A stretch of DNA of 52,064 nt, taken from Craspedostauros australis (lineage: Eukaryota). Location: the NCBI GenBank assembly GCA_030167865.1, contig JALAGF010006545.1:1-52064 (forward strand). Reading direction: 5' to 3'. Of the stretch, positions 1-52,064 are shown piece by piece. The number at the start of each line of letters is the position of its first letter. Position 1 is the first letter of the stretch. A program made the translations under genes and the position numbers. The notes beneath the pieces were generated by a model. That model searched no databases. It was given only the letters and a program-made list of their open reading frames with translations, and had not been told where the DNA came from.

Positions 1-574
1 TCGTCAAGGTACCATTGCCTGAACTGTCGAACAGGGTCTCCAGGCCAAACTGTTTGGTGCTGCGAAATGAAGGAGTACGACGGAGTATTTCGACGATGTT
101 TCGAAATCCATGCAGAGAAACATGCAGGATCAAGGTCGCGTAGTTCCACACACCCAGACACCATGACAGATAGTTAAAGAAAGATGAGTGAAGAAGTCTG
201 TGTCACAACTCTTTCTATGTTCAATGGATTGTATGCAACAGCCAATGCAATGCAGGAAAGGAAGTGAAACGCCGCAGGGGGGGATGATTGGCAGGAAGAA
301 GCGATGCCACCAGTTTTCAGTGACCCGACCCGTCGATATTGGATGTGGCAGAACTCAACGAGGAGAAGAGATGTGAACACCAAACTTCGGGGAGGGATGC
401 AACAAATGCAGGACAGATAACTGGTAAAGTTTGGTGTTGGTAGGATTGAGTGAATGTTAATCCGGAGCAAAAGAGTGCGGATGTTGGTGTTTTTTTGCAA
501 GTTGGTGCTGTTTCCCTCGTAGCGGCTCCGTAGAGTTGTACCAGGATTCGACTACTTCGACCCTGTAGCCCCTT

Positions 575-1687
575 GTGGCCCTTTGTGGCCCCAAATGGGG
601 GCGACACAAAAAGCGGATAGGCACTAGGTGCGTGGAGTACCTCGTTGAATCTGGCAAGGCCAACTTTGACGTGGAGAATCACAACAACCAAACACCCCTC
701 CATGTGATCAAAGCAGAGAATCAGATCAGCATGATGAGATCGATCATGACTCGCCTCAGTCACCTCAACTCCCAACTACTGCGGCAAAAAGAACGCGTCA
801 CAAACACTATCACAGGAATAGCGAATCGCAACAAGCCTGACACCCGCACGAGGACCAACGTCAGCATCGGCCAAGATCGACGCAGCGCTCTTCGCACCGA
901 GACCAAGGCGGACATTGCTTTCCTGTGCGGAAACGGCGACAAACAAGAGACAATCGAGGCCAACAGTGGAGTCCTCGTGGTCACCGTTCCATCCATCCAG
1001 CGATTGATCGACTCCGGAATCCAATATCAGCCTCCATCCAGTAATGCAAGCAGTGATACACACAGTGATGCCACTGGCCACATCCAAACAGCCGTCTCTC
1101 TTCTCAATTTCCAACCAAAATATGTCCGACATGTCCTCCAATGCATCTATGCAGGTGAGATATCCTTCGACGACAGCGCTCATGACGGCGCGGGTGCTAT
1201 TGATGACGACGATCTTGAGCAGGATCAGGATCTGCCAACACCCACCCTCAATGGACACGATGATCTCCAACAGCTAATTCTTGTGGCCAATGAATTCGGC
1301 TTCTGGCGACTCAAGCTTGTTCTTGAAGTAGAGTTGGCTCGCAAGTATCTCACAGAGGGCACCATGATAGATGTCTTGATCTTTGCCGATCAGCATCAGT
1401 GTGCACTGTTGAAAGATGCGACAATGAGTGTGGTGACTGAAAATGCCAGAGACTTGTTCACTCATCCAGATTTCAGCAAGCTGATTCCACACCATCAACT
1501 CATGAGAGAGACTCAGACCTATTGCAGTGGACGAGAATCGAGCAACGGGCTTGATGAAATGCACAGCCCCATGTCCATGATGGAGTTGTACAAAGCTTTG
1601 GATGAAGGCGAGGGGAGTGCGCAAATGGACACCTACATGGATCGCGCAACGTTGATACACTTCGTGCGCGCCATGGAATCACCATAG
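575..1687 (+). CDS. BTB/POZ-domain protein (SPOP/BACK-like C-terminal half) with an N-terminal ankyrin-repeat fragment; 5' end uncertain
   Basis: Ankyrin-like segment CVEYLVESGKANFDVENHNNQTPLHV. BTB-like ADIAFLC...NFQPKYVRHVLQCIYAGEI...LILVANEFGFWRLKLVLE, followed by BACK-like DVLIFADQHQCALLKD. First in-frame ATG is at 731 and an in-frame TAG lies at 566-568, so an upstream exon may exist. Confidence 0.75.
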   Translation: MALCGPKWGRHKKRIGTRCVEYLVESGKANFDVENHNNQTPLHVIKAENQISMMRSIMTRLSHLNSQLLRQKERVTNTITGIANRNKPDTRTRTNVSIGQDRRSALRTETKADIAFLCGNGDKQETIEANSGVLVVTVPSIQRLIDSGIQYQPPSSNASSDTHSDATGHIQTAVSLLNFQPKYVRHVLQCIYAGEISFDDSAHDGAGAIDDDDLEQDQDLPTPTLNGHDDLQQLILVANEFGFWRLKLVLEVELARKYLTEGTMIDVLIFADQHQCALLKDATMSVVTENARDLFTHPDFSKLIPHHQLMRETQTYCSGRESSNGLDEMHSPMSMMELYKALDEGEGSAQMDTYMDRATLIHFVRAMESP

Positions 1688-3158
1688 AGTATGGTGAGGA
1701 ATTCCGACCAGTGGTGGGACCGGCAAAGAGGCGTGAAGCCCCACAACAACGACCCTTGACGAGCAAACGCGTCATGGAGTGCTCCGTAGTACTTGCACAA
1801 GGACGGGAGATGAGGAAGATTCGTAGAGTGGAGTAGAGTAGTTGGAATACCATGCATAGTATTTGTAGTCAGAGTAGCAATGATGATGATAATCGGAATG
1901 CAATGAGGTGACGCATCCAATGCTGCGTCGATTAAGGTCTCCAGGACTGTCTCGTTGACGGCGGGGGTGTTGGTCTGGTTACAAGATCGGGCCATTGGAC
2001 GGCGATGCGCTAGGAATGTTGGACTACCCTCAGGATGACAGGCCTCTCGGGAGATTGCTCATATGTAATATGATAGACTGTATTGTAACATATGATATGA
2101 TACAATATTCCTTAATATATTACACGATATTATACTTGGTACCTATTAGATCGCATGGCTCCTCGGATGGCACCATTGGTCCTGGGGAGAAACAAAAGGT
2201 TGGAACAAGGCCGTAGCCATCGTGGTTATGGTCATGGCCACTGCTCCTGTCATTCTACTTCCACCGTGGTCGTACGCAAACTCCTCTATTATCAAGACAT
2301 CATCAGCTTCTTTTTGCGACACCATCCGCATCTACGCAGCCAAGTGCCAACGCAACCACCACAAACGTAGACCCGCCACCATACAGGTGGTTGATGTCGT
2401 GATCTTGACTCTCATGCGTCCTCAAATTGCGTCCTGGGCTCCCTAACTTCGTTTCGAAGCACAAATGTTCAGCATTGATTATGTCCATCCGCTGTACGGT
2501 CGATGCATTTTCGGACATATTTTTGACGAACAAAACGTCGAACACTAAGAATATGTTGCAAGCTCTTCCTACAACGTCATTGTGTGTTGAAGCATTTGTG
2601 AGAAAATGTCAGTGTGCGGACGTGTCAGGTTAGGGTTGATGTCAAACCGGTGAAACACAAAGTACAAGCGCTCGGCAAGCTTCGGACTTGTTCCGGTGGC
2701 ACATCTTGACCTCGAGTTCGTGAACCAATCGTGATCTTGTGAAAACCACATCACTCCAACGTGCATGCGTCCTCGAACGAGTCGAAATGGTGCACAGAGC
2801 ATTCGACAGACAGCTTCTTCCGTCCATGTCCATGCGAGGAAGCGATTGATGTTCCCGTTCGCGTGATGTGGTGGAGATCGATAGAGATCCGTCGAAATCG
2901 AATTGCGCTGGTACCGGTTGAATCTCGGCGAGGATGCTGCCTGAGCACAACATCGCCGGCTGTTGGAATACGAACACATCTTCGTCGACTTCGATCGTCG
3001 TCTTTCGCTGGTCGCTATGTCTGCTTTCGAACTCCACGTCGTTCTGTGCGCACTCGTACATGTAGTTGTACTGGCGCGGATGATTGCATCTGTGGACCAA
3101 TCTTGCGAAACATCCCAAAAGAGATCCATGGGAGGCGCGTGGCTGGTGTGAAGGGTTG

Positions 3159-3176
3159 GAGAGAGAGAGAGAGAGA
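3159..3176. repeat. (GA)9 microsatellite
   Basis: Read directly from sequence. Confidence 0.9.
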
Positions 3177-3295
3177 GCCTCAGACATGATCTCGTCTCAC
3201 AAAAGACGAATCTCGAGCACCATAGAAGGCAACACGAAGACCAAGGGCATCAGACTCGCACACAAGCACTCCAGGAGGTATATTCACCTAGAATC

Positions 3296-4273
3296 ATGAC
3301 GACAGCACTACCATACGCTCGATCCGCCACTCAGGCGGGAACACCACCCTCAAAACAGCAGAGGCGACAGCGCCGCAAGCAGCAGTTGCAATTGCAGCAC
3401 GAGGATGAGCAGGAGGAGATGGCGGAGGATCCCACCATGTTCTTATCCTCCTCACATCCGCAGGACATGAACTGCACAAGCGATCACTGCGGACCACGCG
3501 CCGTCAGCGCTTCGGGAGGACACCGCAAGAAAGCCACCGACGGCAGTCTGCGCGAGAAGTACGGCAAGCGCATTCAACCGGAGCGGCTGTACCAGATCCC
3601 GCTGGTCCCGGTCGATTGCCGCTTCGGCGTCGTGCGCGACGATGAGGATGCCTGCCATCCGCTGCATTCCACCATCAAGTCCCAGCGCCGCATGCAGGCG
3701 TCGACGATGACGGTGGTGTTCTGCATCCGACGTCCTGGCTGCGGCAGCTGCCGCGATCATGCGCAGCAGCTCGTGAAGCTCGTGGAAGACCTGAATCAGC
3801 AGGAGCAGGAAATGCGGATCATCGCCAATTCGGGCGGCGTCGTGCGCGAGTCATCGCGACGCAGCAGCTCCAAGCGTGCGGAGGGGCAGAAGGTGGCCCT
3901 CGTGGGGATCACGAAGCACGGGCAAGGCGTCGACGACGAGGCGATGATCAACTTCTACCAGACCTACTTCCAGCGCTATCCCGTGCTCAAGGACGAGCAG
4001 TGGCAGACGTACCAGGCGCTGGGAGGCCGCAAGATTTCGCTGATGAAGCTGCTGCGCATGGCGCCGCGCATGATGCGACGCTACGAAGACAACAACATCG
4101 AGAACGTTCCGTTCGGCGGCGATATCTGGACGCAGGGTGGCGTCTTGATCTTTGATCGCAGCGGCGAGCTGCGGCATGTGCAGTATGAGGAATACGGCAA
4201 GCGTTTGGACGTGGACGAGATCAAGACGGTGCTGCGCAACGTTCAGAGAGAGCAGCGTGCGTCCACGGCATGA
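3296..4273 (+). CDS. Peroxiredoxin-like 2 / AhpC-TSA_2 (FAM213/SelU-like) thioredoxin-fold protein
   Basis: VVFCIRRPGCGSCRDHA (RRPGCxxCR motif), FYQTYF..YP..D....YQALG and C-terminal GDIWTQGGVLIFD, typical of the family. Strong GC3 coding bias. Confidence 0.85.
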   Translation: MTTALPYARSATQAGTPPSKQQRRQRRKQQLQLQHEDEQEEMAEDPTMFLSSSHPQDMNCTSDHCGPRAVSASGGHRKKATDGSLREKYGKRIQPERLYQIPLVPVDCRFGVVRDDEDACHPLHSTIKSQRRMQASTMTVVFCIRRPGCGSCRDHAQQLVKLVEDLNQQEQEMRIIANSGGVVRESSRRSSSKRAEGQKVALVGITKHGQGVDDEAMINFYQTYFQRYPVLKDEQWQTYQALGGRKISLMKLLRMAPRMMRRYEDNNIENVPFGGDIWTQGGVLIFDRSGELRHVQYEEYGKRLDVDEIKTVLRNVQREQRASTA

Positions 4274-4495
4274 ACGTCGTGGTGCGCATGGACAGTTTGG
4301 TCTCTCCGTTCATGTTCTTCTTGCTGGTTGCACATTCTTCAACATCGAGTACTCCACTCTATTACACACCAATAATGCATGAACAGTTTTTTTCCAAACA
4401 CCGTTGTTTACTATATTTCTTGTTTGTATTATTGTCGGTTCGTCCATGTTTGCTGCAGGTCAGTCTGCGCATGTTTGTGTCTCCGTCATTATCAT

Positions 4496-5146
4496 TCAAT
4501 CCAAGAGGATGGATCGCAATCGCTGCGTTCGGATCATGCGGCGCCACTTCTTGGGAGACGTTGGCTGTTTGCGCTTGGAGACGGTCTTCTTGGGTGTTGC
4601 CTTCTTGGTGAGGCGTCTGGTGGGGGATCTTGCGACTGGCGCTGGAGTGGCATGCGCCACGCTGGCCTCCACGCTGCGATCGTCGCTGTCGCCATCGTTG
4701 CTGGCTGGGGGGATGGAGCTCATGCCATCATCGTCACTGTCGCTGCTGGAAGATGTCACAGAGGTCATGTCTTCGTCTTGGTCGTCGTTGCTGACTGGCG
4801 GGATGGAGCTGATGTCGTCATCGTGGCTCTCGCTGTCGTCGTCCTGAGTGGCTGGCAGCGCGACTTGGTTTGCGGGCTTCTGCTCGACCGTCTCGTTCTT
4901 CTTGGCTTCCAGCGCTTGCATCTCTTGGTTGAGGGCGTTGCATTCTTGCTTCAGAGACTTGATGCTCGCCTTGAGTCCATCTTGCTTGGTCCGCATGCTG
5001 TGCGCTTCGCGTTCGATGGCCCACATGGCGATCTTGGCATCTTGCATGCACTCCAGCAGAGTCGTGAGGTTGTCCTTGATGTCATGGCTATCGGTGTTGG
5101 CAACATTGTTGACAAAGGTGTTGGTGGTGGGAGCTGCGGCTGGCAT
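4496..5146 (-). CDS. Hypothetical coiled-coil protein with acidic repeat and basic tail (about 216 aa)
   Basis: Likely start MPAAAP at 5146. Heptad segment LKASIKSLKQECNALNQEMQALEAKK, duplicated DDD.SSIPP.SND unit (90-nt period), and tail motifs SPTR/TPKK/SPKK. Confidence 0.6.
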   Translation of the reverse strand: MPAAAPTTNTFVNNVANTDSHDIKDNLTTLLECMQDAKIAMWAIEREAHSMRTKQDGLKASIKSLKQECNALNQEMQALEAKKNETVEQKPANQVALPATQDDDSESHDDDISSIPPVSNDDQDEDMTSVTSSSSDSDDDGMSSIPPASNDGDSDDRSVEASVAHATPAPVARSPTRRLTKKATPKKTVSKRKQPTSPKKWRRMIRTQRLRSILLD

Positions 5147-5318
5147 GATTGAGGTGTTGGAGTGGCTGCGGAACGGAATGGCAATGAGAATGTTGGATTG
5201 TGTGTTTGATTTGTGAGGAAGAAGATGAGATCTTTTCTTTGTTCTGTGCTTCATCATTTGTTCACATGTGTGAGGTCCACCATGTCGCCACTTCTGCAAG
5301 AAACGCCAAACAAAAAGC

Positions 5319-5747
5319 GGCGCGCCGTCGCGAAACTTGACTCCGACACCAATTCATGACAACCAACACACTTTCTGTACGTGGTCTAGCATATAGATTG
5401 AAAGGTATAACACCACCATCCCCTTGAAACCCTACTCCATTAGATGATTATAAAAGTCTCATATGATGATTCACATCCTCCAAATAGGATATATCTTCAT
5501 ATTGATGTCAGTAGGGAGCGTCATAAGATGCACATAGTCTACATCTACAGAAGGTGAGAATTTCGAGAGCGTGTATTTTCTGGCGCGGCCATTTCTTCCT
5601 CGCGCTGCGTCTGTCTGTCGTCCGATGAGGAAAGCGTTGAACTTCGCGCCAAAAATATTGCGGAACTCGCTGGTCACGTGGCCGGTGTGTTTGGAACAAT
5701 CGGTTCTGCCGTTTCGAACAACGGGCGTTTTCGGTCACGCGAAAAAA
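5319..5747. promoter_or_regulatory. Putative bidirectional promoter with clustered E2F-like sites
   Basis: TTCGCGCCAAA at 5643-5653 (nearly the classic DHFR E2F element TTTCGCGCCAAA), GTCGCGAAA 5327-5335, TTTCTGGCGCGG 5577-5588 and CACGCGAAAAAA 5736-5747. Lies between divergent genes, one of them dUTPase. Confidence 0.5.
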
Positions 5748-6079
5748 GCGGAACGATGTTTTGTGCAGCGTCGCCATCTCATCACAAACACGTCAACAGC
5801 GAGCAACGGAGAGGAACAAGGAGCGCACAGGCAACGGTCGTCAAGACTTGAACACACGTACTTTACGCAAAGCACAGTTCTGCGCGACGACAACCAACGC
5901 ACTTCAACCACAATCTTTCCACACCACTCTCCACCATTCGGTTCTTTCGCCCCCTTTCGTGGTTTGTCCGAAGCCAGAGCTTGCTCTCCTTCCAAACTTT
6001 GGCGAGAACAACCACAGCAACAACCACAGGAACAACCGCAGTATCAGCAGCAACAAGGGCAGCGACAACAACTACCACA

Positions 6080-7459
6080 ATGACTCCAACCGCAACAGCA
6101 ACTGTCGCCTTCATCCTTCCGCGGAACAGGAACAGCGGCGCCATCGGCACCAGCGGCCTCGTGCAAGCACGCACAGCACAGCAAACTGCCGACAAGATGT
6201 TCTCCAGCTCCTCTCAATCATCGGGCAGCATCGATCCCAGCGACGAGATGGCGCACTCCTCGCAGGAACCGCTGCGCGTCAAGAAGCTCAACGAAAACGC
6301 CACGATCCCAACCCGCGGCTCCCCACAGGCTGCCGGCGTCGACCTCAGCAGCTGCGAGGCCGTGACCGTGGCGCCCAACTCCCGCAAGGTCATCAAGACC
6401 GGACTCGCCATCGCCTGTCCGCTTGGCACCTACGCGCGCATCGCACCGCGCAGCGGACTCACCGTCAAGAAGGGCATCCACGTGGGCGCGGGCGTCGTCG
6501 ATGCTGACTACCGTGGCGAGGTCGGCGTCGTCGTCTTCAACCTCGGCGACGAAGATTGGGAGATCAAGGTCGGCGATCGCATCGCGCAGCTCATCCTCGA
6601 GGAGGTCCGCATGGTCCCCGTCGAGATCTGCGACTCGCTCGATGACACCGATCGTGGTGCGGGTGGCTTCGGGTCCACGGGAGTCTCGCGCTCCGTCAGC
6701 CCCGTGCCGGAAAGCGCGCCGAGTGCGAAGCGTGCCAAGCTCGAAGAACCGGACTGCGCCATGAGCAGTGCCAGCGGCAGCGACAGCGTTTCCATGTCGA
6801 GCGTCGAGGAGTCCTCGCAACCAGACACCGCAACGGGCAACGACAACGTTGCGCCACCACAGATGACATCCAGCACCAATGACGTTGCTGCGCTCGACGC
6901 GCCAACCAGCGTGGATGTCACGTCCCCCCAACCGGACATGATGCCCAACCATGACGGCACCCTGCGACCAGATGCGCCGACCAACAATGCCGTGCCAATG
7001 CAGACCGATACGGTGGTTAGCGATGACTTGACGGTGCAGCCTGGCGTCGCCTCCAGTGCCAAAGCCACAGAAGAAACAACCAGCAACGCTGAACCGACAC
7101 AGGTAGACACGGCTTCCAGCGACCCTGAGTCGATGCCGACGGACCCATCAATGAGTGATGATACAACGTTGCAACAGCCAGACCTCACCGCCAGTGCCAA
7201 TACTACCCCAACTCCGGAAGCGCCAGCCAGCAGCGACACTCCGATGGAACCAGATGCCACCATGAACACCCACACCACATCCACTCCAGACGACACGCGC
7301 AGCAACGATGCTCCAATGGAACCCAATGCGACAGCTACCGACGCCATCTCACCCACACACGAAACATCAGCGAGCTGCGACGATCTTGGTCCAAAGCCAG
7401 ACCCACCCACCAGTGCCAACACCACTGTGAAGCCAGATCCGACAACCGGCACCAACTGA
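6080..7459 (+). CDS. DUT: Trimeric dUTP diphosphatase with N-terminal extension and long acidic T/P/D-rich C-terminal tail
   Basis: All five motifs are present: AGVDL, PRSG, GVVDADYRGEV, GDRIAQL, RGAGGFGSTG (about 6270-6682). First in-frame ATG at 6080; the frame is open from 5852, with a possible ATT start at 5936. Confidence 0.95.
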   Translation: MTPTATATVAFILPRNRNSGAIGTSGLVQARTAQQTADKMFSSSSQSSGSIDPSDEMAHSSQEPLRVKKLNENATIPTRGSPQAAGVDLSSCEAVTVAPNSRKVIKTGLAIACPLGTYARIAPRSGLTVKKGIHVGAGVVDADYRGEVGVVVFNLGDEDWEIKVGDRIAQLILEEVRMVPVEICDSLDDTDRGAGGFGSTGVSRSVSPVPESAPSAKRAKLEEPDCAMSSASGSDSVSMSSVEESSQPDTATGNDNVAPPQMTSSTNDVAALDAPTSVDVTSPQPDMMPNHDGTLRPDAPTNNAVPMQTDTVVSDDLTVQPGVASSAKATEETTSNAEPTQVDTASSDPESMPTDPSMSDDTTLQQPDLTASANTTPTPEAPASSDTPMEPDATMNTHTTSTPDDTRSNDAPMEPNATATDAISPTHETSASCDDLGPKPDPPTSANTTVKPDPTTGTN

Positions 7460-7986
7460 GCTTCACAAACCACGAACAACGACAATGGGGCCAAGAGTAG
7501 CTGGAGGACTGGGAGTGTCAATACAGCCAAGCTTCAGGTTCACTGAGGTACTCGTGTGAAGTGAACTGCAACAGTAACATAAACTTAGGGTTTGAATATC
7601 ATCATCATTCCAACTCTATCATGTGTCACGTCACTCATCTCAAATGTAACATGGAACAAGAATGCGGCGAACCTGTCGGCTGTCGCAGTCAGGAACGTGA
7701 ATTGGCCACGAGGATTGCCAAATCGACACCTTCGACTAAACTTTGAACAACCACGACCAAAATCATCCTTCGCTTCGGTCACACCATCAAGAACGCGCAA
7801 GTTGCGCGTACAATCACATGGGACAACGCAGACAGGTGCTGTCAACATGACACACAAGAGCGAAGGAACCAGGCACAGAAGGTTTCCATTGTGTAGAGGC
7901 AGCATCCATCACTCTGATACTCAAGAGCAACTCCTCCACAAAGAAAGAGCGAGAGAGATTGCCCCATCAGCATTCTCTATTGGAAG

Positions 7987-9882
7987 ATGATGGAGGCAAC
8001 GATGAAGAAGACAGGCATTTGGAGGTTCCTGCTTCTGGGTCTGGGTCTGCGTCTGCGACTGGCCAGTGCCGAGGCTGCCTCGGTCACAAACGACAATGTG
8101 ATTGAGTACGGTGTGGACACGGTAAGCATCGACGCCTCATCTTCACTTGCTGTCTTGGTGTGCCGTGATCTGTTGTTTGTGTGGTGACCACTCTGGCATC
8201 GATCATATCATACTGCGAGCACACGAACGTTGGCGATGCGCCAACGTTGCCGATGGACGAATGAGCGAAATTGTCAGATATAATAATACCTCATTCGCAA
8301 CATTCGCGCTGTTCGATTGTGCAACAGTCCTTCCCGATGCATTACAACCACGTTCACACCAACTACGCATGGCTCGCATCGAGCAATTCCAATTCCGACA
8401 ACAACGGCAACGGTAGCAACAGGACGAAGGACGATGGTAGCCGACAGAATCCTCATGACGAACCGATCCAACCGCTTGGTGACAAGCAGAGCTTCTACGA
8501 CAGATACCTGCAAGGCTGCATGAAGTACCACGAAGCGTTCAACCGATCCAACGACTGCATCACCAACGAGAAGGGACGCATCGCCATGTCCCTGCGACAA
8601 CCGAAAAGCATGCACAACTACACAGAGCTGGGGTATGCCAAGATCCGTGCACCAACGGAACTCTTCGACATGATCCAAAGGTTCTGGAGTGCCAACCGCG
8701 ATCAGATGGTGCTGGAGAGCTGGACCACCGGCGTCTCCTACGTCAATCACTGGGAAAGTCCGACGTACATGCTGTACGTCGAGGATGCTGAGTACGAAGG
8801 TGGTGGCGCTGTGCTGCAGCAGGCCATCTGGAATTCGGCACGCGATATCCTGTCGAAATGGACGCAGCAGGAGCATCTGGCGGAATGCAGCTTGTATGGG
8901 ATCCGCATTTACAAGCAGGATGCCATCCTGGCACCGCATGTCGATCGCCTGCCGTTGGTGATATCCGCAATCATCAACGTCGATCAAGATGTCGATGAAC
9001 CGTGGCCGTTGGAAGTGATCGGCCGTGATGGCAAGGCAGTCAACGTCACGATGGAACCGGGCGACATGGTGCTGTACGAATCCCACTCCATCATCCACGG
9101 ACGTCCGTTTCCACTGCAAGGCAAGTTCATGGCCAATGTGTTCATCCATTTCGAACCCACGCCAACCGATAACATCGAGGACATCAACCCCACGGAACTG
9201 CCGCAGTACATCATTCCGGGATCCGAAGAAGAAGCGAACTGGCGCAAGTCCTTCCCAACGGGATATCCTGCACCCATCAAACATCTGGAAGCGAAGGATG
9301 CGGCTATTGATGGCGACACGCAGTTCTTGAGGGACATGTTCACGGTGGATCCCTCCGCCATCCGCGCATCCGATTCCAACGGATGGCAACCGCTGCATGT
9401 AAGTGGCAGTATGCGATAGTCTATTGCAAAGCACGACATGGCATGTGTTTCATGATGAAAATATTGACAGTCCACATGCAGGAAGGATAGGTGCTTGCAG
9501 AAGTCTCACTCCATCTACCTCATGCTCACTGCTGCTCACGTCTGCTTTCTCCCTCGTTTGCGCCTCTTTCTCGTTCTGAGCACCACACCTTGTGCAATCG
9601 CAGCAAGCAATCCGGTATGGTCACTTGGACACCGTGAAAGCTTTGATCGATGAGTTTGGCGCCAACATAAACAGGCGCACGTACCGAAATAAGATTCCGA
9701 ACGAGGGCGGAACTCCTCTGTATTGGGCAAAGCACTTCCGCAAAGACGATGGATCCATCGTGAAGTTCTTGCAGGATCGTGGTGCAATATATTTGGCGCC
9801 AGGCGACAAGTATGATGATGCTGGCAACACTGCAGATGATACTGAGTCTGGAGAGGTGGGGAATGGATCCGGCGAGCTGTAG
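7987..9882 (+). CDS. Secretory-pathway 2OG-Fe(II) oxygenase (prolyl-hydroxylase-like) with C-terminal ankyrin repeats; 3 exons
   Basis: Exons 7987-8121, 8328-9398 and 9604-9882, with phase-0 GTAAG...CAG introns. Splicing restores EYGVDT|SFPMH and the ankyrin GWQPLH|QAIRYGH. HxD motif (PHVDR) and distal His (HGRP); N-terminal signal peptide; ends in SGEL. Confidence 0.85.
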
Positions 9883-11202
9883 CAGTGTCAGAAATGTGGG
9901 TGACATCGCTACTCAACATGGACCAATCAGAGGCCTCCAAACTTTAGCTAGCTTCGTTTCGAGTAGACTGATTTATTCAAAGTTTATCACAATTGTCGCA
10001 GCTTCCGAAGAATTATCACCAGACTCAACGGACCAATCAATCAAGCCAACAGCCAATCAACCAAACCGAGATCTTTGATGCCAGAAGGACGTTTTGTCTG
10101 GCGCACACAAGATTCGGTTTGTGGGTTGCGATCGGTGGCAGATGTGTTGTGTTGCGGTCTTTACTGGTGGAGGAGACAAGATGAGAAGCCATCAACCTGT
10201 TCCACTCGATGACACACACATTCTTCGCGCACAAGCAAATACCCGAACCCGAACGGATTCCAAACCCCACAAAATTGCCGACGAGCACACAACAGAGCAG
10301 AGCAGAACAAAGCAAAGCAAAGCAAAGCAAAGCAAGAGGAGGAATCCAACAGCGAAGGTGCGTACTGTGCAGCGCAACGCCGCGAAAGTTGCCTCTTCGG
10401 AGGACGACGCCATGGCGGTGCCGATCTTTCGTTTGACCATGGCGGTTGGAAAGGAGTATCCTGGCGTGATGCGGTCATCGGTGGATCGGAAGCATTCGTG
10501 ATGATGGCCAGCAGCTGCTGCCTCCTTTCGCAAATTCCGCTGCTGCCGACATCATCATCGCGGCGGCCAACCAGATCGGTCATGTGTCCCAGGTGATGCT
10601 CTGCTGTTCCTTCGCTTTGGTGTTCTCACCGATCGTGTCTCTTCGTTCTTCACTCCGTCTCCGTCAATGGAGTTCGCACCCACCTTTCCATCCATTCCTC
10701 CACCCAATGCACTGCCACCGCGAACAACAACAACACGACACAACTGGTGGATCCATCACCACGCGACGACCTGCCATGGATCTCCGCTCCGGGCACAAAA
10801 AAAAAACAGCAGCTGACAGCAATCGGTGGAGGGCACACAAAACACAAAACAATACTCGCACCGAGTTGCCAACCACAAAATCAAATCAAACCAAATCGAA
10901 GCACATCACATCACAATCCAGAGAGCAACACCATCCAGAGCGAAACCAGCACATCAGCAAATTGGACGATCGGCATCGTTGCAATACCTACCTGCTCTGT
11001 GCCAACACTGCCAAATCCGAACGAGTGGGCCCGACATCAACGTCCTGTCCCAATTTCGCCTCTCTTGGTGACTAATCTTGAAAGCCAAGTCAGGACAAGT
11101 CAAGACAAGCCAGCACAAGCGCTGAGCAACAACAAGCGAAACGAACCATTCCACAACAGCGGCAGCACCAACAGGAAGCAAGCACATCGCCATCATCTCA
11201 TC

Positions 11203-14200
11203 ATGAGATTTTGTGGAAAAGCCGTGCCGTTGGCATTGATGGTCCTTGCGACCGCCGCTCCCGCTTCTGTGGCGTATCAGAACAGTGGCACCAACCCCCA
11301 CCACGGCAGCAGTCACAGCAAGCGCACCTCGCCTTCCCCCATGAAGGATTCCAGATTGGAATACGCTTCGAATGCCTCTGTCGACAGCTCCCTGTTCCTC
11401 AAGGGCGCCGTCCAAGTGCGGTACTCGGATGATACCATCCGCCAGGAGTACCAGACGTGGTGCACCAAGCACAGCAAATCCCTGCAGGACAGCACGGACA
11501 ATGCCCGCTACACCCAGTTCAAGTCCAACTGGATCCGCCAGCAGGAGTACGGCAAGAAGACTGGCCAGTACTTCGAGCTCAACGAATTCGGGGACTGCTC
11601 CTACGACGAGTACCTGGAGCGTGACATCATCCGCAAGGAGTACGGCGACTGGTGCGCAGAGTATGGCAAGACGGCCGACTTCGAATCGGACCGCTACGCC
11701 AACTTCGCCACCAACTGGAAACGCCAGGCCGCGTACAACGAGCAGCACAACATGTACTACAAGCTCAATGAATTCGGCGACATGTCGCAGGACGAATTCA
11801 CCCGCGTGCAGCCCAACGACGCTGCCGCCGGTACATCTGCCGTCACCCCACCGGCAACGGCCGCATCCTCGTCCTCCGTCTCGAGCCTGTACGCGGCTCC
11901 ATCATCCTCGGCATCCCCGCCGGCTTCCACGGGAGCCTCCGCCACCACCACCGACGACGATCTCACCATCCGATCTGAGTACGCCAATTGGTGTGTCAAA
12001 TTCAACAAGGTGGAGGACGATGCCAGGTTCGCCCAGTTCAAGATCAACTGGACCCACCAGAGCGAGCACAACCTCCGAACCGGTGCATCCTTCCAGCTCA
12101 ACGAGTTCGGCGACATGTCCCAGGATGAGTTCCAACACCAGTTGCAGGGTGCCAAATCCTCCACCGCCTCCTTCGTCACTGACGATGACACAGACGAGGA
12201 TGCTCTCATCAAGGGAGAGTACGCGGACTGGTACACCCGCTACAGCAAGCTACCAGACGAACATCGTTTCGCCCACTTCAAGGAGAACTGGAAGCGCCAG
12301 AGCGAGTACAATGCCCAGGTCGGGATCAACTACCTCCTCAACGAGTTCGGTGACATGTCCCAGGAGGAATTCACCTCGATGAAGGAAGAAAAGGAGCAGG
12401 ATGCGTCTGCCTCCTCCTCCTCCGACCCGGATTCCACGTCTGCCATGTCGTCGCTTTACTCCGCACCGACGGCAGACAAGGGCCCCAACATGGCTGACGA
12501 GAGCAAGCCATTCGCTGCCGTGGCATCCACCCCCGCACCACCCCTGCCGGTCGTGTCCACGGCAGCGAAGAGCGCGAGCGACGTCACCATTCGCTCCGAG
12601 TACTCCAGCTGGTGCGCCAAGTACAACAAGAAATCCGACGAAGCTCGCTACGTCCAGTTCAAGCAGAACTGGATTTGCCAGAACGATTACAACATCGAGA
12701 ATGGCACCAGCTTTGATTTGAACGAATTTGGCGACATGTCGCCAGAAGACTTCACGTCCATGCAGCAACAAGAGCAGGCAAGCAGTCTCAACACCAGCAG
12801 CACCAGCGATGCTACCATTGAGACCAGCCCAACGATCGATGCCTCATCCTCATCGTCGGTTGAATCTCTCTACGCTGGCCCTTCGTCCATCGTTGAACCA
12901 GAAGCGACATCGGGATCGTCGTCGTCGTCTTCGGTGTCCTCGTTGTACCCCGCACCGACCGACACCAAGAGCGAAACTGAGGTTGCTGATGTTGTCATCC
13001 CACCTCCTGTCGACGTTGACATCGGTGCCGGCACTGACACCGACATTGCCATCACTACTGACTCATCTGCAGTCGATTCGAACGTCGTCGACGATGCAAC
13101 GGTCCGCTCCAAGTACTCGAGCTGGTGCGCCACGTACGGTAAGCGACCAGACGAAGACCGTTTCGTCAAGTTCAAGCAAAACTGGATCCGCCAATACGAG
13201 TACACCCAGCAGACCGGGAACACCTTGGAGCTCAACGAGTTCGGCGACCTCTCCGAAGAGGAGTTCCACGAGCACAGACAGCTCCAGCAGCGCAAGCAAC
13301 AGCAGCAACTCCAGCAACAGCAGAGTGATGTTGACGCTGCGATCGCCCCCAAGACAGCTCCAGAGATCCTCGATGAAAGCAAGATCCGCTTCGAGTACAC
13401 GGCATGGTGCATGAAGTACGACAAGAAACCCAGCGAGGCCCGTTTTGAGCAGTTCAAGATCAATTGGGAACGCCAGCACCAGCACAATCTCGAAAATGGA
13501 TCGGAGTTCGAGCTCAACAAGTACGGCGATCTTAGCCCGGCCGAGTTTAGGGAGGTTCTACAGGACGAAACGAGCGACGAGACTGATGTCGTTGAGAACG
13601 CAGCACCATCAGTTGTCTTCGACGAACCCACTGTGGACAACTTCACACCACCTGTCCCCGCCAAGACGAAGGCCAGCATCGACCTTTCAACCCCAACTGA
13701 AGCGCACCGCGATGTTGCTGACGCTGTCGACCTTACCACGGGTGCAGTCGAGGTGCCGTCCGCACTAGAGGAAGTTGCGGGGTACAGTATTCCCGATGTT
13801 ACCCCCGACGTTGCCTCGGATATCATCGACGAGACTGCGACCGAAGACGCCACCGACGATATCGAAGATGAAGACGCCAAGATCAGATCGGACTACCAGG
13901 AATGGTGCGTCAAGTATGAGAGACAAGAAGACGAGACTCGCTTCCCCAACTTCAAGCAGAACTGGATCCGCCTGAACCAATACAACGCGGACAATGGAAG
14001 CTCTCATTTCCTCAACGAATACGGCGACTACTCCGACGATGATTTTGCGTCCATGCAAGCAGAGGCAGACGCAGAGGCGAAGGTAGCAGCAGAAGCTGCA
14101 GAGGCCAAGGCGAAAGCCCAGGCGGAAGCAGAAGAGGCCGCCATCGCAGAGGTTGCAGCCATAGCAAAAGCAGAGGCCGAAGCTGAAGCGGAAGCCGAAG

Positions 14201-16710
14201 CAACTGCCGCCGCCGCCGTTGCTGCTGCCGCCGAATCTGCAGAGCCTGCTGCACAAGTCGAAGTTCCCAAACCAGCAGCTCCAGAGCGCCTTTCCAAACC
14301 AGCGGCTCCGGAACCTCCGTCGCTCTTGCAATCACCAAAGCCCATGCAGGGTGGCCTTCCGGTCGAGGAGAGTGTTTGGGATACGCCCATGCCGAGCCTC
14401 TCGCTCGGAGCCACCACTCCAGCACAGCCAGCCATCCCGGATCCAGCCCAAGAAGATGACTCGAAGATCCGATTCGAGTACGCGGCATGGTGCATCCGAC
14501 ACAGCAAGGAGCAAGATGAGAACCGTTACCTTCAGTTCAAGCAAAACTGGATCCGCCAGAACGATCGCAACACAGAGACCGGCGAATCCTTCGGCCTCAA
14601 TGAGTACGGAGATCTCTCACCTTCCGAATACCAGCAGATCTCGCAACAGGAGGAGGAGATGTCGCCCGACGCAGGAAGGTCAGACTACGAGGAGTGGTGC
14701 GTCAAGTACGATAAGACGCCCGAAGACCATCGCTTCGAACAGTTCCAAGTCAACTGGCTTCAGCAGCAAAAGTACGGGAAGGAGACTGGCGACTACATCG
14801 AGCTGAACGAGTTCGCCGACTGTACAGCCGCTGAGTACCATGCTCTCAAGAGTCTGGCGGAAGCAACCGGCGCCACTCTCGCCCAGCCACCCCCGCCAAA
14901 GGTAGAGGAAGCGAAGGAAGCCAAAGAGATGACAGAAGAGAGAGGTGACGAACTATCATCTGCCTTCATCGCCGCCACCACCACCGCCGGCAAGGGATAC
15001 TTGGACACCTTGATGCCCTCCAGCTCTGATCGCGTCACTGGAAGCGGAGCTGACATTAAGGGCTACGTCGACTTCCTCAAGTCGACCGCAACCGACAACC
15101 ACGGAGAAGGAATCCGCTCCCACCTCGACTCTGTCGCTTCTGCCGATGCCTCGGCATTCTCGACCGATGCATTCCCCAAGGCTCCACCAACAGGTCCATC
15201 CCACACCCCACAGGCCACGGTGATTCCTGACGTGAGCAGTATGAACGCATACTCCGCACAAATGCAAGATCCAGACGCTGCGTTGGCCGCTGCGGCGGCT
15301 GATGCGGCGAAAAACGCCGTGAAGCCACTGGACCAGAACTTTTCGTACCTCAAGAAACCAGCCATGGCGACCCCTTCAGGATTGTCCAACGGAACTGGCT
15401 TCAAGTACTTGGATCGTCTCAAGACCTCCAAGCCAACCCGCAGCAATGGTGCAGGAATGAAGGGATACCTCGACGGAATGAAGCCGAAGCCAACGGCCTT
15501 TGTTGGTCGCGGCAAGGGCATCCCATCCTACTTGGATCGTGTCAGCAATGTGAATGCTTCCCAGCTATCACCGCCAGAGAGCAGCAAGGTGCAGGCGGCC
15601 CCGGCACCCGCGACTGTGGCTCCAACCAAGACAGGTGAAGCATGGATGCCACCGCCTCCCCAGACCGAGACGGCGGAAGCACCTCGCATGCCCGCGCACG
15701 AGCAGCAGATGTCAAGCCATCAGCAAGATATAGCACCACCAAATGCTCCAGACCTGACCTTGCAGCAAGGCGCCCAGGGAAATGCGACTCCACAGAGCGG
15801 TGGATCGCAGCCTGGGGTTCGCACATCGAACGCGTTTGGCTTCCCACCCAGAGATGGTATCTCGCAGTTCGTTGACGGGGTGACCAACTCGGATGCGCCA
15901 ACTTACTCTGCCAATGCGTTCCCACAATCGCCACCATTCGCGGGTGGCTCGGACGGGATCATCGAGAAGATCGAGCATGATTCTGTCATGTCCGCGTACG
16001 ACCAGCAGCTCGCAGAAGCAGCACCCAAGGCAGAAGCAGCACCCAAGGCAGAAGCACCGTCCAAGGCGGCAACACCCAAGAAAGATGGCATCAAGGGATT
16101 GGACGACATGTTTGCCTACAAGAAAGAGACGGTCGTTTCCTCGATTCCGGGCAATGCCAGCCCTGAAGTCGAACCACCGCGTCAGTCCGCGGCAACCAAG
16201 ACTACGAGCCCGACGCAAAAGGGCAACCTGCTGCTTGGAAAGCAGCCGCAGGCACAACAGCAACCACAAACACCAACCAAGAACAAGCCACCCGCCGCCG
16301 CAACCGCCAGTAGCAAGGCCATCAACCCACCAAAGGACATCATTGCGACACCGTGGGAGAATGCAACACGCACAGGAAGTTCGTACTTGGACGACATGCC
16401 GCGCAACGCCACGACCACGGCAGCCAACCAAACAAAGACCGACAACTTCCTGGACTTCGTCTCCAAAGAGGAGGAGGAAAAGAAGAAGGCGGAGGAGATC
16501 CGTTCCACATTCGCGGTGGAACGCACCAACCTGCTCGGGGCTTCAGGCACTCCGCAGCAACAGCTGGAAGCCCAGGAGGCCCGCGGAAAGCTTGCCAAGA
16601 TCGATAAGCAGAAGGCGGGAGAGGATGGCTCCGACAACTTCTTCAATGGATTGCGCAGCAACATCGTCGGCATGTTGAAGGGCTGGGGCTTCCTCGACAA
16701 CGGAAATTAG
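11203..16710 (+). CDS. Large (~1835 aa) signal-peptide protein with ten inhibitor-I29 (cathepsin propeptide)-like repeats and a disordered YLD-motif C-terminus
   Basis: Likely ATG at 11203 gives signal peptide MRFCGKAVPLALMVLATAAPASVA. Ten ~55-aa units with consensus IR.EY..WC.KY.K..DE.RF.QFK.NW.RQ..YN...G..F.LNEFGD.S..EF. No papain catalytic QxxCGSCW motif anywhere in the ORF. Confidence 0.85.
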   Translation: MRFCGKAVPLALMVLATAAPASVAYQNSGTNPHHGSSHSKRTSPSPMKDSRLEYASNASVDSSLFLKGAVQVRYSDDTIRQEYQTWCTKHSKSLQDSTDNARYTQFKSNWIRQQEYGKKTGQYFELNEFGDCSYDEYLERDIIRKEYGDWCAEYGKTADFESDRYANFATNWKRQAAYNEQHNMYYKLNEFGDMSQDEFTRVQPNDAAAGTSAVTPPATAASSSSVSSLYAAPSSSASPPASTGASATTTDDDLTIRSEYANWCVKFNKVEDDARFAQFKINWTHQSEHNLRTGASFQLNEFGDMSQDEFQHQLQGAKSSTASFVTDDDTDEDALIKGEYADWYTRYSKLPDEHRFAHFKENWKRQSEYNAQVGINYLLNEFGDMSQEEFTSMKEEKEQDASASSSSDPDSTSAMSSLYSAPTADKGPNMADESKPFAAVASTPAPPLPVVSTAAKSASDVTIRSEYSSWCAKYNKKSDEARYVQFKQNWICQNDYNIENGTSFDLNEFGDMSPEDFTSMQQQEQASSLNTSSTSDATIETSPTIDASSSSSVESLYAGPSSIVEPEATSGSSSSSSVSSLYPAPTDTKSETEVADVVIPPPVDVDIGAGTDTDIAITTDSSAVDSNVVDDATVRSKYSSWCATYGKRPDEDRFVKFKQNWIRQYEYTQQTGNTLELNEFGDLSEEEFHEHRQLQQRKQQQQLQQQQSDVDAAIAPKTAPEILDESKIRFEYTAWCMKYDKKPSEARFEQFKINWERQHQHNLENGSEFELNKYGDLSPAEFREVLQDETSDETDVVENAAPSVVFDEPTVDNFTPPVPAKTKASIDLSTPTEAHRDVADAVDLTTGAVEVPSALEEVAGYSIPDVTPDVASDIIDETATEDATDDIEDEDAKIRSDYQEWCVKYERQEDETRFPNFKQNWIRLNQYNADNGSSHFLNEYGDYSDDDFASMQAEADAEAKVAAEAAEAKAKAQAEAEEAAIAEVAAIAKAEAEAEAEAEATAAAAVAAAAESAEPAAQVEVPKPAAPERLSKPAAPEPPSLLQSPKPMQGGLPVEESVWDTPMPSLSLGATTPAQPAIPDPAQEDDSKIRFEYAAWCIRHSKEQDENRYLQFKQNWIRQNDRNTETGESFGLNEYGDLSPSEYQQISQQEEEMSPDAGRSDYEEWCVKYDKTPEDHRFEQFQVNWLQQQKYGKETGDYIELNEFADCTAAEYHALKSLAEATGATLAQPPPPKVEEAKEAKEMTEERGDELSSAFIAATTTAGKGYLDTLMPSSSDRVTGSGADIKGYVDFLKSTATDNHGEGIRSHLDSVASADASAFSTDAFPKAPPTGPSHTPQATVIPDVSSMNAYSAQMQDPDAALAAAAADAAKNAVKPLDQNFSYLKKPAMATPSGLSNGTGFKYLDRLKTSKPTRSNGAGMKGYLDGMKPKPTAFVGRGKGIPSYLDRVSNVNASQLSPPESSKVQAAPAPATVAPTKTGEAWMPPPPQTETAEAPRMPAHEQQMSSHQQDIAPPNAPDLTLQQGAQGNATPQSGGSQPGVRTSNAFGFPPRDGISQFVDGVTNSDAPTYSANAFPQSPPFAGGSDGIIEKIEHDSVMSAYDQQLAEAAPKAEAAPKAEAPSKAATPKKDGIKGLDDMFAYKKETVVSSIPGNASPEVEPPRQSAATKTTSPTQKGNLLLGKQPQAQQQPQTPTKNKPPAAATASSKAINPPKDIIATPWENATRTGSSYLDDMPRNATTTAANQTKTDNFLDFVSKEEEEKKKAEEIRSTFAVERTNLLGASGTPQQQLEAQEARGKLAKIDKQKAGEDGSDNFFNGLRSNIVGMLKGWGFLDNGN

Positions 16711-17189
16711 GTAAGGACGAAGACACGATGAGGCATGATGACAGTACCAACAGCACCAAAAGCAGGAACAAGAACAAGAAAGAACGTCGACACCACCAAC
16801 AACAACGACACCAACAACGATGGCGCCATGAAGCGGCACGGAGAAAGGCAGACAAACAGGTCAACAACAGTAACAAGAAATGATAAGATGAAGTGAAACA
16901 CAACAATCGAAAACAGAGTATCAGCATCGCTGCATGACAAGTAGTCCGCTCATGCGGACTTGCTGTTGCACCTTGGGGACGCGGGTTCGTGCTTCGCGAT
17001 GTCCAACCAGCGGCACTTTCATGCAGGTGACTCAAGAGGATCACAAGACAATCAGGGAGCGCAACGGCCTCATGCAAAAAGCTTGTGTGTACTGGCATTC
17101 GTTGGGTTGATTTGTTGTGATGTTTGTAAGTTTACAGGATAAGATGTTGTGTTTTGCAGCGCATGAATAGTTGCATCGCGCTTGACGAT

Positions 17190-18351
17190 TTAGTCGTAGA
17201 CACATGGGGCATTGGATGACGACGTGATGATGAGCGCGACGATGAAACCATACAGACCAATGGCTCCGCTGAAGGACAAAATTGTGACCTGGCCGATGTA
17301 GAGCTTTCCTGCATCACCCTCCTCAACGATCTCTCCTCCTCGGCCGCCGCCTCCGAATGCGTTTGCCTTGGCGTGGTTGAGCTCGGCACGCAGACCCGTC
17401 GCTCGGATGCCGACATCTCCAGCAACTCCGGTGGCACCGCCAGCCGCCAAACAGCAGAGACCGCACGAGATTCCAGCAGCGAAATGGGCCCAGCCAGTGT
17501 ATTGCGAGTATGTGTTTCCATTCTCAGTTGGTGCAGAGATTCCTCCGCTGATGATGATGGAAACGATAAGTCCATAGATTCCGAGCACTCCAGCCATGAT
17601 GATAGCCACCAGGTTCTTAATGATACCGTTTGGATGCGTGATACCCATTCCGCACAGTCCCAAACCGGACTTCCATGTTCCCCATCTGTAGTTTTGCAAC
17701 GTCGAAGCGTGGCGTGTTGTTGCGGATCGATTGTAGCAGAACAGAGCAGACATGTGTCAGATGGCAGTATGTGACGGGTGTGCACAGATGGATACGAACG
17801 CAGCCTGTGTTGAAAGCTGCTCAGAGAAGACTTGATTCCAAATCCATCCGCAGCCAAGATGACTCCAACAGGCCTGTCTCCGTGCAGTTCAAATCCATGC
17901 TGTCACGCGCATCCTGTCCATCGATGCAATCATGCACTTACGCAGCTCCCCAGTTGGCGAAGACAATGCAAAGGGCGGCGCCCAGGTAACCACTGCGAAA
18001 CGGAGATCAAGTCGTGTGCAACAGTGGCAGCGTGCACACATGAAGCCAAGCAAATGGACGTGAGGAAGGAACGAAGGTGGGAGTGCAACCCAAATGAACG
18101 CTGGTGTGAGTGATTGAATGATTGATACCATCGTGTAACATAACATAACATAGCGCAACGCAGCGCAATACAACACAAGCCATTGCGACGCTGCCCAACA
18201 CACATCGCATCGCGCTGCAAATCAATCCAGGAAAGCGCGCCAAGACCGCTCCGCACCCAAATCCCGGCATTGGTGACAACGAAATCGACACTTACAGAAC
18301 TGGTGCCCATGATGGGCAAGTCTCATATCCCACTGGTGAATCGTCTGCCAT
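17190..18351 (-). CDS. VHA-c: V-type H+-ATPase V0 proteolipid subunit c paralog (200 aa); 3 exons; lacks the canonical Glu
   Basis: Exons 18351-18296, 17992-17942 and 17685-17190, with GTAAGT...CAG introns. Spliced protein: MADDSPVGYETCPSWAPVLGYLGAALCIVFANWGAAWGTWKSG...IIMAGVLGIYGLIV...AHFAAGISCGLCCLAAG...GDVGIRA...ILSFSGAIGLYGFIVALI. Confidence 0.92.
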
Positions 18352-18505
18352 CTTGTCGTCTGTGTTTTACTTTGTTTGCTTCGTCTATTGTATCGGTATT
18401 GTACAGTCGTCGTGTCGTCAAGGTTGCGGATGCTCTCTGGATGTCCGAGATGGGGCGGTCCTTCTTGTTGCTCCTTCGTTGTCGCCTCAACCGCTTCTTG
18501 CTTTG

Positions 18506-18527
18506 CTCTCTCTCTCTCTCTCTCTCT
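18506..18527. repeat. (CT)11 microsatellite
   Basis: Read directly; lies upstream of the V-ATPase c gene. Confidence 0.9.
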
Positions 18528-18992
18528 GCGTTGCCGAGGATTGGCCATTGCCGTCTTGTTGGCTCCTTCGGACCAAACGCCTGGTCGTGCTGTTTCGCCG
18601 TGGTTGTGGTACGGTTCTCGGGCATTGCGTGCGGCCAGCGTTCAACGCGAAGGCAATCATTAATTTACATGCATGCATCAATATAATAATAATGTTGGAT
18701 AGTATTAGAGAATGCATATAATTTGAAGCCCTGTATGTCGCACTTGAGCATACGCTGACCTTCATGACTGTATGTCAACAAATTCAAGCAGCCCAACTTC
18801 GAGCCATCCGGGCCATGAGATCAGATGAGTCGTCATTCAGTCGTGTACATATCATGGAGCACGTCTGAAAACAAACTTCACAATTCTTCGAAATCCTTGC
18901 CAAACAGGACTGTTGCAGCAGCGACGTTGATCAACTGATCCACCGACACATGCTCCATCCAACAAGGGCGACGAGATAGCATCATTTGAAGA

Positions 18993-19949
18993 ATGATCAC
19001 GGGCACGATGATGGAAATGAAGGGCGGAGTCATCAGAAGGAGAAGGAGAGGGCACATTGCATTGCTCGTCGGTGCATTCATGACCCGAGCTGCTGCGGCG
19101 CTTTCTTCTCCTGTTCCCAAACAACGACAGCGCAGATGCGTGCTACGGCCATGGCACAACAAAGAGATCTCCCTCGGTTGGTGCTTGGAAGTCATCGACG
19201 AGGACAGCCGGAAGCACACCGTCACGACCTACTGGAATGATGAGGCTGGAAACGACGGCGCGGGCACAACGGTCCAAGTCCCAACACCATCCTCTGTCGA
19301 AGCGCTCTCCGATTCCTTGTGGCCACCATCCTTCGCGTCTTCCATCCTGCTCTGCTCACCCACATTCCAACGCAATCTCGCCGCCACCCCGAACATCCTC
19401 GAAATGGGATGCGGATTGGGATTGACGGGCACCACGTTGGCCACCAAATTGCAGCAAAAGGTCAACGTCACGCTGTCCGACATCAATCCCGTACCGCCCG
19501 ATGCCATCGCTTTCGATTGGCGCGACGCGACGCCCGATATGCCCTGGGATTGCATGATCGGATCCGATATTGCCTACTATCACCATCTGCTGCGTCCCAT
19601 CCTCGACACCATCTCACCACATCGTGACGCCATCGTCGTGGGGCAGGCCAACCGCGAATCGCAATGGGATCTGTACAAGATGATGCGCGATGGCGGATAC
19701 AACCTTCGGACGGATGAACAGGATGCACCGTGGGATGGCAGCGATCTGCAGATGCTGCTGTACGAGCTGGAAATGTCCGAATGGAATCAGGACTTTGACG
19801 TCATTGACGGTGTCGTGCCGATTGCGGCTCTGGTGTATCGCAGCAAGGATAGCAGCACCTTCACGGTGGAAGATGCGGCGCCTTGGTTTTCCGAGCATGA
19901 CTACAAGGCGACCGACGAAGATGATGAAGCCATTGTGAAATCATTTTGA
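18993..19949 (+). CDS. SAM-dependent protein lysine methyltransferase-like (Methyltransf_16 / METTL21-23 family)
   Basis: LWPPS pre-motif, motif I ILEMGCGLGLTG, post-I VTLSD, FDW, and motif II DCMIGSDIAY (DxxY). Hydrophobic N-terminus IALLVGAFMTRAAAAL suggests an organelle-targeting presequence. Confidence 0.8.
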   Translation: MITGTMMEMKGGVIRRRRRGHIALLVGAFMTRAAAALSSPVPKQRQRRCVLRPWHNKEISLGWCLEVIDEDSRKHTVTTYWNDEAGNDGAGTTVQVPTPSSVEALSDSLWPPSFASSILLCSPTFQRNLAATPNILEMGCGLGLTGTTLATKLQQKVNVTLSDINPVPPDAIAFDWRDATPDMPWDCMIGSDIAYYHHLLRPILDTISPHRDAIVVGQANRESQWDLYKMMRDGGYNLRTDEQDAPWDGSDLQMLLYELEMSEWNQDFDVIDGVVPIAALVYRSKDSSTFTVEDAAPWFSEHDYKATDEDDEAIVKSF

Positions 19950-22900
19950 AATGCGAGTGCATGATGCATGCGGCGTCTGCATACTTCCGATAGATATTAT
20001 ACAACTTACGGAGGGGCAATGGAGGTTCCTTCTTTTTGCCTTCGCGAAACCGAGAGGCAATTGCAGCGATCGAGAAGGTCGAAGTACGTCGCATCGCTGC
20101 GGAAGAAAAGGATATCTTCTGCATCGTCGTTCCGATCTCGTCGCACGGTTTCGTCTGCACACGATGCTCGTGATAGCGAAGCTCATGGCGATGGAATCGT
20201 ATGGTGTGTAACAATCACGTTGCAAGACGACGAGCGCAACTCGAAATCCAATGGTGCGGAAACGGATAGTACTTGCAGAACGCAAAAGAGAAATATTTGA
20301 CGACGCTTGTAAGACGAAACAAGGCGCCTGGAGCGCCCGAAGGCGATCAGGCTTGTAGTAGAATACATAGACTGTCAACATGTATCATGGGCTTACATGT
20401 CCATCACAAGGAAGAGATGAGATCCTATCGATTGTGACATAATACTAGTACTGTTATTTTCGTCCTGCCATGATGCACATGTGGCAACAACAACTCTCAA
20501 GAGTACCATCCCATCAGATGGTTTGCAGCACGGATCCCCACAGAAGCAAGAACGGTATCCATTCCTCTTGGGTGCGATTGCCGGTTCCAGAGAGCCTGGC
20601 GATGACGAAATATCCAAAGTCAACCTCTCACTGGAACGTCGAAAGCATGGCATCACCTTGCAGCGGCAGTTCGTAATCGTTGCCAGCGCGTATGCTGTCA
20701 GATCGCAACAAAGACTCGACACCATCGTTCCTGTTGGCGTAGTGCAGCGGTGGGCAACCGCGGTGGTCTGCTGTGCTGACACTACGACTACAAATGGCAT
20801 TTTCGGCGACCTTCCATTTGCGTGTGGAGGCAGAGTTTGTCTCCACAGACAAGCAGACCCTCATACGGGATATCGGCTTGCTTGAGTACCTCCTCGTGAT
20901 GGACGAAGCCAGGAAAGGTATGGCAATGCAAAACAACAATGACAATACGCTGGTATATTGCTGATCATCAACGAATACGAGGCTATGCTGGGATGCATGG
21001 TCAACAATGAAGTTGATGGACTCGATCTCACAATTCAGAACACAGACGCTGACTCAGCTAGCGTGGCACCACCTTCACCATATTGGCAGTGACACTCACA
21101 TGCATACGTACCAACTCCATGGCGTGCCTGTTGCTGTCATCTCTGGAGAGATTGTGCGGGGGCCAATCGATTTCGAAATGTGACATCAAGGAAGGTGTGG
21201 ACGGTCCCGTCAAGATCGGTGACTTCGAGTTCACAGGGTAGGTCTCCATCCGGTTGCGTGGATCTCTCGAGCAGCGCACCAGTTGCTGTTGGTTGCTCTG
21301 TCTCGCACAAAGATCCTTGCCATTGAAATGATGCGACTCGTCCCGATAAGGATACTGGCGGCATCGCCAATGCCCTTCTTTCTGTTTCGACTCTGGCTTT
21401 GGTTGCGGAGGGGCTTTGAAGTGAAGCGCATCCTCAAAACGCGACTTCCTCCATTTGGACTCGTTACGTCCGATCGTATGGCACGGTATTGGTGAATCGC
21501 GAAACCGTCGTTGGCGCGGCCTTGATCATTGGCTGCTGATGAAGCTGTCGCAAGCAACGTTGATGGTTCTGACCATGAGATGCGACGGTCAATACTGGTC
21601 GGGTACGTCATCGCATCTCACGCTGCCTCCTTCACTCAATCGTTGATGAGGATATCGTGGATGCCGTCGTGTGTGGCACGCGCCCGGTTGGACGCAATGG
21701 AGCCGAGTCAGCCTTTGGACTTCCAGCCGACTGCGGGTACCTTGATACTGTTGTTGTTGCTGCTGTTGCCGACCTTGTAGGTGCTTGCGTCGCTATTACT
21801 GTTGGCGGCATGATCGTTCCGGCATTTCGGCGGAGCGCAATGCGTGTATTGCTTGAAGCTGCTGTTGATGCTGCTCTGTCCTTCGTGCATTCCTCCGATG
21901 TGCATCTGTTGTGCGAGCATGCGCTGGAGAGGCTCTTCAGAATCCTTGTTGGTGACGCTGCCTTCATTCCCATGTTGTGGCGAACTGCCGTTCACGATCA
22001 AAAGACGGCCAACACGCGCACACAGCCAATGTCAATCGAGAAACAGCTTCAACCACGCGTGACACCTGGTCAGCGCCGTGGATGGTTGTTGTTGGCATCA
22101 CGCCATCGAAGTCTCTGGCAGTTGGTTGGTTCCTCGCTGAGGCAAACAAGTTCAAGGAGCATCGTCTGCGTGCTTGATGCGAACGGTCATCTCCTTGCTC
22201 GAAGAGGAATGGTGCTCGTGTGCAGAAGCGAATTGACATTCCACGTGGGGCGCAAGGTGAAGCAGATGGTGTTGTGGCCATTGCTGAATCCTAGTCTTGC
22301 TTGTGACCATAGGCCCGTTGCGAGGGCGGCTTTGTCTGTGCAACCGAACAACGTATTTAGCTCTGCCGATAGATCACGCCTGCGTGGGTGTTGAAGTCGT
22401 CTTTTCCTTGATTCTCGCCCAGCGCATTTCGTTTGCAGATGGTGACGTTCGTCAAGGGAGAGTATGGTGGACCACGCAAACAACTTGGCGCTGTTACTCT
22501 CTTGAGTAGAATACGTTACTATGTACCTGCCACTACTATTCTACAGTAGACACAATTCGCTCGCGTTCTGCACGATGTTGTTGTGCCCAATGGGTCTCAT
22601 CCAGCGAGCGTCAATCAACCACAGCAAATCGTGACCTGCGCTGTGTCCTCTTCCACGTACTATTAATTACGGAGGACGAAAAAGTTTTGGCGGTCATCGT
22701 GGTTTGATGTGACGCAGGGACACACACGAAGAAGTGAAATGCTACTGAAGGCGGAACAGCTGATCCTGAGTGCCGTATCGGAATTGTCGTTGCACAGTGA
22801 GAAGGTGCGGGCTGTATCGCAAGGAGGGGAAACAGCGAGAACAAAATAAACCACGACAAGTACCGTTGAAGGCGGGCGCAACACGGCGTGAAGTACTGCA

Positions 22901-23469
22901 CACTATCGACCATGGGCCACGGCGAAACAGAGAAAGCACGAGCACGGCATCGCAGTAGGCGGAGTCGGTTCTATCAGCGGCAACTGCGTAACGAGAGGAG
23001 AGAGCGCGGGCAGTTGTTGGTGTCCCTCATGAGAAACCAACAGAAGGCAACCGCCCTGAGGCGAAGGAGCCACAGCCACAACAGCAACCACTGCAGCAAC
23101 CGCATCCTCGATCCACCACTCTCTCTGGGGCACAATCCGTGTACTGCACTGCAACAACCCCAACGACAGTAACCAGATCAACGAGGCAAAGCCAGAAGGC
23201 ATCCGCAACAATAACATCCATCATACTCAACCCTACTCAACCCTACTCTACTCTGCATACTGCTGGTGCTGCTGGTCCTACGAGTAGGAACATCACCAGC
23301 ATTGACAAGCTCCATCAACAGGCAACGCAGAAGAGGAGAGTGAAGTGAAGTCAAGTGAAGTCAAGTGAAGTCGAATACTCCACGTGCTCCACGTACTCCG
23401 CCATCCTCCGTTGCATTAGCCCTCCCTCGTTGAGCACCTTCACATAGCTCGTATAATACCATACGAATA

Positions 23470-23556
23470 CGATCTGTTATACAACGATCTGTTATACAGC
23501 GATCTGCTATACAACGATCTGCTATACAACGATCTGTTATACAACGATCTGTCATA
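23470..23556 (+). repeat. 15-nt minisatellite CGATCTG(T/C)TATACA(A/G), 5 full copies plus a partial copy
   Basis: Units start at 23470, 23485, 23500, 23515, 23530 and 23545; the array ends 3 nt before the ATG at 23560. Confidence 0.95.
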
Positions 23557-23559
23557 GTC

Positions 23560-26500
23560 ATGCAGCAGCACACCATGAAGCCAAAGCGCAACAGCAGCAA
23601 CAACGGCGAAGACGCCGACGATGACGCCGACGATGCCGCGGACATCGAGAACGCGCGGCAGAGGGTGGAAGTCAGCGTCGACTTCCGCGCACCGCCGCAG
23701 CGCGATGAGATCAGCGACATCCACGACCAGCACAGCGACGGCGGCGCCTCGTGGATCGGCAGGGTCTTCGAATCGGGCAAGGCTCGCAAGCGCGGTCACG
23801 CGCGTCGGCGCCGTCGCAAGTCGTCGCGCAGCGGAGATCTCGTGGGCCTCGTCGACACGGTCGAGAGCTACGGACAGGTGCAGCCCGACACGAACAGCCG
23901 CCGCCATCGTCCCACCCTCATCTCGCACGTTCCGCTCGTGGACCTGTTCCGCGAACAGCGGGACCATGCGAGGCTGCGACGCCAGACGTCCAGCTTGTCG
24001 AGCCAGATCCATGGGGGCACGCGCCACAAGCCCGGCGGCAGCAAGTTCGGCATTGATCATTATTCCGATGCCGTCTCGCGCACATCGAGGCGCCGCCACA
24101 TCCTCGACGCGGCCGGCATCTCGCCCACCTCCTTCCAGGCGCGTTCCGTCGCCTTGTTGCGGTGGGCAGTGATCATTGTCTGGCTGACGGCGGCCTGCAT
24201 CATCAGTCTCGTTCTCGTCAAGAGGTACGCCGAGGGCAAGGAGGAGGATGAGTTCCAGTTCCAGTTCAAGGCCAACGCTGACAAGCTGGTCAACAGCTTC
24301 CGAACCTCCACGGACAACCGCTTGAACGCCGTCAACGCCTTGGCCACCTACATCACCGTCTTCGCTCGAGAGACCAGCGTGGAGTTTCCATTCGTCACGC
24401 TGCCAGGTTTCGTCATGGCCGGTGCGAATACCCGCATCTCCGCAGAATCCATCGTCGTCTCCTGGTTGCCCCTGATCACGGATGCCAACCGGGAACGGTG
24501 GGAAGCCTACGCCTACACCAGAAGGTTCCACGCCAACAGGGCCCTCAAGCAAGATACATTCTTTCGCAAGCAGCAGGATATCGAGCACGGTTACCTCGAT
24601 GCCGAACAGGGCGCCAAGGAGCTGGCCAAGTACGCAAGCTACGCGGAGGACGTATACGTCAATCCTCCCCTGGAAAACGTCACGGTCATCAACAACACCG
24701 TCAGGGACGGGACCTCCTACCATCCCCAGATTTGGGGAAGCAGAGATGGCGATGCTCCCAGACCAAAAGGATCCGGCCCGTATCTCGTCACGTGGCAGCG
24801 CTCACCGGCCAGCAACTTCATGCAGTTTGGGCTGAACACCGATGCTGCCACGAATCCTATCCGACGCGGCGTTGTTGGTCACATCCTCAATCAGAAGAAA
24901 CCCGGCATCCTCTTCCATCCTTCGTCGTTTCCACGACCAGAAACTGTTGCATTTGCCAACCAAACCATACAGCAATCGCAATATCGGCACGACGGTGAGG
25001 CCTATCTCGGCGATCCAGCGGCCGTGGTCTCCTACCCCATCTACGACGATTATGGCAAGGGCAATTTCATCGGGGTGTTGTCGTTGACCTTGTACTGGAG
25101 ACTCTTCTTCATCAACATCCTGCCACGCAACGCCAAAGGATACATCTGCGTCCTGCAAAACAAATTCAACCAGACGCTCATCTACAGAGTGGACGCTGAT
25201 CAAGCGCGATTCATCAGAAGCGTTCCACCAGACGAAGTCGATAGCCTGAGCTTTGGCTTCGACGACATGGTCGTCACGTCGGAGATCGGCATGGACGACA
25301 GAGCCAACGCACGATCAAAGGTGGAGACGCAAGCCTACACCACGCTCCCCATCGACACCGACTACAACACCTACACCATCCGCATCTACCCCACGCAGGA
25401 AACGTTCGACGTCTACAAAACGGACGATCCCATCTTCTACACCTCCCTCGTCGCCGGGATCTTCGCTGTGGCGGCCATGGTCTTCCTGGCCTACGACTTC
25501 TGCGTGCAGAAGCGACAGCAGCTCATCGCCTCCAAGGCCATCGAGAATGCACAAAAGGCGGCGGCGGCCGAGCGCGATCTCAACGAGTACATCGCGCACG
25601 AGGTCCGCAATCCCTTATCGGCAGCCCTCAGCGCCTGCAGCTTCGTCGACTCGGCCGTCAACGAGGTGCGTCCTTTGTCCGACGACGAGTCCAAGCAGCT
25701 CGTGCGCGAAGATGTGCAAATCATCAACTCCTCCTTGACCTTCGTCAACGAGCTCTTGCGCAACCTGCTGGATCTGCATCGTGCCACGGATCGGCAGATT
25801 CGAATTCGCAAACGGCAGACGGATATCTTCGAGGAAGTGTTGCGTCCCGTGGCGTCCATCTTGTATCGTCGCGATGCGAGTTACGAGCTGATCGTGGAGT
25901 GCTGTCCGAGGCAGCTGCTCGTGGATACGGACTGTCTGCGTTTGAAGCAGGTGCTGTTGAATTTGGGTCGCAACGCGTCCAAGTTTGTGGAGGGCGGGTT
26001 TCTGCGTTTGCGAGCGGAGATCGAAGGGGAGGACGATGCTGCTGCTGTTGGTGGTGACGGTGGTGGTCGCACTGATGGTGGCAATGGAGGGACAGACGCC
26101 AACATGAACTTGGACAGCACGATGGATGGGAGGGGGCAACTGGGTCGTTCCGTGAAGATATACGTGGAGGACTCAGGTCCTGGCATTCCAGCGGAGAATC
26201 GTAAGCATCTCTTCTCCAAGTTCAAGGAAAGTCTGGATGTGGCCACGCAAGGGGCTGGGATTGGGCCGTGTCTCTGCAAGAATCTCATGGACATCATGGG
26301 AGGTGACATCAGTCTGGATGAAACGTACGACAGCGGTGTTCCGGGCAGGCCAGGAACACGCTTCGTCATCGATTTGAAGGAGATGCCATCGGAGCCGCCG
26401 AATGCGCAAGGCACAAACCGCACGGCCGGGACAGGTGGGGCCGCTGGCAACACACAGAAGCCTGCACGATCTGTTGCGTTCGCCCCTCTTCATCCATCCG

Positions 26501-27747
26501 AAGCCATCGAAACGCCGGCAACGGGTCCACATGGGGGGACGGAGGCCATGCCTCAAGAATCAACTGACAAGACGGAGATCGATACTGGCAAAGGAAGCAC
26601 CGACGGCTTGTACAGCGGGGATGGGGATGACAACGACGACGATCGACACTCGATCGTGTTGACATCACCCGTCACATGTGATGCCTTCCAGGACTTGGGC
26701 TCGAGTTCGCACAGCAAACGGCGCACCATGAAACGCAGCTACTCGAATCTGTCTTCCTTGTCTAACGAGCCGATCGACGAAGGCTTTGAGGATGAGACGA
26801 GCAGCGGAGGGAATTCGGGATTGACGCCTGTGCTATCTCTAGGGGACGAAGAAATGCGTGACATATCCGGTTCGACCAGCACCGAGCCAGGCAGTGCTGA
26901 CAAGGGCAGTGAGGGAGCTGCTGCTTCACCTTCCAAGCAGCAACAGCAGCATGAAGAGCAGCAGGGTGATCCGGGGACAGATGTGGCAACGCCTCAGACT
27001 GTGGTCACTGGGAGTGCGAATACTGCAGACGCTGACGACGCGGCCCAGCAAGCGATGTCACCAGGCCAGTCCATCTTCGCAAGTCAATCGCCGCAGCATC
27101 CCTCCAAGTCCCTGTCATCAAGTGATCTCGTTCAGTCCGCGCTTCTGGGCAACTCGGACAGTTCAGGCTTGCTAGAGGCATCGCTGTCGTTTGACCAGGA
27201 ACCTCCAACGAGTCCTCGGTCACTGCCCGCAATTCCTCTGTCGCCATCACAAAATGTCGACGTCTCTGATACCAAAACGACGAATGAGGAACATGACGAC
27301 GCAGCAGACAAGAAGGACGACGAAACTAGCGAAAAACAACGCAGCGATTCAGTGCCGACCGACGAGCTCCCGGAGAAGCTGTCCGTTCTGTTCGTTGACG
27401 ACGACAAGGTGCTGCGCAAGCTCTTCGGACGCTGCGTGAAACGAGCATTCCCCGATTGGACGGTGAAGGAAGCACCCGACGGCGAAACGGCGTTGCAGAT
27501 GGCTGACAAGGGACTTCACGATTTGATCTTCATGGACCAGTACATGTCGACGGCGGAAAAGAAGCTGCTCGGCACGGAGACGGTGGAGGAAATGAGACGG
27601 CGCGGCATCACGAGCAAGATCTGCGGTCTGTCGGCCAATGATGTTGGTGAGGCATTCTCTGCGGCGGGCGCAGACGCCTTCATCTGCAAGCCGTTGTCGT
27701 TTGACAAGGCCCGGTTGCAAGAGCAGATTAAATGGATCATGTCGTGA
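23560..27747 (+). CDS. Membrane-bound hybrid sensor histidine kinase (TM-sensor-TM-HisKA-HATPase-linker-REC)
   Basis: Two TM helices flank a CHASE-like region. H-box EYIAHEVRNPL (His 25597-25599), N-box QVLLNLGRNASKF, G1 VEDSGPGI, F-box LFSKF, G2 GAGIGP. Receiver VLFVDDD...LIFMDQYM...GLSAND...FICKP. Confidence 0.93.
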   Translation: MQQHTMKPKRNSSNNGEDADDDADDAADIENARQRVEVSVDFRAPPQRDEISDIHDQHSDGGASWIGRVFESGKARKRGHARRRRRKSSRSGDLVGLVDTVESYGQVQPDTNSRRHRPTLISHVPLVDLFREQRDHARLRRQTSSLSSQIHGGTRHKPGGSKFGIDHYSDAVSRTSRRRHILDAAGISPTSFQARSVALLRWAVIIVWLTAACIISLVLVKRYAEGKEEDEFQFQFKANADKLVNSFRTSTDNRLNAVNALATYITVFARETSVEFPFVTLPGFVMAGANTRISAESIVVSWLPLITDANRERWEAYAYTRRFHANRALKQDTFFRKQQDIEHGYLDAEQGAKELAKYASYAEDVYVNPPLENVTVINNTVRDGTSYHPQIWGSRDGDAPRPKGSGPYLVTWQRSPASNFMQFGLNTDAATNPIRRGVVGHILNQKKPGILFHPSSFPRPETVAFANQTIQQSQYRHDGEAYLGDPAAVVSYPIYDDYGKGNFIGVLSLTLYWRLFFINILPRNAKGYICVLQNKFNQTLIYRVDADQARFIRSVPPDEVDSLSFGFDDMVVTSEIGMDDRANARSKVETQAYTTLPIDTDYNTYTIRIYPTQETFDVYKTDDPIFYTSLVAGIFAVAAMVFLAYDFCVQKRQQLIASKAIENAQKAAAAERDLNEYIAHEVRNPLSAALSACSFVDSAVNEVRPLSDDESKQLVREDVQIINSSLTFVNELLRNLLDLHRATDRQIRIRKRQTDIFEEVLRPVASILYRRDASYELIVECCPRQLLVDTDCLRLKQVLLNLGRNASKFVEGGFLRLRAEIEGEDDAAAVGGDGGGRTDGGNGGTDANMNLDSTMDGRGQLGRSVKIYVEDSGPGIPAENRKHLFSKFKESLDVATQGAGIGPCLCKNLMDIMGGDISLDETYDSGVPGRPGTRFVIDLKEMPSEPPNAQGTNRTAGTGGAAGNTQKPARSVAFAPLHPSEAIETPATGPHGGTEAMPQESTDKTEIDTGKGSTDGLYSGDGDDNDDDRHSIVLTSPVTCDAFQDLGSSSHSKRRTMKRSYSNLSSLSNEPIDEGFEDETSSGGNSGLTPVLSLGDEEMRDISGSTSTEPGSADKGSEGAAASPSKQQQQHEEQQGDPGTDVATPQTVVTGSANTADADDAAQQAMSPGQSIFASQSPQHPSKSLSSSDLVQSALLGNSDSSGLLEASLSFDQEPPTSPRSLPAIPLSPSQNVDVSDTKTTNEEHDDAADKKDDETSEKQRSDSVPTDELPEKLSVLFVDDDKVLRKLFGRCVKRAFPDWTVKEAPDGETALQMADKGLHDLIFMDQYMSTAEKKLLGTETVEEMRRRGITSKICGLSANDVGEAFSAAGADAFICKPLSFDKARLQEQIKWIMS

Positions 27748-27839
27748 GGGGGCTGTGGACACAGTAGTAGAGAGATTAGCAACAACTCGATTCTTCATCT
27801 GATTGGTCTATGGATTATGTACGATCGTACCAAAACTGG

Positions 27840-30782
27840 TCATGTGGATTTTCGTTTCGATTTCGATGTTTTCTTGGTGCTGCGCTTCGATTTCTTCGTC
27901 GAAACCGAGACATCATCTGATTTCTTCTTCTTCTTGGAGGACTTCGTCGTCTTGCGTGTTGTATCGTATTGCTGAACTTGCTGCCTCTTCTGAAGTTCCG
28001 ACAATTCGTCTTGTAAAATTGGTGATTGCTTCGGCGATTTGGAGAGCTTGCGGCGCGGCGGATCCGGCGTCATGGTGGCTGCTGTCGAATGCGTGGAGGT
28101 GCTGCGATCGTGCTTGATGGATGCCCTGCGTCCGTCCGATGGGGCAAAGTAGCTGATGCTGTGGCGTTTCTTGGCCGTCAGCGACGACGATCGTCGTTCG
28201 CCCGACGGATCTCTGCTACGTCGCGACGCTCGTCGCGAGGATACGGATGAATCGCGTGGTGACTTGCGTCGCGACGATGACGACACGGACGAATCGCGGC
28301 GTGGCTTCTTCTTTGATTTCTTGGGCTTCTTGGAAGTCTTTGCCAACGCCGGCAACGAGACGCACGTGCGATCCATGGCAGAATGCGATGATGAGGACGA
28401 TGACGACGACAGCTTGTCGGCCAACGTTTTCTTCTTGGGCCGCGTGGGAACGTACATAACACGACGACCCGACTTTTCCGGTTGCCTTGCATCATCGGAC
28501 GACGAGGCATGCTGGATCTGCGACGCCGTCGGTGGTTGCAAGGCGCCGTAGGAGTAGTTCAATCGCGGCGAGGCGTATTCATCCGTCATGATATCGCCAT
28601 CATCCATGGACAAGGCCGGCTGCGGTCGGAATGGCGCCAACGATGGCAGCAATCGCGCCGGCGGATCCTTGGGCGCGCTGTCATCGAACACGGGCGGTGG
28701 CAAAACAGCGGCAGGCACGATGGCGGATTTCTTCTTGCGAGGCGAGGCGGAGCGCACGAGCAATTGCGACAGGATGTTCTTCTTCTTCTTGCGCGAGGAC
28801 GAGGACGTGCTGGCCGCATCCGACGAGGCCTTCTTGGACGAGGAATCGGACGACGACGACTTTTTGGAAGACTTCTTTGATTTCTTCTTGTTCTTTTTGG
28901 CTGGCATGGTGGAGACGGATCGATCCGCCGAAGATTTGCTCTTTTTGGACGACTTCTTCTTGGTGGTGGCAACCGGACTGTCGTTTGTGATGATGGTGGC
29001 AGTGTTGGGCATGGACTGGATGGAGCGATCCGACGACCCCTGATGCTGCAGCAGCAACTCCGTTGGCTCGTAGGGAATCGCCATGGATTCTGGCAACAAG
29101 AGGGACAGATTGAACTCTTCCGACGGCGTGCGCACTTGCACGCGCTTGCGACGCTTGGAAGGGCTCGTGCGATTGTGCAAGGACAGGAGGATGGGTTTGA
29201 TGGGTTTGGATCGATGGTCCGATTGGATGGCACCCGGCATGAGGCTCTTGCGGCGCAGCGATCTGCCGTGGTCGCTGTTGTTGGCAATGTTGTGAGTGGA
29301 CATGGGCGGAAGGCTGGGGATGCGCCTGAAGGTTCCCGGCATGCGGATCGATGGCTCCTCCTCCGACGCGATGGAGTTGGAATCGTCATGTAGATCATCC
29401 TCGAAGGACGGCATGCGGCGCGGCGGTCTGGGCGGAGATCCGTGCAATGGGACATGATGCTGCAGATGGGGATGATGATGCACGGCCGTGTCGCTGTCGA
29501 TGCTGTTCTGGCGTTCCAGCATGGACAGGCTCTGCATGCTCTCGTCGCCCAGCGACTTGTCGTCGTCGTCTTCGTGTGGCGGCGGGTGGTTGAAATGCAA
29601 GCTGTCGTGGATGTCGGAGGCCGTGGACAGGAGACTGCGCGTGCTGTCCAATGCTCTGTTGGAGGGTTTGGCCGTCACGACGGTGCTGTCCTCGTCGTGC
29701 GTGGATTCGTCGAGGGTCTTGGCGACGCTGGCCCGCAACCGGCGACGCACGACGGACAATGGCACATCGACGGACTTGCTGCGGGTCCTATTGGCCTTGG
29801 TCCTTGTGCGCGGCGCGTCCTCCCATCTCGCGTTGCCCTTGAGCAGCGTCGTGTCGGGCCTGGGAACGCCGTGCTCGCTCTTGGACAATGGCGAGGTGCG
29901 CTTGGGCGGCAGCGGCGGTTTGGACAGGGTGGTGAAGCTCTGATGCAGCGGTCCGTTGGTGGTGGCCTTCCACGCGGACGTGAAGGAGCGCTGGCTGCTG
30001 TTGGAGGTGCTGCGCGTGGACTCGCTGGGTTGCTTCAATGGCGCGTCGTGCGCGTTCTTCTTGAACTGTCGCGACGACGTGGATTCGGAGGCCGTGGAGG
30101 CCGTGCCCATGCTGCCGTTGGCCACATGCAGCGGACTGAGCATGTCCACGCTGGCCGCCCGCTTCGTCTCGTCGTCGTGCAGCGTGTCGTCGAGGTCGAG
30201 GTCGGCGTTAAGATCCGACTGCCGGAAGAGGCTGGGATGCCGCCTGTGGCTGTCGGAGTTGTTGCTGATGCGGATGGGCTTCACTGGGGTGGAGTCCGTC
30301 TCGTCCTCGATGATGATGTCGTCGTCGCCGTCGTCCATCTCCACGCGTATGCCGTCTGCCGATGGATACGAGTGCCGCGTCCGAGCGCTCTTGTGTTTGT
30401 GCTTATGTTTGTGTTCGTGCTTGTGGTTGCTCATGACGAAGGTGGAGCCGCTAGTGAAAGATTCCGAGCTGTTGTTGTGGCTGTGGCTATGGCTGTCGCT
30501 ATGGCTGTTGCTATGGCTGTTGCTATGGCTGGCAGACGTGCCGACGCTCTTGGACTCTGATCGCAGGCTCATACTGCACGATTCCAGCGCCGACGCGGCC
30601 ATGGTTGATTGTGTCTGCTTCTCTTGTGAAGTTCTTTGCTGGACTTCTCTGGTGGCAGTTCTGTGCCTTTTCTTGTTTGTCTTCTTGCTTGTCTTCTTCT
30701 TGGTCATCTTCTCAGTGTTGCTAGCAATGGCAATGGCAATGGCAATGGCAACAGTGGTACTCCGCTGCACTCCACCCTGCAT
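27840..30782 (-). CDS. Long S/K/R-rich intrinsically disordered hypothetical protein
   Basis: 980-codon ORF with coding-like codon bias; start may be 30707 or 30602; no globular domain recognised. Confidence 0.7.
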   Translation of the reverse strand: MQGGVQRSTTVAIAIAIAIASNTEKMTKKKTSKKTNKKRHRTATREVQQRTSQEKQTQSTMAASALESCSMSLRSESKSVGTSASHSNSHSNSHSDSHSHSHNNSSESFTSGSTFVMSNHKHEHKHKHKHKSARTRHSYPSADGIRVEMDDGDDDIIIEDETDSTPVKPIRISNNSDSHRRHPSLFRQSDLNADLDLDDTLHDDETKRAASVDMLSPLHVANGSMGTASTASESTSSRQFKKNAHDAPLKQPSESTRSTSNSSQRSFTSAWKATTNGPLHQSFTTLSKPPLPPKRTSPLSKSEHGVPRPDTTLLKGNARWEDAPRTRTKANRTRSKSVDVPLSVVRRRLRASVAKTLDESTHDEDSTVVTAKPSNRALDSTRSLLSTASDIHDSLHFNHPPPHEDDDDKSLGDESMQSLSMLERQNSIDSDTAVHHHPHLQHHVPLHGSPPRPPRRMPSFEDDLHDDSNSIASEEEPSIRMPGTFRRIPSLPPMSTHNIANNSDHGRSLRRKSLMPGAIQSDHRSKPIKPILLSLHNRTSPSKRRKRVQVRTPSEEFNLSLLLPESMAIPYEPTELLLQHQGSSDRSIQSMPNTATIITNDSPVATTKKKSSKKSKSSADRSVSTMPAKKNKKKSKKSSKKSSSSDSSSKKASSDAASTSSSSRKKKKNILSQLLVRSASPRKKKSAIVPAAVLPPPVFDDSAPKDPPARLLPSLAPFRPQPALSMDDGDIMTDEYASPRLNYSYGALQPPTASQIQHASSSDDARQPEKSGRRVMYVPTRPKKKTLADKLSSSSSSSSHSAMDRTCVSLPALAKTSKKPKKSKKKPRRDSSVSSSSRRKSPRDSSVSSRRASRRSRDPSGERRSSSLTAKKRHSISYFAPSDGRRASIKHDRSTSTHSTAATMTPDPPRRKLSKSPKQSPILQDELSELQKRQQVQQYDTTRKTTKSSKKKKKSDDVSVSTKKSKRSTKKTSKSKRKST

Positions 30783-31917
30783 TGCTCGATGCGACTCTCA
30801 CGCTCCTTCGCTGACGCTCTTCCTTCGACTCAAGGTCTTGGGAAGTGTTCTGCTATTCCTATCCCCAGTGGGCCAATCAATCGATCCTCCCAAGGCACAT
30901 GTCTGATGGCAACGAGCAACAACCCAGGCAAATAGCAGAGCAGAGTCGGGCATACCAATACCTTGCATGTTACTCGTACTCTGTGTGTGACGCAAATACA
31001 ACAGATCCAGGGACGAAAACAAGAGCCACGACCACAACATACGTAGTATGGCGATTCCGCGTAACGCGGGCAATGTCTGCGGGAGAAAACCGCCTGTTCC
31101 AATACCTTAAGTGGAATGCTGCCAAATTTGTCGCAAGAATATCCATTACTCTGCCCATTGACATTTATGGTGGGTCTTTTCCGTTCGAACTTTATCGGGG
31201 TTCCGTCGCTGTGTCTGGGATCACGCTGATTCACAACGTTGGCGCGCTGTCTTGGCAACATGTGGTCCAGTAACGGAATGAATCCATTTCGGTGGCGCCA
31301 AGCACAGTTATGGTGCATTGTTCGAGTGAGCCTCGTATCATCACAAAGATGCAATACCAGTGGACTCCCCTCCCCGTCTACTCAACGACATACCAACCAA
31401 ACGCATCTTGAGGACTCTACAATCCATTCTATTATAATCCATTGGATTCTATCGCAATACCATACATGCTATACCATAGAATACATGTTATACAATGCCA
31501 ATACACCACTGCACCAACCTCCTCCTTCCTTCCCCATCCCCGTCTGCGTTCGGAACATGTCCAACATCGGACAAAAGACACGAACATGTGCGGTATCACT
31601 GGCATTCGTGCGAGTGATGCTTTTGGCGGGCAACGTTTGTCATGAGTCGGTTCCCGCATGACTCATTAGACTAAAGGCAACGAGAATGCGAACCCTTCCG
31701 AAAAGGGAAGGCTTGATTTGATGCGATGCATCTGTCGCCAAGGCGCTCTTGCGTGGGAAGTCCATTGAGAAAGTGCTGCCAGCACAACAAAGGTGTCCAT
31801 CGCATGGAGCATGTCCGGGCTTCCTTCCTTCGTTCGTGACAAGCCCGGAGCGCAATGTACTTGCGCTTGTCTTGATGACATTGATCGCACTTGTGTTTGT
31901 CTTGATGGCATTGACTG

Positions 31918-31956
31918 GATCGTTGATTGATCGTTGATTGATCGTTGATTGATCGT
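31918..31956. repeat. 11-nt tandem repeat GATCGTTGATT, 3 copies plus a partial copy
   Basis: Read directly; about 370 nt upstream of the GDH start. Confidence 0.85.
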
Positions 31957-32327
31957 GTCATTCCTCCCAACTCGCGGCTGTCGACATCAATCCCATCCCC
32001 TGGTCGCACCAACGTGCCTCACCTCATCACTCAATCTCATACGAGTCAAACAAGTGGAAGAAGCATCTCGTCACAAGAGCAGATCTTGGCTTCGTTTCGC
32101 CTCCCAAGCGTGCGACTCAGTTGTGCCATCAACAAAAGCGGCAGTACCGGGGAAGCTTGCGTTCGGTTCACACCCTCACTATCATCGCCATCACCATCAC
32201 CATCAACAGCACTCTATCCTCCCCATCCCTCATAAAGTCAAGTCAGCTCAGACAATACATCACATCGCCAAGCAAAGCAACACAACACGCCACAACGTAC
32301 CACAATTGATCGCTGCCAACAGCGACG

Positions 32328-35300
32328 ATGACCAATCTCCTGCTGGCCGTCTCATCGGCGTCTCGCAGACGCTCCGCCATGTTGGCACGCAGGCTCCTGG
32401 CCTCCTCCAGGAGCGGTGCCATTTCGACTGCTCCGGCCTCCATGCCATCGATCCGTTCCAACGCCTTCAGAGCAATCAGCACCACCCTGGCAACCGCATC
32501 TCCGCTTCTCGACCCTCCAACAACGAACACCATCGCCAAGCGCTTCAGTCACGACGGCATGCAATCGCTGGGAGATCCCTCGCGCCTCACGCAGGAATCG
32601 CAGGCCCAACCATGGCAGGCCGAGAACAACGTCGACGTGCAGCGCGTCACGCGACAGGCACTCATCTACGAACTGGCGCAGCAATCCAGCGGCACCCTCG
32701 AACGCGTCGTGCCATGGTTCTTTGACAACATGCCCAAGTCCTACTTCAAGCAGGTCCCAGACCACATGCGGTTGGATCACATCAAGGCCATCGCCGCCGT
32801 CTTCGCCTCGCCGCATCTGGGTCGCAGCCAAACGGCCGACACCATGCACACCGCGACGCACTGGGATTCGGCCAATCTGCATCTCAACCTCAAGACGCCG
32901 CTGCCCGATGGTCGCATCGTGTGGACCTTCATCCGACCCGGCACCAAACCCGGCACGTTGCTCGGCATGATCGAGGAGCAGAAGCATCTCGACATGACGG
33001 CGTCGGCGGGATCCGCGGAGCCGCATCCGCTCGATCTGCACGGCAAGTTCCAACCCAATCTGAAGCAGCGATCGTACGCCGCGGCGGTATCGGCCCAGGA
33101 CTCCACGGCCGGCGCATTCGCCAACACCAAGCTCCCGTTGAGCCGGCTTCTCGTCTTCAGTTCCAAGGACGAGTCCGTCTCCCTCAACATGTTCGTCTAC
33201 GGTCGCAAGACTCTCACCAAGCATCAGCAGAGCCCGGCAGCGACGACCACCGCCGCGGCTGATGCCCCCAGGACCTCGGCGTTGACGGAACGTCCCATGA
33301 CGCGCGAGCAGTCCATCCAATCCATCATCTCGCATGCGCAGGAGCATGTGCAGTCGGGCAAGCTCGAAGGTTCGCCACACAACCTGTCCTCGTCGCCGCT
33401 CTTCGAACCGGAGGCCTTGCGCGAGTACATGGAAACATCCTGCTCGGACAATTACATCAGCATCGGTCAGAAGGTCCCACGACGCTTCCTGCGACAGCGC
33501 TTGATGGTGGACAAGGTGTCGGGCACGGAGGGCACCGAGGTGCACATCGAACCGGGCACGATCCATGGCTTCGATCTGCTGTCGGAAGACGTCGCCACAG
33601 ACGAGTCCTACTACTGGGTCGATGTGGCAGTTGCCAATTCCTTGCCGCAGATCGCGCTGGAGCACACGTGCCGTCTGCTTTACATGCACCAATTCGATGT
33701 CTCGCGCGCGCGTTTGGACATCATCCAGGATGGTGAGAACGGCAGCATCACCATGCTGCGCCTGCTCGTGCGACCCATCGAAGGTGGACGCGCCGCGTTG
33801 GAGGAGATCTCCAACAAGCTCGTCGGCACCTCCATTTCCGAACCAGGAGATATCGGGATGGATGCCGCCACCTCCAACCTCCTGGTCAACAATGACGATG
33901 AAGGTGGCGATATTGCGGGAGAGGTGTGCCGCATTGCGGGCGTCAGGCAATCCGAAAAGCTCTTCCCCTTGCTGGCGCAGGAGATGAAGCGCATCAAGTG
34001 GCTGGATCCGTCCACGATCAACCTCGTCTTTGACAGCCACATGCGCTACCACAATGCCAGCAGCAACCCCAAGACGACCGCCAACCCCAAGGGCGTTGTG
34101 GGCGTCGTGCAGGGCGAGATCATCACGGCCATGGCAAGTCTCATGCATCCCATCCTCGCACGCGACGGCGGCGACGCCCTTCGCTACAGCAAGGCCAGCA
34201 TCCTCCAAACGCTGTCCAAACCGCGCCTCCTGCCATGGGCCATCCAGATCGCCAACCTCTTCCTGGAGCGATTCAACCCCAAGAATCCCCTCAGCGATGA
34301 CGCGCAGCTGCAACGACGCATCGACCAGCTCAAGCAAGACATCTCCAAGAACGTGGAGGATTCGCTGGCCGTCGAATTGCTGCACAAGATGATGGACATC
34401 GTCACTCACACGCTCAAGACGAACGTCTACATGGAGAATCGGTACGGGTTGGGCGTGCGGTTGGATCCCGCCCTCATGGCGTCGCACAAGGAGGAATTGC
34501 CCTACGGCATCTTCTTCGTGCATGGCCGGCGCTTCAATGGATACCACGTCCGTTTCCGCGACATCAGCCGCGGTGGCATGCGTCTCGTCACGCCCAGCAG
34601 CAGCGAACAGCTGGCCTTGGAGAGTGCGCGTCAATTCGATGAGTGTTACGGATTGGCCTTCGCGCAGCAGCTCAAGAACAAGGATATTCCAGAAGGAGGC
34701 AGCAAGGCCGTGTGCTTGATCGACACGGTCGACCTCGCCAACGCCACCAACGACACGGAGGATGCCCGTAACTTCGCCGTGCGCAAGTCGGTCAAGGCGT
34801 TCACGGACACCATCCTGGATCTGGTCGTGTCGACGGACGAAACGAAGAGCACCATCGTCGATTACTGGGGTCAGCCGGAGGTGCTCTACTTGGGTCCCGA
34901 CGAGCAAGTCATCCCGGAGGACATCAACTGGATCATCTCGCGTGCCGCCGAACGCGAATACCCGACGCCGCCCGCATTCATGAGTTCCAAACCAAAGGCC
35001 GGCATTAACCACAAGGAATACGGTGTCACGAGCGAAGGCGTCAACGTGTATTTGGACGTGGCGTTGCGCGAGACGCTCAACATCAACCCCGACGAGGACA
35101 CCTTTACCATCAAGATGACTGGCGGGCCGGATGGCGACGTCGGCGGCAACGAGATCAAGATCCTCGCACGCGAGTATGGCGACAGATGCAAGATCGTTGG
35201 CGTCGCCGATCACTCCGGTTGCGCCGAGGACCCGAACGGGTTGGATCAGGACGAACTTGTGCGCTTGGTCGATTCCAGCTTGCCGATCGTGCACTTCGAT

Positions 35301-36227
35301 CTGAGCAAGCTCAGCGCCGATCCTGCCAGCATCGTGCATGATGTGCAGGACTCGGAGGAAGCCGTCAAGGCTCGCAATACCATGCACAACCGCTTGGTCG
35401 CCGATGCCTTCGTGCCGTGCGGTGGCCGGCCCAACACCATCGACAAGACCAACTACAAGAACTTCTTGCTCAGCGAAGGTGTGGGAGACAATCTGGCGAC
35501 ACCGTCGTCGCGGCTGATCGTGGAAGGCGCCAACCTGTTCGTCACGAACGAGGCCCGACAGGCGCTTTGGGATGAAGCCGGTGTTTCCATCGTGAAAGAC
35601 TCATCCGCCAACAAGGGCGGCGTGATCACCAGCTCGTACGAGATCTGCGCCGCCATGCTGATCCCCGACCAGGATGACTTCTTCGCCAACAAGGACGCCA
35701 TTGTGTCCGAAGTGCTGGCCAAGCTGCGTGGTCTAGCCAAGCTGGAAGCCGAGCTGCTGTTCCGCGAACAGAAGGCGTACGGCAACACCGTGGCGTTGCC
35801 CAAGATCAGCCAGATCATCTCCAACAGCATCAACACCGCCACCGACGCGTTGACGGAGGCGTTGGACGCGCTATCGGACTCCGAACGCAACGACCTGCTG
35901 CCTTTGTTCCGCGCCCACCTGCCACCGACGATGGCTGACATGTCCTTCGACAAGGTGCACGAGCGCGTTCCGGCGCAGTACATCAAGAACGCCATCGCGT
36001 CCTGCCTCGCATCCAAGCTGGTGTACAAGGAGGGAACCAAGTTCGTGGATTCGCAACCACGCGAGCAGCTGGCCCAGATGGCGTTGAAGTACATCCAGAA
36101 GGAGCGCGAGATCGCGGTATTGATGAAGTCGATCGAAGAGGACGCGCCCAACATGCCGGACGACGAGAAACAGCACATCCTGCGTTTGTTGGAGGCCGGT
36201 GGCGCCCGCACGGCCTTGAACTTCTGA
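32328..36227 (+). CDS. GDH2: Large NAD-specific glutamate dehydrogenase (fungal GDH2 type), probably mitochondrial
   Basis: Motifs RFRDISRGGMRLV, QQLKNKDIPEGGSK, LYLGPDE, GINHKEYGVTSEGV, TGGPDGDVGGN, FVPCGGRP, IVEGANLF and KDSSANKGGVITSSYE. R/S/A-rich, acid-free N-terminus. Confidence 0.95.
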   Translation: MTNLLLAVSSASRRRSAMLARRLLASSRSGAISTAPASMPSIRSNAFRAISTTLATASPLLDPPTTNTIAKRFSHDGMQSLGDPSRLTQESQAQPWQAENNVDVQRVTRQALIYELAQQSSGTLERVVPWFFDNMPKSYFKQVPDHMRLDHIKAIAAVFASPHLGRSQTADTMHTATHWDSANLHLNLKTPLPDGRIVWTFIRPGTKPGTLLGMIEEQKHLDMTASAGSAEPHPLDLHGKFQPNLKQRSYAAAVSAQDSTAGAFANTKLPLSRLLVFSSKDESVSLNMFVYGRKTLTKHQQSPAATTTAAADAPRTSALTERPMTREQSIQSIISHAQEHVQSGKLEGSPHNLSSSPLFEPEALREYMETSCSDNYISIGQKVPRRFLRQRLMVDKVSGTEGTEVHIEPGTIHGFDLLSEDVATDESYYWVDVAVANSLPQIALEHTCRLLYMHQFDVSRARLDIIQDGENGSITMLRLLVRPIEGGRAALEEISNKLVGTSISEPGDIGMDAATSNLLVNNDDEGGDIAGEVCRIAGVRQSEKLFPLLAQEMKRIKWLDPSTINLVFDSHMRYHNASSNPKTTANPKGVVGVVQGEIITAMASLMHPILARDGGDALRYSKASILQTLSKPRLLPWAIQIANLFLERFNPKNPLSDDAQLQRRIDQLKQDISKNVEDSLAVELLHKMMDIVTHTLKTNVYMENRYGLGVRLDPALMASHKEELPYGIFFVHGRRFNGYHVRFRDISRGGMRLVTPSSSEQLALESARQFDECYGLAFAQQLKNKDIPEGGSKAVCLIDTVDLANATNDTEDARNFAVRKSVKAFTDTILDLVVSTDETKSTIVDYWGQPEVLYLGPDEQVIPEDINWIISRAAEREYPTPPAFMSSKPKAGINHKEYGVTSEGVNVYLDVALRETLNINPDEDTFTIKMTGGPDGDVGGNEIKILAREYGDRCKIVGVADHSGCAEDPNGLDQDELVRLVDSSLPIVHFDLSKLSADPASIVHDVQDSEEAVKARNTMHNRLVADAFVPCGGRPNTIDKTNYKNFLLSEGVGDNLATPSSRLIVEGANLFVTNEARQALWDEAGVSIVKDSSANKGGVITSSYEICAAMLIPDQDDFFANKDAIVSEVLAKLRGLAKLEAELLFREQKAYGNTVALPKISQIISNSINTATDALTEALDALSDSERNDLLPLFRAHLPPTMADMSFDKVHERVPAQYIKNAIASCLASKLVYKEGTKFVDSQPREQLAQMALKYIQKEREIAVLMKSIEEDAPNMPDDEKQHILRLLEAGGARTALNF

Positions 36228-36601
36228 TGGGGTTGTGTGCAGGGTGGTGGTGCGAGTACGTAAGAATGGTACCATAGACAATACAATGGAAAAGCATAGG
36301 TAATGCTCCAGAGGTACCACTCATTGCTCAATGCTCTCCACTTTCTCTCTCTCTATTGGATCTGCAATTCCATCACAAATATAATACAATCACCATGATT
36401 TGCATTCCTAAAAGAGCACATCTAAGGACTGCAGGTCCAAGTACTCTATGGCACGTAACAGCACTAATACTCCAATTCCACACGTATAGTATTATAGTTG
36501 CATCACTGCCGTGTCCTATTACTCTCATCTTTTTACTATGGTATTCATTCTATAATACTTTGTTCGTTCGTTCTTTCGCTTTGTGCATATCGTCGCGTGC
36601 T

Positions 36602-36886
36602 TCACTTCTTGCCGCCCTTCTTCTTGGAGGCGCTCAATCCCGCCATGAGCATGTCATCCATCGTATCCTCCTTCTTCTTGGGCACGCGCTTGCGTGGGAC
36701 GGGCCCCGAACTGACGGGCACCGCGTTGGCACCCTCCTTCAGCTTCTTGGCAGCCACCTTGGCCTGCAGCTTGGCGGCATCGTTGGCATTGCGCTGCTGC
36801 GGATCACCGTCACGCTTCGCCTTTTGCTGATTGAGCTTGGCCTGCTTCTTGGCACGGTCGCGTTCACGTTGGTCGCCGCGGGACAT
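36602..36886 (-). CDS. SERF: SERF / 4F5 (small EDRK-rich factor) family protein, 94 aa
   Basis: N-terminus MSRGDQRERDRAKKQAK...QQRNANDAAKLQAK matches the family pattern MxRGNQRExxR. Confidence 0.85.
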   Translation of the reverse strand: MSRGDQRERDRAKKQAKLNQQKAKRDGDPQQRNANDAAKLQAKVAAKKLKEGANAVPVSSGPVPRKRVPKKKEDTMDDMLMAGLSASKKKGGKK

Positions 36887-37186
36887 GGTGTTGTCTATTA
36901 TTCTATTATGAATGAATGAGTCTGTGGTGGTTGCTGGAGTTTGGCCACGACGGCATCGACGAATGTTTGTGCCAAAAACGGCCATGGTGGCCCGCCAATG
37001 CCGCCCAACAACAACAACGGAGAAGCACCGATAGACGGACAGACGTGCACACGATCAATCTCTCTCTATTCTTGCTTTGGCGCCAACCAAGAATGCACGT
37101 AGACCTTCTCCTGCAAGCAAGATTCTAACCTAACAGTCCTATCCTAATCCTTTTCTATTATAATGTTCCGTTGCCTCCATTCCATA

Positions 37187-39457
37187 TCATGATGATACTT
37201 CATTCCGCCGGCACGCGGGTGCACGTTCCTTGCGCCGCTTGCTGGACGAACGTCCGCGCAGCTTCTTCGTCTTGTTGTTGGTGGTGGGCGTGGCATCATC
37301 CGATGGCGATTTCTTGCGATCGCGTGTCATCTTCTTCTTGGATTTGGATCGGCGTCTAGATTTGGAGCGTCGCTTGGTCGATGTGGGCGTGGACAAGGCA
37401 AAGTCGCCTTCTTCGAATGAGAAGTTGTTGCTGTCGTTCAAGGTTTCGGTGGTGGTCGAGTTGGTGGAGGTTGATTTGGGTGCCGGCACGTCGTTGTCGT
37501 CGTTGAGTTTGGATTTGGTCTTGGTGCGCTGTTTGGTCGATTTCCTGGTCTTCTTCTTGTTGGCGGCGGTCTTCTTGGGCTTCTTGCTCGCCTCTTGCAT
37601 TGAGGGTTCGATAAGCGGCGCGGGCGGCAACTGTGGCGTCTCATTTTCGTACGTGGCGATCGTGACGGCCGTGTGGATGGAGCGTCCTTCCGTGTGCGGC
37701 GAGTAAGCCGTGCGCGTGTGGTTGGTGTTGAGGATGGTGTCATCGTCTTCATCTTCCGCGGGACAGACAATATCGGAGGGCAGATCGCGAGAGAGCTTGT
37801 AGTCATCTTCATCATCGGGTATGCAATCGAGGGAGGTGGATCGGCTGCGCACGCTGCGTCTGTGATGCGAGGAGGTGCGCGGCGATTCCATGATCTCGGC
37901 ATGGCGTCCGTAGGATCTGACCGGCGACATGGTGTAGATGGTGGAGCTGCCGCCCTGCGTGGAATGCATGCTGCGCGAATGGTAGCTGTGCTGCGGACGC
38001 TGCGGCGCTGTGGGCGGCATGGCGTCGCGCTGGTTGGAGCCCGTGTTCATGGCGGCCAGCTTGCGGTTGGAGGATTTGGTGTTGAAGGAGGTGGGCTTCG
38101 GCATCTGGATGGTGAAGGTGTCGTCCTCCCAGGGATCCGTGGTGAGCATGGTGATGGAGGAGGCCTCGGAGGTGAAGGAGGACTTGAACCAGACGTCGAA
38201 GTTGGTGTCGTCGCCGAGTTCCATGGTGAGAGAGCCGCGCCTGGGTCGGCGGCTGTTGTTGGCGCTGGGGTTGGCGCCGCCCATGCGGTAGGCCTGGTGG
38301 TTGCCGTAGCCCGAGCCATCGAACTGCTTCTTCTGGTAGTACTCGATGGAGTTGCGGCGCGGTTGTCTGTACTGCTGCCGTCTGTGGTCCGAGATGTTGT
38401 TCTGCTTGTGTTGCTGTTGCTTGTGTTGCGACTGCTGTTGTGGCTGTGAGTGCTGCTGATGCGGCTGCTGCTGACTCCTGTGGTAACTGTTGTGGTTGCT
38501 GTGGCTGCCATGGCGCTGCGGCATCATGGGAGGCAGAGAATGGCGCGGGTTGGAGGGACGTGACACGCTGCCACTCCTTAGTCTGGCAGGCATCTGAGAC
38601 GGCGACATGCAATCCTCCATGACATCATCAGTATCATCATACTGCTGCTGCAGTCTGCCAGGCCTGTGGGTCCCCATGGATGCAAGCACGGCTGCGTCCG
38701 TTGCGTCGGAGCTCCGCTGCTTGTTCGTGTGGCGTCGCGCCGTGGTCTGCGCAGTGGGTGGAGCCGCGGGCGTTGCTTGTCCCATCTCCTCGTCCAGCGA
38801 AATGGAGACGGAGGTGTCGTCGTCGTCTTCTTCGTCGTTGTCTGATGAAGAAGAAGATGATGATAGGGAGATGGAGGTGGTGGAAGCCGCGGGCGATGCG
38901 TGATAGCTCTGGCTGAGACCGAGATCGTCCTTCCTGCCGCTTCCCTTCTTGTGCTTGCTCGCGTTCAGGCTGACTCCCAGGATCTTCGTCTTCGTCTTTG
39001 TGTTTGTAGTTGTGTTTGTAGTTGCGCTGCTCCTCTTCTTCTTCTTCTTCTTGCCGTGGTTGCTGCTGTGGTTGCTCATGTGGTTGCTCATGTGGATGCC
39101 GTTGCCGTTGCTGTTGCTATGGTTGCTGCCGTGGTGGCTGCTGTTGCGAGACCGCAGGGACTTGTTCCTCTTCTTCTGGTTGGACAAGACGGGGGTCTTG
39201 GAGGTTGGCGACAGCAAGGGAGGTCCTGGGATGGCCAGATGCTGGCCTGCGCCTTCGCTCTGAGCGTTGCTCTGAGTGTTGATGCTGCTGCTCCTGCTCT
39301 TGCGATGATCGCTGCTTCTGCCGAGCCTGCCCTTGAGGCTCTTGCCGCTGTTGACGTTGTTGATGCTGTTGCTCGTGCTCGAAACCTTCCTCCTGGGGCT
39401 CTTCATGGCGCCCTCCACGGCTGCGTTGCCGTTGCTGCGTCCGAACGGCATCTTCAT
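37187..39457 (-). CDS. Long S/H/Q/K-rich intrinsically disordered hypothetical protein
   Basis: More than 750 open codons with coding bias; likely start MKMPFGRS at 39457. Confidence 0.7.
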   Translation of the reverse strand: MKMPFGRSNGNAAVEGAMKSPRRKVSSTSNSINNVNSGKSLKGRLGRSSDHRKSRSSSINTQSNAQSEGAGQHLAIPGPPLLSPTSKTPVLSNQKKRNKSLRSRNSSHHGSNHSNSNGNGIHMSNHMSNHSSNHGKKKKKKRSSATTNTTTNTKTKTKILGVSLNASKHKKGSGRKDDLGLSQSYHASPAASTTSISLSSSSSSSDNDEEDDDDTSVSISLDEEMGQATPAAPPTAQTTARRHTNKQRSSDATDAAVLASMGTHRPGRLQQQYDDTDDVMEDCMSPSQMPARLRSGSVSRPSNPRHSLPPMMPQRHGSHSNHNSYHRSQQQPHQQHSQPQQQSQHKQQQHKQNNISDHRRQQYRQPRRNSIEYYQKKQFDGSGYGNHQAYRMGGANPSANNSRRPRRGSLTMELGDDTNFDVWFKSSFTSEASSITMLTTDPWEDDTFTIQMPKPTSFNTKSSNRKLAAMNTGSNQRDAMPPTAPQRPQHSYHSRSMHSTQGGSSTIYTMSPVRSYGRHAEIMESPRTSSHHRRSVRSRSTSLDCIPDDEDDYKLSRDLPSDIVCPAEDEDDDTILNTNHTRTAYSPHTEGRSIHTAVTIATYENETPQLPPAPLIEPSMQEASKKPKKTAANKKKTRKSTKQRTKTKSKLNDDNDVPAPKSTSTNSTTTETLNDSNNFSFEEGDFALSTPTSTKRRSKSRRRSKSKKKMTRDRKKSPSDDATPTTNNKTKKLRGRSSSKRRKERAPACRRNEVSS

Positions 39458-40156
39458 TGTGGATCTGCTAATGCTGCTACAACACCGGCGCTCTGCAACA
39501 CTGCTACGACTATAGAAGTGATCTATTGGTATCCACTTCGATACACTCCGATGCACTTCAATGCACCTCTGCTACACATTCACTCTCCTCTTCTTGTTCT
39601 CTTCGTTCCGGAGTCCGATTTATTCCTTCCTCGATCTCTGCCTCAGTCTCTTCCTCCCATCGCCTTTCTTGCTCTCTCGGCCCGCGCGAGACTGCGTGGG
39701 TATGTTTGCCATGGCTTATTACTGCCAGCACCACATCGCGGCACTCCACCAGCGCGCAGTGCTCAATGACGGCCCGCACTTCGAATCACAGCGGACAAAT
39801 TCCAGCTGCTTGAACCATTGATCGTGGAGTAATTATGGGCGGCCAGTATACGCTCTGGCAAGGCAATCACGTTTGTTTGGCCTAAGTGTCGCTGTCGTGA
39901 TCACGGGTTGGGATGCGATTGCGTTTTCGTCATTTCATGCACGTCTTGTTTTTGTTTCATTTTTGAAATGGCGGTTACGATTACCGTTCATTTCCAAACA
40001 GGTTATTTGAAGAGTCGCAGCGAATGTGTCACGTCAGGTTCTACATTCTATCATTTTGCTCTATCGGCTCTGATTTCGGAGGATGACATTCTGTTCAAAA
40101 TACACTATGCTCTATTCTTCTTACCGCCGTTGCTATCATCATCATCATCATCAACT

Positions 40157-42442
40157 CTAACTTTCATCTTCCAGGATACACGCCAAAGCATCATCGACAA
40201 AGGTCTTGCGATGCTTCTTCTCCATCTGCTTGCGATGATAGGCATGTTGGTTGGATCGTGTAGCGACGGACACAAATTCACCTCCCTTCAAAGAATACTT
40301 GATCGAGGCGCGGAAGGCGGGTGGGATGGTATCCTTGTCTCCAGCAGCATTGTTGCGTGGAATGATGATACTGCTGCGTTTCAACGAGCGGCGCGAGCGT
40401 GATGGGTTCTTCTTGGATGCTGTTGCGACGTTCTGCTGCTGCTTCGGGAATGGCGGCGCGAGATCCTTCTTCAGTTTCCTCTTCAAAATTGCATTCGGTG
40501 TGCGTTTGCGATGTTTGCCAGGCGATGCTGGACTCTTCGTGACGGTCTTCTTCTTGTTGCTGCTGGCGCTTGCAGTCGTGGCGCTGTCATTCCCACTGCT
40601 GTTGTTGCTGCTGCTGCTGTTCTTTTTCTTCTTCTTGGGTTTCTTCAAATCGAATTTGGTGGGTGTCGTGGAGAGGCTCGTGTCCGTATCCGTGTCGGCG
40701 TTGCAACCATCGATCGTCCTGGGTGGCGTGGTGGGTGCAGATCGCAGAGGCTGCTTGCGATAGGAGGCTTCCGTGCCGCTGTCCGATGTCACCGTGTCCA
40801 AGTCGGTGGGGATGGAGATGGAGGCGGAAGACACGGACGACGACGAGCAGGAGGAGGATTGGACGAGCTTGGCTTTTGTTGTATTGGAGTCCGCGGACTT
40901 GGTCTCTTTCTGCATCTTCTTCTTTTTCATCTTCTTGACCACCTTCGATCCAATCTCAGGTTTGGTCTTTGCTTTGGTGGGTTCCACGGCTTTCGCTTGT
41001 GTTGCTGCCTTCGAAGCAACTGTGGGGGAGGCTTCTGTTGCTTCGCCCCACGAGTAGCCGCTGGTGGAGTCGTCACCGTGATCATCCGTGTTGAGGGGGT
41101 TGGTGGCACCGCGTTTCGCTTCTGCAGGACCCACGTCGTCATGCCGCTGCTCGGATGTCGCAGCAGCGCTCTTGCCCTCATCATCGCTGCATGCGAATGG
41201 CGGTGTCCCCCACGTGTACGATGCATGATTGTCCTCGGCAGTCTTCTTCTTGTTCTTGTTGTCCTTCTTTGCATCATCGTCATACTTGCTCGAACGCGTA
41301 TGCGACGACCACCGCGATTGCGGATCCAGCAAGACGGAGGACAGCGTCGACCGAATCGTGTCATCGTACTCATCATCATCATCATCATCGCTGTTCCCAT
41401 GATACCGCGCACGCAACGGCGTCTTCTTGACGAGCGAGGGACGCGATCGGGCACGTCGTCCACGCCGCACGCCGGGATCGGATCGATGCGTATGTCCCGA
41501 TACCGAGAATCGCGACAGACTCGTGTGGTTGCTCCAGCTGCGCCGCGATTCCTCCTGCTCCGGCACGACGGAACAGATCTCGTCGTCGCCCCAGCTGTAA
41601 TCGTCGTCGTCGTTTGCGTAAGGTGGCAGCTCCATCTCGGACAACCACCGCGATTCCTTGCGCGTGCGCGATGGCGGGCTTGTGAATGGAAACGCTGTCT
41701 GTCTTGGCGTCTTCTGTTCTTCGCGTTGCAAACGCTCCTGCTCTTCGCGCTGTCGTTCCTGCTTGCGCAGCTTCCACTTCTGCGCCGCGATGGAGGATAC
41801 GGCCGACGGCGCCAACGATGCCTGAAAGGCGGGCGGCAACGTGTTCTCGGGCTTATTCGACAGCTGTTTCTGCAGTTGCGCGGACTTGCGGGTCGGTGGT
41901 TGCTTGTCATGGTGAGATCCCCATCTGCGGCGCGGGACCGTGGGCAGGGAGTCCGCGTTCTTGGCCCTCTCGCGCAGTTCCCAACCCGCGAAGGGCTTGT
42001 TGTTGGGACTGTCCTGCGTCTGCGGCGTCGTCTGCAAATGCAACGGAATGCGCGGCGGCGACGAGGATTCCACCGGTTGACTCTGAAAGTGATCATCGAG
42101 CTCCATGGTGATCTCGGAGCAGATCGTGGCGGCTTCCGTCATGGCCGTTCCGAAGGAGAGGTGGTTGGAACTGGCCATGGGCTTGTGCAGAGTGCCGCTG
42201 AAGGCCGCTCGGTTGAAGCTGCTGCTGCGGAGACTCAGGCTGTTGCTGTTGCTGTTGTGGTTGGCATCCTTGTTGCGCGTTGGAGAGGGGAAGACGTCGC
42301 GCGTGCGGATGCTGTCCTCAGTGATGAACTGCTGCGAGTGGATTGCTTGCTGCTGCTGCTGATCGCTGGTGGTGTTGGCTGCGGTGGATGGTGACTGCGC
42401 CTTTGGGGTTGGGAGGTTGCGTGCCGCGGGCGTCCTCATCAT
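40157..42442 (-). CDS. Long S/K/T-rich intrinsically disordered hypothetical protein
   Basis: About 760 open codons; likely start MMRTPAA at 42442, since the upstream in-frame HT run is a microsatellite. Possibly ordered C-terminal segment IPPAFRASIKYSLKGGEFVSV. Confidence 0.7.
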   Translation of the reverse strand: MMRTPAARNLPTPKAQSPSTAANTTSDQQQQQAIHSQQFITEDSIRTRDVFPSPTRNKDANHNSNSNSLSLRSSSFNRAAFSGTLHKPMASSNHLSFGTAMTEAATICSEITMELDDHFQSQPVESSSPPRIPLHLQTTPQTQDSPNNKPFAGWELRERAKNADSLPTVPRRRWGSHHDKQPPTRKSAQLQKQLSNKPENTLPPAFQASLAPSAVSSIAAQKWKLRKQERQREEQERLQREEQKTPRQTAFPFTSPPSRTRKESRWLSEMELPPYANDDDDYSWGDDEICSVVPEQEESRRSWSNHTSLSRFSVSGHTHRSDPGVRRGRRARSRPSLVKKTPLRARYHGNSDDDDDDEYDDTIRSTLSSVLLDPQSRWSSHTRSSKYDDDAKKDNKNKKKTAEDNHASYTWGTPPFACSDDEGKSAAATSEQRHDDVGPAEAKRGATNPLNTDDHGDDSTSGYSWGEATEASPTVASKAATQAKAVEPTKAKTKPEIGSKVVKKMKKKKMQKETKSADSNTTKAKLVQSSSCSSSSVSSASISIPTDLDTVTSDSGTEASYRKQPLRSAPTTPPRTIDGCNADTDTDTSLSTTPTKFDLKKPKKKKKNSSSSNNSSGNDSATTASASSNKKKTVTKSPASPGKHRKRTPNAILKRKLKKDLAPPFPKQQQNVATASKKNPSRSRRSLKRSSIIIPRNNAAGDKDTIPPAFRASIKYSLKGGEFVSVATRSNQHAYHRKQMEKKHRKTFVDDALACILEDES

Positions 42443-42458
42443 GGTGTGCGTGTGTGGC

Positions 42459-42486
<28 letters not shown>
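42459..42486. repeat. (TG)14 microsatellite
   Basis: Read directly from sequence. Confidence 0.9.
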
Positions 42487-42490
<4 letters not shown>

Positions 42491-45400
42491 CTCGGCTGCG
42501 TAACTCCAAGTATAGTCGTCTGTGGAACTGAGTTGCAGCGGGAGCGGCGCAGCGGATGCAGCAAACAATGAGATCACCGCACCGCAAGCACCGTGGGTCT
42601 CCTTCCAGTCGGTCCTCCTCAGCTGTGCTTCTCAGTTGTGCCCCTCTCTCTCTCTCACTCAATGCTGCCTGTTGCTCTGATGGGAAGGGCTGTATGGTGC
42701 GACTCCTTGCACCCGCAGAGTATAGAAGTCTTGCGGAGTATGGTAGAGTCTTATGAATGTGCTGGAACAACACGCTTGTGGCAATGCGGGCAATTGGAGT
42801 ATAATATGAAGTATGGAGCACCTGGACACGTTGTGCAATGATGCAACGTTGTACGTGAATGTAGTAGTACTCGTCGTCGTCGTCGTTGTGAAGTATAGAT
42901 GGTATAGTTGTGATAGTACTCCGCTCTGCTCTATCGAACTCCGCTCTGCCATGCAATCCTCCCAGAGTATAGTCAGCAGCAGAAACAGAACCAACGCAAC
43001 TTGAGGTTACTCCCGTGGATGGCGATGTGGTGGAATGCGACCTTCTATAGTCGTAGAGTCGTCTTGTCCGTCTCCTGCTTGGCTGTGGCTATTGATGATG
43101 CTGGCCTTGGTCGTATTCGTATTTGTTGCTACTCTCTGGTGGCGCGCACTTCTCTTGTTATATGCTTTGCCGAGACTTGCCGCGATACACAACGCACACT
43201 CGATCGACGGACTTGCACATGCAAATTTGTGTGTGCCCATGCATGTGTGTTGTATAGCTGGTAAGCAATGTATGCGATGCCTTGGCAATTCGATTGCTTG
43301 TGGACAATGGTGCAACTTCAATTGCCGTCGAGCGCGAGTTGGAAACTGTCTCGTATAGCGTTGTGGCACCACGCAGCACCACGACGCACTTGAATCTGAC
43401 CTTCTTCCACAAGGTACCGCTACGGGTGGCGTGATCCAACGATCTACAAGATGGGGACAATCATCACGACGGCTCCACGTTGCTGCTACCATCGTTTCTT
43501 TCTCTTGTTTCTTTTGCTTGTCGCGTACTAACAATCCAACAAACAGACGAACAAACCAAGCTCGTCCACACAACGAATTCCACGGGTACAACGAAGAGAA
43601 GCACAGTCGTGGCTGTTATCTAACGATATGCCGGCGGCATAATTCAACAACATTTAACCACATCGTCACTTATTTGCGTTGTTTTGTCTTTCACCCGAAA
43701 TCACGATCACGGCGCTTTCGATTGTCATTTTTCAAACTGCGCAAAACGAGCCGCCTGTGCTTTTCATTGAACCTCGCCGATGGGCCTGCGTGCAGAATGA
43801 CGTTGAGAGTGTGACAACGATCGAGTGTGGTGACTTGCAAGGAGGAGGTGGCACAATCCTGCACGCGAGATGTCGAAGGAAGACAGGCGGCGCGAAGAAC
43901 ATTCATGTGTGGCCACAAGGGAAACAAATGGATTGAAAGGAAGACCTCAATGGCTCGCAACTCCAACCTCAACCTTCCAAACAAGCTAATCTACGAGTAC
44001 TCTCCCGTTCCCAACGAGGCCACGTCTCGGATTGAGATCGAGGATGCAACCAAACAAGTCGTCCAATCGAACAGGGTGGATAGTAGCGGATGCTCTGAAC
44101 AAGGCGTTGCATGAGATGATCGGAACTGCATCCGCAGACCTGTTTTACTCTTTTCCGGATCAACCCGGCAACTGGTTGGAGGAAATCGAGCCTGGTTCGT
44201 TTGGGTCCAGACATGGGCAGCTTGGTTGACTTGCATGTCCGAGGAGCTGGTTGACCTCTCTGGAGGTTGATTACTGAAGGTGTATTGTTAGTATTGCATC
44301 GCCATCATTTGCAAAGACGAGAAGAGATGGGACCACGACAGCCAACCATGATGGTCGCAAGAGGCGACACTTTACCCTTGCCAGCTACGAGGCCGCAATC
44401 CAACCCACGATACGAAAGAGTACTTTATCTCGCACACATGTCCATTGCGATGCTGGCAAGGATCACACGATTGGCACCAATCCGAACTATTGCAGGTCCG
44501 GCGTTCCTCTCTGTCTATTTGGTATCCGAAACACCATCACATCACGCTGCTCAGAACACCGCAACCAAAGTCAACACGCACAGTGCAAGATGACATCCAG
44601 ATTAAATGGCCACCTTCACTGCCATGAATTCAATGAGTCTTGGCATCCTTAGCGGCAGAACCGAACAGGAACCAGAGACGTGTTGTTGCCGACACGAAGA
44701 GTATCTTTTGTGCCCACCACGTGATGCGAAGCGCCGACCTTATCCATCCGTCCGCATCCAAGAGGGGAGCTATCAGCTCCTCCTGGAGAGTTGCGGTGTG
44801 TCAGTATTTATACGAGCCGGTGGCCATGCACCACCAGTACCAACCAAAAGAAGAAGCAGACTAAGAATAGCATCGGCATCGACACCGTCAGCGAGCATCC
44901 ACGAACATCGAATCCATACTATTTGCGGATGAATGGATGCTCCTCCAGGTCCACCCGGGGTCACTCTTTCAATGCCGCGCATCGGCGAGGTCCACAGAAT
45001 ACCCACCCTCATGACGATGCGCATCGCAACCCTCTGCCATCGCTTCAAATGTTGTTCCTGCAATGATCCAAGTTCCATCGTCCGTGACAACAGAGCAGCT
45101 CGCTTTAGATTGCGCTTGGCATCACTGTACCAAAAGCAACTGCCATCCCACGCTCTTTCTCCGGAATCTTGGCCAGTCAGCAACACTCATTCCAAGACGA
45201 TCTTCATCTGTCTCTCTGTCTCTCTCCTTTCTCAGCTCATGATGTGTTCACCTGAGCTTGCCCTCTCCAAAAGGTGACGACCGAAGTCCATCAAGCCCAA
45301 CCACGTTCTGTTTCTCGTTGCCCCTCTTTTCAACATCCCCCAAACCCCTTTTCAATTCCCTCCTTTCAACATCCCCCCAATTTAGAGTAGTCGACCACAC

Positions 45401-46080
45401 GGACTACATTAGAGACTAAAGAATATCGCATTCACGACATCGGACAGGCAAAGCCCTCTTGACGATTCATTTAAGCCGCAATGACCGGAAGAAAAGTCAC
45501 ACTCCATTGCATTCAGTCATCCTCGGGGTCTTGAATCGAATGTCCTGCCATAAGTAATAGGCCCGCTTTCACGATCAAACCGCGTTGCAGCGCTGCCGGC
45601 AAAGTCGGGACAGGCGGAATTGCGCTCTTTGGGTGCGTCGCTGTGTGCGTGTGTTGCCTTTTTCCTCCCACAACGCGTACGGTGTGAGACCAACAAAAAG
45701 AGCCAGCACTGTGCGTGGTGGAAACAACGCAGGCAAAATAGGCGCAAACAGGCAACTGCATCCCCTTTCTTGGCACAACCGGAATTGCTCAATTGCACAT
45801 TCCTGCATCGTCTGACCATTACTTCGGAGCTGTGCGAGTTGAGCCTTCCATCATAGCAACACAACGCAAACCCATTCAAACGCCTCCGGAGCAAGCAGAG
45901 CAACAACCAGACAAGAGAGAGAAGAGATATAGCAAGCAAGCAGGAGAGCAAGCAAGCAAGAGACCACGAGAGATCGAGCGAGAGAAACCATACGATTGGC
46001 GCCAAACGAATTCGGCCAACCGCAACCCACACTCGCAGAGCATCTGAACGCATCCAAACACCCATAAACACACGATCACG

Positions 46081-48684
46081 ATGATCATGAAGATGCTGTC
46101 GCCGATGCTGCTGACGGTGGCGGCGCTCAGCGTGGGCACCGCCTCCGCGAACACCTGCATCAACGCTGGAAGCCTCTGCACGGAACCCGACACCCCGGAC
46201 AACTGCTGCGAGGGCATGTACTGCAAGCAGTACTCGGTGTACTGGAGCTCGTGCCTCCAAGGAACCGCGCCTCCGCCGCCTCTGGTCACCAACACGCTCT
46301 CCCTGCGCATGACCGTGCAGGAGGACAACCTGGACCAGATCCGCATCATCACGGAGTCCAACCTCGAGGTGCCGCAGTGCCTGTACGAGCCGGGCGTCGA
46401 CGGCGAGATCACCCTGATCCCGGGACCATGGTCGTCGCAGATGAACAAGCTCGAGAGCAACAGCGGCCTCTTCATGTGGCAGGAGAAGTCCGGCGTCGTG
46501 CTGCCCGGCGACCTCAAGGTGGACGTGCTCAAGACCTACGACCACACCAACGACTGCGAGGTCTACGAAGCCCAGGACGTCGACTACACCGTCTCCCAGT
46601 GGTGCGGAACCTCGTGGGCCGAGGCCTCCGACAAGTGCAACGCCTCCTGCATGCAGACCGGCTACGACCAGGAGTGCATCGACCAGCTGGGACCCGGCTC
46701 CAAGTGCTTCGGACAGATCAGCAACTGCGGCCGCTTCAACCGCAAGCTGCAGGTCCCCCCACCGGACTTCTCCGACACCCTCGTGGCCGACGGAAAGCGC
46801 AAGTTCAACAGCTACATCATCCACGGCGACACCCTCACGGGCATCTCCGGCACCTACCAGGGATTCATCCGCTTCTTCGGCCAGACCATCGTGGCCGTGC
46901 AGTACACCAAGGACGGACTCGACATCACCGATGGCCTGTTCGGCATGTCTGACACCATCTACCCCACCAAGCCCGGCGCCGTGGGATCCACCGGCCGCGG
47001 CTTCGAGCTCGGCGGCAACGGCAACGGAGACTTCTTCACGATCTGCCGCAACAAGTTCATCACCCTCCAGGGCCAGACCTGCCCTGAGACTGCGGCCAGC
47101 GCCTGCACCCAGACCGTCAACCTCGGCTACAACGTCGGACCGTCCTCCGGCAACAACGCCTTCGGGGAGGACTACCCCATCACCGACCCCCTGGCTTCCA
47201 TGTCCAGCCCCTTCGGACGCGACGACTCCATCGCCTTCCTCACCCTGCAGAGCTACCACTCCTTCCGGGCAGCCGAGGTGGAAGGAAAGATGGTCATCGG
47301 CAGAGACCTAATCATCAAGCCGGACGGTGCCAACTCCCTCGTGCAGGCCGGACACGGGTCCGGAATCATCCCCAACGTGGGAGAGGACATCATGATCGTC
47401 GGTGGCAACATCAAGGTGGAGAGAGACGTCTCCGTCATGGAGACCGGAACCCCGGGAGGCAACATCATCTACGCCGGAACCTACGAGGACTTCGGCACCG
47501 ACGGCCTCAGACTCGGGTTCGGTGGACAGCGCATCAACAAGCCAAACCTAGACATGGCACCGTACATCGAGATCATGGAGAACGTCCTCCTCAAGTCCGA
47601 GTACTGGGCCAGCCTCTCGCCAAATGGGGTCTTCCTCCCGTACACCGAGGGACCAAACGACAACACCATCCTGTTCAAGGCTGGCCAGGACAACGCCTGC
47701 GTCCAGATCTTCCACGTCGACCAGAAGGACTTGGGCAACCTCGCGTACGGTGTGAACGTCCAGTTCGATGCCTCCCTCGCCGGCAAGACCATCCTCATCA
47801 ACGTCGCGGCCGACCCAACCACCGGCCTTGCCAAGATCAGCCACCTGTCCAACTTCATCGACCCATTCGGCAACGGCGGATTCGACTTCACGTCGAAGAC
47901 CACCGCCAGCATCATGTGGAACTTCTACGACGCAACTCACGTCGAGCTGGGTAACGACGAGATTTCCAACGGCCAGTTCCGCGGAACCGTCATCGTCCCC
48001 AAGGGAAGCCTCCGCATGACCATGCCTGGACAGTCCGGACGCATGCTCGTCGCCGCGGACATCATGCACGACTTCGTCGGCAGCGAGTTCCACAACTACA
48101 AGTTCGACCCAGTCTGCGAGCTCCCAGACCCACCGACATTCCCAATTCCACAGGAGTGCCAGACGCCCGCACCATATGCCATGGCACCAGACACCGAGAC
48201 CGGGGCACCCACCATGGCGCCAACTCCGTACCAGTGCCCAGAGGACATCGAGCTGCTGATGCAGGTCGGCAACACCACCTGGACCAGCGCTGACCTCCCC
48301 ATCATCATCATCGAACAGAACACCACCAGCGTGACGTTCCGCATCAAGCAGGAGTGGGCCGAGGAGCTGTCCTTCATGTACATCCTCTTCGATCAGGAGA
48401 TCACCAGCGATGAAATCTGCTACACCCACGCGGACATCCCGCCGGAGGCCACCTTCACCTACACCGCCATGTGCACGCACGAGAGCAAGGTCGCCATGGT
48501 GGAGATCTGGACCGCCGACGACAGCTTCCTCGTGGGGACCGACAACGCCGTCGTGCCAGAGTGCTGCCATTCCCCAGATGATGACACCTTCCCCAAGGTT
48601 CAGTACTGCTTCGAACTGCACTGCGTGACGCAGTGTCCCGATGCGGAACCTGTCGAGGGACGCAGACTTCGCGGGTTCAATTAA
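46081..48684 (+). CDS. Secreted multidomain adhesin-like protein: CBM1-like Cys module, Cys-rich module, choice-of-anchor A domain, Cys-rich C-terminal domain
   Basis: Signal peptide; C..CC.GMYC..YSVYWSSC; WCGTSWAEAS..C...C...C...CF..C; CAA hallmarks AEVEGKMVIG, KTILINV, IMWNFYDAT, FRGTVIVPKG and SEFHNYKF; C-terminal CPEDIEL...VPECCH...ELHCVTQC. Extreme C-ending codon bias. Confidence 0.85.
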   Translation: MIMKMLSPMLLTVAALSVGTASANTCINAGSLCTEPDTPDNCCEGMYCKQYSVYWSSCLQGTAPPPPLVTNTLSLRMTVQEDNLDQIRIITESNLEVPQCLYEPGVDGEITLIPGPWSSQMNKLESNSGLFMWQEKSGVVLPGDLKVDVLKTYDHTNDCEVYEAQDVDYTVSQWCGTSWAEASDKCNASCMQTGYDQECIDQLGPGSKCFGQISNCGRFNRKLQVPPPDFSDTLVADGKRKFNSYIIHGDTLTGISGTYQGFIRFFGQTIVAVQYTKDGLDITDGLFGMSDTIYPTKPGAVGSTGRGFELGGNGNGDFFTICRNKFITLQGQTCPETAASACTQTVNLGYNVGPSSGNNAFGEDYPITDPLASMSSPFGRDDSIAFLTLQSYHSFRAAEVEGKMVIGRDLIIKPDGANSLVQAGHGSGIIPNVGEDIMIVGGNIKVERDVSVMETGTPGGNIIYAGTYEDFGTDGLRLGFGGQRINKPNLDMAPYIEIMENVLLKSEYWASLSPNGVFLPYTEGPNDNTILFKAGQDNACVQIFHVDQKDLGNLAYGVNVQFDASLAGKTILINVAADPTTGLAKISHLSNFIDPFGNGGFDFTSKTTASIMWNFYDATHVELGNDEISNGQFRGTVIVPKGSLRMTMPGQSGRMLVAADIMHDFVGSEFHNYKFDPVCELPDPPTFPIPQECQTPAPYAMAPDTETGAPTMAPTPYQCPEDIELLMQVGNTTWTSADLPIIIIEQNTTSVTFRIKQEWAEELSFMYILFDQEITSDEICYTHADIPPEATFTYTAMCTHESKVAMVEIWTADDSFLVGTDNAVVPECCHSPDDDTFPKVQYCFELHCVTQCPDAEPVEGRRLRGFN

Positions 48685-49338
48685 ATTTGATCAAAGGCCT
48701 GGCGCGGAATGAAACGACGTTCTGACGGGAAGCGCAAGTGCAGTGTCTACGGCTGGCATGGTGTGGTATGGTATGATATGATACCATTCTGTACTACTAT
48801 GGACTCAATACTCGGACGATACTCACTCACACTTGGGAGATCTGCTGGGAGCAGTCCGCTGACCAACACTCAAACGAACATGGCGCGCCATAGAAACGAA
48901 AGACATGAGAATAAAGAAAGAAGCAAGGCCACATCCATCCCATACACACAGATGGAACCCCAAACACAATACCACTAGTTGCATATTATCATAACCATTA
49001 TTTCCAACACTATGATGCGGCCATCGTGCTTGTGTTATCGTTACGCCTCTGGCGTGTCGCCGTACGAGTGAGGTGCGGATGTTCTCCACGCACAAACACT
49101 GCAGCGAGGCAGCTGAGTTCTGTTTGGTCTGGACAGAATCTCTGCATGAAAGGCGCACCACCATAAAGGAGCAGTTGTTGTCCAGGAACTCCCTTTCCAC
49201 TTGATGAACAAGCAGAGAACGATCGATGCCATCTGGCGAGCGGATCGTGATGCGTTGCTGTCATATAACATGATACCATACTGCGCAATCCAGCCATAAC
49301 TATAACTGCTGCCACACGAATACACTTTGACAATCATC

Positions 49339-50331
49339 ATGGAGCTGATTCAGCGACGATGGCGCGACAGAACCGCTCTCTGCGTCGCTCTTGCGATTGC
49401 CATCTGCGTTGGCTGGCATGGTCGTTTGATGATGATCCAGGAATCCAACACGGCGATCTCCGTTCAGCAGCGTCTGCAGGCGGTGGATCATGTCATGATG
49501 CAGAATGGCGGACCATCTGCAACCACCACGATCCACATCTACCACCTCATCAACCTCTACTCCGTCCCATCCGATCCAATCTACTATCCATTCAACAAAG
49601 CACAGAACGTCACGATCGCAAGCATGTTGCGTGCCAAACAACATGCGCATCGTCACATCGTCGTCCATCTCGTCGCTGCCATCTTGGTCAACGACACGGC
49701 CGCTTCAAACGTCGCCTTCGACGCCATCTTACCACTGCACAAGTCCTACCACAAGCTGCCCTTCCTGCAGGAAATGTTTGATGCCTTGCGACAGTACATG
49801 CCGCAGGATCCAACGGCGCTGATCGTCTTTACCAATTCTGATATAGGTCTACATCGTGACTTTTACAATTTCATCGCGGATGTGCCGCACGCATCGTTCA
49901 CGATCAATCGGCGCATCGTGCCTGCGTCAAATACCGATCTCGATTGGATATATGAGCGCATACCGCAGGGCGGGTACCATCCTGGCAAGGATTGTTTTGT
50001 GATGCGTCAGCATATCGACGTGCAGTTCGGTGATCTGTTCGTGGGGCATCCGCCTTGGGGGCGCGCCATCGACGTGCAGCTGCATCGTGCAGGTCACGGC
50101 CATGTCAATCTGGACAGCGGAACCAATGCGACGTTTCATCTGGGGGATGATGCGGGCTGGATGCGCAAGACCAACCTCGTTTACATGCACAGCAAGCAGC
50201 GCAAGGCCATTCGCGATTGCGTACCCATCCAATGGAAGTTGGGACAGATCCGGTCCATGACGCAGGAGCGCTATCAGAACACCATCAACTGCGCCAAACT
50301 ATTTCGGTCCTTGGATCGGGACAAGCAATAG
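49339..50331 (+). CDS. Type II membrane protein, putative glycosyltransferase-like (GT-A fold)
   Basis: Short basic N-terminus plus TM segment ALCVALAIAICVGW. LIVFTNSDIGL (DxD-like), then TINRR, HPGKDCFV and FVGHPPWG. Confidence 0.6.
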   Translation: MELIQRRWRDRTALCVALAIAICVGWHGRLMMIQESNTAISVQQRLQAVDHVMMQNGGPSATTTIHIYHLINLYSVPSDPIYYPFNKAQNVTIASMLRAKQHAHRHIVVHLVAAILVNDTAASNVAFDAILPLHKSYHKLPFLQEMFDALRQYMPQDPTALIVFTNSDIGLHRDFYNFIADVPHASFTINRRIVPASNTDLDWIYERIPQGGYHPGKDCFVMRQHIDVQFGDLFVGHPPWGRAIDVQLHRAGHGHVNLDSGTNATFHLGDDAGWMRKTNLVYMHSKQRKAIRDCVPIQWKLGQIRSMTQERYQNTINCAKLFRSLDRDKQ

Positions 50332-50402
50332 GCTATGACACCGTGGTCTGGAACATTGATAGAACGTGCGAGTGTACCCACACAATAGTCTGTTCTCTAT
50401 GA

Positions 50403-52064
50403 TTAGGCCGCCTTGCGACGACTGCTGCTTCTCGTGCTGCGAACGCTCGTTGCGCTGGTTACCGATTGCTCGTCCGGGTCGGCCTTCTTGGCGCGTGTGC
50501 CACGTGTGGACCGTGTGGCGGGGTTGCGCGCTTGCGTGGCGTGGGAGCCGTGGGTTCTTTCTCCTCGACCTCGGCCATTGCTTCCTCTGCTTTGCCTGCG
50601 CCTTCGTCTTCGGATGCCGCCGCTATTGCCTTTGCAGCTGCTCTGGTGGACGATCGCGTCGAACGTCGGCTGGAAACGGACATGACGGAGGCCGTGTCAT
50701 CATCTTTTGCTGCGCTTGCCTCCTCATCCGCGGACTTGCGGCTTCTTGCTGTTTGTCGACGACTGCGCCGGGTCGGAGTTTTGGGAATCGTTGATGTCGG
50801 CGGCTTCTTTTTGCGGGCACTGCGCCGGGTGAGTGGCCTCTCCTCTTCCGCCTCTTTCTCGTTCGCACCATCTTGCTCTGGACCCTTCTCGGCATCGGCT
50901 TGCTTGTCACCATCCTGAGGTTGAGCGGCAGCATCTCTTGCCTCCGTCTTTTCAGCTGTTGTTGCCGCCTCGCCTTGCAAGACTGTGGTGATCTCCACAG
51001 GGATGTCGGAGCCGTCCTTCTCCTTTTCCTGTTCATCATCCGCCTTGGTCGCGTCGTCGTCGTCGTCGTCGTCGTGGTTCCCATGATCTTCTTTGTGATC
51101 GTCGTGATGAAGCTCGCTGACGTCGTCGTCCGCATTGTCGATGACGGCTTTGCCAGCGTCTGCATCGTCGTTGACTTCGGGCACTGGTGGCAGTGCTGCC
51201 TCCATTTCTTCGACACGTTTCTTCTTCCGCCGTGGCGTGCGTGCCATAGCACTGAGTGCGGCAGCCTTGGTCGTTGGCTTCCTCGACCGGGTGCTTCGGC
51301 GCCGTCCACTCACAGTGGACTTCGAACCGACGCTCGAAATGTCGCTCTTGTCATCCTCGCTGACCACTTCTTGAGGTGTCTCACTTTTCTTGGATCTCGT
51401 TCGCCTGCGTGGTTTTCTCCGTGCCGGTGACTCAGCTACCATTGGCGATGGTTCCTCTGCTGCTGCCTTGTCGTCAGTCTCTCCCTCTTGCCCCTTGGGA
51501 TCGTCCTGCTGCTGAGCTTCCGTTGGCTGCTCGTCGTTGGACGGCTGCTGATCCTCGGCTGTTTCCATTGATTCCTTCACGGCTGGAATCGGCACAGGTT
51601 CTGCTTCTGCTTCGGCCTCCGTTTCTACTTCTGCTTCAGCCTCAGCCTCAGCCTCCACTTCAGGAGCACCCTCGTCCGAGACATCGATTTCAATGACTTC
51701 ACTCGCTTCTGGAATATCTACATCTTGCGCCTCGTCAGATTCCAGCTTCACTGCCTGATGGAGCGTCTCTTCCGGCTCCAGCTTTGCAGATTCTCGTGGC
51801 GGTGTAGCTTCTATCTTCGCCTCCTCTTGCTCAGCGACTTGCTCTTCTGCGACGGCCTCCTCGACGTCTGCTACATCGGGTGGGGCATCCGATGCTTGTC
51901 CAGCAGATTCCAACACAGCTGCATCAGGAGCATCAGCAGTATCGTCTGGTTGCTCGATCTCTCTTTCGTTTTGCATTGGCGAATCGGCCTCCGCTTCGGC
52001 CGTTTCGATTGGTGCGTTCTCGTCTTGTTGCTGTACTTCTGATGCAGTAGGGACGGTCGACTCG
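50403..52064 (-). CDS. Acidic/basic low-complexity protein with RRSTRS repeats; 5'-truncated by the window; apparent 1-nt frameshift near the 3' end
   Basis: The frame is open to the window edge (E/A-rich). The annotated frame stops at 50459, but a shift at GGGG 50520-50523 gives ATRSTRGTRAKKADPDEQSVTSATSVRSTRSSSRRKAA* ending at 50403. Confidence 0.7.

Follow-up and report, generated by a model that had tools for sequence, protein, structure and literature searches.

The window analysed here, a stretch of 52,064 nucleotides from the diatom Craspedostauros australis (contig JALAGF010006545.1), carries on its minus strand a gene for a 200-residue V-type c proteolipid in which the essential glutamate of the fourth transmembrane helix (TM4) is replaced by glycine, Gly176. 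In the textbook V-ATPase mechanism, every proteolipid of the ring bears an essential carboxylate. The loss of Glu is old, conserved and expressed, and therefore challenges the rule of one carboxylate per ring subunit. The best explanation, which we hold tentatively, is that the protein may be a low-copy, proton-silent subunit of the V0 ring that would lower the number of protons pumped per turn.

The gene has three coding exons, and its parts are as follows.

18351..18296, 17992..17942 and 17685..17190, minus strand: coding sequence of the proteolipid gene in three exons (minus-strand sequence and contigs of run X1).
18296..18351, minus strand: coding part of exon 1, with the ATG at 18351-18349, encoding MADDSPVGYETCPSWAPV plus two bases (sequence, the 17992/18296 joint and the match to P0122).
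17993..18295, minus strand: intron 1, 303 nt, GTAAGT..CAG (contig joint at depth 526; the ends are CT..AC on the plus strand).
17942..17992, minus strand: exon 2, 51 nt, encoding most of TM1, GYLGAALCIVFANWGAA (sequence, contigs and the match to P0122).
17686..17941, minus strand: intron 2, 256 nt, GTAAGT..ACAG (contig joint at depth 877).
17190..17685, minus strand: coding part of exon 3, encoding the end of TM1, TM2, TM3, the long loop and TM4, with the stop codon TAA at 17192-17190 (open reading frame, translation and contig).

Both introns are GT..AG on the minus strand, and contigs of run X1 span the joints over 17686-17941 and 17993-18295. The label of this run, 'RNA?', is a guess, and it is the spliced joints that suggest RNA. 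The contigs extend the transcript at its 5' end at least to 18450 (a contig spanning 18296-18450) and the 3' UTR at least to 17107. Since the exon 3 contig (17107-17685) and the window agree without a single difference, the G at 17266 is no assembly slip of the window alone. In addition, the transcript-derived protein P0122, assigned in UniRef to Craspedostauros australis under the name 'V-type proton ATPase proteolipid subunit', equals the spliced 200-residue product letter for letter. The gene model and Gly176 are thus confirmed by the spliced contigs and by an identical transcript-derived protein. The intact splicing and reading frame claimed by the sequence-only reading hold, the base that it singled out for checking is G in independent contigs, and the copy is expressed and spliced. 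An in-frame stretch of 87 nt with GT..AG ends (17395-17309) might have concealed an intron whose removal would delete the loop insertion described below; however, this stretch is kept in P0122, the exon 3 contig is colinear with the window and both ends of the stretch are conserved as protein among orthologs, and a hidden intron was therefore rejected.

RNA retaining intron 2 is a minor form, with a depth of 19 for the unspliced contig versus 877 for the spliced joint. A 187-residue 'protein' in the public databases (P0002) is a read-through open reading frame of intron 2 and represents an annotation artefact.

The neighbouring genes (an I29-repeat protein, a methyltransferase, a hybrid histidine kinase, an NAD-glutamate dehydrogenase and a dUTPase) are unrelated to the proteolipid and give no functional hint. 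On the plus strand, an open frame of 2037 codons at 10597-16710 converges on the 3' end of the proteolipid gene; it contains many repeats ending in ...LNEFGD... and matches the Pfam I29 cathepsin propeptide inhibitor (E 6e-51, three stretches passing), and a secreted multi-I29 repeat protein of this kind would be unusual. Further along the same strand lie the large hybrid histidine kinase (23434-27747; HisKA, HATPase_c and a receiver domain), the large bacterial-type NAD-glutamate dehydrogenase (32310-36227; Bac_GDH_CD and ELFV_dehydrog) and a frame at 46048-48684 with the Pfam domains pAdhesive_15 (a putative ice-binding-like adhesive domain, E 1e-22) and DUF7633, the product of which is possibly an adhesion protein.

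The former proton site and the two helices that bear on it are located as follows.

17265..17267, minus strand: codon GGA for Gly176, the position of the essential Glu in V-type c (sequence, alignment and contigs).
17535..17633, minus strand: TM2, residues 54-86, with no acidic residue (AlphaFold2 helices and BLASTP).
17220..17318, minus strand: TM4, residues 159-191, with the remodelled site Thr170, Ser173, Ser175 and Gly176 (alignment and AlphaFold2).

Around the site the minus strand reads AGC GGA GCC ATT GGT CTG TAT GGT TTC ATC GTC, that is, S-G-A-I-G-L-Y-G-F-I-V. The phmmer alignment with solved structures sets 'ilsfsgaiglygfiv' of the window protein against 'ilifaealalygliv' of citrus c and 'ilifsevlglygmiv' of yeast c', which puts Gly176 exactly at the proton-carrying Glu, and the same Gly/Glu register is obtained by BLASTP against the canonical c of diatoms. 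TM2 (IIMAGVLGIYGLIV) is devoid of acidic residues, and its core, MAGVLGIYGLIV, is identical to that of diatom canonical c (BLASTP). No Asp or Glu lies within any predicted helix core of the 200-residue product, and the sole acidic residue near a helix core, Asp126, lies where TM3 meets the cytosol and is shared by canonical c; a membrane-embedded proton-carrying Glu, located on TM4 in c and c' and on TM2 of the core in c'', is absent. The sequence-only reading had assigned Gly (GGA, 17267-17265) to the TM4 Glu position and had noted that TM2 lacks Glu; the first statement is upheld by sequence, phmmer, BLASTP and contigs, and the second applies to every helix core. In TM3, the protein has GGATG versus GMAIG in canonical c (Gly/Thr for Met/Ile), and the Gly-rich motifs of TM1 and TM3 are retained.

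The long-loop groups described below have two conserved Cys residues, one within the N-terminal motif E-T-C-P and the other close to the C terminus (Y-x-C), both on the lumenal side; these also occur in some canonical stramenopile c subunits. A lumenal disulfide joining the N- and C-terminal Cys of the long-loop proteolipids is possible.

In V-type c, both termini are lumenal, the TM3-TM4 loop is cytosolic and lies by subunit d, and the outer ring facing subunit a consists of TM2 and TM4. AlphaFold2, supplied with a 28-row alignment, predicted four helices for the window protein (residues 16-47, 54-86, 97-145 and 159-191) with a pLDDT of 74.4, falling to about 50 over residues 141-160, and a pTM of 0.70. 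In a Foldseek search of the PDB, this model matched the c chains from citrus, yeast, human, rat, pig and bovine enzymes with E values of about 1e-8 and target-normalised TM-scores of 0.83-0.90, with weaker matches to c'' chains, to Enterococcus NtpK and to Acetobacterium woodii c1 (4bem_J); the predicted structure thus has the four transmembrane helices of the c fold. The Pfam profile PF00137 was matched at E 2e-12 (47.6 bits versus a cutoff of 24) over a stretch comprising the first hairpin only, and phmmer against all solved structures returned 21 proteolipid sequences, with citrus c as the best (E 1.3e-26) and yeast c' as the second. By both the profile and the solved c subunits, the protein is a member of the V-type proteolipid c family.

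The most conspicuous departure from the canonical fold is the loop between TM3 and TM4.

17310..17393, minus strand: cytosolic TM3-TM4 loop insertion, residues 134-161, LRAELNHAKANAFGGGGRGGEIVEEGDA (phmmer, BLASTP, alignment and AlphaFold2).

This loop comprises 28 residues versus two in citrus c (phmmer) and appears as a single 26-residue gap against diatom canonical c (BLASTP). In the AlphaFold2 model, its first 12 or so residues prolong the TM3 helix and are followed by a low-confidence Gly-rich linker and then by an acidic stretch before TM4. The ends of the insertion, LRAELNHA and EGDAGKLYI, are conserved among orthologs. The window protein shows every feature of a class defined in the present analysis, the long-loop proteolipids, namely a TM3-TM4 insertion of about 25-45 residues, an extended TM3, a Gly-rich middle and an acidic stretch preceding TM4.

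A word-indexed search with the exon 3 product as the query retrieved 592 proteins at E <= 1e-5, and the best 120 of these were examined at the Glu position. Gly was found in 113 and Ser in one, four (a sister paralog) have Glu, and the remaining two (P0108 and P0112) are models that end before TM4. The clade of the window protein with Gly at this position is referred to here as group A. Its named diatom members come from Corethron, Stephanopyxis turris, Chaetoceros, Eucampia, Dactyliosolen, Cyclophora tenuis, Craspedostauros australis and Phaeodactylum tricornutum (XP_002182445.1), and its Parmales from Triparma verrucosa and 'scaly parma', so that the Gly spans early-branching centric to raphid pennate diatoms as well as Parmales. 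The TM4 motif ILSF[SA]GAIGLYGF recurs among the homologs, with ILSFSGAIGLYGF the commonest form among the 120 best, and identity within group A is 70-80%. The view of the sequence-only reading that the changes neighbouring the Gly mark real divergence is supported by this conserved Glu-less clade, but most orthologs have Ser at the position that it described as 'M to Q'.

Selection was assessed by Nei-Gojobori counts on 11 coding sequences (55 pairs), consisting of the window gene and ten of the 11 group A genes encoded among 80 loci of a metagenome contig scan; the remaining one, L011, was left out because of an intron-like insert in its loop. In pairs with the window, the synonymous p-distance is 0.69-0.82 and thus saturated, and the non-synonymous p-distance is 0.15-0.30. 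A finite dS was obtained for only 14 of the 55 pairs, in which omega has a median of 0.096 and a range of 0.08-0.19 (maximum 0.188). The median pN is 0.125 versus a pS of 0.755 in TM4 and 0.36 versus 0.82 in the loop. Synonymous variation is seen at the site itself: the codon for Gly176 is GGA in seven and GGT in four of the 11 sequences, and the Ser three residues upstream is encoded by TCN as well as AGY codons. The low omega, the low pN of TM4 and the synonymous variation at the Gly and Ser codons indicate that the Glu-less site is actively maintained, and by these codon counts the clade is under purifying selection; a conserved Glu-less clade with dN/dS below 1, which the sequence-only reading had proposed to look for, is thus found.

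It follows that an error in the sequence, a wrongly spliced gene model or a pseudogene in decay has next to no chance of being the explanation, and all three were rejected. A single base change would suffice to turn GAA into GGA, and the in-frame GT..AG pair offered a possible hidden intron. However, the independent contigs show no differences, both real introns are spliced, P0122 is identical, the Gly is common to 113 of the best 120 homologs with omega about 0.1, and the 87-nt stretch is present in the transcript with its ends conserved as protein.

The four Glu-bearing sequences among the best 120 matches, for example P0120 from Odontella aurita and P0125 from Chaetoceros dichaeta, belong to a further group, B. 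They share with group A the Trp-rich end of TM1 and the TM2 region, have a Gly-rich loop that is longer still and keep the Glu in a nearly canonical TM4, LIMLIFSEALALYGL. The metagenome loci encode many more long-loop proteolipids that keep the Glu, the sole named one being from a Thalassiosira species. A second Glu-less set, group C, carries the motif VLIQVFA[GS]N[LI]GLYGL, in which the Gly or Ser is accompanied by Gln at -4 and Asn at +1. With P0316 from Pseudo-nitzschia multiseries as the query, Glu was absent from all 120 matches listed (Gly in 66 and Ser in 54), and the names in this group include Fragilariopsis, Fistulifera, Seminavis, Cylindrotheca, Epithemia, Attheya, Odontella aurita, Triparma retinervis and Craspedostauros australis. 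As the group C member P0471, with Ser at the Glu position, and P0122 are both named for Craspedostauros australis, two Glu-less paralogs are on record for this species. A related Glu-less form in which Glu is replaced by Ser is found in the haptophyte Prymnesium parvum (KAL1525071.1). Canonical c, with the motif FAEALGLYG and no insertion, was found for other named diatoms only, among them Nitzschia inconspicua, Amphora coffeiformis and Chaetoceros dichaeta. Its named diatom matches are 93-99% identical to the query, and Glu is present in 118 of the 120 matches listed, which include non-diatom stramenopiles. The sequence-only reading, which compared the protein with canonical c only, was right about the Glu loss but overlooked the loop insertion, the Glu-bearing long-loop sister paralogs and group C.

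Glu-less c-type proteolipids are also found outside groups A and C: the haptophyte forms P0162/P0163 (Prymnesium parvum KAL1525071.1) have Ser and VLIQGTASALGMYG, and P0261, a protein of 257 residues, has Asn in place of the Glu, a long N-terminal extension and a short loop like that of canonical c. A representative search gave 150 rows, which were mostly fragmentary gene predictions and were taken as leads only. Proteolipid genes also occur in tandem in the metagenome loci: L036 and L037 (103-561 and 1501-2046) hold two different long-loop Glu-bearing genes, L023 (2-94 and 1307-1903) holds a canonical c end beside a long-loop gene, and L074 (106-588 and 694-1176) holds two canonical c copies. 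These tandem loci suggest local duplication as the source of the proteolipid paralogs.

The relationships of these groups were examined in an unrooted tree (quick IQ-TREE, 191 columns) of 54 rows hand-picked from several hundred, with no c', c'' or non-stramenopile c among them. SH-aLRT support was 100 for group A, 98 for group A with the diatom members of group B, 99 for A and all of B against the rest, 89 for group C and 88 for group C with the haptophyte forms; at the main split, the canonical c rows fall on the same side as group C. Forcing all Glu-less rows (A, C and haptophyte) together cost 45.9 log-likelihood units, and their joint monophyly was rejected (AU p 0.00036), this grouping having been chosen after the tree was seen. 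As the outgroups of group A inside the long-loop clade are all Glu-bearing, Glu was lost at least twice, and group A descends in this tree from Glu-bearing long-loop paralogs. Given that the Glu is retained in the sister clade, which has this loop as well, the ancestor of group A was presumably a working ring subunit.

When compared with known systems, the window protein resembles canonical V0 c (ATP6V0C / Vma3 / VHA-c) in its four-helix double hairpin, Pfam family and TM-scores; it is 46% identical to the canonical c of diatoms, with the same TM2 core. It differs from canonical c in the Gly in place of the TM4 Glu, in the net insertion of 26 residues between TM3 and TM4, in the Trp-rich end of TM1 (NWGAAWGTWKSG versus NIGAAYGTAKSG of canonical c) and in a Pro-to-Ala change in TM2, and group A evolves much faster (70-80% versus 93-99% identity). 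Group C (for example P0471 and P0316) is likewise Glu-less, occurs in the same lineages with a TM3-TM4 loop of similar length and is 43% identical to the window protein, but forms a separate clade in which the site is rebuilt otherwise (VLIQVFA[GS]NLGLYG, with Gln and Asn). The fungal c' (Vma11) and c'' (Vma16 / ATP6V0B) are also lineage- or position-specific ring paralogs that are present in one copy and are less conserved than c; however, both retain the essential Glu and neither has a long cytosolic loop. The window protein is orthologous to neither and nests with the stramenopile long-loop paralogs in a tree devoid of c' and c'' rows; that it is no Glu-bearing ortholog of Vma11, its closest relatives being stramenopile, was judged from the match lists, no fungal row being in the tree. 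The proton site of c'' lies on helix 2 instead of helix 4, which shows that the site can move (available part of PMC2424043). The rotor of Acetobacterium woodii contains nine one-hairpin c subunits and one V-type c with a single site; in this c1, and likewise in further duplicated c subunits of which one hairpin is silent, a natural hairpin is devoid of an ion site and the ring still turns (available part of PMC9171764). Unlike the window protein, these subunits have one site per four helices, and they belong to bacterial Na+ F-type rather than eukaryotic V-type enzymes. As the window protein has no site at all, the gap between ring sites would equal two whole subunits.

In the reading that we prefer, the gene encodes a specialised c paralog that keeps everything needed for packing in the proteolipid ring and has no protonatable membrane group. 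The subunit would take one or a few fixed positions in the V0 rotor at low copy, like yeast c' and c''; its extended cytosolic loop might make a unique contact on the subunit d face that sets this position, and TM4 would present to subunit a a small, hydroxyl-rich, uncharged surface (Thr/Ser/Ser/Gly). When this silent tooth passes the stator no proton would be carried, and fewer H+ would be pumped per turn. The c fold, the canonical TM2 and packing motifs, and the descent from a Glu-bearing long-loop paralog lead us to infer that the protein enters the V0 ring at low copy number and alters the coupling ratio, for which the Acetobacterium woodii rotor offers a natural precedent. The lower identity within group A than within canonical c fits a position with fewer self-contacts, and the conserved small polar residues of the rebuilt site (Ser173, Ser175 or Ala, and Gly176) suggest a surface selected to pass the stator. 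A bolder version, which is possible but doubtful, is that V0 rings of diatoms and Parmales have one or two permanently 'blank' teeth, supplied by groups A and C and each placed by its long loop. If true, this would be a hard-wired lower gear with, for example, 8 or 9 instead of 10 H+ per 3 ATP and would make steeper gradients reachable in some compartments. It would also be the first case in eukaryotes of a natural rotor in which whole subunits are silent, overturning the rule that every proteolipid Glu is essential.

Several observations stand against a ring subunit of this kind, among them the restriction of the Pfam match to the first hairpin. The yeast enzyme no longer pumps once a neutral residue takes the place of the Glu in any one of its proteolipids (c, c' or c''). 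In the fused c10 ring of Bacillus PS3 FoF1, one E56Q change was enough to abolish ATP synthesis (available part of PMC8809890). Given this loss of function on neutralization, a Glu-less tooth might stall the rotor and not merely skip a proton. The protein could then act as a brake or switch in the V0 ring, stalling or uncoupling rotation to give a non-pumping or slipping V0 with regulatory or pumping-free roles, and its conservation and expression are compatible with such a part. However, a constitutive and strongly conserved poison subunit would be costly, the site is rebuilt rather than just neutralised, with its small polar residues themselves conserved, and natural rotors with silent hairpins function (PMC9171764, in the part available); we consider a brake distinctly unlikely.

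The two Glu-less clades of diatoms, together with the Glu-bearing long-loop forms, could equally mean separate, non-canonical rings. Here the Glu-less proteolipids would assemble outside the rotary pump, as homo-oligomers or A with C, into a structural, channel or membrane-fusion ring or pore that transports no protons. Groups A and C occur in the same lineages and are both recorded for one species (P0122 and P0471), their similar long loops are absent from canonical c, and proteolipid rings free of V1 have been proposed as pores (available part of PMC4838861). The sequence gives no pointer to a new partner, however, TM2 and the helix-packing motifs remain canonical, and the nearest paralog is Glu-bearing, as a pump subunit should be, which leaves this explanation a real but unlikely one. 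It is highly unlikely that the rebuilt site takes a cargo other than the proton, such as another ion or some small polar solute, through hydroxyl and backbone groups. The conserved Thr/Ser/Ser/Gly of TM4, the Gly/Thr for Met/Ile in TM3 (GGATG versus GMAIG) and the Gln at -4 and Asn at +1 of group C would be in keeping with a new ligand, but all rotor-ring ion sites known to us include a carboxylate, and the different rebuilding of the site in the two Glu-less clades argues against one shared ligand.

In the open texts of PubMed Central and bioRxiv (subscription journals lay outside the search), no paper was found that describes eukaryotic c subunits without the Glu or long-loop diatom paralogs, and the literature search yielded no proteomic or structural data on a diatom V-ATPase. 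A 2014 paper reportedly treats how V-ATPases and pyrophosphatases evolved in diatoms. A Protein Atlas search returned only the diatom cluster to which the protein itself belongs and clusters of generic c. The public databases give all of these proteins the generic label 'V-type proton ATPase proteolipid subunit', and gene counts of diatom V-ATPase subunits consequently mix functional classes. The functional proposals of the sequence-only reading (a lower H+/ATP ratio, an attenuated pump, a V0 that does not pump and a part in the silica deposition vesicle) are hypotheses, and its interpretation is supported in part. The named carriers of group A are all diatoms or Parmales, both of which are silicifiers, and the Glu-less form of Prymnesium parvum is from a haptophyte; the link to the silica deposition vesicle is no more than this shared distribution.

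In conclusion, two conserved and expressed carboxylate-free c-type proteolipids exist beside a nearly invariant canonical c in globally important algae. Either rotary rings tolerate and use wholly silent subunits to set H+/ATP, or c-type proteolipids have a conserved non-pumping job. Both options are testable in transformable diatoms such as Phaeodactylum, which has an ortholog (XP_002182445.1), and both bear on the acidification of diatom vacuoles, silica deposition vesicles and other compartments.
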